NCBI GenBank assembly: GCA_051362555.1
Contig: CM120641.1
Span: 4,278,001-4,342,000, forward strand
Direction: 5' to 3'
DNA length: 64,000 nt
Source of the DNA: Lingula anatina
Lineage: Eukaryota; Animalia; Brachiopoda
Shown here: positions 1 through 64,000 of the stretch, in pieces
Layout: each line of letters opens with the position of its first letter
How positions within the stretch are numbered: position 1 is the stretch's first letter
Translations under genes and position numbers: made by a program
The notes under the pieces: generated by a model
Told to the model about the DNA's origin: nothing
Database searches by the model: none
The model's input: the letters and a program-made list of their open reading frames with translations, nothing else

Positions 1-228
1 CTTCACTGCTATAGTACACATGTATGGTACAATTATTCTGTGAGCAAGTCTTAAGATATTTAGACTCAAAAACGAAGAGTGTACGTAAAGATATAATTTA
101 AATACTGATATCTTTCATAACAACAGGTATTTCATTTTTTATTGAAAATTTGTAAAACATCATTGCTCTTATTCTTACTTATGTTTTATTGTAAACTTGA
201 GACTCCCACATATATTCATTTACTTCAG

Positions 229-1915
229 AATGGTGTTTCTAAAACTTGGGATGCAGTGAAGTCACACGACAGGTAAATGGAATTATTTATTTCCTTGTTA
301 CATGGATAAATTAAGCCCTGTTGTTTTTGATTATAGTTAAAAGAAATTGCCGTTAAGCAATATTATGATATATTCTTGCTTGGCAGTGAATCTCATATGA
401 CCCGAAAATTGTCTCTGCTTCTTTTCAGTGTCTGCATTTTGCTTTTCAATAAATCAACAGAATCATTTGTGTTTGTGAAGCAGTTCAGGCCAGGTTGGTA
501 TTTTTTGTTTGGTCAAGTTTATGTTACCATACATTGGTGGACTTGGTGGGGAGACCCCATGAAAAAGTGGGGGGGGGGGGGGGGGAGGATCAGTGGTCTA
601 TACTTAATCCGAAACATAATGGCTCTCCAAAACGGCAACAGTGGCATTTTCCCCCCAGCCCTTTATTAATATCGTGTAGTAAGTTTTACCCCTTGAAGTT
701 ACATTTTCATTTTTACTGACTTAAACCATATAAAATACTTTTAATTTCTAGTGTGGTTATAGTTTTATGGTTTTCAATTTATTTTTGATTTAAGATTTTT
801 TATTTTCATGTAAGCAATCTACATTCAAAAATCAGAGCTACAGAAACATGAGGACCATTGGAAAATAGACACAGGCAAATATCCTGGGGAGCTGGGTATT
901 ACATATGAACTATGTGCTGGAATAGTTGACAAGGATAAAAACCTGGATGTCATTGCACAAGAGGAAATATTGGAGGAATGTGGGTTCCAGGTTCCATTAG
1001 AGAAACTGCAAAGAATAACCTCATATAGGTGAGAGCACTCACAAAAATATATATTTTCATGTTATTATGCTTTTCAGTCATTTAAAAAATTTTCATAAGA
1101 ATATTAAAATAAGTATAACGGGTTTTTAGAGAAACTTGTCATTTAATCAGTTCATACTACTGATATTAATTGTGTCCACATTTCATGAGACATTGCCTTT
1201 GATAGATATTGCAAAAATATATATCTAGGACATTTGTAATGTTGTGTCAGATCAGGTGAAGGCACCATAGGAGCGCAATTGACTCTATACTATGCTGAAG
1301 TCTGTGAAGAGGTTCGGATAACTGAAGGAGGTGGCAACTTAGAGGAAGGAGAAATGATTGAATTAATAGAAGTACTACTGAAAGACATAAAACATTGGAT
1401 AATGAATGAGAGCATTTCAAAACCAGCAACTCTGATGTTTGCAGTGATGTGGTTTCTTGATAATAAAACGTGTGACACAAATTCTTCATCATGACAACTG
1501 TTTGATGCAAACTCTTCATCATGTCCACATATTATGACTCAAGCTCTGCATCTTGACAACTGTATGACATATTCTCCATCATGACAATTGCTTGAAACAA
1601 GTACCACAATCACAGGAATGTTTATCAAGTTTTTGTAAACAACATCCTGATATTCCTTCCTCTGTTCCTTGCAGGTCAGGGGTTGGGACCAATGGAGCAT
1701 TACAGACAATTTTCTATGCAGAGGTGACAGGTGAAATGCGTGTGACAGAGGGTGGAGGCAATCACCACGAAGGGGAATTAATCGATGTCGTGGAAGTACC
1801 AGTCAAGGAAAGCAGACGCCTCATTTTAGATGATGAAAATGTCACAAAGCCAGTTGGTCTCATGTTTGCTTTGTTGTGGTTTTATGAAAATAAGCATGGG
1901 GCTTGTTCCACATGA
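229..1915 (+). CDS. NUDT14: Uridine diphosphate glucose pyrophosphatase (Nudix hydrolase NUDT14-like), 5'-partial, spliced
   Basis: GT-AG exons 229-272, 429-493, 815-1028 and last exon 1675-1915 (alternative 1251-1494) splice in frame to [39 protein letters not shown]...ELCAGIVDKDKNLDVIAQEEILEECGF...RSGVGTNGALQTIFYAEV...GGGNHHEGELIDVVEVP. This carries the Nudix box and the HDSV/VKQFRPA/SGVG motifs typical of NUDT14. The start exon was not located and is probably upstream of the window. Confidence 0.92.
1251..1494 (+). CDS. NUDT14: Duplicated alternative terminal exon (4a) of the NUDT14-like gene
   Basis: The acceptor gtgtcag|A at 1250/1251 has the same phase as the 1675 exon. It is open to TGA at 1492-1494 and encodes SGEGTIGAQLTLYYAEV...GGGNLEEGEMIELIEV...KPATLMFAVMWF, colinear with exon 1675-1915. 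Confidence 0.8.
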
Positions 1916-1967
1916 CACAGTGCACAAGTAATTTAGTACTACCTCCTGAAACTTGATGAAAATGAGC

Positions 1968-1973
1968 AATAAA
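1968..1973 (+). promoter_or_regulatory. Candidate polyadenylation signal of the NUDT14-like gene
   Basis: AATAAA 53 nt downstream of the stop of the distal terminal exon. Confidence 0.45.
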
Positions 1974-2760
1974 ATATTTGTAGATCTAATATAATTTATT
2001 TAGCATCATACAGAGTACCAAAATGTTCTACTACATGTACTTTCCTTACAGAGTTCCACAATTCTGCCCTTATTTGTAAAATTGTCATTAATTGAAAAAT
2101 TGTTTTTCATCTTTTATGGCATCGTGAGTTGCTAAAAATCTGCTTTTCACTATGGAGAAAAGTCAGTGATGGTAATGATTTTTGAGGTACTCATATGTAA
2201 ACTTTTGTAGACAATCTAAAAATCCGGAAGCTAATTGTCACTGACACTTTTAATCATTCCACAGTTTCTATTTTCGTGTATGTTTATCGGTTGTTTTTAA
2301 TACGAAACTTGGCAATGAAAATAAGAAATGGCAATAAATGGCATTAAATCGGATATAACCTTTCGTCTTACGATGTATTTCTGTATATTAGTAAAAGAGA
2401 TAAGGTTCATACAGTAGTTATACAATTATAGTTGTGGGGATTGTAATCACCATTGTGAAAATAGTGCATGCCCCCCCCACCCCCACCCCCAAGGAACCGA
2501 GGTGTGTACATGTAGTCCCTAGGATCCACTGTCCTATCCAACTAGATTCCCAGCAGAAACTCAAATTCTACACAATGTTTGCGCAATAAAAGATTATTAT
2601 TTCAAAATGATAAATTTGTTGGGAGGAAAGGAGGATCTGAGGTGGCCGCGCATAGGCAGTTACTAGTAAATCTGAATCCCGTACGCACAAGTGCTAGAAG
2701 AGCCATGTCATACAATTGCGGGAACAGCTTATTAAACAGCTGAGCCCATGTGACCCTTAA

Positions 2761-3102
2761 AGGGATAATAACTCTTCGTTTTGGCCAAAAAAAATTAATT
2801 TTCCTGAAGTAAACAACAATTTTACCATACTTACCAATGGTTAAATGAATCCATTTTTACATTCAAAGTTAGTCCGTGGTTTTTTTCTAAAAAGTTTTTT
2901 TTTTTTTGTTATAATCTCTTAAGAGATTATAACAGAGTATAGCCATCAATGGAGGACGCGTGGTCTAAATACAAGCTCAGATATCAGACTAATAGCTATA
3001 ACTGCCGTTTTTGTGGTAAAACAGAATATATTATATTTCTACGAGTTGTTCACAATGTTTTTATTGTGAAATATAGATCTCATACGAAGAGTTATTATCC
3101 CT
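2761..3102. mobile_element. Non-autonomous TIR element (Kolobok-like MITE), copy 1
   Basis: TIRs AGGGATAATAACTCTTCGT...ACGAAGAGTTATTATCCCT, preceded by TTAA; the right flank TTAA is not preserved. Near-identical copies lie at 15508-18764 (split) and 47425-47762. Confidence 0.85.
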
Positions 3103-3364
3103 AGGTCATCTACGGTCCACTAATCTTTCGCGATAGCGCCAACGTGAACTCCTGAACCGAATACTGACCAGTGTCTAGTTGAGCTACGACCAGCGAGACG
3201 ATATCAGTCAAGAGAAAGAGAAGTTTGTCTGTAAGTACGAAAACGCCTCCCACCACCCAAACCCTTGACGCCAGAGCCGAGAATGGGCAAGTACCATTTA
3301 TAATACAAACAAACAATAATCTTCGATTAAATATTTTAATAGTATTAAATAATACTATTAAAAT

Positions 3365-3510
3365 GGGGATGTCTCGATAGTCCGGTTCATTGGTCCGATT
3401 CATTGATCTGAAAATTCGTAGAATTTTCATCAGTTTTTCAATTAAAGGGTCCATTGGTCCGAAGGCTCATTAATCCGAAAATTGAAGGTTCATTGGTCCG
3501 AAGGTTCATT
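3365..3510. mobile_element. Fragment of the GGTCCGAAGGTTCATT-repeat MITE family
   Basis: Begins GGGGATGTCTCGATAGTCCG and has repeated GGTTCATTGGTCCGAA motifs, as in the element at 19125-19298. A further opposite-end fragment lies at about 3955-4030. Confidence 0.6.
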
Positions 3511-5589
3511 AGCACGAAAATTCATGTGCTAGCACTCCTATTGACGGTTTTGATATGTACTGGCTCCGCATCCGCGGACCCCCCTCCAAATAATCCTGGA
3601 TTCGCCCCTGCCTTACGGGCATTGTGCGCTGAACCTGCAGTGATTGTGACGTTGTTGGTCTTTGTTTTCCCCATTTGGTGGTTTTAGGAGGAATAAAAAT
3701 AGGAAACACGTTAAAAAACATATCATCTACCCCCTGCCAAGGTTACAGATTTTTCACTAGATATTCATAGATGTGTATCTGGCTAATTCATGACAGAAAA
3801 GAGCACATAATTTATCAACGCTTTTGCTATTTATCTACGGCCATGGCCTACTCCCTGAATTTTCATCTATGTCTAATGTGGCTACTCACGCGTCTGTCAT
3901 GAACTTAATTTACTCTATTACTAGAACAGCATACACTTTATTTATACAGTGCAATCGGGCTATCGAACCCTCGGACTAATGAACCTTCGGACTTATGAAC
4001 TTTCGGACCAATGCACCTTCAATGAACCTTTGGGCCAGGTCAGATTTTCCAATGGCAATGTTTTAACCTGCACTACTGTACTATCCAAGTTTTACCGAAT
4101 ACTGCACTATTTCAACGCGCTGTTCCACGTAAATTTTTTTTGTGTCATATTTTGAAGCAAAATGTATTTCGTGAACATTTTTGAAATTATTTTGAGGAAC
4201 GATTTCAATCAACCCTGATTTAAATATTTTTCTGAAAAAAATAACTGATCTTTAGATGTAATGTGGACTTCAAATAGGTATAGGCCTATTATCTTCAACA
4301 CGTATAAATTTTCATAAGTATATATTTAAAAATGAACGCAGCTGCAGGTCATATAATTGACCCATGTGAATTTCATCAAATATATTTCTACTTTGCTTCC
4401 AATTTCATGTTAAAAAGTCTAAAGATGATGTTAACCATCTTTTAAATAATATATAATGTTTACTTATTAGTAGTGCGTAAAAAGAGTCCCTTGTTAGCCG
4501 CTTTCATGCATTGCAAAGTTTTCCAGTCAAACACCCTTGGTTCATTATAAAAACTGATGTCCATCATAAAGACTTACAAGAATAACTCTTAAATATATAT
4601 TTTTTGTTTAAAGACGTAAAATTCACAGTTCTGCTTTTCTCCGTAATTGTTTATCACTGAAAAAGAATAAACTTGCAAAAAAGTGGCAATGACTACATTA
4701 TTTTATAGGGAACAAGGGATAAAAAAAACATCGGTTTTACTGATTTCCCATCCATAAATTTGCTTTTCTGGTTTAATTTTAACGATGTGGATTTATTTTG
4801 TGTGAAACATTATTCTTCTGATTAGCTAGGTGCTAATAAAATATACGTGCTGGTAGACAGTAAATAAAAGTTTGACCCGAAAACTAAATTTCTACCTGTG
4901 CAGGGCAACCATGCAGTAATCACACCTCCCTAATTTCATTTCCACGACTAGGTTAAAATACTTGTGTGAGGGAAAAATTGTACTTCCAACGAGCACTTGA
5001 TCTAAATAAAACTTGCGTTTGGAAAAACAGGATATTATAGTGGCCGCACGGCCTGGTCGTTGCGAACCTGTACATTTCAGATGTAAAACGCCAAGCCAGG
5101 GTAAAGCAGCAATATTTAAAGTTTTTTAAATATAAAATATGCTATTTACTTTCTTCATTTTACAGGCGGTAAAATTGACGTCGAAAGACTAGTGCGCGGC
5201 CCCAGCTTTAAACATTCCCGAGTGCCCTAAGTGCAACTGATTCGATGATTATTGTCGCCATTAAGAGCGTCAGAAATAACCTTTCGTCGCTACCTGTACG
5301 TGAAAGATGGGAAACGACTCTTTTAATATCTGAAACGATCTTAGGGCGTGTTCCTATTGGAACTGTCGTGCTTGGTAGTTCGAACTAACTCTGCGTGGAC
5401 TCTTGCTTAGTGCAACCAAATAAACAGACGAAACGGGGCTCTTTCCAGTCTTGCTGCTACCAAGGCTCTCAAGCGAAGGGGGATCCCCTCTGACAGGTAT
5501 CATAGAGTTTGTTATGGAATAACATTCCAGGCATCGGTCAGAACTTGTCCCGAGTTGGTTTAGATTTGGCATACGATCGGTAGACCATT

Positions 5590-5850
5590 GGCTCGCTGAG
5601 TAATTTTAACCACAATCTCTCTACAGGGTTTATATCTGACGATCTTGATGGCCACGGCAGCTGCTCAGCTTCATGGCACTGCAAGTAATGTACAATTTTA
5701 AGTTCTCTTTGTGAACGGACATTGCTCTGCTAACAAATGGGAGGCAAGCGCTTTCCAGAATATTTCTTATTCAGTTTTTCAAAGATGACCACCGATGGCG
5801 CCAGAGTAAATTCTGCCACCAACGCATATGCTCCCACCGCCCCAGACACC
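5590..5850 (-). mobile_element. Degenerate Tc1-like (DD34E-type) transposase relic
   Basis: The minus strand gives WGGGSICVGG (cf. GGGSVMVWG) and, after frameshift and stop, QSNVRSQ...LPWPSRSSDINPVERLW (cf. QDNARPH...WPSRSPDLNPIEHLW). Confidence 0.7.
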
Positions 5851-5899
5851 CTAGGAGCGGTACCCGCAGTCGGGACAGTGGGTATTCTTGAGCGCATCA

Positions 5900-5980
5900 T
5901 TGGGGGATCTTTGGCATAGACACTGTTATTTAGGTATCCCCACAGAAAAAAATCCAAAGGGGATAGATCTGGAGAATACG
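5900..5980 (-). mobile_element. Tc1/mariner transposase C-terminal catalytic fragment (SPDLSPLDFFLWG type)
   Basis: The minus strand translates YSPDLSPLDFFLWGYLNNSVYAKDP, the third-acidic-residue motif of DDxD mariner-like transposases. There is no upstream ORF. Confidence 0.75.
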
Positions 5981-7374
5981 CAGACTGTACTTGTAACCAA
6001 AAATTTAAAATCTTCTGTTGACATGTTGCTAAAACATTATTGTTTTTCTATACATATATAAATGAAACTGCGTATATTTTTGTTAGCAGTTTTTTCCGGA
6101 TTTAGCAGTCAGGCAAAAATGGAACGACTTCATTCTGACAGTATTTTATTGTGCAAGTGTCGGTTTGACAATTTTTATTTGAAAGGATTCAAAATTGTAA
6201 ATTAAAAATGATTTATTTTATCTAGGTCAAGGTCACAAAATCCTATTTTTTTATTGCACATATCTTCCTTATCACAATCTGCCTCTCTGGACCTTTCTAA
6301 TTATAAAATTTTATTTTTTTTTATTTAGGCTAGCCTTCGGAGACAATACTCCTTCTGCTATAAACTTCAACCACCACATGTTATATATATAGTACTGCAT
6401 ACCAGTATATGCACTGTACGTGTAGACATTTTCGCCATAACATGGTGGTGCTTAACCTTCGGTAAATTAGTCTGTAATTTAACTGGCTGTGTTTATAGCT
6501 ACAAGCTATACTTCTTTTTAAAGGGGATTTCAAAAGCTCCAGGTAAGTGTACGGCGTGACTGCAAATGTCAATTAACCATAAACAGGGTAGCCCCAAAAA
6601 ATGGAACCATTTTTGATAAAGTAGTGTGATAGTGAGGAAACACGACGGTCTGGAGCTTTCGAGCGTTTATTCACCGACTGCCCTTTTCATAGAATTTCAC
6701 AAGTATTTATACTCTATTTCTCCGTACTGATCATGCATTTACTTGTTTTCTTTCCATTGTCTTTGCGTGATTACAAGGAATTTTCCATTTTCATGTTGCA
6801 AACCACCATGTTACATTTCCTCATTAGGCAATTTCTAAGGGGTTTGTTTTCGATTTCAAATATTTAAAATATTATTTAAATTACTCAAGCTTGGACCATA
6901 TCCATCCTTAGTTTGCACGCTTTTTGCACGTGTCAGAAACTTGCAAATCTATTGAGAAATTAACCAATCAAATCGAAATATATGCGACTGTGACATGTTC
7001 CATCTTTTCCCACCACGAAAACATTTTCTACACTTGTTGACTCTAAAAGAAATTTAACTTACACTCAATAACTCCCCGTCCTTCTACTCGTTTGATTCCG
7101 TTTTAATTATTATCTGCAATTTGTGAAAGTGAAAGTCATTTGCATTACAACAGTAACTTTTTCTATTGAAAAGAAACTTTTACAAATTTTTTACATAATT
7201 TCGAGAGTTTAGTTGCTGTGGACAGATTAATGTGATGGCAATAAATTATGCACTACAATGCATTTACATTAAAAAGAAACTTAAGGTCACGCAAAGCTCC
7301 TAAATTAGGCTTTTTTATTTTAATACCAGGTCAGATTCCGCCAATACCCCAAAGGTACGAGACGATCTCCAAGG

Positions 7375-10300
7375 ATGACGGTTCTCAACAAGATTTCGCT
7401 GTTGGTCAGCCTTCACCTTCGTCTGTTTCTTGATTGGATTTGCCAGGTTTTCGCAGCTAGATACTTATGTCCACTTACGGAGGAAAATTTATTAAGCAAT
7501 TTTTCTAAAGAGGAGCGTCGTCTTCTGTTGTCAGAAGCCCTTACCCGCCGATGGTGGTATGACGGATGCACAATATTATTAAAATGTTTTCGAGAAGATA
7601 CATCATGTACCTTATCTGGTAGAAGGGCCATTGAAAACAGGATGATAGAGGTTCTTCGGAATCGTTTAGCAATAACAAGGTGTTTGACCTCTGTTGACTT
7701 GTCCAAGGTACGTGGACATAGAAGTTATATTGATCGTTTACCTTTAAACAAACTGTGACCGTACACGTTTTTATAGTAATTGTAAATTGTTGAGACAACC
7801 ATATTTCATATACTCTCTGTATGTTCAGAAGAATACTTTTGGGTTATTGTATTTGTTTATGGTATCACATCTGAAAGAAATGTCTGGCAATGGGTATTAG
7901 CGACTATATATTTTAATATATTTATATATTTTAATATGTTTATTAAAATAAACAATGTGCTTATACACTACACTCTGGTTGAAATTATAGAATGTTCTAA
8001 AATAATCTCAATTAGGTAATTTTATTAAGGTAAAATCAACCCATCAGAGATTTTTATTCACTTCAGCGCTGTTTTAATTGTATTTTATTTTATTATATAT
8101 GACCATAGAAGTACTTCTATGATATGACTTAGGTCCCAAACTCCCAATTTCTGCTCCTTTGCCATTAAACTGGTTGTGGGTGTGACACAGTTGTTGCCGT
8201 ATGCAGGGGTTACATTCGAAACTTCTGAAACCAAAGAAATATCATGTTAAAAAATATAAACTTCTTTGAAATAGGTCTTTGTAATATGTAATAATGATTG
8301 GCCGCCATCTGAGATTTGTCGCCATATTGGAAATTTTTGAGGATCCTTAAATTCTAAAACTAAGCATACATGTATGAAATTATTTTGAAGTCTGTTTAGT
8401 TCATATATTTAAAATAAGCTAAGATCTCAGTAAGGTCAATTTTTAACACTTTACTGCCATGGCCACGGCTCTACACTCACACCCAGTACCTTTTCCTTGG
8501 CAAACGAGCAAAAAATGAAGGCAAATAGCTATCCAAAACGTAGTGAATGAAGATCTCCAAGGTCTATAACGTATGGTAATGTGTTAAATATTTAAAAGCA
8601 CCTCCGACATGCTACTTGAGACAGAGTTATCCATAATTATCTCAACAGACACTAATATGTACTTTATATAATTTCAGTGTCCAGTGACCAAACCAATATT
8701 TATAATTGGATCAACACGAACCTGTTCCACTTTTTTGCAAGCCCTATTGTGCCAAGACCCTCAAAACACCTCTCCATGTTACTATGAGTTGATGAGCCCT
8801 GTGCCTGACGGCAACGCCAGTAGGGTAGGAGCCAAGGATGCACGAGTTCGAACCTTTAAATGCCAACTAGGTATGGCAATTCTTTGATTCTTCTCTGCTG
8901 CTACTTCGGTAAAAAAGCAATTTTATCCTCTCACGCATCATGTCTCGACCTGTCCCTGGGTTCGATTTCATTCCATTTTTTATGTAATGAACTCAAAGTA
9001 GCCATGACCCAGAAGAAACATGTGATATCGCAAAAAAGAGTGTGTCAGGGTGATTGGCAACTCCGCCCGTCGAATTCAAACGTGTCGTCATCGTGAGCTT
9101 CCAGGACATGTAATCTTGTCTCAGTTTCTTGTCTCACTAATAAATCATCATGTTAATGGATTCATGCATATCGCGCCTCTCCGCATACCTTAACATTTTG
9201 AAGAATTTGTGCCAATAGTTTTAATGATAACCCAGGCTTCGTATAGAAATATATTTATATTTGTAAATGTACGTATGTATTGAATAATATAACTTGGCTA
9301 AACTGCACGGCGCCTAATGATCTTTAATTAAGTAAGAGCACTATTTTCTATCTTATCCTTTCAGATTCTCTATACGACAGACTTCCCAACACGAAAGCAG
9401 TACACTATATTGCAGCTGAAGAACCATATGAATGTTTTTCTTTGTTTAACAACATGGGTATTTTCAAGTCATACGGTAGTTACACAAGAAACAATGGTAC
9501 TTATTTGGAATGGGTCATGAAAAGAACCAAAGACGAAATGGCTGAAGCGTATCGCTTGCATAAGAAACAACTTCAGCTGATCCTTCTCAGCAGGAATGAA
9601 TGCAAGTCTTTGTGATGTTTTAAGGAATACGATACGCGTAACCCTTTATTTATGACTATTCCTAAAGAATCCAGTATTTTTTTACCAACAAAGTGTACCC
9701 TATCCAGTCAATATACAGAGGTTCTCTGCTACGCTTCTGGCGCAGTTTTTGTATATATGTGCAGCCCCTGTCACACTTTTCCGAATATTTACAATACATA
9801 TCAGTTGCTTATGATTTTAATTTTTCGTTAAGTAACTGTAAACTCAAAATTTCTAAAGTTTCGATTACTTTGATAATATATTGGTTTGATCATTTGGGGA
9901 AATGTGTTGAAATCTACAGAAAAAAATAGAGTAGTAAAGATCCTCTACAATAAAAGGCTTAGGTAGGGTATGGCTAAGAAGCCTTTTAGAAAATCTCTAG
10001 AGGAACAGGTGTTTGCGTAGGCCAAATGGACCATAAAATCCATTGCTGGTGAGAAATTTAAGCTTTGCGTCAATTAATCCGCCATTTTTGGAAAGGCAGA
10101 CAAAACACATATATTACTCTTAAACAAACTTAAAGGGGTTGGGTTCACCTCAAACGTTTTCATTAACAGGAGTTTTCCGAGGTAGAATTTGGTGCTGAAT
10201 ATAAATCTGATAATTACTTTTCTACACGACAATTTTCAAGGTTGGTAAAAATAGCGATATTCAAAACAGCCTTCCAAAATGGTAATTATCGGCAGTTTAA

Positions 10301-11905
10301 GGTACCATAATGTGTATAATGTTTTTCTTATGTTTTGGGGTTGTACATTTGGAGTCTATTTCTACAGCCAGTATATAGAAGGAAGTAACCTGAATAACTC
10401 TTTTCTCTTTATTTACCGACCTTTTAAGGTTTATATTAAAATATAATTGTCGTGGAAAGAAATGGTTGTCAAATTCATTTTCAGCATCATATTCTGTCTT
10501 GTTACTGAAAATATTGAATATTGCCCTACCCTCTTTTTAGGCTTTGTGCGTATGTACTATTTGACATTAAAGATTTTAAAACCTGCTGTTTGATTGAAGG
10601 AATGCCGGTAACTTTTGATAGGAAAAGCTAAAGCGCGCGATAACTGCTCAAAAATATGGATTTGTTTGTCTCTTTTAAACTCCCCTGCTAAATTGTAACT
10701 TTTGTTTGATTTATTGGAAATAGATTTTTACTGTATTTTCAGATTCAACACCTAACAACCGACGTTTGATACTGAAAGAATCCCTTCACAGCGCGTATCT
10801 AGAGGCTTTAATGGACGCTTATCCGGATGCTCTATTTATTCACACGTACCGGGATCCGGTAGAAGTAGCGGCGTCCACTTGTTCTAACCTTGAACATTTT
10901 AGAAAGTGTAGCGGGTTTGATTTAAAGGCAATCGACAGGGAAGCATTGGGGAAGGTGATTTTAATTCTATTTATTATTAATATTTTTTATTGTTTTAACT
11001 GCAGTGAATTGCTGATGCAGGCGGGGGTTGTGGGGATAATCACGCCTGACCAACTCAATAACATCTATTTTCTGTCGAGGTAAATCCCGTGAATATTTAA
11101 ATCCTGTAAACGTGGTGGAAAAGTCTAGTCACATTTGCTATCTAAATATCCTGCATAGCTACCACTTCTGTACTTATCTTTCCCAATTAAGACGTTTTAA
11201 ACGATACAGTCCGAGAAATAAAAGAACCTTATATTTTCTTCTGAGATGACGGAAAGTCTTTGGCGGTCTAATATATGAATCGTGATGCTTTTAGAACTAA
11301 GTAGAAATAATTAAAAATGGCATAAAACATCAAATCCAAGTGTAGGGTCTAACCACCCAGCAATAATTATTGAGTGGGAGAAATTTGCTTTTTTTTTTAG
11401 AAACAATAGATTTTGGCACGAAAATCCCGCAATAGGATACCTTTAAGCTACAGTTTAAAGTTTAATTAAAATAATGGTCGTCCAATTCATTTCTAATCTG
11501 CTGTTATTCTTCCTGTCAGTTGGATTTCATATTTTTCTTAGAATTCTTTCAAAGTTTAAAAAATAATTCAAATATTTCCAGGTATTTCTTAAAGTTCCAT
11601 GGAGACACGGTGGGAGAGAAATGTTAAAATTCAGACAAGAGCACCGAGATGAAGGGCACAGGTTTATTGACATCGATTACAAGGAACTGGTAGCGTCACC
11701 AATGACTGTTGTTAAGCGGATATACGAGAAATTTGGACTAAGTTTAACCAATCACGGGAGAGAAAGGATGGAGAGATATGTTCTGGAAAACCCGCAAAAC
11801 AAATATGGCCGCCATAGATATGACCTGAAGAATTATGGTCTTACTGAGGATGAAATACGCGAACACTTTAAAGAATATATAGCATATTTTGATATATATT
11901 GTTAA
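7375..11905 (+). CDS. Sulfotransferase family protein (Sulfotransfer_3 / bacterial Stf-like, P-loop fold), 5 exons
   Basis: Exons 7375-7707, 8678-8870, 9365-9601 (GC donor), 10743-10954 and 11582-11905 join in frame. Motifs: LRNRL, KPIFIIGSTRTCST (5'-PSB loop), EEPYEC, AYRLHKKQLQL, LILKESLH, YPDALFIHTYRDPVEVAAS (3'-PB), FIDIDYKELVASPM, KYGRHRYDLKNYGL. Confidence 0.88.
10134..10537. mobile_element. Old TIR element (possibly Kolobok-like) in sulfotransferase intron 3
   Basis: Starts TTAA-AGGGG. TGCTGAATATAAATCTGATAATTACTTTTCTACACGACAAT (~10193-10233) is an imperfect inverted repeat of ATTGTCGTGGAAAGAAATGGTTGTCAAATTCATTTTCAGCA (~10446-10486). Confidence 0.5.
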
Positions 11906-14900
11906 CATGAAGCATTCTCGAAAATTGTTGGCTGCCGTAGTTGCTGCGGCGGGGTACATAACCTAACTTAACCTAATGAATCTTACTTCCTCTTTCGGAG
12001 GAAGGGAAGGGAGTACGCTCTTTTGCCATTCCAAACCAGCAAAGAGAGGCACTCTTGTTCAACATCCCTTATTAAAAAAATTCTGATATTTAATAATTGG
12101 GCAACTTAATACATTTATTCAGAATTTGCTGAGCAGCGTGTTAACGTAATTAGACAATGAATAATCTCAGCAATGAAGATGAATATTTTATAAGCTGTAT
12201 AAATTATATTTAAATTGAATTCAACACATAAAATGTCGCATCTACTAACAGGCTTTAAATTAATATGAATACTGAAAAAAATTGCTACGGGTAGATTATA
12301 TATACATGTAGCTGCAAAAACTGAAAGAGACGTTATGTGGGCACATAGAAATGTTACAACCCGCACTTGCCCCTGGAGTTCGAATGGCAGAATTGGCATA
12401 ATTACTAATATATTAGTTTAAAGTCAACAAAATTTAGCATGGAAATGTTAAATTGATATCTTTATGGAAATTAATGTTTTTTGCACTCAAAAATGGATTT
12501 ATGGAGGAACTGTTTCTCACATCACTTTGTGTAGCCACCTTTACATCCCTGTAACATTACCCCCACACAAAATAAAAAATCCCCAAGAAATGCGACATCC
12601 ACAATAAGTAAAGGTGAGATTGAGATTTCTTTGTTAACTCCCTATTATCACAAAATTCTATATCATCACAGAATTTTTTTTTCTTGAATAAAAAAGAAAA
12701 TCAAATTATCGTATTGTCCAGCATACCTTTCATTATCTGAACCAAATTTAATCTTGGTACTACATGTATGACATTTCCCAAGTTGGGCCAAAAAGAAGGG
12801 GGTTCGATGTTTATCTAAATGGTTACTGAGGAAGACTACTTGTAAAAGCTATTAATACAAACAATTGCCAGTTAGCTTATCGCACAGCGGTATAAATGAT
12901 CGCTTTCTCGGTTCTTTTCCCGTAAGACAGCAACATACAACATGTTGAGAAATGGCCAAAACGTTTAATATTATTTTATAATTATATCCAGTGATTTCTT
13001 TTAGGATTGTTGCTTTCCTATGAGGGCAACAATCTAATGAATTTGGTTCAGTTTTGCACGTTTTTAATACTAACAAAATTAGCCTGCGTTAAGAGGATAC
13101 AGTATTACGAGGTGCAAGTTTATTTTACTGACACATTTTGTCCTCAACCTCAGTATTGTTTTTTTCGCCTGGTAACGGAGGTTGTGCAAATTACTTTCTG
13201 TGATATTGCGAGCAACAGTAACGAAAGTTTAAAATTTAGTCCGTCGTTTTTTTTTGTGCGAGAACTGATAAATCTATATTTTATTTAATTTCAAAGTTGC
13301 TAGACTGATGTTAGTTAGTTTAGTTGGACAAACAATTCTTCCACTTGCTTACTTTACATGAAATTACAAAAAAGAACTTATATAACGAGAATGAGTGACA
13401 GTGTACCTTTAACTGTCGCTTCGGCTCTTCTACTTTGTCGGCATAGAAATAAGTGTCTCATTCTTTAACGTCACAAATAGGACCACTGACATACCGGACA
13501 TACCTGACGTATTGTCACTTGCCCTGGGACCAAATAAAAAGGATTGGAAATCGAGATGAACGGAGTATCAGGTTTTCTGTTAGCTGGATAAATTTCGACT
13601 CAAACAGCCCATTTAATATTGACTCCATATAATTTGAGTAGATGGACACTTGTATCATACATAGGGGTAGACAGAAACCCACTTTTTTCAACATCGGCTG
13701 TCCTGAGCGCAGGAAGCTGGGTGTGGTGGGAGGGGGGGAGGGGGGCTGCCCATTGTTTCAATTCAGTCATTTACATAACTGCGTCGCGGTTTGATTCCAG
13801 CCAACAGATGTTATACTTGAAGGAAGTCCCAACATATTATTCTCCAACACCCCTCCCTTAATTAATTCTCCTTTTAAATGTTGAGCCCTCCACCTGCTAT
13901 TGCGTTCTCTCCCTAGTTTAAACGGGAAATTTTAAGACGTTTTGGATTCTGTTTATTCATCTGAGAGAAGTTTGAGACACATTTAGTGCTATTTGTTGTG
14001 TGCTACAAAGCAATAGTTGGTCCAAAGAAATTTCGATGAAAATATGGAAATTTAATAGTGCCTACCTTCTATACGTATTTGAAACGCGGAAGTTGTTTTG
14101 TAAATAAGTTTATCAGAAGCTGGCCTTTCACAAAATCTGATCATTGTTGCTTAAAGAAAACAACCCTTGGTTTATGCTTTGTATGCAAGTCTGCATAGCC
14201 AATAAAATTTCGCCCTTGGAAGACGGGTTCAAAGCCGACAGGTAAAGGGAAACCCCCCTTGGGATTTTTTCACCGATAGCCGGTCACTTTCTGGGAAGAA
14301 CTGCTGGTGTAAATAGCAACGTCTTTTATACCCCTGAATGGAGTATGTAAGGATATTTGTCATTTAAACAAGACCTTCACAGAAGTTTCATTGAATTAAT
14401 AAACTATGATTCAGCTAGTCAAAATTCTACACCAAGTTAAAAAACACGAACAGAGCATGTCATTCAGACATTTGAGAGTTGGAACTTCCCGAAAGATCGG
14501 TAACTATTTGACGTCTTTGGTACAATCAGAGCAGACATGGAAGGCGGTCTTGGCTGCCAGAGAAATGGAAGAGTAACTTTTCTAATCCTTACAGTTTTCA
14601 GTGCGTGGTCAGCAGGTAGGTCTCTCTCTCCCTCTCTCTCGAAAAAAAAAAAAAAAGAAAAAAATAGATAGCGATGGGTAAAAATTATAGACAATGATCA
14701 TGTACTGTAGGCCTAGTACCCAAATATTGAATTCCCCTTAGTCTAGAACCGTTTTGTTTCATGATGAAATGTTTATTTAAATTAGGGTCAAACTTGAGAC
14801 AGAGGGTACTAATTGGTAATTTTAATTAAGATCTATAGAGATGCTTGTACAGGGTTAGATTGTATTAAGGAGATGAAAAAATAAATTAAAAAAACATCTA

Positions 14901-15507
14901 TCTGAACATTTGATGGCGTTGAATTGAATAATCTTTCTTTTTTATGCCCTAGTCAATCTTATCTCACCATAAGGTATTGTTTACAGGCAGTGATCCTTGT
15001 TCTTCATACACCAATCTAACTGATCCATACAGAAATGTTTTGAAGGGACAAGGTGCCCCTGGAATTGTGAACTGTGACCGTACTTATCTTACTGCTAATG
15101 CATGGTACCGCTTCACTGGAGCTGCTGGAGACATGATGCCAGAGAGCGTAGGATTTTAACAATTGCTTTATCTATCCATCTTATTAAATGAATTTTGAAA
15201 ACATTCAGTTTCAGTGAAATCACCTTTTATCTTTAAGCAACTTCATGATCTAGAATGAATTCCAACTATTGCCTGAGCACCTTAATTTTCTTATCTCTGT
15301 ATACATGACACTCCAAATAATGCATACATGGACATTTAGAAAAAATGTTATTGCTACATCAAAGATCTGACAACTGAGTTTAAAGTAATTTAGATTTTAT
15401 CACCAATATTATAAAATTAAGTTTCAATCAACTTTTGTTAAAACAACTAACATCAGTTTTAAACCTCTTATCAAAAATCTGAAAAACCTTTCATGTCACT
15501 TAATTAA

Positions 15508-18500
15508 AGGGATAATAACTCTGCATTTTGGCCAAAAAATTAATTTTCCTGGAGTAAACAATAATTTACCCATACTTACCAGTGGTTAATGAATCAATTT
15601 TTATGTACAGACACAGATGTGTCTGTACATATTGCCATCACCTGCGTCTGTCGTCACTGTCATCGCTGCTGTCACCATCATCGCCATGCACTTTCAGCGT
15701 TAACACAATAAGTGGAAGACAGTTTTACTTTTTGGCTTTATATTTACAGAGCTGATGAATATTCATAAAACACAGGTCAAATTGAAAATCGGCATGATCG
15801 GGCCATTATTGTAGAAGTTATGCTATTTTTTCACTTTTCAGCATATATGCAACACTGTAAACACAATATAAGAAAAACAGATGGGCCAATTGTCATGAAA
15901 GTCACAGGAGTGGTCAATTATACTATAATGCAGTTTGAGTTCATAAATCAGCATAATCGTGCCATTATTTTAGAAGGTATGCTGTTTTTTCACATTTCCT
16001 CAGATTCAATTCTTAGGCATGTTAACAGTCTCATTATTAAACTAATAAGATACGTAAAAGCATTTGTTTTACATTTCCTGCATCTTTACAACATTGTCAG
16101 TCGATTATGTAAAAATGATGGTAAACTTGTCATCATGTATTGTGTAATAAAGTGTCAAAAATGGAAATAAACTCATATCATTGCAGTTTGTCAGATTCAA
16201 TCATTCACTATGTTCAGAATCTCAGAATGGAAGAAATTGGACATTTTACACTGCTCTATTGATATTTTCCCCATCTCATCAATTTTTTTAGTTGATCATA
16301 TAAAAATGGCAGTAAACTGTTAATTTTGTTTTATGTTAAAAATTGTTAAAAACGAAAAAAAAAAAAAACATTTCAGAACAGTGCTGTCTTGTTTCAATTT
16401 TTTTCAGCATTTATGTAGCACCGATAACACGATAAGTGGAAAACCGTTTTACCTTTTGGCTTGAAACTTACCGAACTGATAAATATTCATAATATGCAGG
16501 TCAAGTTCCAAAATCAGCATGATAGGAACATTTTTATGGAAGTTATGCTGCTTTTTCACTTTTTTCAGCATATATGCAACCCTGATAACACAATAAGTGA
16601 AACACCACTTTACTTTTTGGCTTGAAACTTACAGAACTGATGAATATCTATAATATGCAAGTCAAGTCCGAAAATTGGCATGATCAGGGCATTTCTATAA
16701 AAGTTTTGCTTTTTTTTCACTTTTTTTCAGCATATATGCAACACCTATCACACTTTTTATGGAAAATCGATTGGCCAATTGTCTTGAAATTCACAGTAGT
16801 TATCAGTGTTACTGAAATACAGATTAAGTATGAAAATCAGATTAAGTATGAAAATAAGCTTGATCAGTTAAAGTTTGGTGAAGTTATGCCTTTTTTTTGT
16901 ATATACAGTAATTGTTTTTTCCTCAAATTTAATTTTCAGAGTATGACTCTGAACTCTATGGGCTAGTCACATTTTCTGAATATCCATGATACTTTTATTT
17001 CATTATTTAAAAAAATATGGTTATTATGCTGTTAAGCATTGTGTAATATTGCATCAAAATTGATAGGACTGAAATACAGCTTCAGTTGAAAAATTGTCTC
17101 ATTAGTTAATTGTTTGGAAGTAATACAGGTTTTTTGTGAAAATTTTTATCTTTTACATGTTGCAATTTTCAATGTGGGACTTACAGCTCCCTTGGGCATG
17201 AAGCCCAGTGGTAATCAAATTTTCTTAATGTCCATGTTTTTAATAGTAGATATTTTAAAATTGGTGGTATTTATACAGTTAAGCATTATGTAATATTGCA
17301 TCAAAATTGACAAAAAACCTACTTTGTGCTCTGCCACCATTAATATTATGTAAAGTGTTACTTTCTATTTTTTTAACTAGTCTTACTTACAAGAATGATT
17401 CTTACAATTGACATACAGCTCATATTAGAAAACCAGCTCTATTGGATTATCATTTTTATTAAATTTATGCATTTTTTGTGAAATTTTCATTTTTCTCATT
17501 CTGGCACTTTCTAAGTATAAACTTGAACTCTGATGGGCCTGAAGCCCTATGCTTTTACTTTCGTCGGTGTTACCTGTTGTGCATAATTAAAATTTGAGGT
17601 TGACTGTGCAGTTAAACATAATATATTATTGCATCAGAATTGGCAGTCTCCTGTTTTTGTGCATTATTGTTTTCTGCTTTTCATAAGGTGTGACTTATGG
17701 GCCTGAAGACCTTTGAGAGACAAATTTGTGTGGTCAATCTGTAAATTCCCCTTGGGTATTCACTGGGCTAAGTTCAGTGCTATAAACTCATTTGCCTAAT
17801 TAATTGGCCATTAAATGCGATTTAATAAAGCACACTTGTTGATGTTTCCCTGTAAACACCCAAAGGTTAAGCTCTCTGCTAGTTAACATAATGTCCATAA
17901 TAAGGAAGCAGTGAATAGCAGCTTCATTGGAATTATATTTTTGTTGTTTTCTTTTTATTTTTTTTCTCCAACACTGGCATTTTCAAGATGCAACTTTTAA
18001 CTCCCATCCACCTGGGGCTCTGCACATTTTCTGTATTTCCACATAAGCAGTTGGTATATATGTCTTTAAACACTATGTAATATTATTTTATGCACTGTCA
18101 TCATTTTTCATATATTGGGACTTTCATCATGTGAATTTTAACTCTCATGGTCATGAAACTGTAATCTAATTGAAGGGGTGGATTGAGACCATTTTCTGGG
18201 TCTCCTGGAAGACAGTCAGATTTTAAAGTTTATATTGATGGGTATCTATTTTTTTTTCTGTTGGAAGAGCATCAAAATGGAGTATAGATCAACAAAGATA
18301 CTTTGGAATACTGCCAGAAAATATCTCTGGATCTGCCCCTGTTATTGACCATGTTACCTGTTGTGCATGATTAAAAATCAGTGTTGACTGACTGTGCTAT
18401 TATAAGCATTATTTATAATTGCATCAAAATTGACAAAATGACCTATTTTGCATCTTTTTTTTTCTGTTTTTTTTTTTTGTCTGTACATTTGAAAGCTTTG

Positions 18501-18764
18501 CTGCCTTGTTACATTGCATTCTTTGCGGCCTTGTTAGTCCCTGTTTTTTTTCTAAAATGTTTGTTTATTGTTATAATCTCTTAAGAGATTATAACAGAGT
18601 ATAGCCATCATTGGAGGTCATGTGGTCTAAAGACAAGCTCAGATATCAGAACAATAGCTATAACTGCTGTTTTTGTGGTAAAACAGAATATATTATATTT
18701 CTATGAGTTGTTCACAATGTTTTTATTGTGTAATATAGATCTCATACGAAGAGTTATTATCCCT
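15508..18764. mobile_element. Kolobok-like MITE copy 2, split by a nested 2.9-kb insertion
   Basis: Left ~95 bp (15508-15602) and right ~230 bp (18533-18764) match 2761-3102. TTAA flanks both sides (15504-15507, 18765-18768). Confidence 0.85.
15600..18535 (+). mobile_element. Helentron-associated non-autonomous element (HINE/DINE-1-like)
   Basis: 5' T-run, then palindromic subTIR ATGTACAGAC..GTCTGTACAT, a CGTC/GTC-like microsatellite and diverged internal tandem repeats (~15700-15960, 16400-16870). The 3' GTCTGTACAT at ~18479 is followed by a short terminal segment ending CTTGTT. No TSD is evident. Confidence 0.65.
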
Positions 18765-19124
18765 TTAATTGTCACAAGATATCTACATTAATAACCAGAT
18801 GTGGTGTTTTTTTCTCCTTAACAGTTAATGATTTTGTAATGAAGAACAACTATCTAGGGTTTAAAATAGTGATCAAGAATTAATTTAAAATACCATGCTA
18901 ATGGTTTGTTATATCTTTTAACAAATTTACAAATTTACTGAATTGTCCTTTTATCCTTGGACAAATAATGCCTATTCCTAGTATTTGTCCAAGTTTTATC
19001 ACAACTTTGATAAAAATTAGTAATATTTTTTTACACAGTGTGTGCCAAAATTTAGTTGTGGTACACATGCACCAATGTGGATACGAGGGACACATCCTGG
19101 ACAAAATGATGGTGTTGTGAGTCG

Positions 19125-19298
19125 GGGGCCGTAGCGATAGTCCGAAGGTTCAATAGTCCGAAGGTTCATTGGTCCGAAAGTTCACTATAGAACCTTCGGA
19201 CCAATGAACCCTTGATTAAAAAATCGATGAAAATGTTACCACTTTTCGGACCAATGAACCTTCGGACCAATGAACCTTCGGACTATCGAGACGCCCCC
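19125..19298. mobile_element. 174-bp MITE with 8-bp TSD inserted in a coding exon
   Basis: Imperfect TIRs GGGGCCGTAGCGATAGTCCGAAGGTTCA...TGAACCTTCGGACTATCGAGACGCCCCC. The perfect direct repeat GTGAGTCG lies at 19117-19124 and 19299-19306. Confidence 0.92.
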
Positions 19299-19471
19299 GT
19301 GAGTCGTACTGCATGTGCCCACTGGTACAGTGACTGTTGTCATTGGTCAGCTACTGTTAATATCAAGATGTGTCCAGGAAGTTACTATGTTTATCAGCTC
19401 CCCATAACTCCAGGGTGCAGTTTAACATACTGTGGTGGTAAGTTTTGGTGTGCTTATACAATAAAATCCAA

Positions 19472-19739
19472 CAGAATGGATGCTCTGAGCACTTACTCTT
19501 CTGCCAACTAAATATGGCTGACCACAGTTCAAAAACGGTGCTGCTGATAATCTCCCAACTCCACACATGCCTTATAATGGATTACATCTCTGCTCCAAGG
19601 TTTAATTGCTAGGCCCCTGCAGCAACAGTGCTTGTGGAGGCAGAGAGACCATCAGGAATCAGCTGCATTGCCTTTGAACTGTGGTCGATCATATTTAAGT
19701 TGGTGTATCAGTAAGTTAGTACTCAGATAATCCATTCTG
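19472..19739. mobile_element. Old MITE with ~60-bp degenerate TIRs
   Basis: CAGAATGGATGCTCTGAGCACTTAC...ATATGGCTGACCACAGTTCAA is mirrored by TTGAACTGTGGTCGATCATAT...TACTCAGATAATCCATTCTG. Confidence 0.6.
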
Positions 19740-19852
19740 AAGTGGGTCTATGTGTGTCAGCTGCCCTCAATTCCAAATTGCCAGAAATTAAGCATACTGT
19801 GGTGGTGAGTACTGGTGTGCTTATGATACAATAAAATTCATTACTTATATAT

Positions 19853-20230
19853 CTATTACCTCCAAAAAGGTTTTGTTTTTAGCTTTATTTATCTGTCCTT
19901 TTATCCCTTTGTCTTTTTGTTTGTAAGCAACTTTGTGGATAAAGTTTCAGAAACTTTCAGGAGTGGACCAAGTAAATTAAGGAATGATTACATTTTGTCA
20001 ATGATCCGTTTGATTATTCGTTAATTATTTGTCTGTGAGCAACATTATTTTTCACTGTTGGGAAGGGACCAAATAATGAACAATTAGATTTTGGTGATGA
20101 TCTATTAATTAGTTAATTAAAAATATCTGTTTGTCTGTTAGCAACATAATGCAAAATGTTATGGAGGTATTTTGATGAGACTTTCAGGATAGGTCAGGGA
20201 TAGTTTGATTTTGGTGGTGATTAATTAATT
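19853..20230 (+). mobile_element. Degenerate HINE-like repeat relic
   Basis: TATTACCTCC..AAGGTTTTGTTTT start, TCTG/TTTG microsatellite-like tract, and three diverged units containing AGCAAC...ACTTTCAGG...GATTTTGGTGATGA. Confidence 0.4.
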
Positions 20231-22263
20231 AAATAATGTGTTTATTAATCAGATTATAGCTAATTAATGAATAATAATAATGAGAATATTCAGCTGCCAT
20301 GGTGGATGTATGAAGCTCTCTGAGTGCTTTTCTCGATATTTCATTCTATTTTTTATAGCATGTGATGATAAAATAGAGGAGGGTTGGTTCAGATTTGACA
20401 TGATAACTGGAAATGATATGCCTGTGACCTGCCATTTTGAAGGAGACTGTGGTACAGATAATCCCATATGGCTGAATGGTAGGTACCTGTACTGTAGCTC
20501 CCTAAGGGAGGGTGAGCTTTTTGGCATGAACTGAGTTGGCTAAAGATAGTACACCTTTGTAAACAGATTGTTGAATGATTGTCTAGTGGCCATGAGTGCA
20601 TTTTCTCACAGAATTGATACCAACTTTGCAATTTTTTTTTACCTTTGCGATTATTTTTTTTTTTTTACCTTTGCAAATTTTTTTTTACCTTTGCACCTCA
20701 AATCCCAGGGGGGGCAGCTGCCCCCCCTGCCCCCCCCCTCCCCGGAGGCTACGGCCCTGGTACAAGGTCATGATAATCTATGTACCAGCACAGAAATAGA
20801 TTGAATTGAATTATAATAATTATTAACAATAATAGTAAAACATTCATTGCAGAGAGCAGGAAATAGAAAAAAAAACATTGCCATTTATCACTAAATTTGG
20901 GACATTCAATGCACTTCCTCTATCACATTTTTGTTTCACAGGTTCCTTGCCCTCTGCTGATGATGGTATCATTAATGGAACTGTATGTGTAAAGAATTCC
21001 ACTGTTTGCTGTGCCAAGACATATGACATACAGATAAAGAATTGTTCTACATACAATGTGTATCATCTACCACCTGTGAGTCGGTGTTCTGAGCGTTACT
21101 GCATAGGTGAGTGATTGTCTCATAATTTTTCATTGATAATGAGCTAGGATACCTTACTGGAATTTTAAAGTGACTGTTTGAACTGTAATCTATAATTTGT
21201 TCATTTTCTCACCTGGCACCCCCCCCCCCCCCTTCCAGAAAAAAAACCCCTTAAATGTGCATTAATTTGAAATATGAGCATGTTTTGCAATGCATAAAAA
21301 TTAAAATAAAGCATTGCATGTAACTGCATGATGAAAAAATAATAAAACACAGCAGCAAGGTTTAATTAGACATGCATTTTTAATGGTTGTACATGGAAGA
21401 GATGACTCTAAAAGTTTTCTTTCTTCATCTGTTTTATAACTTATTTAGGTGATAAGGCACTCTGTCCCCCAGGAACTCTATCAGAAGATGGTTTTGAACC
21501 AGGTTGTTCAGGTAAGGTCTTTATTTTTATTTAAGAGTTATGCATATGATACAAATTTTTTTACATTTTGTGTAAGACTTGACAAACATAAATATAGATG
21601 GATAACTTCAATTTCTTGAATACATATTATTTTAATGAATTATCAGCAGTATGATCTTAATAAAATCAAGTCAAAATAAAAAAGATTAGCAGTTTCATGA
21701 TGTTAATTAAGTATTTCATTCTGTTAGATAATTTCCCAAATATAACACAGCAACCAGACATTCAAGTTGATGAAAGAGTTGAACGTTATATTTTTGGAAA
21801 TATACCAAAAAAGGAGCTTATATTCACCTGCCTGCCCTTCTATGATCAAGTCCCTGCAGACAAGCTGTCTCTGCTCTTCTTTGATGTGAAATGGTACATT
21901 GATTCACAACTTGTCCATGAGGAAGACAACGTTGATGTGGCTGATTTGCCTGCTCAGCTCAGAGAAAGTGTCTGGCTGAGCAAATCCATTACTCTTGGCT
22001 TTCAGGTGAGGGGAATCATGTGATATTTTAATGGTTCCATTGTGAAGTTAATTGATTAATTAAACTGCAATGTGTTTGATGATTGATGGCATTTTATAAG
22101 GTCTTTTTCTGCTTTAGACCATAAGATGAAGCAGGGTCCCGGATGATATATATATATATATACGTATATGCCGTACTTTACTGAGGCATATAAAATTTTA
22201 AAGAAAATATAATTTAATATTTGACTAATATTTCCAGGTAAAATGCAGTGTAAAGGGAAAGTA

Positions 22264-25200
22264 CCCTTACGAAAATTTCCTATAGGATCCTATAGGATTC
22301 CTATAGGATCCTATAGGATCCTATAGGAAATCTTATAGGATCCTATAGGGCACCTTTCCTATAGGATTTCCTATAGGATCCTATAGGAAATTGTTGTAAG
22401 TTAAAATCTTGAGAAAAATGCATAACTTATAAACAAATATCATTCTAAACAATAGATATTTGATATAAGTCAATCTTATCAGTTTAATTGTCAATTATAT
22501 ATCACTATTAAAGTAAAAATGCTTTTTATTGTTTGTAATGCACAATCTTATAGTCTTCTATAGGATTCTATAGAAAAATTCTTTAATTTATATTTTAAAG
22601 AAATCTTGAAAAATTGATCATTTGTAAAGTAATCTTCTATGGAGAAGTATTTTATCATTAGGAATGATTTTGTACCAAATCACTGAAGCTGAAATTATTT
22701 TCTAAATTTATGTTCAGACCATTACAAAAATTCCTATAGGAAATCTTATAGGATCCTATAGGAAATCTTATAGGATCCTATAGGAAATCTTATAGGATCC
22801 TATAGGATTTCCTATAGGATTTCCTATAGGATCCTATAGGAAATCTTATAGGATCCTATAGGAAATCTTATAGGAACCTATAGAAATTTATATTAACTGC
22901 TTTGAATATTTTTACAGCTTTTTATATATTGTTGGATCTTTGGCAAAATTGGTAATAAGCACTGGCCCCTCAAAACAAAAGATAATATCATGTTTACATT
23001 CTTTATTCAATATTTATAAATGTGTATGTATAAGGAATTTTTATAAGGCCAGGTTGAATGAAAAATAATGAATCTGGTTTAAATATCAGTATATGATTTT
23101 GATTTTTAATTTATGTTCAGACCATTATAAAAATTCCTATAGGATCCTATAGGAAATTTTATAGGAATTTTTATAGGAACCTATAGGAAATCCTATGCTA
23201 ATTCATACAGGGAATTTTTATAAGGCCGGGTTGAATAAAAATAATGAGTCTAATCTAAATATCATTATATAATTTTAATTTTTAATTTATGTTCAGACCA
23301 TTCTAAAATTCCTATAGGATCCTATAGGAAATCTTATAGGAATTTCTATAGGAAATCCTATGCTAATTCATCCAGTGATTTTTTATAAAGCCGGGTTAAA
23401 TGAAAAATAATGAAACTGGTCTTATTATCAGTATATAATGTATTTTTACTTTTTGTGTGATCATAATATTCACTTACTTCATATTTCTTCTATTATATTG
23501 AAAGTCAACCTCATCTAATCAGATTTTACCTGACCTTGGCTGTGTTAAAAAGTGAAAGTGCAATTCTGCCTAATATATAAAATATAATGTAAAAGCATAA
23601 GTGCAAACAGCATGGGTATAGTACTGTCCCTCATAAAGGATGGGAAACGAGGATAAATTAATATGTTTATAAAGACACATTTTATTATAAACCATGCTCA
23701 ATCACTTGTAAGGTTTAACAGTCAACTGATGTCAGCCATAACCACAGATTCAACAACTGTGAATTTCTTTTGTTAGCCTGGCACCTATTCCCTTACGAAA
23801 ATTTCCTATAGGATCCTATAGGATTCCTATAGGATCCTATAGGATCCTATAGGAAATCTTATAGGATCCTATAGGGCACATTTCCTATAGGATTTCCTAT
23901 AGGATCCTATAGGAGATTGTTGTAAGTAAAAAACTTGAGAAAAATGCATATCTTATAAACATATATTATTCTAAACAATAGATATTTGATATAGGTCCAT
24001 TTTATCAGTTGAATTGTCAATTATATATCACTATTAAAGCAAAAATGCTTTTTATTGTTTATAATGCACAATCTTATACATGTAGTCTTCTATAGGATTC
24101 TATAGAAATTCTTTAATTTCTCTTTTAAAGAATTTTTGAAAAAAATTGATCATTTTAAAGTAATCTTTTATAGAGAAATATTTTATCATTAGGAATGTTT
24201 TTGTACCAAATTACTATTGGATCCTATAGGAAATCTTATAGGAATTCCTATAGGAAATCCTATGCCAATTCATATAGGTAATTTTTGTAAGGCCAGGTTG
24301 AATGAAAAATAATGAATCTGGTTTAAATATCAGTATATGATTTTGATTTTCAATTTCTGTTCAGACCATCAAAAAATTCCTAAAGGATGCTATAGGAAAT
24401 CTTATAGGAATTTCTATAGGAACCTATAGGAAATCCTATGTTAATCCATATTAATTGTGAATTTTTATTAGGCCAGGTTGAATGAAAAATAATGAAACTG
24501 GTCTAAATATCAGTATATAATGTATTTTTACTTTTTGTGTGATCATATTCACTTCATATTTCATATTTATTGAAAGTCAACCTTATCTAATCAGACTGTA
24601 CTTGGCTGTTGTGAAAGTGCAATATTCCTGCCTAATATATAAAATATAATGTAAAAGTAAGTGAACATTTAGGGTAAAGTACTAGATGTCCCTCATAAAG
24701 GATGGGAAACAAGGACAAATTAATGTTTATAAAGATAAATTTTATGCTCAATCACTTGTAAGATTTAACAGTCAACTCAGGCCCGTAGCCAGGGGGGGGT
24801 TCGGGGGTTCGAAAGAACCGCCCCTTTTGCTGGAAAAAGGTCCACTCTGGGTAAAATTTGATCTAGGTACATGACGTTTTTATGGGAAAAGGTCCACTTT
24901 TCCAGAAAAAGAACCCCCCTTTTGAAATTGCTGGCTACGGGCCTGCAACTGATGTTAGCTAGAGAATGCCCTACTCCACCAACCATAACCATAGATTCAA
25001 CAACTGTGAATTTCTTTTGTTAGCTTGGCACCTATTATTAGGTCACTACTCCTGTAGCTATTGTTACACTAGTAACAGTAACCGCCTATTAGGTGTTATC
25101 AGATGCGTGGTATCCTGTCTAAGTCTTTGTTTATATGAGACAAGCAGCAAATGAGTGTACAGCTATCAAGCCAGTTTAAATTCAGGAGCATAGTGGAAGG

Positions 25201-26574
25201 GTACAGAGTGTAGAAAAATCAGATTGAGGAAGGTATGTATTACAGTAATGCATTGGATCATTTGGGCATCTAATCAAATTGAAAATGAGATAATTGATCT
25301 AATTTGTAGTGTACCTTGTACACTTGGAAATGAAATGTGCATTGTGAAAATCTGACCATTTTGCTTACACGGAAGCTATACATTTTAACTTGGAGTTGCT
25401 TTTTTTGTGGTTTGGACTGATGATTTAAGTCAAGCAAAGACTGGTCAGAATATAGGGAATTACTGTTTACCCTCGGAAATTAGTTTTCCATGAGTTTTTG
25501 AGACTTTTTTTGGCCCTGACAGCTCTGTAATGGCCCAATTGCATATTTAACCAGAGTAGAGTTTTCTCCACTGCTGATTTCTGCATTTTAAAATTCGTTT
25601 CTGATTGTTCCTGTGGGCTTGGTTCTATGAAATATGTTCAAGTTCTTAAATTTTTTTTTTTTTTACAAATTATCTAGCTTTAATACCTTGTCTTTGAAAA
25701 AAACAGTTAACTATTAAAGGCTTTGAAATGCTCAAAATAAAATTGGTGCAATGATTATTATTGATCTCATTAGAAAAATTTTCCTTCATCATTTTGCATT
25801 TTTGTAGACATGTACAATTAATTGAAATTCACAATGTTTTTCTTTTAGATTGTGTCTGCAAATGGTTCAACACAACTTAGACGGAGTTTAAGAAGACTAT
25901 CACAGTAAAGTTGAACAATGTGCAAAAGACTTTTGTCTAAAATTCTTCAATTATTAAGTGTCTAAAGCAGTATGCTGACAATGTACACAATCTGGCCAAG
26001 GGAGGTTTTAGCCACTCATTCTGGCAGGAGTTCGAACGCACACAAGAAAAAGACAGTGATGCCACAGCTTGACAAGACATATTTGATCCTGTGATAACTT
26101 ATAGAACTTATAATTCAAAAGCAGTAGCAGCATCGTTAAATTTGCAAAAATCTATGAAACAATTCTCTAGTTAACTGGTTGCATAGCATACTGTGGAATA
26201 TGTACATTTATACATTTTTATATATTGAATAAAGAATGTAAACATGATACTCTCTTTTGTTTTGAGGGACCAGTGCCTATAACCAATTTTGCCTAAGTTC
26301 CAACAATATATAAAAAGCTGTAAAAATATTCAAAACAGTTAATATAAATTTCTATAGGTTCCTATAAGATTTCCTATAGGATCCTATAAGATTTCCTATA
26401 GGATCCTATAGGAAATTGGGCCAATTTCCTATAGGAACCTATAGGAAATTCTATAGGATCCTATAGGAAATTAGGCCAATTTCCTATAGGAAATTCTATA
26501 GGATCCTATAGGATATTCTATAGTATCCTATAGGAAATTTCCTATAGGAATCCTATAGGAAATTTTCGTAAGGG
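22264..26574. mobile_element. Composite non-autonomous TIR element with CCC termini, TA flanks and CCTATAGG subterminal arrays (CMC/EnSpm-like)
   Basis: Left TIR CCCTTACGAAAATTTCCTATAGGA occurs at 22264 and again at 23790; right TIR TCCTATAGGAAATTTTCGTAAGGG ends at 26574. There are dozens of palindromic CCTATAGG motifs, 22880-23015 is inverted at ~26222-26360, and no transposase ORF is present. The superfamily assignment is an inference. Confidence 0.85.
24778..24945. mobile_element. 168-bp MITE with 5-bp TSD nested in the CCTATAGG element
   Basis: TIRs CAGGCCCGTAGCCAG...CTGGCTACGGGCCTG with TSD CAACT (24773-24777, 24946-24950). The empty site CAGTCAACTGATG is present in the duplicated segment at ~23720-23731. 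Confidence 0.9.
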
Positions 26575-27177
26575 TACATGTGTGTTTGGAGGGGGGGGGG
26601 GGGGTAATTGTGCTGAAATTAGTTTTCATTTTAGTTTGGGTTATTAAATAGCTGAAAGTTGTTTCCAGCTAGAAGAATGTAAAATACTCTACATGTAGAT
26701 TTGTAGACCTCTCCTTGTGTATTTGTAGCCATGCACATACATTGCTTCGCTAGCCCCTGTGTTCTCACGTAGTGTATTAGGGTGAAATTATTATATAACA
26801 GGTAGTGTCATGTTCATTCTCGTGGGGAGTGGCAGCCAGACCTCATTGACCAGTAACCCCCATGTTAAAGGGATAAGTGGTGTGATGAATCTGGTGAGGG
26901 GTGTTAACTGAATCTTATTGGCCACATAGTTACACTTAGAATGTTCTTCATTCACAATTACATGATACCAACAAGATACTCACTGTTCTACAGATAGTAC
27001 TAGGAAGAAGCATCTCTGTTCACTGTAGGAGTTAAAGTCATTGGGAATCTGTAGCATGTTTTCAGAACTGCTTTGCACATTTTAGCCAGTGAGACCACTT
27101 CTTTTTACCACTACCACATCTCAACAAGACGTGTTGTATTGGTATGCTGTCTTATGACAATAGCCAACAGTCAGAAT

Positions 27178-27336
27178 GGGGCTGTAACAATAGTCCAAAG
27201 GTTCAATAGGCCAAAGGTTCAATTGTCTGAATGTTCAATATAGAACCTTCGGACCAACGAACCTTTAATTAAAAAACTGCTGAAAATATTAAATTTTCCA
27301 AACTAATGAACCTTAATTTGGACTATCGAGCCCCCC
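27178..27336. mobile_element. Diverged copy of the GGTCCGAAGGTTCATT-repeat MITE family
   Basis: GGGGCTGTAACAATAGTCCAAAGGTTCAATAG...GGACTATCGAGCCCCCC is colinear with 19125-19298. Confidence 0.75.
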
Positions 27337-30300
27337 AGTACAGTAATGATGAGGGACATACTGAAAGGGCTGCAGCCCCCACATTTTTGGCAACAAGTGT
27401 AATGATAAAGGTGACAAATTGTAAATAATTGTTTATCATTATTGCTTCTTGTAACAGAATGACTGATTTTCTTAGATATTGGTGGTTGATACAGATATGA
27501 CCTTAAAAGGACTAGTGTGTATGGCAAACAGTGACCCACACATGATGACCTTTGATGGTGTGTAAGTATCATTTATGATGTGCTTTTTATGTTACAGCAA
27601 GGAATCATATTTTTCTTTGAATTGAAAAAAGTCTTCCATGTGAACTTCAATGTCAGCTTCTCAGTCAGCATCTCAAAGAGTGATCCTATAACCAAGTCCC
27701 TTAATTAATTAACAATAACCAACATTTTACTCTATTGTCTGTCTGCATGTCTCTACTTATTCTGACCTATACCATTCCTTTGTATCTAATTCCTTGGTTA
27801 TATAAATTTGACGTGATAAAATATATGGTATGTCTTCTCAAAGCTAACATATTAAATAAGGATCTGATAGAGATGAGGATTGTGGGGGGTTTTCCTTCTT
27901 TTCTTTTATGATGTTCTCCACTAAATTGGGAAACCCATTTTTAAGAATTTCGATTCAATAATATTCCTAATGTATTTCAGTCGATATGAATGCCAGCTTC
28001 CCGGAGAATTCATAATGTATAAACACCGAACTCTGCCAATCCAGGTATGATTACATTGTATGACATTAATACCCTTTGATGTGACTGGTACATGTATCCT
28101 TTGTGACATCAAATTTAGTTTTGTCTCTTGCCATTTTTAAATATCATTTTCTGTCTTATTATTTCATCTTGTTTTGCTGTACATTAATTATTATCTACAA
28201 CTGAGACAGCTTCCTGCTGTTATGTAATTTCAGAATGAAGAATGCTAGGTTGGCATATTAAATTTATTTATAAATGCAATATTTTTTTCTAAAATCTTTT
28301 TACCTTGCCTCCAATATTTTTTATTTTGCGTTTCAGGTGCATGGTTTCTTCAAAAAGTGTAATAATGGACATGCTTTTTGTCCTTGTGCTGTCACAGTCA
28401 TGTCTGGAGGTGATCTTTTTATTTTTGACAGATGCAGAGCTGGAACAGGGTCTGAAACAACTAAGGGCATCAAAAGACCAATGCGTTCAGGACTTCTGGG
28501 TTGTGAACATGGACAAATGAGAGTGGAGTCATTTAATAATGCAAAAGATTTTAAGGTTTGCGCTTTATTTTTAATATTGATTTATGATACTTAAAATAGA
28601 TATCTACACAACTGCTTATTTATGAAATTTGAGAATATACTAAACTTGGTAAAATACATAATGTGCATTTCAAGCTACTTGCACTTACTACAGCAGAAAT
28701 TTTATCATTTAGCCAAACCATAACTTCTAATTTGAACTTGAACATTTTCTGTAAGAAATACATTATCTTTACTATGTGGCAAGTATTTGATATACCAGTA
28801 TAAACCTATTGTTGTAGTCTTCGAGACAGTTCCTGGTTCAGAGTATAGTTAAACCAAACTAATCAGAGAAAAATAACAGCACCACAAATAAAAATCAACT
28901 AGCAATTAAATTTGGTTTCATTGTGCATGTAATCAGTTTCTTTTTTGGATATATATTTCAGATATATTTGCCAACAGGAGGTTATGTATATGCCAGATCA
29001 TATTATTACATAGATGACTATTACATGAATATCCACATTCACCCAGGGTCTAAGGATGTAGAATCTACTGTAGGGCTCTGTGGAACTCTGAACGGAAACA
29101 AAAATGATGATTTTCTACGACGTGATGGTACAACAGACCCTATCTCATTGTACCCCAATGATTTCTCACTGTCATGGAGGTGAGGCACATTTCACGCTTT
29201 GGCAAGCAATAAACGGTCAATAGACCCAGATTAATATCTAGATTAATTAACAGTTATACAGAAAAGTGTTTTTATTGAAGGAACAACTTTTAACTCTTAA
29301 TTTAATTCACATTGCCTCATTGCTGCTTGAGGTGCTTCATTTATTTAAATTTATTGCATTCAGGGAGTGTTTTCCCCATGGAGTTGATCAACATAAAAAG
29401 ATTCAGTGGGAATGCATGCCCAACTTGCACACCTATCAGACTAGCACAATTGATCCACTCACACCTAACACACTGCACCTTACATTGGGCTGTTGCAGCT
29501 GTGAAGAATAACAGTACATAATTACAAGATATGCCTTGTGAAATAAGGCAGAAATGTTCCTTTGACTTTTTCTTGGAATATACATGACACTTGTGGTTTG
29601 TTACAGCATGAAAGATAATTTATGTCAGAATTTCTTATCAGTTATTTATTATTATTATTTAGTATTCATATTTTTCTCTTATAGTTATTATTTATGATCC
29701 ATGAATATATGAATATGATTTTTAAAAATGTCCAAATTTCAGAGTGTCTGATACCTCAGATTCAATGTATAATGGCATCCCAGCATCCTCCAATGTGACC
29801 TCCATTCAGGCAGAGTATTGCAGATGCCCCGCCATACCAGTGCCAGTAGTTGGCAACATTTTGTTTAACAGTACCCTTCCACTGGATTGTAGCTACACAG
29901 AGAATGTTGCAAAGTGTGCTTCAGACAACAGCTACTCAGTGAAACAACTTGCAAAATGTCGAAAAAGAAGAGCTGCTGCTGGTCATGATGAAATATTCGA
30001 GATACGTGAATTTGAATATAACCCGGATGACAGAATAGATGTGAGATGCATTTCAGCTTCCTACCCACAACCCATACTGGCTATGAATCTTTTGTTTAAA
30101 TATAATTTTCAGCAAGAATTAGAGTTATAATGATTTATATCTTAAAACCTCGCTATAAATTTTGGGAGTTTTTGCTCATTCAAGATCGAGTCAAGTTATT
30201 TTATGCTAGTTCTATATTCCAGTTCTGCTGTGAGTTAATTCACACCTAACTTTTCAGTAAAATATGCTTATTGCATTCATTATATGTACTGTGGGTAGTA

Positions 30301-30771
30301 TTAATAATGATAATTGAAGGTTCTAGTTATATTACTTGTAAGTAAATGGCAATATCTTTGTTACTTATAATTAGGCACCAACATGGCAGAATGGTTGGAC
30401 AGAAGCTAAGGCAGAGGAGTTCTGCAGTAATTATATATATAACAGCAGTGTTGGGAAAGCCTGTCAAGCAGTAGAGAATGTGGATTATGAAGTTGCACTC
30501 AAAGGATGCAAGGATGACATACATGTAGGTATTTCATTCCCTTGACTCAATAACAATTGTTTATGACAGTCACTTGGTTGCCCAAATGCCCACCGTTCAA
30601 CTGCTTTATTTCTTTGGTGTTTAATTAAAGTGGTAACTGTATTACACATTCCTGTGATAATGTTTATGTTTGCATCTTTTAATTTATTTCCTGTTGGTGT
30701 GGGCATCACATTGTCTCCATCTGTTTCACCTCCTGAGGCCAGCCCCAGAAATATTGTCATCATCTGCTCAG

Positions 30772-30772
<1 letters not shown>

Positions 30773-30811
<39 letters not shown>

Positions 30812-31158
30812 TTTGTTTATTTTAAGTCTGAATTCCTTGTACATATATATATGTTCAGTAGACTTACAATTATGTGCATTACAAATATAACATATAGTTA
30901 GACACCTGGTCATTACAATCAATGTTAGGAGGATACAGCCCTGCTGCCGTATGAGGCACTGAGTGCTAGCAAACCTACAATATTGTTCTCTGCCTGACCT
31001 GGGCCCAGCTTCAATCCCTAACTGCTGAGTTCAAAGCAGAAAGACAGCAGGTACAGTTTATAAAGGACTGGTACAGCTGTACGTCCCTGGATGGGATTGA
31101 ACCCATGGCCGCCCACTCCGGATGCGTGCACTCTAACCACAAGGCAACCTGCCCGGTA
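30773..31158 (-). mobile_element. tRNA-derived SINE with (TTA)n tail
   Basis: Minus-strand head has an A-box-like TGTGGTTAGAGTG and a B-box GGTTCAATCCC (plus-strand ~31093-31141), with an (AAT)12 tract at 30773-30808. The whole segment is absent from the paralogous intron at ~58140-58190, whose flanks join directly. Confidence 0.7.
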
Positions 31159-32261
31159 TGATGATGTGTATCACAATTCAAGAGATATTCTAATTACAAT
31201 TTTCTCCCTACATTTAGTTAACAGGAGGCACTGCCTGGGCCCTAGCAGCACTCGATTCTATCAAGGGAATGTGTGTCGCAGAACTGTCCAAAAATGAGAG
31301 CTACTGGGTAGTTGACAACTCTACAGGAGAGGTTGCTCTTCCAGAAGAGTTGGATGTCATCCAGTGCCCTAATGATTGCAGCAGCAATGGTGTATGTACT
31401 AGAAATAATGGTAAGATATATTCTACACTATATTTGTTCATTCAATGTTTTCATAATTCTGGCTGGTGTGGTAGGAGTGGGGTTGATTTATAAGTATAAT
31501 GACCTTGCTACAATTAACATTGGGTCTCTGTAAGGGACCAGAATGAATAAAGTGTGCCAGTGCTCCATCATTAATATCATTTTATAATGATAGTTTTCAA
31601 GCATGATGATTAGGCCAGATTGCATACATTTCCACTCATTTTAGGTACTAGTACCTGTGAATGTTACCCAGGGTATGTGTCAAGTGATTGTTCTATTAGC
31701 AGGGATACTATTCCTGACTTATATTATATGCCAACAAATGGGATTTGTGACATATCTCAGCGGCCATGTCTTGAAACTCCAGTTTATGGAGGCCCGTTTG
31801 TACAGTCATCAAACCTGTCTTGTAAAACAGAACATCTCGCGGTAAGTTTTTATTAATAAATTGATTGCAAGTGGTAATATTTTTTATATCTAATAGACAA
31901 TCTTTGAAAATATTAATGACTATAGATAACTACATAGTGTAACAATATTCTCAGAAATATTTTAATTTTTTAAAACTTTTTCACTAGGCATCTGGTGTGA
32001 TAACTGAATATAATGATGCAGAGTTCGTAAATGAAGAAGAGGTGATCTGCCCATTCCCAAAATCACGTCTAAAGAGGAGTGATATCAGTAGCGATGAAGT
32101 GATCAAGGTTTACAATATCAGCATCAGTAATGATGGTACAAACTACAGTCAACCTCTGAAAGTGGCTGTGTATGACTCTAATTGCTACAAATGCGATGGG
32201 CCAATACAATGCCAGTTAAAGGTAACAAGTAACATTTATGTAGTCACCAAAATAAAAATTA

Positions 32262-32427
32262 CCCTTAGCAAAATATCAGACCTGCAACAAATTTACAGCA
32301 AATATGTAGCAATATTGCTGCAAATAAGCAGCAATAAAGTTCTTTTCTTGCAAACTCATTGCCAAAAACATTTAGTTAGCAGCAATGTTGTTGCAATATT
32401 GCTACAAACTTTCTATTTGGCTAAAGG
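32262..32427. mobile_element. 166-bp MITE with CCC-type terminus and TA flanks
   Basis: TA-CCCTTAGCAAAATA...TATTTGGCTAAAGG-TA; absent at the paralogous site (~56805-56830). Confidence 0.75.
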
Positions 32428-32818
32428 TAACTTGTGAACAAAGAAATGTATTTTAGTTCTCTTAATGAAAATAGTATGTTCAAGTAATTAACAGATAACC
32501 ATCTCAAGTCTGTTTTAAAGATATCTGCAGTATTATTGAAGAAATAGTACATCATACAATTTTTAAGTAATATCTTTTCAGACCTTATGTTTATTTTTAA
32601 TCACAATGGAGCCGAGGTTTAATGACTGTACCCCCGCAGGGACGACGCATGGGGAGGCGTGTGAGAGGTGGAGAGACTATTAAAAGATTAATAGGCAGTT
32701 TTCCTTTCATGTACGTCCGCCATATTTAGTTAGTGGCTTTGTAGAGCCATGGCTCAACTCAGATGCAGTCTAAGTTTTACAAAATTAGTTGTGATAGAAC
32801 TTATATGATTATTTTCAG

Positions 32819-33531
32819 AATGGAACATGCAGCATAAATGGTAAATGCTATAATAATGAGGAACAAAACCCCAGTGATGCCTGCCAAATCTGTAATCCTA
32901 ATGTCACTGCTAGTGATTGGTATCTTCAGGTATGTAACTCTTTTCAGAGAGCAACTGTAGTAGGACACAAACAAGTTAAGGCCCAATGTCTGTGTACAGT
33001 AGTTTTTTACAGTAGTTTTTCATATAAACAATGAATTGTCTTCAGTCAAAGCATTTGGAGTAAGATTAATTTGCTTTAATGTAAAAATACTAATGCCTTC
33101 CACATATGGTACTTTTTTTCCAAACCCAAGTTTTAATTTTTTTGTACTAGTATGTAAAAACCACATTAAAATTTCCCCAGTATTAAGGAGTTGTACAAAT
33201 TCTTACCTGTACCTGTACATGTATCTTTTTTTTTCAGCCCAGTACCTGCACCATTGACAACCAGTGTTACACAGATGGTCAAGAAAGGACAGGGTCTTTT
33301 TGTGATGTTTGTTCTTCAGATAAGAACAGAAATTCTTGGGATATTTAGGTATTTTTTAAATAATTTGTTTTCCCAAGTAAATAAGCCATTGTATTTTATT
33401 TTACATTTAGATTTTTGAACACTTCTTTTTAATGATTTAACATCATTTAAGTATAGTGGCATGCCATGAATTTTTCCACATAAGTAGAGTTTTATTGAAA
33501 AAATAACAATACAAACAACATGTATCAAAAA

Positions 33532-33574
<43 letters not shown>

Positions 33575-36292
33575 AATAAAAGATGCATTTATGTCTCCAG
33601 CATGGCACCTGCAGTATAAATGGTTCATGCTACAATGAAACCCAGCAGAACCCAGCAAGGCCATGCCAGATTTGTGATCCCAGAGTGTCAAACACAAAGT
33701 GGACACAGCTGGTGAGAAGTTCTTTCATTTCGAAAAAGTCATTTTATTATATGTATAGCATGGCAATTTGGGTAATATAATGTCTGTTTGATGAAACTAC
33801 TGTATTATGACAAGAATATTCTCTGAATAATAACTAACAAAATATGAAAAAAAAATCCAGACAACTTCCTTAAAACTTTATTTGGCAGAAAGCTCTATTG
33901 AAAAATTGTTTTCATACTTTTTTTCAGAGTGAAAATTGTGAAATTGAGGGGATCTGTATTGGCAGCCTTGAATCAAGAAGAGATCATGTGTGTCACATTT
34001 GTTCTCCCAGTACATCTAGAACCTCTTGGACAATCAAGGTATTACTGGTACATGTATATATATTCAACAATTCACATAGCCTGGGGTAATTTATTGTCCA
34101 TGAATTGTCTTTTCATATCAGATATTAAGATTAATTTATATACTCTAATAAAAGATGTATTTATGTTTCCAGAATGGCACCTGCAGTATAAATGGTTCAT
34201 GTTACAATGAAACCCAGCAGAATCCAGCAAAGCCATGCCAGATTTGTGATCCCAGAGTGTCAAACACAGAATGGACAGATCTGGTGAGAAGTTATTATTT
34301 AGAAAAGAAATGATCTAATAACATAAAGCTTTACTGTGGCATCATGTTGAAAAGATAAGGAAAAGTTCAGTTCTGAAAATGTATTCATTTTGTCAAATAA
34401 TCAGCAATTATTGTCTGTGATTCATGTTTTGGGGTTCAAAGAAAAATGCAACATCTATTATAAAATTAATAGTTATTCTTAAATAAGAATAAATGTTCTC
34501 AAATAAGTTTTTAAAATGATACATTTTCTCTGTCCAGAATGGCACCTGCAGTATAAATGGTTCATGCTACAATGAAACCCAGCAGAACCCAGCAAGGCCA
34601 TGTCAGATTTGTGATCCCAGAGTGTCAAACACAAAGTGGACACAACTGGTGAGAAATTCTTTAATGAAAAATTTTTGGATTATATAGTGTTTAGTTAGAA
34701 GAAAGTTACTACTTAATAATACCAAGAAAGAACTTTTACTGAATTATGCCAAATGAATGATGAAAATAATTCCAGATATCTGCTTGATCAATTATATTCA
34801 GTAGTAAGTTCTGCTGAAAGTTATGTTGTAATTTATTTCAGAGTGAAAGTTGTGAAATTGAAGGAAGTTGCATTGGCAACCTAGAATCAAGAGATGGTCA
34901 CATGTGTCACATTTGTTCTCCCAACATCTCTACAACCTCTTGGACAATCAAGGTACTAGATATATTCTGATATCAGTTAATTATCACATAGCATGTGGTA
35001 AATTCATTGACCATGGATAGTGTCCTCATATCAGATATTAAACTTTATTAATATTCTTAAATAAAAGTTACTAAAAAATGAAATATCTGCTTCCAGAATG
35101 GCACCTGCAGTATAAATGGTTCATGCTACAATGAAACCCAGCAGAACCCAGCAAGACCATGCCAGATTTGTGATCCCAGAGTGTCAAACACAGAGTGGAC
35201 ACAGCTGGTGAGAATATATAATTTATAAAAGAAAATGATGTAATAACATAAATCATTACTGTGGCATCATATTGAAAAGATTAGGAATGGTTCAGTTCTG
35301 AAAGTGTATTCATTTGGTCAAATAATCAATGATAGTTGTCTGGAATAATGTTTTAGGGTTCAAAGAAAAAAGCAACATTCATTTCAAGAATGGCACCTGC
35401 AGTACAAATGGATCATATTACATGTACAAGGAACTTGTAATGGTCAATTTTCTCTCACTTGGAATTATCCATTAGTTTTGAGTAAAAAATACTATTTTTG
35501 TCCCCAGAATGGCACCTGTAGTATAAGTGGTTCATGCTACTATGAAACCCAGCAGAATCCAGCAAAGCCATGTGAGATTTGTGATCCCAGAGTGTCAAAC
35601 ACAGAGTGGACAGAGCTGGTGAGAATGTCTTAAATTATTTAGAAAAGAAATCATGTAATAACATACAGCACTGCTTTGGCATCATGTTGAAAAGATTAGG
35701 AATAGTTCAGTTCTGAAAGTGTATGCATTTGGTCAAATAATCTGCGATAGTTGTCTGTGGTTCATGTTTTGGGGTTCAAAGAATATTGCAACATCAATTA
35801 ATAACTTGATTAATATTCTCAAATGAAAGTTTTAAAAATGATACATTTTCTCTTCCCAGAATGGCACCTGCAGTATAAATGGCATATGCTACAATGAAAC
35901 CCAGCAGAACCCAGCAAGGCCATGCCAGATTTGTGATCCCAGAATATCACAGACTGTGTGGATTATTTTGGTAGATACATGTGGTTTTATTTAAGCATAG
36001 TATATTTTCTGTATATAATAATTTTCTTATATTTATATAACTTGTTTCTGACTTTGAGTATTCTTGAACTTGTATTAAGTGAAGATAAATTAACTGTTAT
36101 TGCAGTTTGTTGTTACATGACATTGTGCAAAGTACAGAATCAAAACATCACTCTTATTCATTTATATATTTTTTCAGAATAACACATGTTTGATAGATGG
36201 TGTTTGTTACAATACATGTCAAGCTAACCCAGTGGACAATACTACAGTCTGTCATTCCAGTACCACGGCATACAACTGGACTTCAGCTGATG
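32819..36292 (+). repeat. Array of 11 Cys-module exons (copy 1)
   Basis: 111-nt phase-0 exons start at 32819, 33238, 33601, 33928, 34173, 34538, 34842, 35097, 35508 and 35860, followed by a terminal 115-nt exon at 36178-36292. A truncated exon start lies at ~35389-35422. Confidence 0.9.
33528..33575. repeat. (AAAT)n microsatellite
   Basis: About 11 tandem AAAT units immediately upstream of the 33601 exon acceptor. Confidence 0.9.
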
Positions 36293-39200
36293 GTAAGAAC
36301 CTATATGTTTTGTGCTATTTAAAACATGTGGCATTGAACTAGGCTTTCCTTAACATAAGAATTTTTAAGTATAGTGCAATAGTGAATTCAAGTTAATTAG
36401 TGTTGGGTCTCAAATATAATACTTCTCCACTTTTGAGAATGATACACCTTTTTTGTAATTTAATTCAAATGATAACTTTCAATTACACTAAAAATAACAA
36501 TGTTCCTCTTTATGTACCTTTTTAGCATGTGACCAAATGGATGATATTGGGAGTACAGTTGAGGCACCTTCAGGGTTAGATGCCAGCAGCCAGATGGCAA
36601 TTATCTTAGGAGGCATTTTGGGGAGCATATCTTTAATTGCTGTGACCCTAATAGTGGTTGTAAAATTAAGCAAAAGAAAAAGTAAGGAGATATTGATATT
36701 TTGATAATTGAGGTTTCCTTCACAAAAGCAGTACTTTTAAGTATTGAAAATTAATTATTTATTAATTATTAAAAAATTAATTTAAAAATTATTTCCATTA
36801 CTTATTTGGCAGTCTGTCTTTATTTTTTTCCCTCAACAACAGTCAGTAGTTCTACGGGGAGGCTCATACATTTTAAGGCAATGTTAGTGTGCAAAAGAAA
36901 TATTGAAGCATTATTGAGTCAACTATTACCATTTCCAAGAAGTATTTTCAATAACTTTAGTGTCATTTTATTATTATCATTATTTGTAACATTAGTGAAA
37001 CTATTTGGAGAAAAAGTTCCATTATTCATTTCTAGTCCAACAGGATCTACAAAGTTATATATACGTACTATCACTACGTAATTGTTTTAGTTTCATGACA
37101 ATATAATCAATACAAATGTTGCAAAGAAAAGTGAAAATGAAAGGCATTTATTTTCTGAATTGACCCTTTTTTTTAGGAGAAATATATGTTTGGAATCCAC
37201 CTTCTCATCCAGATTGAGCAAAACTTCACTAGTAATCCTACTGCTATTGGCAGAGACAACCAGGGATATCAGAGATCTACAGAAAAAAGATATGAAAGAG
37301 GCTTCAAACACCACAAGAACATCAGACATCAACCAGTTTATAAGTAATGGCGAAGTTATGGTGACTGATGTATATTCCTGCATCAGATTATTGAAGAACA
37401 TACTAATTAAAAAGTATATCACAGATTTGTATGTGGTTCTAAAAAGGACTTGTGTTTTATTGCCTTTCTTTGATAATTGACATTGACAAAATGTATTAAA
37501 AACATCATAACAGAAATGCAACATACCCAAGACATTCCAGTAATATCTCAAACACAGAAAAGTACTGTAGCTGACTGGTAATGGATACTTGCTTTGATAA
37601 TATACAAATAAAATCTTACTGAAAATCTTTAATCTTTAGCTGCGTGTTTTAAAGTTTCCCAGCGAATGTGTGTGGTATCATCTCCAGTCTCTGAGCAACC
37701 TTTTACTACGTGCATACAACAAGAAAGATGAGAAGTGGGTGAAGATTCCATGTCTCCCACATACTAGAGCCAGCCATGCTTGTTTGTTTATACACTGTGA
37801 GACCTGGTTGGAAGTTCACGTGCCCCTGTTTCTGCTACTTTGATTGGTTATAAGGGTCAAGCAGCAGGGCTTTTCACTTTGATATTGAGACAAATGTAAT
37901 CAATGTAGAGGGTACCAGAGAAGACAGGATTGTGCCGGAAGTGTGACGTCATGTGATGTCAAGTGGTGTAAGACGTGAACCTGAGTTGTCATTTTAAGCT
38001 GGAGGTGAATGGGAGTGAAGACATGGGTTTAGAGAAAAAAAGCAGTTTTTCCAACAAAATAGTATAGATAACATTTTTTCTTTTGGTATTTTGGGCTGAA
38101 AATAATAGGTACCTGATATGAAAACATGCTATGATACTTGAAGGTGCAAAATCATGCTTAATTTGCAGTCAATTCGTTTTGAAATATGTGCATGCAGCAT
38201 ATATTTCTAAACAAATTGACTGCAAACTGAGAAGTTCTCAATATGGGAATCTATATATTTTAGGTAATTTCCTTTTTAACATTTACAAACACTATATAAT
38301 ACCCTTTCTCAAATTAATATCATGTTCACACGTTTCTGTAAATATCCTGAATTTAAATATTAATGTAAAATGTCAGAGACTGATTTATGATGAGAGAGAG
38401 AGAGAGAGAGAGGAATTGTGCTTTTGCACCACCTCTCTCTTTGTTGGGAGAAACATGGCTTCTCAGATTAGGAAATCTTTTATGTTTCCTTTTCATATTA
38501 ATTTAATTCTTCACACATTTCTATAAATGTCCCAAACTAGAGGAGGGTGTTATAAATTAAACACATCTTGACAATATCCCATAGCTATTTAGCCTGCAGA
38601 GTGGTTTAGTTATTATGATTAACATTATTGTTTATATCTTTATTAATATTAAACAATTATTACTGCTTGCAGGTATACATGTTTGGAACCTGTACTATGC
38701 ATCATACATTAGCAATGGTGCAAAGTAGTGATACTTCTATAAAATGTTTTTCAAATATCAAATTTTATTAGATGTTTGAATACAACCAATAGAATAGAAT
38801 AGAACCAATGATACTGAATTGTTATAAAGACATGAAGGTAGCAGGGTGAGCATATATGCTTGGAGTTTTGCCCGAGAGGGATATATCTAGAGTTCAACTC
38901 ACTGCCCTGTGAAGCCATATTTTTGTGGCCTGAGATTTTGCATGTGTTACTTTGTGACCTGACCTGCCATTTTCTCCAAAAGTGAGTCTGTGCCCTGTTT
39001 TCATCTTTTGGATCTTCCACATTAATCAAGAAACAGATTATCAATTACAAGTGCTCGGGTGGGGTGGAAGCATGAAGGGAATAAATAAATAATTATAAGC
39101 AGTATCCTTGGGACACAAGGTATACGTAACTCTGCAATTTATATCTTTCAATTTATGCTGTGAAATATCACCCAACTAGCCTGTTGATCTCATGAATCAA

Positions 39201-40736
39201 CCAAATGACCATTAATTGGGTTGCTAAACTGCAAGTAATTAACCCCCTCCCCTCCCCCGAACTCATACTGGCAGGTTTCCAAATGAAGAATACACCGCAG
39301 AAAAATTTTGGGGCTCAAAACAGAGCCAGCCAAGGACACATTTGGGGAACACATTTGAACATGTCATGATGGACATTTACAGGTGTAGGACCAGAACAGA
39401 GACTCTTGTAAACAGTTAAAAACCATGGGACTGAATTTGATTTGAGGGCCAGAAGACAGTCATAACACATGCCTTCTTATTCCCACTTTACCATCACGCC
39501 ACTTTCACAGCACAAGTATACATAAGTTTAAAATCTGAACTATTAACTTAAACTATTAATAAATTCAAAAATAATTGCAAAAATATATATAAAAAAAACT
39601 TACCTGCTTGACAAAGGATCTGTGCTCATTACGAAAAACCCTTTTTTCAACAGGCGATAGCATGCGTTTGTTTTTGAAATACTTCATATCATAAAGTGGA
39701 TTTAACATGCAAAATTTTATACAAGCAAATAAATCCAAGTAATGAAAGGGAGTAAATATAAGTCGAAACTGTTCATATGATGCCCACTGTGTGATAACAG
39801 TCACAGCTGCGCAGCTACTGACCTTTAAATATGTCTCATTATTTAAAGTGAAGAATGCAAGACCCAGGGTGTAATCAAGGCCAGCGTCAAATTGTTTTAA
39901 ACTCCAAGCTTCACTTTCAATTACTATCATATTGTTTGTGATCCCCCTGCTTTTGTCCAGAAAGCAAAGCTATGCAATGGCCTTCAAAAGGTCTTGGCTA
40001 TGTACGGCTATGTGGCTGTCAAAGGACTTTTATACACATGCATACGTAATATGGGCTGGAAGTCTTGAATCCCAAAATAAACTTGTTCTTTCAATTTTAG
40101 CTGTACCCAGTGCTGAGGTCTCAGGTTGGATTTTCACTAGAAAAAAATGTTTCTGTCTAATTTGTGGCACTTTTCTCTACTGTGAGACAGAATTTACGTT
40201 CGGAGTCACCTTCATCCCTCACCTGGCCTACAGTAAAGAGTAGGGAGTAGGGATGCAAAGATGTATAAAGAAGTGATCCATTTATTAATGAATATGTGAA
40301 AATTTAGGAAAAGAAATTGGGTAATACAATGCAAAACAAAGAAACACAAACAGATATTTAGAAAAGGTATATTTTGTGTATTTATATGGTACTACATTTT
40401 AACATATTTAAATATAATAAATCAATTACTTTCTTGGTGTTGCTCACACACTGGACAAGTTAAATGGTGTATTTTGCTTACAGGTACAGGCTGTAATGAA
40501 CAAAAGTACTCACTTAAGTAATTTTACGTAAATAAAAGTACATTAGCAGTTTAAAGTAATTTAATGCAAATTAGTTTCATTCATGCACAACATTAGCCAT
40601 AATATTGATGTACCTACTTGTTTGGCATTCTAGTGTCGGGGAGTCAGTGTAGTGTTAGTTGAATATTACAGACATCTGTTAATCTGATTTCATTCAGTGA
40701 CATACCCCGTTGATTTAGTGTCTGTGATCATGTTGT

Positions 40737-43700
40737 TCAATAATCTGGTGGAGGAATATGCATCTGTGGCCCTATCATATAAGCTGGTTGATGTCTGATG
40801 TTGTTGTGGTGTTTGGAGCTTCTTTCATATCTTCTTTCTGTAGAGCTCTGGTATCCCTGGTTGTCTCTGCCAATAGCAGCAGGATCACCAATGTATCTGT
40901 CTCCTCTCAGCATATTGGTGTTTTGGGCATGGACATAGCCTAAATGTGACGTTTTGCTGAGACTGGATCCCAAATTGGATTTCAAATATACATTTTTCCT
41001 TAAAAAAAGATTCAATTAAAAAAATTAAACACTTTTAAGGGGTGTTATCTTTGAAAATTTCATTATGCATTACATTAATTGTAACCAACCCAAAACAATT
41101 ATGTACTAATAGTATACTAGTTTATATCTTTGCAGATCCTGATTGGAATGAACAATGGGACTTTTTCTCCAATACAATCAATACTGTAACAAATAGTAAT
41201 CCGGACATTGCCTTTATCAATGTTCAGAAAAAAACACAGTAGGACTTATTTAACCATGAGACACTCAATCATTTTAATGATTTAAAAATCACTGTTAAAT
41301 TAGTGAATTAAAATAATTATTATAATAACAAAATGATAATAATGTTATTAATAATGATAGTTAACCTAAAAATGGTTCCATATTTCTTTTGCAAACCAAA
41401 TTTGCCTTGAGATGGATGAATCTCAGCTTCTGCCAAATTAAAGACAGACTGGCAAATGATTTAAGAAAATAAATGTAAAAGTATTGCTTTCATGAGGAAA
41501 ACTTCAAATATTAAAAGAATTAACTTCTCTGCTTTAAAACTTACCTTTTCTTTTGCTTTGATTTCCAATGTAGGGTATGTCTAATTGCTGCAACCACTAT
41601 TAGAGTTACAGCAATAAATGATATGCTCCCCAAAACGCCTCCTAAGACAATTGCCATCTGGCTGGCATCTGACACTGAAGGTGCCTCAGCTGTACTACCA
41701 ATATGGTCACACACTAAAAAGATACATACGCATTGTTATTTTCAGTATACTAGGGTAAATGAAAGGTATCATTTTAAATCAAGTAACAATTAAGGGCAGA
41801 TTCTTATGTAAAGGAAAGCATAGTTTAAGGCCAAATCTATGATCATTTAGCAAAAAGATAGCTTTTATACCATCAGCTGAAGTCCAGTTGTATGTCGTGG
41901 TACTGGAATGACAGACTGTAGTATTGTCCACTGGGTTTACTTGACATGTATTGTAACAAACGTCATCTATCAAGCATGTGTTATTCTGAAAAAATATATG
42001 AGTGAATATGAATGATGTTTTGATTCAGTACACTGCACAATGTCATGTAACAACAAACTACAATGACAGTTAATATATCTCTGGACATTAAATGCTTGTT
42101 AAAGAATTTTCAATTTAAGAAACCAAAGGAATCGTTATTTAAAGAACATATATATTGCTTCAATTAAACCACATGTATCTACCAAAATAATCCACTCTGT
42201 CTGTGACATGCTTGGATCACAAATCTGGCATGGCCTTGTGGGATTGTGTTGGGTTTCATTGTAGCATGAACCATTTATACTGCAGGTGCCATTCTGGGGA
42301 CAAAAAGTATTTTTTATTAACCTTTATTGGAGAATATTAATGAAGTTTAATATCTAATATGAGAATACCATCCATGGACATTTAATTTACCCCATGCTTT
42401 GTGATAATTGGCCGATTTCAGAATATATATATAGTACCTTGATTGTCCAAGAGGTTGTAGAGGTGCTGGGAGAACAAATGTGACATATGTGACCATCCCT
42501 TGATTGCAGGTTGCCAATGCAGCTTCCTTCAATTTCACAACTTTCACTCTGAAATAAATACAAGCATAACTTTCAGCAGAACGTCCTACTGAATATAATT
42601 TATCAAGTAGCTATCTGGAAGTATTTTCAATTTTCATTTGTCACTACTCAGTCAAAGTTCTTACTAATTCTAGGTTTAAGTAGTTAATTTCTTCATAGTA
42701 AACACTATGTAATCCAAAAGTTGCCATACTAATTATATTAATTAATTTGTTCTGAATGAAAGAATTTTTTACCAGATCTGTCCACTGTGTGTTTGACACT
42801 GTGGGATCACAAATCTGACATGCCCTTGCTGGATTCTGCTGGGTTTCATTGTAGCATAAACCATTTATAGTACAGGTGCCATTCTGGTGGACATAAATTA
42901 TATTTTAAACAAAAGTAATACAATAAATCTATGCATTCACTTTATGTCATGGCTAATAAACCTACAAGAATGAATATGTAGCAATTCCCTGATATCAGAA
43001 CATACCCAGTACTACCTTGACTGACCAAGACATTTGATAAAATGCAAACATTTTCAAAATGAACCATTCCTATTCTTTTCAATATGATGTGACAGTAATG
43101 ATCTATGTTTTCTAAATGAGATATTCTCACCAGATCTGTCCACTCTGTCTGTGACACTCTGGGATCACAAATCTGGCATGGCCTTGCTGGGTTCTGCTGG
43201 GTTTCATTGTAGCATAAACCATTTATACTGCAGGTGCCATTCTGGAAATAGATATTGTACTTATTTTAGTTTTTTTTATTTGAGAATATTTATAAAGAGC
43301 ATTATCATTAAAAAAAGTTATTCTTAAAAAAAAGTTTTAAAAAGTTATTCTAAGTTAAAAAGTTAAAAAAGTTATTCTAAGCAATTACTAAAAAAAGAAT
43401 GACAAGTACTTACGCAGTACCTTGATTGTCCCAATTTGAAAATATTGATTGATTTCATTAATATATATGCAGTAATTTAATAATATTAGAATGTGGTTTG
43501 TACCTTGATTGTCCAAGAGGTTGTAGAGGTGCTGGGAGAACAAATGTGACATATGTGACCATCTCTTGATTGCAGGTTGCTAATGCATTTCCCATCAAGT
43601 TCACAAGCTTCATTCTGAAAGAGAAAAAATATAATAATATATCTTAAAGCTGAACCTTCTGCATTATTACAATGTGAAGTAAATATTGGATACACTGAAG

Positions 43701-46700
43701 TTCTGTTATGTGTCCTTTAAAATGAAGACTCCTGCTGTAGAACAGTTATATATATTTTTTCCAAAATGCACATTATGAAACCAAATAAGTCATGTTAATT
43801 AAACTTTTCATTTCTTAAAATTAAATTACATCCATGTCAAGTATACAAATTAATTTTGAAACAAAAATTTAACATGGACATTCGTAACTATCTCTGATTA
43901 TTTGACTTAAATATCAAAAACATTTTACAAGTTGTACCTTTCCTTCACCTTAATAATATGGTGCCACAGTAAAAGTCTATACCATTACATTATTTCTTTT
44001 CTAAATCTGACTTTCTCACCAGCTGTGTCCACTCTGTATTTGACACTCTGGGATCACAAATCTGGCATGGCCTTGCTGGGTTCTGCTGGGTTTCATTGTA
44101 GCATGAACCATTTATACTGCAGGTGCCATTCTGGAAATAAATGTTGTATTTTTAAACTCATAAACATTGATTTATTCAATATATTCAAGTCAATCTTTCA
44201 TGATGAATATAATTTTCTCACTCTAAACAATTAACTGATATCAGGAAATGTCTCATATAGTACCTTGACTTTCTGGATATTGATTTTGGATTATTTTACT
44301 AAATATGTACCAATTTGGCAGACATAGAAAATGCCTTCATGTCCAACAAATTATCCCCATTTGTAATTTTAATAATATCAGAATATGGCTTGTACCTTTA
44401 TTGTCCAAGAAGTTCTAGAAGTGCCAGAAGAACAAATGTGACACACGTGACCATCTCTTGCTTCCAGGCTGCCAATGCATCTTCCTTCAATTTCACAACG
44501 TTCACTCTGAAATATATTACAAAAACATAACTTTCAGCAGAACTTACTACTGAATATATAATATAATATAATATAATATAATATAATATAATATAATATA
44601 ATATAATATAATATAATATAATATAATATAATATAATATAATATAATATAATATTGATCAAGAGGATATCTGTAATTAGTGTCACCTTTTATTTGTCACT
44701 ATTCAGTCAAAGTCCTCTAGGAATAATTAAGTAGTAACTTTCTTCTTACTAAACACTATGTAATCCATAACAGTTACTGTCATACTAGACTTGAAATTAA
44801 TTATTCTAAATCTGACTTTCTCACCAGCTGTGTCCACTCTGTGTTTGACACTCTGGGATCACAAATCTGACATGGCCTTACTGGGTTCTGCTGGGTTTCA
44901 TTGTAGCATGAACCATTTATACTGCAGGTGCCATTCTGGGAACATAAATTGTATCATACTAAAAAATTTGATTAAAGATTTTATGTCTTCTCCATCTCAG
45001 TGTACCACAAACTTTTATGGTCTCATTCATAGCAAGAAAGAAGGCAACAAGGAGTATTGATTGTTCGTTTCCTATAATTTATTCCATTGACATATAATAT
45101 GTAATAATGTACATAATAATTAAATAACATCAGAATGTGTTTTGTACCTTGATTGTCCAAGAGGTTCTAGAGGTGCTGGGAGAACAAATGTGACACATGT
45201 GACCATCCCTTGATTGCAGGTTGCTAATGCATTTCCCATCAAGTTCACAGGTTTCTTTCTAAAAATGAATAAACGAAAATTAATTCTTTTTGTGCCATAA
45301 TTCACTTAGGCCTCATGCACTATTTTACAAAGAGTTTTCATCAAAATGCACATGTCATTTAAAACAAGGGATATTAATTATATATCTATTTGGAGAAATT
45401 TTCACCTGATCAGTCCAATTTGTCTTTGAAACATTCGGATCACAAATCTGGCATGGTCTTGCTGGGTTCTGCTGGGTTTCATTGTAGCATGAACCATTAA
45501 TACTGCAGGTACCATTCTGGAAACATAAACAAAATATTTAAACAAAAATATTGAATAATTTTATGCATTCAATTTAGAGATAGGATAATCTATTTCATGG
45601 CCAATAAACTTTTCAGCAATGGATATTTAGCAATTCCCTGATATCAAAATGTACTACCTTGATTGACCAAGAGATTTGATAAAACATGCAAATATTTTCA
45701 AAATGAACCATTCCTATTCTTTTCAATATAATGCCATAGTAATGCTCTATGTGATTACAGCATTTCTTTTCTGAATAAGTTATTCTCACAAGATCTGTCC
45801 ACTCTGTGTTTGACACTCTGGGATCACAAATCTTGCAGGATTCTGCTGGGTTTCATTGTAACATGAACCATTTATACTGCAGGTGCCATTCTGTAAATTC
45901 ACACTGTATTTTTTTTATCTGGCATGATATTGTATCATTCTACAAACTCTGAGATAATAATTAATTTTATTGATATATAATATGAAATAATGTAATAATT
46001 TAATAATATCAGAATTTGGCTTGTACCTTGACTGTCCAAGAGGTTCTAGAGGTGCTGGGAGAACAAATGTGACACATGTGACCATCTTTTAATTCTAGGC
46101 TGCCAATACATCTCCCTTCAATTTCACAACGTTCACTCTGAAATAAATACAAGTATACTTTCAGTAGAACTTCCTACTGAATATAATTTATCAAGAAGAC
46201 AACTGGAATATTTTCATCTTTATCTGTCATATTTCAGTCAAATATTTTAGGTATAATTAAGGTGTAACTTACATTAAACTAAATACTGTATAATCTAAAA
46301 CTATTGTACTAGACATGTATGTTTTTTTTTTCTAAATGAGATATTATCACCAGATCTGTCCACTTTGTGTTTGACACTCTGGGATCACAAATCTGGCATG
46401 GCCTTGCTGGATTCTGCTGGGTTTCATTGTAACATGAACCATTTATACTGCAGGTACCATTCTGAAAATAAATACTGTATTTTTTAGCATTTATTTGCTT
46501 TTTTTTAAAAAATAATTTTATGGCTATGAAGACAATCCCCCCCCCCCCCCCAAGACAATCTCCCTTCCCTAGTCAATTTCCTCCTGTTATGGATAAAATT
46601 AATGAGAATGAACAATGTGATATTGAGAAAAAAATTATAAATGCCTACCTATAATCAAAATCTCAATTAGATAGTGTAACAAACAATTTCACTTATTCAG

Positions 46701-49700
46701 GTAGCCTTTTGATGAACTAATTGACACTTTTAATTGTTTAACCCCCCCCCCCCCCCCCCCTTTAGCATGTTGAATGCCAATAATCAAGGTGCATCACCAG
46801 TTAAAGGTGGGATAAACAGATAATCTTACTCATCCAGGTATCCCTTTGATGAGCTTTCTGTCAGTTTTACTTGTTTCTCCTCTACCCCATGACATACTTT
46901 TTCTACTTTCAATATTATTAGTTACATCATTCAGAAAACTCAATAACATCAAAGTGCAGATAAAATATAATTTGTTAACTTTAGAAAAAAATGATTAATT
47001 GTTAGTTTTGTTTGATTAAAAAATAGCATGTAATGGCAAACTTACAAAATTTGCTCATTTTGTAATTCAAAATAACCTAGCTCTCAGGTCTGTTTATGCA
47101 GGTGAGCTACCAAGATATTTTGTATTTAATAGCCAATACTTTTATTTTTATTATATTTATTTTTGTCTCACTATTTTCAATAAAATATGCAACAAATGTA
47201 TAAATGCACCAAAAAGATAATTCAAAAGCAGTGTATATTCTTTTCTGGGAAGGGGGGGGGGGTGTCTTGAGGGGAGGGGGAAGGAATTGGTGAAATGTCC
47301 AGGGAAAATTGTACAGAGGGGGGGTAATGTCCTAGTATCAATATTGTTATCATATAAAAAGATATTAAAAGCTTCACATTTTTCATGACCAAGAAATATT
47401 TTCCATTCTAATTAAATAATTTAAAGGGATAATAACTCTTCATTTTGGCCAAACAATGATTTTTCCTGGAGTAAACAACAATTTTCTCATACTTACCAAT
47501 GGTTAATGAATCCATTTTTACATTCAAAGTTAGTCCCTGTTTTTTTTTCTAAAAAGTTTGGTTTTTTGTTAAAATCTCTTAAGAGATCATAACAGAGTAT
47601 AGCCATCAATGGAGGTCACGTGGTCTGAAGACAAGTTCAGATATCAGAATAATAGCTATAACTGCTGTTTTTGTTGTAAAACAGAATATATTATATTTCT
47701 GTGAGTTATTCACAATGTTTTTATTGGGAAATATAGACCTCATATGAAGAGTTATTATCCTTTTAATAATATCAGAATATATCTAGTACCTTGATTGTCC
47801 AAGAGGTTGTAGAGGTGCTGGGAGAACAAATGTGACACATGTGACCATCTTTTGATTTTTGATTGCTAATGCATTTCCCATCAAGTTCACAAGTTTCATT
47901 CTATAAAATAAAATTTATAAACATATCTTAAAGATGGACTAATTGCTTTCTTAAAAGTTATCTAGTAAATATTTGGGATGCAAACTTATTTTATTGGTCA
48001 TTATTCAATATAAATTCACTTTTTATGGCAATGGTATTTTTTTCACAAAACACACATTATATTATCAAAAGTGCCAAACTAGACATGTAAATTAAATTTT
48101 TATTGAAAGAAATGTCTCACCAGATCTGTCCATTCTGTGTCTGACAATCTTGGATCACAAATCTGGCATGCTTGGTTCTGCTGGGTTTCATTGTAACATG
48201 AGCCATTTATACTGCAGGTGCCATTCTGAAGACAGAAAAAGAATTACTCTTTGAACTGAAGAACATTGAATTACCCAACATGTTCACTGGACAGAGATAT
48301 AGGCAAATTTCACTCTTTCATGGGAAATATATTTTTTCTCACTCTGCAAAATAATTAACTACTCTCAGAAAGTCTCAAAGTGTCTTGCCATTTTTGATGC
48401 AGATATTAGATTCGTTTTTTACCAAAATTTGCAAACTCAAAAATTCTTCTCATTTATAATTCAATTACATCAGAATGTGGCTACCTTGATTGTCCAAGAG
48501 GTTCTAGAGGTGCTGGGAGAACAAATGTGACACAAATGATCTCTTCTTGACTCAAGGCTGCCAATGCAGATCCCCTCAATTTCACAATTTTCACTCTGAA
48601 AAAAGTATACAATATCTCACAACAGAGCTTATTATAATATAATTTTAAGGTAGAAACATGGATTTTTTTCAACTTTGATTATAACTATTATAGAAAACCT
48701 TGCCATAATACAGTTGTTTAAACAAACTAGACATAGTATAATATAAAACTGCCTTGCTAGACATATAAATGATTTTTTTTAATGAAAGAACTTCTCACCA
48801 GATCTGTCCACTCTGTGTTTGATGCACTTGGATCACAAATCTGGCATGGCCTTGCTGGGTTCTGCTGGGTTTCATTGTAGCATAAACCACTTATACTGCA
48901 GGTGCCATTCTGGAAATAGATATTGTACTTATTTTAGTAACTTTTGAGAATATTTATAAATAGTATTATCATATTAAAAAACTAGAGGATCAGAGAGGCG
49001 ATACCGCCTCCGAATATTGTACCACCAGCTGGAGCAAGTGCATTCGTATAGACCCCCACATACACAAAATAAGGGACACAGCCACCAGTCTTGTGCTTGA
49101 CAAGATGTAAACATGCAATCAACAAGAATTTTCAATATATGCAAAAAATATATGAAACTAAAAATGGTACAATCAAATTTAAGTTAATCGTAAGGTAGGT
49201 GAAAGGTCATTTTCAAGGTCACAGTAAATTGCCAGTATAAGACTTCCTATTCAAGTTCAATAGTAACTATGGACCTATCTCTGCCAGGTTTGGAGTTAAA
49301 AGAGAAAGAAATTAGCAGAGTTCAGTTCATGATTATAAGTAGATCAAAAGTCAATTTCAAGGTCACACTTAGATTGTCAGTATATGACTTCCTATTCAAT
49401 TTCAATAGTAACTATGGACCTATCTCTGCCAGTTTTGGAGATAAAAGGGAAGCAAAATTTGCAAAGTTCAGTTCATGGTGAAAAATAGGTCAAAGGTCAA
49501 TTTCAAGGTCACAGTAAGATTGCCAGTATATGACTTTCTATTCAAGTTCAATAGTATCTATGGACCTATCTCTGCCAGTTTTGCAGATAAAAGGGACTAA
49601 ATGTTATAATTTTGGAGTTACCATAATGTGCCATAAATTTCCTACAGAAAAAATTAATTAAAATAAAGAAAAGGTCATTTTGATCAAAATTTTTGGAATG

Positions 49701-52700
49701 GGAGGTGCTCTGAAGTTCCAGGTGTTCAAATTTCATGAAATATAATGTCATTTTTGACCACAAGTTGTCTGCTTTGCCAACCTTATGTATTATTTTTCCG
49801 GAGTTCAAAATTTATTATCCATTACCGTACTGCACATTTTGCTTTCACCACCAATATGTATTTTTTGATACAGCGTAACTTTAGAGATAAAAGGGAAGCA
49901 AAATTTGCAAAGTTAAGTTCATAGTGAAAAGTAGGTCAAAGGTCAATTTTAAGGTCACATTTAGATTGCCAGTATATGACTTCCTAATCAAGTTCAATAG
50001 TAACTATGGACCTATCTCTGCCAGTTTTGGAGATAAAAGGGAAGCAAAATTTGCAAAGTTCAGTTCATGGTGAAAAGTAGGTCAAAGGTCAATTTTACGG
50101 TCACATTTAGATTGCCAGTATATGACTTCCTTTTCAAGTTCAATAGTAACTATGGACCTATCTCTGCCAGTTTTGGAGATAAAAGGGAAGCAAAATTTGC
50201 AAAGTTCAGTTCATGGTGAAAAGTAGGTCAAAGGTCAATTTTACGGTCACATTTAGATTGCCAGTATATGACTTCCCATTCAACTTCAATAGTAACTATG
50301 GACCTATCTCTGCCAGTTTTGGAGATATAAGGGAAGCAAAATTTGCAAAGTTCAGTTCGTGGTGAAAAGTAGGTCAAAGGTCAATTTTAAGGTCACATTT
50401 AGATTGCCAGTATATGACTTCCTATTCAAGTTCAATAGAAACTATGGACCTATCTCTGCCAGTTTTGGAGATAAAAGGGAAGCAAAATTTGCAAAGTTCA
50501 GTTCATGGTGAAAAGTAGGTCAAAGGTCAATTTCAAGGTCACAGTAAGATTGCCACTATATGACTTCCTATTCAACTTCAATAGTAACTATGGACCTATC
50601 TCTGCCAGTTTTGGAGATATAAGGGACTAAATGTTATAATTTTGGAGTTACCATAATGTGCCATAAATTTCCTACAGAAAAGATTAATTAAAATAAAGAA
50701 AACATCATTTTGGTCAAAATTCTTAAAACAGGAGGTGCTCTGAAGTTCCAAAAGTTCAAATTTGATGAAATAATGTCATTTTTGACCACAAGTTGTCTGC
50801 TTTGGCAAGCCTTATGTATTATTTTTCCAGAGTTCAAAATTTATTATCCATTACCGTACTGCACATTTTGCTTTCACCACCAATATGTACTTTTTGATAC
50901 AGCGTAACTTGAAAACCGTATGGAATACAAAAAAACGAAGACCACTTCAGTGTTGGGCTTTACATGCTCTACAAAATGCAAAAAAGAATGGGTCTCTAGC
51001 ATTAACGGTTCCCGAATTAGAGACAGTTTTCAGTTTCGGTACTTTATGGCCGCTACTCCCGTGAAAATGCACCGATTGACCCCAAATTCACGGAGATGAA
51101 AGATGACCAGAAGGGTAACACTTTCCAATAATATTATTGGTTAAGTCTGCGTGGTGTCTGAATAACAGGGCAAAAAAAATTTTTTTCGTAAAAAATTTCA
51201 TTTTTTTGAAAATTTTGGCCCGTTTGACCTTGAAATAAAGGTCAAAGGTCAAATCCAAGGGCATATTTGAAATCTACACATATGACTTTTGGAAAGCTGT
51301 CTGTAGAAATTTTTCCCATAACTCCTTCCTTAGGGTAGATAATTAGCATTTAATTTTGCCATTTTTAGACAAGGGTGCATTGCAATGAGTGCCACACCTA
51401 GACCCCAATACCGACAAAGCCCAAATTTTACGTGGAATGAGTTGAGATTATAGGTGACCTAAATCCAAGAGATGGGTACAGGGGCCCTTACCGTCTAGGA
51501 GGAGAAGCGGTAACGGTGACTTGGCGGCGGAGCCGCAGGAGCCGGCGGAGCTGCAGGAGCCGGCGGAGCCGCAGGAGCCGGCGGAGCCGCAGGAGCCGGC
51601 GGAACATACGGGTCGGGACTAAAACCATGGGTACCGCCAGCGCCTACGCTGGTGGTACAATAAGCAAAAAAATATATTCTAATCAATTAGTGAAAAATGA
51701 ATGACAAGTACAGGTACTTTAATTGTCCAAGAATTCTTTTATTTGATAATATTGATTAATTTTATCAACAAACAATATGTAATAATTGAATAATATCAGA
51801 ATATGGTTCGTACCTTGATTGTCCAAGAGGTTGTAGAGGTGCTGGGAGAACAAATGTGACATATGTGACGATCCCTTGATTTTAGGTTGCTAATGCAACT
51901 TCCCTCAATTTCACAGGTTTCATCCTGAAAAATAAATCAATTTTATCTTGAAGCTGATATCACTATTAAGCATTAAATATAAAATAAATATTGGGATATT
52001 TTTTCATTTGCCATTATTCACTAAAAACATTAATCTTTTTATGGCTGTGTCATTTTTCATCAAAATAGTCATAAAATTGGAAAAGGATGCCAAACTTTGT
52101 CCATAAAAAGAAATTCTCACCAGCTGTGTCCATTCTGTGTTTGACACTCTGGGATCACAAATCTGGCATGGCCTTGCTGGATTCTGCTGGGTTTCATTGT
52201 AGCATACACCATTTATACTGCAGGTGCCATTCTGAAGAGAGAAAAAAGTATTTTTCATTGAAACCAAGAACATTCAATGATCCACCATGTTCACTGGACA
52301 GTGATAGAGGCAAATTTCCCTCTTTCATGGGAAATAAAATTTTCTCACTCTGTGAAATAATTAACTGATATCAGAAAATATCTCATGGTACTTTGCCATT
52401 CTTGATAAAGATATTTGATTATTTCACAAAATATATGCCAATTTTTGCCATATATAGAAATGTCTTCAAGTCTGACAAATTCTCCCCTTATAACTTAATT
52501 ACAGCAGAATGTGGATCAAACCAGTACCTTGATTGTCCAAGAAGTTCTAGAAGTGCCAGGGGAACAAATGTGACATGGGTGACCATCTTTTGATACTTGG
52601 TTGCTAATACAGCTTCCATCAATTTCACAACTTTCACTCTGAAATAAATTATGCGCAGCACTATCAACCAAACTTCCCTAGTGAATATAATTTATCAAGT

Positions 52701-55700
52701 AGATATCTGGAATTATCTTTATATTTTATTTGTCATTATTCAGTCAAAGTTCTTTCTAGGTATAATCAAGGAGTTATAACAGTTATAACCCCTTGGTATA
52801 ATTAAGTAGCAACTTTCTTCTAAGTAAACACTATATGATAAAAACTATTGTATTCTACATATTACTTTATTTTTTCTAAATGAGATATTCTCACCAGATC
52901 TGTCCATTCTGTATTTGACACTCTGGGATCACAAATCTGGCATGGCCTTGCTTGGTTCTGCTGGGTTTCATTGTAACATGAACCATATATACTGCAGGTG
53001 CCATTCTGGGAATAAATATTGTATTTTTTAAAGCATTTATTTGAGTTTTTCATAATATTATTATTATTATTGTTACAGATATGATAGTGAGAATGAACAA
53101 TGTGATATTGAGAAAAAATTCAAAAGCAGTGTATATTTTTCCTGGGATGGGGGGTGTGCGAGTGTGTGTGTGTGTGCGTGTGGGGTGAAATGTCTTGAGG
53201 GGATGGGAGAGGCATTGTCAGGTGAGATGTCCAAAGGAAATTGTCCAGAGGGGGATATGTCTTAGAATAAATATTATCATCATATAAAAAGATACTTAAA
53301 GCTTCACATTTTTCATGACCAAGAAATATTCTCCATTCTAATTAATAATTTAATTATATAAGAATATCTAGTACCTTGATTGTCCAAGAGGTTCTAGAGG
53401 TGCTGGGGGAACAAATGTGACACATGTGACCATCCCTTGATTGCAGGTTGCTAATGCATTTCCCATCAAGTTCACAAGTTTCATTCTATAAAAATAAAAT
53501 TTATAAACATATCTTAAAGCCGAACTGCTAATATATTTCCATTTGCCATTATTCACCACAGATTCACTCTTTATGGCAATGATATTTTTCTTCAAAACAC
53601 ACATTATAAAATTATTATCAAATAGTGCCAGACTACACATGTAAATAAATTTTATTGAAAGAAATTTTTCACCAGCTGTGTCCACTTTGTGTTTGACACT
53701 CTGGGATCACAAATCTGACATGGTCTTGCTGGGTTCTGTTGGGTTTCATTGTAGCATGAACCATTTATACTGCAGGTGCCATTCTGGAAATAGAATATTA
53801 AGTGCTATTTTTATACTCAATAGTATTGGGTAATACAGTGTGAGAGAATTTTGAATTATACGTTTTCCATTGTCCTTAAGGGATCACCATGTTACATAGG
53901 TAAAATAACATATGAAGTCTCTTTAGCAACAATTTTCTTTTTCTCTATAAAAGTTGTTATTGGGTTACTCACCAGCTCAAACCATGTCTCTGTGCTGTAC
54001 TTTGGGTCACATAATTCACAGGGTTCTGAAGGATTTCTGTCACTACTGTTATAGCAAGTAGAGTTCACATAGCATGTTTCATTCTGAAAAAAAGGACAAA
54101 CATTCTTTTTTCATTTAGTCTTCAAATTTAGTCCTAAGATATATTTTTATTATATTTTCACAATGTTGAAGAACTCTTATACATCAAATAAACATTCAGT
54201 AACATTTATTAAATTCGCCAATTAACTCACCAGAAGCACCCAATCTGTGATGTTGACAGCTGGGTTGCAAACTTTGCATGACTTTCCTTCCTGTGCCTCT
54301 CCCTTGTGATAACAACTCCCATTTATTCTACATGCATTACTCTGAAACAACATATTTTCTAATATCAGTTTATTCTTATATATAATAATAACTGTAACTT
54401 GATAAACAAGGGTACATATGTAACAACTGATCCAGACACAGTACAGTACCAGATTCAGGTACAGATGGCAGCAATAAAAATTGATGTATCCACTTTCAGT
54501 CTTTTTCCCTTACCAAAACTGAAGAAAATTAACACATACTCAGGCCAGCAAGTAAGTCATAATTGCTACTTTTGTTTAGTCATACAAGCTGTGCAAGATT
54601 ATCTACCTGTATATACCAAGCAGTTTTGTTCCAAGATGGGATGCAAATCTGGCATGGGTCATCAGGATTTGTGTCATTTTCCTTATAACACATTTCTCCA
54701 ATTCTGCAGGTTCCATTCTGTGAGGCAATATAAAACAGCAGTGTTCACAAAACATTGAGCTACCAGTAAACAATTTTATGTAAAATAAAGTAATTAAAAT
54801 GGCTTGTTTTGTGTTTTGGAAAACACTATATATTATACTTGAATCATATCAAATCATAAAAATACCTTAATATCCCAAGAATTTCTGTTCTTATCTGAAG
54901 AACAAACATCACAAAAAGACCCTGTCCTTTCTTGACCATCTGTGTAACACTGGTTGTCAATGGTGCAGGTGCTGGGCTGAAAAAAAACTGGTACATGTTT
55001 AGAACATTCTGCTGAAACATAAATGCTGCTGTCACTCCATGTTGCTTGTATTTATTGCCTGTGTTTTGCTGTTCTAGCCTAAAGGTACAAGTTGTTGGTG
55101 TTATATACAATCCAAAGGTACCAGCTAGTGGTACAATATACACTCTCAGGTACCATGCAGCTTATGGTGGTACAATGTGGTCATTAAAACTTGACTACCT
55201 GGTATCCAAAATAAATGGTCAAATTGTATTTTTATTGCAAGATCAATATTTAAATATGCAATTCAAATGGCTACTTGTAAAAATACCAAAATGTAATCAA
55301 GAAGTTTGACTGTTTCTATAAATGCAATTTGTAAAATGGAAGATCAAGTTTGTAAATGTAAATATTGTTGACACTAGGACTACAGGTAAAACTGGGGAGA
55401 ATTTAAGCCATGTTCTATCTCCTGTTCATTTACATAGATGCACAAAACTAGTTTTGTATTTGCTGATCAATTCCATTAACACTTAATTTCTGTTTATGTA
55501 AGACCTGAAATATGCCTGGACTTTTTGTACAGATAAAATTACGTACAATAATTTAAAATTGAGGGAATATTAAAGAGATGTTATATACCAGTGCAAAAAA
55601 ATTAAAACATGGGTTATGATAAAAGATGCAATATGTTAATATAAGGCACAGGTAGTTTGAAAAGCAAATGGGTCTAAAAAAAATTAACTGATGACAATTC

Positions 55701-58700
55701 AACGTTTAGCCACAAAAAACAAATGCCAGGACTTTTCATGCAGGTAAGAATATGTACAATACACTGCACCTTAATATTGGGGAAATTTTAATGTGGTTTT
55801 TATATACTGGTACAAAAAATTAAAACAGGTTAGAAAAAAAGAAGCAATATGTGGCAGGGGCAAGTAATTTCATATCAAAGCAAATTTATTTTACTCAAAA
55901 TGATTTGTCTGGTGACAATCCCTGTTTAGACTTTTCTGAAAAAAAAAAAAGACGTGTGCTAGACATGTGCTAGACAATGGCACCAACATTGTTCTACCAC
56001 AGTTTATGTCTGAAAAGAGTTACATACCCGAAGATACCAATCACTAGTAGTGACATTAGGATTGCAGATTTGGCAGGCATCACTGGGGTTTTGTTCCTCA
56101 TTATTATAGCATTTACCATTTATGCTACATGTTCCATTCTGAAAATAATCAGATAAATTTTATCATAACTAATTTTGGACAACTCAATATGTTCATTATA
56201 TAATGCTTTGCAGACACATGTGGTTAGAGAATGCACTTCACATACCGTACAAGTGTGGTTCAATTGCTGGTCGAAAAAGGATTTTGGCAGCAAACAAGAT
56301 GCATTCCAGTTGCATCTGGCCCATTTGAGGCACATGCAGAACATTCTGACAGGATTGGAAGTGTCTTGCCATTTCGGTTCACCCTTGATTGTGATCAGAA
56401 TGTTTCGAATGCTGTTGGAATGCCGTAAGAATATTAACAATGAACTCATAGTGCAGTTAGAATGCACTTCCAATGCCAGTTAATATTTCTCTACTTGGGA
56501 TGCACTTTGCAAATTTTGAGCATGAGCAAAACATTCGGACCGGACTCAAGAATGGGTCCATATATTTGAAATGCACTTAGAATTTTTAGAATGCACTTCA
56601 AATATCCAGGAATATACAAAGAATTTTCATTCCAATGACATTCTAGCTCATTCCAAATTTAGTGTGACTAGGGTATTACAGATTGAATGATAATGTACTA
56701 TTTCTTCAGTTATACTGAAGATAATTTTTAAACATACATGAAATGGTTATCTGTTCATTACTTAAACATACTATTTTCATTAAGAGAACTTAAAACATAC
56801 CTTTATTCACAAGTTTGTTTTTATTTTGGTGAGTATATAAATGTATCTTGTTACCTTTAAGTGGCATTGTGATGGCCCATCACATCTGTAGCATTTAGAG
56901 TCATACACAGCCACTTTCAGAGGATGACTGTAGTTGGTACCACTGTTACTGATGCTGATATTGTAAACCTTGATCACTTCATCACTACTGATATCACTCC
57001 TCTTTTGACGTAATTTTGGGAATGGGCAGATCACCTCTTCTTCATGAACGAACTCTGCATCGTTATATTCAGTAATCACACCAGATGCCTAGTGAAAAAG
57101 TTGAGAAACGGTAAAATATTTCTGAAAATATTGTAACACCTTGCAATTACAAGTATCTAGCCAATTTAAATAGTTAATATTTTCATAGATTATGTATTAG
57201 ATGTAAAAAAACTTGCAACAATTGCAACTTACCGTGAGATGTTCTGTTTTACAAGACAGGTTTGATGACTGTACAAACGGGCCTCCATAAACTGGAGTTT
57301 CAAGACATGGTCGCTGAGATATGTCACAAAGCCCATTTGTTGGCATATAATATAAGTCAGGAATAGTATCCCTGCTGATAGAACAATCACTTGATACATA
57401 CCCTGGGTAACATTCACAGGAGCTAGTACCTAAAATGAGTGAAAATGTACCTGTATGTAGTCTGGAATGAATATGATGTCTTTAAGTTCAAACTCTACCA
57501 TTCTAAAATAATCTTAATGAAAAACATCTCAAAGTAACAATATTAATAAAATAAATAGTTCCACAAATAGTGTCTACAGGAGACATTACAAAAACAATAC
57601 CACTTCAAAAATAGTTAGATTTTAAACAATACTGAAGCTGAATAACAAGCTATTCCTCTCTTTCTCACAAAAATAAATTTTGGTGTGCCAGGCAAATGGT
57701 ACTTAATGGTGAGTCCATTATTGTATCTTACCTGCGTAGAGCACTGGCACACTGTATACTCATTGTGGTCAAAAGGCCGTACGTAGAGGGGTTCCCATTA
57801 TAGCAACTTAAAGTGAGGTCATCATAACTTGACCACATCCCTAGCACACCAGCCAGGGTTATATACATGTATATGAAAATAGTGAATCAGCCAATATAAT
57901 ATATAATATATCTTACCATTATTTCTAGTACATACACCATTGCTGCTGCAATCATTAGGGCACTTGATGACATCCAACTCTTCTGGAAGAGCAACCTCTC
58001 CTGTAGAGTTGTCAACTACCCAGTAGCTCTCATTTTTGGACAGTTCTCCAACACACATTCCCTTGATAGAATCGAGTGCTGCAAGTGCCCAGGCATTGTC
58101 TCCTGTCAACTAAAATTGTAAAATTGCAGGAATTGTAATTAAAATATTTTTAATTTGTGATGCACATCATCTGAGAAGCTGATGACAATATTTGTGGGTC
58201 TTGTGCCCCAGCCCTTAAAACAAGGGGCAAAGGTGGACACAATTTGATGCCTACAGCCACATGATAAAAAATGTGCAAGCAAATATCATGACAGGACTGT
58301 AATACAGTTACCAATGAAATTTTACTCCAAGTTAGAATGTATTAAAAGTCTCTCAGTAAAGAATAATTTTACCAACATGTATGTCATCCTTGCATCCTTT
58401 GAGTGCAACTTCATAATCCACATTCTCTACTGCTTGACAAGCTTTCCCAGCACTGCTGTTATATATATAATTACTGCAGAACTCATCTGCCTTAGCTTCT
58501 GTCCAACCATTCTTCCATTCTGGTTCCTATATAAGTTTTAGAGATAAAACCATCCACAATTAATTTAATTACATTACCATCTAATTAATTTAATTAGCAT
58601 CTACAATTAATTTAATTAGAACAAACAGTAATATATAGATTCTGGGTGAGGTGATGTTAGGGATATATTTGACCCAAAGTTGGGACGATTGACACTAGAG

Positions 58701-60662
58701 CAGTATATTTTGCATTTTTTTCACTCCACTCATGCATATTTAATGTTATGAATGTTATTAATGCTTCTTACCTCTATTCTGTCATCTGCATTATATTCAA
58801 ATTTACGTATCTCAAATATTTCGTCATGACTAGCAGCAGCTCTTCTTTTTCGACATTTTGCAAGTTGTTTCACTGAGTAGCTGTTGTCTGAAGCACACTT
58901 TGCAACATTCTCTGTGTAGCTACAATCCAGTGGAAGAGAACTGTTAAACACAATCTGGTCACCTGTGGTGGGGCATCTGCAATACTCTGCTTGAATGGAG
59001 GTCACATTGGAGGATGCTGGGATGCCATTATACATTGAATCTGACGCATCAGATACTCTGAAATTTTGACATTTTTAAAAAATCATTTTTATTCATGGAC
59101 CATAAATAATAATTACAAGAGAGAAATGTTAATATTAAATAATTATAATGAATAACTTATAGAAAATTTTGACATAAATTGTCTTTCCTAACATAACAGA
59201 CCAGAAGTACCATGTGTATTCCAAGGAATAGTAAAAGGAACATTTTTGCCTTTTTGCCAATTGTTGCTTGCCAAAGCGTGAAATGTGTCTCACCTCCATG
59301 ACAGTGAGAAATCATTGGGGTACAATGAGATAGGGTCTGTTGTACCATCATGTCGTAGAAAATCATCATTTTTGTTTCCGTTCAGAGTTCCACAGAGCCC
59401 TACAGTAGATTCTACATCCTTAGACCCTGGGTGAATGTGGATATTCATGTAATAGTCATCTATGTAATAATATGATCTGGCATATACATAACCTCCTGTT
59501 GGCAAATATATCTGAAATATATATCCAAAATTATTATGACTAGATGCACAATGAAACCAAATTTAATTGTTAGTTGATTTTTACTTATGGTACTATTATT
59601 CATCTCAGTCGATACCAGAACAACTGACTCTGAACTATGAACTGCCCCAAAGACTATAAATGTTTGCCAAATAGTTAAGACAATTTATTTCCTACAGGAA
59701 ATGATAACAATGAGTCAAATTATAACAGAGAAGTTTTGATTTGGCTAAATGATAAAATTTCTGTTACTGTTAGTGCAGATGATACATGTAGCTTGAATTG
59801 CAAACCAGTTGTGTAAGTATCATGAATAAGCATTTAAAATAAAGCTCAAACCTTAAAATCTTTTGCATTATTAAATGACTCCACTCTCATTTGTCCATGT
59901 TCACAACCCAAAAGTCCTGAACGCATTGGTTTTTTAATGCCCTTAGTTGTTTGAGACCCTGTTCCAGCTCTACATCTGTCGAAAATAAACAGATCGCCCC
60001 CAGACATGACTGTGACAGCACAAGGACAAAAAGCACGTCCATTATTACACTTTTTGAAGAAACCATGCACCTGTAAAGAAATTAGAATTATCCAGACCAG
60101 GTTAGAATATTTGTGAAAATTATTGCATTTGTAGAAAAATTAACATGCCAACACATTCTTCATTCTCAATTGTAGATACAACAATACATACAAGATGAAA
60201 TATAGAAATTATAACAAAACTGGTACTGATATAAAAAAATGGTGAGAAACAAAAGTACATTTGATGTCATAAAGGATACATGTACCAGTCACATCAAAAG
60301 ATATTAATGTAATCATACAATGTAATCATACCTGGATTGGCAGAGTTTGGTGTTTATACATTATGAATTCTCCTGGAAGCTGGCATTCATATCGTCTGAA
60401 TATGTAAAGAATATTATACTGGTATGAAGAAATTCTTAAAAACAGGATTCAGAAATTTATTGAAGAACATTATAAAAGAAAAGAAAGGAAAAATGCCACA
60501 AATCTTTTATCTAATCTGTTAGCTTTGAGAAGACATACCATATTTTATCATGGCAAAAAAGTAACATGTTAGCACCCAGAGTTTCAGGGATCACAGCAAA
60601 CTCCCCGCTAAAATAAGCTGATAGTGAAAGGTCATTTCTAGAAATCTCTGCAAGGGTGCATT

Positions 60663-60709
<47 letters not shown>

Positions 60710-63488
60710 AAGGGATTAGATACAAAGGATTGATCTTGCCTCGAAAAATCTGGATTTTGATAGATCAGAATAAAAAGAGAGAGAAAGAAAAGAGTCCAAT
60801 ATGTTGGTTATTGTTAAGGGACTGGGTTAGGATCATACTCTGAGATTCTGATAGAGGAGCTGACATGGAAGGCATTTTCTCAATTTAAAGAATTGTATGA
60901 TTGCATGGAGCTACGGTATCTGATTCCTGGTAGTAACATACAAATCACATCATAAATGATACTTACACACCATCAAAGGTCATCATATGTGGGTCACTGT
61001 TTGCCATACACACAAGTCCTTTTAAAGTCATGTCTGTATCAATCACCAATATCTATAAAAATCAGTCATTCTGTTTCAAGAAGCAATAATAATAAACAAA
61101 TATTTACAATTCATATTTTCATTAAATTACTCCTTGGAAATATCATTTAAATGCAGTCTTTCCTTTTCTATAAGTAGCCGAGTTCTGTAAAATTTGAAAA
61201 TATGTGTGGGCTGCAATATAATTAATTCCCTTTAAAACCTCTTCACCTTTATCTCTCCCCTCACACACACACATCCAGGTTAGTTATGGTGCATCCAAAT
61301 GACACGGCTAGACTGAGAGCTTGTTGTGAATTTCTTCATTACTGTAAAACCAGTTTAAAATACAAACAATCTTACTGGTATATCTGCTAGTCTGTAGTTG
61401 CTCCAGGCTTGATGAACATTAAATTCAGCTGTTGACAGCAGCACTTTGGTGATTTGGTCTCCATCATATATTCCATCTATGACTGGGGCTATTTTCAAGG
61501 TGACAGTTTTATTCCAGTGCTTAGCATTTATCTGTATACCACATGCCTCCACCACTGCCTCCTGTCTTTGACTAACTCCACCCTCTGATGGACACAGTGC
61601 TTGTTTCCACTGTTGTGGAATACGGACTTCCACTTGGAGAAAGATATCTTCACAATAAAAGTCAAACACTGGAATGTCAGTGCATAGGATTGGCACTGTT
61701 GGTTGAAAAGCTATAATGGCAGGATTGGGATCATTTTCTTTTATTCTAATTGGAAAGTCACTTGAATTCAGCACCTGAAATAAAGATACATACAACAGCA
61801 TGCATGCAGGCACTTAAAAACAATTTTCCATGCTCACTACATATATAAATGGAAACAAATTAATAAAACAAATCCACAATCAATACTGCAGTTATAATAT
61901 AATAAGAATATTGACTTATAATATAATCATATACTGCCTAGTGTACATGTACATAATGAGTATAAACATCTACATGGAGTATTATTTATGTGTATGTTAA
62001 AATACATGTAAAAAGTTATTATTATTATTAAATTTCAACATGATCCTAACATAGTTTTGTATAAACCTTATTATTCTTCCTACCAATGCAATATTTACCT
62101 TTATACCTGCAAAAAACTCTGGACTTTCAACAGCCAAACTTCTGGCACCAACAAGTTCTCCATCTTGTACATACTTTCCCTTTACTCTGCATTTTACCTG
62201 GAAATTTAAATCACAAATTAAACAATGCTTTCTTTAAAATTTTATATGGCTTAGTTGAAGGTACATTAGATAAGCCATGGACAGCTTTTAATAAAATCTC
62301 TTACAAAAAAAAATGACCTTAAACATTATAATGTATCTGGGATATCTGGACTAACAACATCCATAGGGGGGAATAACAATGCAGTGACATAAAGATATGA
62401 TCCCAGACATAATTGGGTTCTGGTTCTGAATGTAGCCTATAACAACCATTAAAAGATCAAGTATACCTCACCTGAAAGCCAAGAGTAATGGATTTGCTCA
62501 GCCAGACACTTTCTCTGAGCTGAGCAGGCAAATCAGCCACATCAACGTTGTCTTCCTCATGGACAAGTTGTGAATTAATGTACCATTTCACATCAAAGAA
62601 GAGCAGAGACAGCTTGTCTGCAGGGACTTGATCATAGAAGGGCAGGCAGGTGAACATAAGCTCCTTTTTTGTTATATTTTCAAAAATATAACGTTCAACT
62701 CTTTCATCCACTTGAATGTCTGGTTGCTGTGTTATATTTGGGAAATTATCTAACAGAATGAAATACTTAATTAACATCATAAAACTGTTTATTTAATTTA
62801 CTGTTATTTAATTTTATCAATGTCATACTGCTGCCTATTCATTGAAAATATGTGTAAAACATATTCAAGAAACTCAATTTATCCATCTAAATATTTGTTT
62901 GTCAAGTCTTACACAAAATGTAAACTTTTTGATTTAATGTGCACAACTCATAAATAAAAATAAAGACCTAACCTGAACAACCTGGTTCAAAACCATCTTC
63001 TGATATAGTTCCTGGGGGACATAGTACCTTATCACCTAAATAAGTTGTAAAACAAATGAAGAAATACAAATTTTAAGTTGTCTCTTCCATGTGCAGCCAT
63101 TTAAATTTTGCTGTTGTGTTTTATTATTTTTTCATCAGTTACATGCAATGCAAAAAATTGTTGCTTACCAACATGCCCATATATGAAATAAATGCACATT
63201 TCAGTGGGTAGTGGTGTGTTCCAAGGTGGGGAAATGAACAAATTTTAGATTATAGTTACTTTATGTATACTAATAATTAGCTAGGTATCCTCATTATCAA
63301 TAAAAAATGAGACAATCACTCACCTATACAGTAACGCTCAGCACACTGACTCACAGGTGGCAGATGATATACATTGTATGTAGAACAATTCTTTAACTGT
63401 ATGTCATATGTCTTGGCACAGCAAACAGTGGAATTCTTCACACATACAGTACCATTAATGACACCATCATCAGCGGAGGGTAAGGAAC
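40737..63488 (-). CDS. von Willebrand factor D and EGF domain-containing (VWDE-related) type I membrane protein, copy 2, 5'-partial
   Basis: Minus-strand exons in transcript order: 63324-63488, 62973-63035, 62472-62749, 62099-62197, 61376-61774, 60967-61052, 60332-60395, 59852-60070, 59294-59511, 58772-59057, 58377-58526, 57917-58109, 57233-57429, 56855-57088, 29 module exons 56138 down to 41871, TM exon 41545-41713 (MAIVLGGVLGSISFIAVTLIVVAAI-RHTLHWKSKQKKR), last exon 40737-40998. All are phase-compatible except module 45790-45890. Motifs ESPEFFAGIK, DPHMMTFDG, GLCG and CPNDCS match VWDE-family proteins. Confidence 0.9.
44554..44653. repeat. (ATATA)n pentanucleotide microsatellite
   Basis: About 20 tandem ATATA units. 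Paralogous introns (42590-42600, 46160-46190) have only GAATATAATT at this site. Confidence 0.92.
47425..47762. mobile_element. Kolobok-like MITE copy 3
   Basis: TTAA-AGGGATAATAACTCTTCAT...ATGAAGAGTTATTATCCTT-TTAA. The empty site with a single TTAA is present in the duplicated intron at ~53349-53353. Confidence 0.9.
49190..50620. repeat. 146-bp tandem repeat inside the HINE
   Basis: AACTATGGACCTATCTCTGCCAG recurs at 49265, 49410, 49556 and at 50002, 50148, 50294, 50440, 50586. A ~290-bp spacer block is duplicated at ~49590-49880 and ~50620-50910. Confidence 0.92.
51526..51603. repeat. 18-bp GC-rich minisatellite (GGCGGAGCCGCAGGAGCC)x4
   Basis: Four tandem units, read directly; it occupies the microsatellite position of the HINE. 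Confidence 0.9.
60667..60707. repeat. (AT)n microsatellite
   Basis: About 20 AT units in an intron of the minus-strand gene. Confidence 0.92.
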
Positions 63489-63577
63489 CTGTGAAACAAA
63501 AATGTGATAGAAGTGCATTGAATGTCCCAATTTAGTGTTAAATATGTTTCTTTGCTTTTTCCTGCTCTCCACAATGA

Positions 63578-63579
<2 letters not shown>

Positions 63580-63617
<38 letters not shown>

Positions 63618-63627
63618 GTTGTTGTTT
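63580..63627. repeat. (ATT)n(GTT)n compound microsatellite
   Basis: About 12 ATT units followed by GTT units; explains the poly-Ile/Thr ORF at 63470-63727. Confidence 0.9.
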
Positions 63628-64000
63628 TCATTGCAAATGGACTACAAATATTTTTTAAATGGTTAAACAACATCTTCGGTAAAACCTGAAAAAACTTTTT
63701 TTGTTTTGAACACATTAAGAAAACCATACAGCATTAAATCAATTAGGCAACTTACCACTAATTTATGTACCATTATGCATGTGCAAAACAACAATATGTA
63801 CAACTGTTTAACCATTTTCTAGCTATCATTTTCATAGAATGTTTGCAAATTATGATCTCCACATTATTTGTATTATGTTCCTCCACCAAAGTAAAACCTA
63901 GCTGGCTTTCCTTGTTGTTGTTAAAATGAGCTGTAGAAATACATTATTGGATCTACGGGTGCATTCACGATGAACTTATCATATTAGCTAGTGTGCACTA

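Follow-up and report, generated by a model that had tools for sequence, protein, structure and literature searches.

A VWDE-like membrane protein gene with an array of 29 cysteine-module exons, and its inverted paralog, in Lingula anatina

We have analyzed a 64,000-nt stretch of the Lingula anatina genome (the window) that holds two inverted VWDE-like genes, summarized in Table 1. Gene B lies on the minus strand and is apparently an undescribed variant of the VWDE family; its 5' part runs past the end of the window, with upstream exons beyond position 64000. Paralog A, which has 11 modules and lies 3.4 kb from gene B, was overlooked in the first-pass annotation. Fourteen upstream exons, 28 modules, the transmembrane (TM) exon and the tail exon of gene B form an open frame of 2061 residues followed by a stop. 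The module exons run from 56138 down to 41871 and all 29 are bounded by AG/GT; the earlier description of 29 one-module exons, followed by a TM segment and tail, is borne out by exon anatomy, by these splice-site ends and by junctions in RNA. Reads were examined from five of nine RNA runs, X12, X15 and X18-X20, and from one of 11 DNA runs, X1, whose depth summed over the contig cannot serve to estimate copy number.

Table 1. Features of gene B and paralog A in the 64,000-nt window.
Feature	Position	Strand	Evidence or remark
Gene B, D8C (uromodulin/GP2-like) exon, first coding exon in the window	63324..63488	-	Pfam D8C_UMOD
Gene B, D8C-to-VWD stretch, four exons of 63, 278, 99 and 399 nt	61376..63035	-	gene model
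Gene B, VWD domain, four exons	59294..61052	-	Pfam VWD E=5.7e-6
Gene B, linker with RKRR furin-type site, helical (Vwde) region, EGF, beta domain with RQKR site; five exons	56855..59057	-	
Gene B, modules 1-5, unique types, 111 nt apiece, phase 0-0	53973..56138	-	
Gene B, modules 6-28, young a/b array: (ab)x6, a, a, b, a, b, a, b, a, a, b, a	42183..53783	-	
Mobile element with 146-bp tandem array, within intron 11	48979..51659	.	joint skipping the element seen in DNA run X1
Gene B, module 14, 105 nt, in frame	48121..48225	-	in-frame 6-nt deletion, absent from DNA run X1
Gene B, module 18, 101 nt, frameshifted by 10-nt deletion	45790..45890	-	
Gene B, module 29, divergent terminal module, 115 nt, phase 0-1	41871..41985	-	in-frame skip impossible
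Gene B, transmembrane exon	41545..41713	-	hydropathy and RNA junctions
Gene B, cytoplasmic tail exon; tail 101 aa	40737..40998	-	
Paralog A, head (signal exon, D8C exons, VWD, EGF), broken in the window	14537..32221	+	
Paralog A, array of 11 modules and one degenerate remnant at ~35389	32819..36292	+	
Paralog A, TM exon and short-tail exon, tail-to-tail with gene B	36526..37347	+	

The derivation of gene B from VWDE, suggested at first pass, is supported by VWD, D8C and PF26129 evidence. The VWD family (PF00094) passes its cut-off on a gene B exon and on protein P0005, and one junction within the gene B VWD (59852/59511) is covered by 86 reads in X18. An SDPH motif sits at the GDPH-type autocleavage position of this domain, a putative cleavage site. 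D8C_UMOD reaches a Pfam E value of 0.0014 on the single gene B exon, under the cut-off, and 38 bits on P0005, where the cut-off is 27. The stretch between D8C and VWD is rich in beta strands in the model of a scallop relative. The Vwde helical domain (PF26129) is precomputed on protein P0001, and gene B and P0005 share 80-94% identity in this region; a local Pfam scan of gene B did not return the PF26129 model. The EGF-like domain that follows the VWD has E values of 0.03-0.08 on the split exons of gene B and 0.006 on P0005, under the cut-off, and passes it in several relatives. At the other end of the gene, the TM exon has a hydropathy of 2.5, against a maximum of 1.3 elsewhere, and the junctions from module 29 to TM and from TM to tail are both present in RNA, the latter in 43, 32 and 5 reads; the type I membrane topology proposed at first pass is supported. 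The tail carries a DNQGY motif and a C-terminal PPDY (PPxY).

Among the 29 module exons of gene B, 26 are 111 nt long and of phase 0-0, and the others measure 105, 101 (frameshifted) and 115 nt. Residues C4, C10, C25 and W34 show no variation across the 35 modules aligned from both paralogs, and C22 hardly varies; the strict module pattern was matched 26 times, against 0 in 200 shuffles that served as the chance control. The initial annotation described 28 homologous phase-0 modules, any intact subset of which could be skipped. Twenty-seven can be skipped in frame, but the modules are not all alike: five unique modules are followed by alternating a-type and b-type modules and finally by one unique module. 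The resulting stalk of 1035 aa holds 48 N-glycosylation sequons and 112 Cys. Module 18 (B18) is shortened and shifted in frame because of its 10-nt deletion, and its retention would stop the ORF at residue 1623. Its acceptor has 5 pyrimidines in 11 positions, the lowest of 40 modules and equal to the lowest of 34 control acceptors. B18 is the one frame-breaking lesion among 45 exons, those downstream of its weak acceptor are all intact, and it is likely a dead exon that is skipped; the junctions to be expected from such a skip, 17-to-19 or 17-to-20, may be among the joints outside the 15 of 138 and 15 of 29 listed.

Paralog A is an allele of the RefSeq Lingula VWDE gene. In the window its head is interrupted by a MITE inside exon 19039-19438 and by a 4.3-kb insertion after 22265, accompanied by loss of the remainder of the exon there and of the 399-nt exon, and its module 2 terminates in a TAG that RefSeq isoform X1 does not have. 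In RefSeq, paralog A is unbroken and carries these 11 modules in identical order, so that two assemblies agree. The nearest named proteins are those of Lingula anatina itself, XP_013420489.1 and isoforms X1-X9; these nine isoforms have 6-11 modules and differ solely by module skips. The array-plus-TM architecture is already in RefSeq, as automated VWDE isoforms, which by the first-pass annotation's own standard counts in part against its interpretation. A literature search, with most subscription journals outside it, found no account of gene B or of such arrays, and in the supplement of the Lingula genome paper the VWD rows bear other names. The anticipated variation in copy number is found between paralogs, the three of which have 29, 11 and at least 12 modules, but not between the two assemblies of paralog A; paralogs outside the window are known through RefSeq proteins alone.

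The array was enlarged by block duplication, of modules together with their introns, and by exchange between paralogs. The introns that follow B6, B7 and B8 are homologous to those following B14, B15 and B16; further matches join B18 with B25, and B16 and B26 with A6. These homologies show duplications of multi-exon blocks, in keeping with the unequal crossing-over proposed initially. In a tree the A and B modules are interleaved, with some pairs 97-98% identical, and reads reveal gene B polymorphism in sequence, indels and insertions. Pooled over pairwise comparisons, dN/dS came to 0.34 among 17 a-type modules and to 0.48 among 12 b-type ones, and the A and B heads gave 0.29; the pairs are not independent and selected sites can be masked. 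As judged from these ratios the modules are under purifying selection, which runs counter to the recognition-type diversification first envisaged; a-type modules are almost identical to one another.

An a-b-a-b-a pentamer was modelled with pLDDT 97 and pTM 0.79. No match to the module was found in Pfam, PDB sequences or the Atlas, and structure searches gave a best Foldseek E of 0.11 and no VIA-align hit at Z>=2 among 48,161 chains; such blanks are no proof of a new fold. At the sequence level the module matches 1976 protein clusters and is widespread, bacteria included. Proteins of oyster, pearl oyster, annelid and chiton have arrays as well, and 8 of 12 further VWDE-like relatives possess a TM segment. 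Neither the anchor nor the array is thus special to gene B, and a TM anchor is common among mollusc VWDE-like proteins. With 29 modules gene B exceeds any animal tandem array among the matches, the next being 21 (a chiton protein without VWD) and 14 (Pinctada). The slot between the EGF/beta domain and the TM segment is occupied by a single module in scallop, abalone and Potamilus, by 1-5 modules and a stalk of 44-56% S/T/P in C. virginica, Saccostrea and Lingula protein P0169, and by 11-14 modules in Lingula A, Pinctada and protein P0027. Sequon density is 0.4-1.1 per 100 aa in the chiton, Owenia and P0027 arrays; since it is so low in some, a glycan role of the arrays is not general.

The contents of this slot, variously one module, an S/T/P stalk or 5-14 modules, point to a spacer over a recognition code. 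The explanation that we consider probable is that gene B encodes a membrane VWDE protein whose 28 intact modules serve as such a spacer. The cysteine modules would fold as a rigid, heavily N-glycosylated stalk, its rod shape being suggested by pTM only, and would keep the D8C-VWD head off the cell surface in place of the Ser/Thr/Pro mucin stalk of relatives. With one phase-0 exon per module, stalk length could shift by unequal crossing-over or conversion within and between the inverted paralogs, and damaged modules (B18 and the A remnant) would be tolerated because they are skipped. Variation of the array would then determine how far the stalk reaches and how much glycan it carries, and would spell no binding code. 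Binding, if any, would fall to the head, which may be cleaved at the SDPH and furin sites, and the tail, with its DNQGY and PPxY motifs, may control turnover.

Regulated exon skipping might instead tune the length of the stalk, and hence adhesion or mucin-like reach, by tissue or stage and without a recognition code. We regard this as unlikely. The 27 skippable modules and the nine RefSeq isoforms of paralog A are what it would predict, and so is the depth of the distinct modules B19, B22 and B26, 0-2x as against 3-12x for most of B27-B29. DNA run X1 contains B22, whose acceptor is weak. However, the RNA runs contain several haplotypes, with module sequences not found in the window, so that the low depth may be allelic. 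Moreover, each of the 8 skips in RefSeq comes within 5 mismatches per 100 nt of some constitutive junction, which holds for 25 of 45 possible skips (P=0.005). For gene B, 8 non-reference joints were scored, and every one is within 6 mismatches of such a junction (15 of 138 and 15 of 29 joints listed). Since both mimic constitutive junctions, alternative splicing, and with it the combinatorial skipping of modules, is unproven; isoform lists for near-identical exon arrays in RefSeq may be mapping artefacts. Exon depth was seen in X18-X20 and was nearly nil in X12 and X15; modules 4 and 5 have 16-19 reads in X18. Junctions of module 2 to a-type modules (68, 85 and 46 loose-end reads) were considered as gene B skipping modules 3-5 and rejected, because that junction is part of the genomic sequence of paralog A and exons mostly have greater depth the closer A and B resemble each other. 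Joints in DNA run X1 that skip 0.4-6.3 kb near 46740 were likewise set aside, being located at a poly-C run or a duplicated intron.

A broader proposal, which we rate as quite unlikely, is that the VWDE proteins of lophotrochozoans are a class of surface receptors so far unrecognised, with a reach that would be set by an exon-modular telescopic stalk of a small disulfide domain, one that in bacteria forms long surface repeats. In Lingula two processes would reset the stalk, exon skipping from cell to cell and exchange between the inverted paralogs from haplotype to haplotype, and surface signatures would come to be specific to the individual.

The first-pass annotation favoured a hypervariable receptor for gametes, allorecognition or immunity, like oyster bindin or Dscam, in which combinations of modules encode specificity. 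Several paralogs, a null A allele, chimeric or novel module sequences in reads and a signalling-type tail would fit such a receptor, and VWDE-annotated transcripts, matched by annotation and not by domain make-up, are reported at higher levels in oyster families that tolerate a parasite than in sensitive ones (PMC9892467). Yet dN/dS stays below 0.5 and a-type modules hardly differ, paralog A has one and the same set of modules in two assemblies, relatives suffice with one module or an S/T/P stalk, and no diagnostic skip was found among the joints listed (15 of 138; 15 of 29). The recognition reading of gene B is not supported and we hold it to be improbable, although the conserved a/b alternation, with a His-rich variable patch on b-type modules, could offer a binding surface. 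That the B allele in the window is null or a young pseudogene, its long array being unselected repeat growth, is very improbable: inclusion of module 18 brings a premature stop, the neighbouring A allele bears three lesions and the module 14 deletion is missing from X1, but one frame-breaking lesion in 45 exons, the transcription and splicing of B-specific exons, TM and tail in three runs, and purifying selection on modules all speak against it.

Gene B and its spacer stalk can be set beside several known systems. Vertebrate-type VWDE is secreted, with EGF repeats at its C-terminus; gene B has the module array, TM and tail instead. No vertebrate sequence was among the matches. The head of D8C, VWD, Vwde helical and EGF domains is shared with the VWDE family and the TM anchor with mollusc VWDE-like proteins (scallop, abalone, oyster); gene B differs from the family by its 29 modules and 101-aa tail with PPxY. 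MUC4 is a type I membrane protein with a VWD and a GDPH-like site, features that SUSD2, Mesh and gene B have likewise. In transmembrane mucins the S/T/P-rich domain is O-glycosylated, whereas the stalk of gene B is a disulfide module array and S/T/P stalks are confined to its relatives. Uromodulin and GP2 have the D8C domain in common with gene B and are GPI-anchored, in contrast to its TM; unlike in these proteins, no ZP domain was found. An Atlas search with the scallop relative returned SUSD2 and Mesh clusters as leads below 0.9, and NIDO, AMOP, Sushi and SEA gave no Pfam match on P0005. The head of a relative structurally matches MUC2, VWF and the GP2 decoy module, the last with a fold match of E 4e-7 to the scallop relative's model. 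A place in the extracellular matrix has been proposed for vertebrate VWDE, a protein with EGF repeats (PMC7390686). Mesh is described as a TM protein of septate junctions (PMC9281564), and the GP2 decoy module is said to act as a glycan decoy towards FimH (PMC8930769). Oyster sperm bindin (PMC5712786) and Schistosoma SmPoMuc (PMC2576457) are described as tandem repeat genes diversified by recombination and splicing; no sequence relation of gene B to either was found. Bindin has lectin-domain repeats, positive selection and demonstrated splicing, and neither such selection nor such splicing was found in gene B.

The 37-aa module, with a confident model and no Pfam family or PDB match, merits a name and a solved structure. 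If regulated skipping were true, it would provide a testable case of length control of a surface protein in a brachiopod. The locus itself is a clean natural case of the birth and death of stalk exons, with 11, at least 12 and 29 modules in three paralogs and dead exons within the arrays.

The coding strand of gene B, the VWDE-family gene with the modular stalk, is the minus strand of the window. Its 29 module exons (B1-B29), each encoding one cysteine repeat of ~37 residues, were located by a script search and have canonical ends. Twenty-six are 111 nt long; module 14 measures 105 nt, module 18 (with a 10-nt deletion) 101 nt, and module 29 (phase 0-1) 115 nt. The strict module pattern matches 26 times, against 0 in 200 shuffles. 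Upstream lie 14 exons encoding D8C, VWD and weak EGF matches, the 5' end of the gene falling outside the window; TM and tail exons follow the array. If module 18 is omitted, an open frame of 2061 residues precedes the stop. The predicted stalk comprises 1035 aa, with 112 Cys and 48 N-sequons; the protein has an SDPH motif within VWD as well as RKRR and RQKR, and its 101-aa tail contains DNQGY and PPDY. The array, TM and tail proposed in the first-pass annotation are confirmed, and its VWDE assignment is supported. Module 18 has the weakest acceptor among the 40 modules of the window and, deletion aside, just 3-4 mismatches to its nearest relatives; from sequence, we infer that it is skipped in gene B transcripts.

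Features of the window (strand in the third column)
Feature	Position	Strand
Nudix-like gene, 3' part	about 230-1900	+
MITE-like copies	near 3380-3520, 3965-4020, 27188-27335	
Sulfotransferase-family gene (PF13469)	about 9360-11905	+
Paralog A	14537-37347	+
MITE in paralog A	19125-19298	
4.3-kb insertion in paralog A	22266-26580	
Nested second left end of the insertion	near 23790	
Gene B tail exon	40998-40737	-
Gene B TM exon	41713-41545	-
Gene B, 29 module exons	56138 to 41871	-
Intron 11 element	48979-51659	

Self-comparison of the window revealed an inverted neighbour of gene B, overlooked in the first reading. This paralog A lies tail-to-tail with gene B; it has 11 modules (A1-A11) as well as a degenerate remnant, and ends in a TM and tail. 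It is broken here by three lesions: a MITE (a small inverted-repeat element with 55-nt arms and a target-site duplication) inside a D8C coding exon, an insertion in an exon, accompanied by the disappearance of one and a half exons, and a TAG that terminates module 2. The insertion has inverted ends and internal TCCTATAGGA satellite blocks, and its left end recurs as a second copy nested inside it. RNA reads of apparent paralog A origin (runs X18-X20) carry a lysine codon in place of the TAG. A protein search with a 399-nt exon identified two proteins of Lingula anatina. One is paralog A's RefSeq allele, which is intact and carries the same 11 modules in unchanged order, so that a null/intact polymorphism is likely. 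The other has 12 modules and a tail like that of gene B, whose exons it matches at 72-92% identity; it is probably a third paralog (P0002, LOC106158796). Two partial proteins resemble gene B fragments. By eye, P0002 has C-type-lectin-like and somatomedin-B-like segments ahead of D8C, unmatched in a Pfam search of this protein, which suggests that the head may vary between paralogs.

The gene B modules run as five unique, six ab pairs, then a, a, b, a, b, a, b, a, a, b, a and one unique last module. Intron similarities indicate that multi-exon blocks were duplicated. When the 40 modules are placed in one tree, those of the two genes interleave (only 7 of 37 branches well supported); identity between the genes reaches 97-98% for modules and is 92-99.5% for head exons. 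By the Nei-Gojobori method, pooled dN/dS comes to 0.34 among 17 a-type and 0.48 among 12 b-type modules, and to 0.29 for the heads; both module sets exclude the unique modules, A2 and the two modules with deletions (14 and 18). Intron 11 holds a high-copy, widely transcribed element, apparently polymorphic at the locus, in which a 146-bp tandem array is accompanied by inverted arms of 15 nt close to the ends; we take it to resemble Helentron-type non-autonomous elements. In DNA run X1 the module 14 deletion is absent and a joint without this element appears; the locus is therefore polymorphic. Elsewhere in the window are a sulfotransferase-family gene and a gene with apparently two alternative last-exon copies, which resembles a Nudix hydrolase of NUDT14 type and of which a 44-aa piece was unmatched in Pfam.

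Five of nine available RNA runs were analysed, three of them (X18, X19, X20) from a single study; exon depth is near zero in X12 and X15, and expression is present in the other three. There the TM-tail junction has 43, 32 and 5 reads, and the module 29-TM junction 4, 5 and 0 (its variant allele 6, 2 and 3). Several allele frequencies in the tail indicate that the samples contain many haplotypes, and loose read ends are module starts and chimeras not found in the window. Depth is 0-2x for the distinct modules B19, B22 and B26 and 3-12x for most of B27-B29. Non-reference joints are common, such as module 20 to 23 (22, 36, 9 reads) and 23 to 23 (17, 40, 26), and RefSeq lists nine paralog A isoforms, identical up to the array, module number aside, with 11, 10, 10, 9, 9, 9, 8, 6 and 6 modules. 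The isoforms could be read as a stalk whose length is tuned through regulated exon skipping. However, 8 of 8 scored joints (among 15 listed of 29 found) have at most 6 mismatches per 100 nt to a constitutive A/B junction, and 8 of 8 RefSeq skips at most 5, as do 25 of 45 possible skips (P=0.005, assuming uniform choice among the 45 and taking the window's paralog A exons as proxy for those of RefSeq). Since all of them mimic constitutive junctions, combinatorial splicing is not demonstrated. The RefSeq isoforms may be mapping artefacts; genuine skipping limited to young modules would, however, look similar. We regard regulated skipping as unlikely. A recognition code written in module combinations, close to the recognition system first proposed, is more doubtful still and gains no support from the tests run here, the scored joints being non-diagnostic and the modules conserved. 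A null allele, to which the stop at residue 1623 with module 18 included would point, is very improbable.

A module profile search gave 1976 matches among 1.84 billion representatives. Runs of at least four back-to-back modules occur in 42 of the 161 retrieved proteins having at least four, 10 of these 42 being Lingula records. Other arrays are found in Saccostrea (13 modules in a partial record; in another protein 5, with an S/T/P stalk and TM), Pinctada (14, TM, NPTY tail), Owenia (9, chitin-binding domain), the chiton Liolophura (21, no VWD match) and one further record (12, TM). The top match, P0017 of a Polyangiales bacterium, has over 40 modules spaced about 90 aa apart; many further matches look bacterial, some with very long spaced repeats. 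Among twelve further VWDE-like relatives the module count ranges from 0 to 9, and eight of them have a TM segment by hydropathy cut-off (mid-protein in one). Scallop, abalone and Potamilus relatives have a single module immediately before the TM, and that of C. virginica one module and a stalk of 56% S/T/P. Nearest-neighbour modules lie mostly within their own protein or species in Lingula, the chiton, one Saccostrea protein and the 12-module record, suggesting separate expansions; this was not seen for Owenia and Mytilus modules.

An a-b-a-b-a pentamer from the RefSeq paralog A protein, modelled with 33 homologues, consists entirely of short beta strands (pLDDT 97.2, pTM 0.79) and was unmatched in the PDB by sequence, Foldseek or VIA-align. 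The whole scallop relative (pLDDT 72) has a predicted fold that matches the D domains of MUC2, MUC5 and VWF and the GP2 decoy module.

The array-plus-TM architecture is present in databases under an automated name; in the parts covered of PMC4595640, PMC13425148, PMC7390686, PMC9892467, PMC9589101, PMC5712786, PMC7533068, PMC9281564, PMC2576457 and PMC8930769, gene B, the module and such arrays are undescribed. The architecture is thus databased yet, within the reach of the literature searches, unprinted. In relatives a single module, an S/T/P stalk or a module array fills the same position, and the modules are both homogenised and conserved; on these grounds we favour, with moderate confidence, a spacer that would project the D8C-VWD head out from the cell surface. 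The feature proves genuine, a new VWDE-family variant that bears an unnamed repeat domain.
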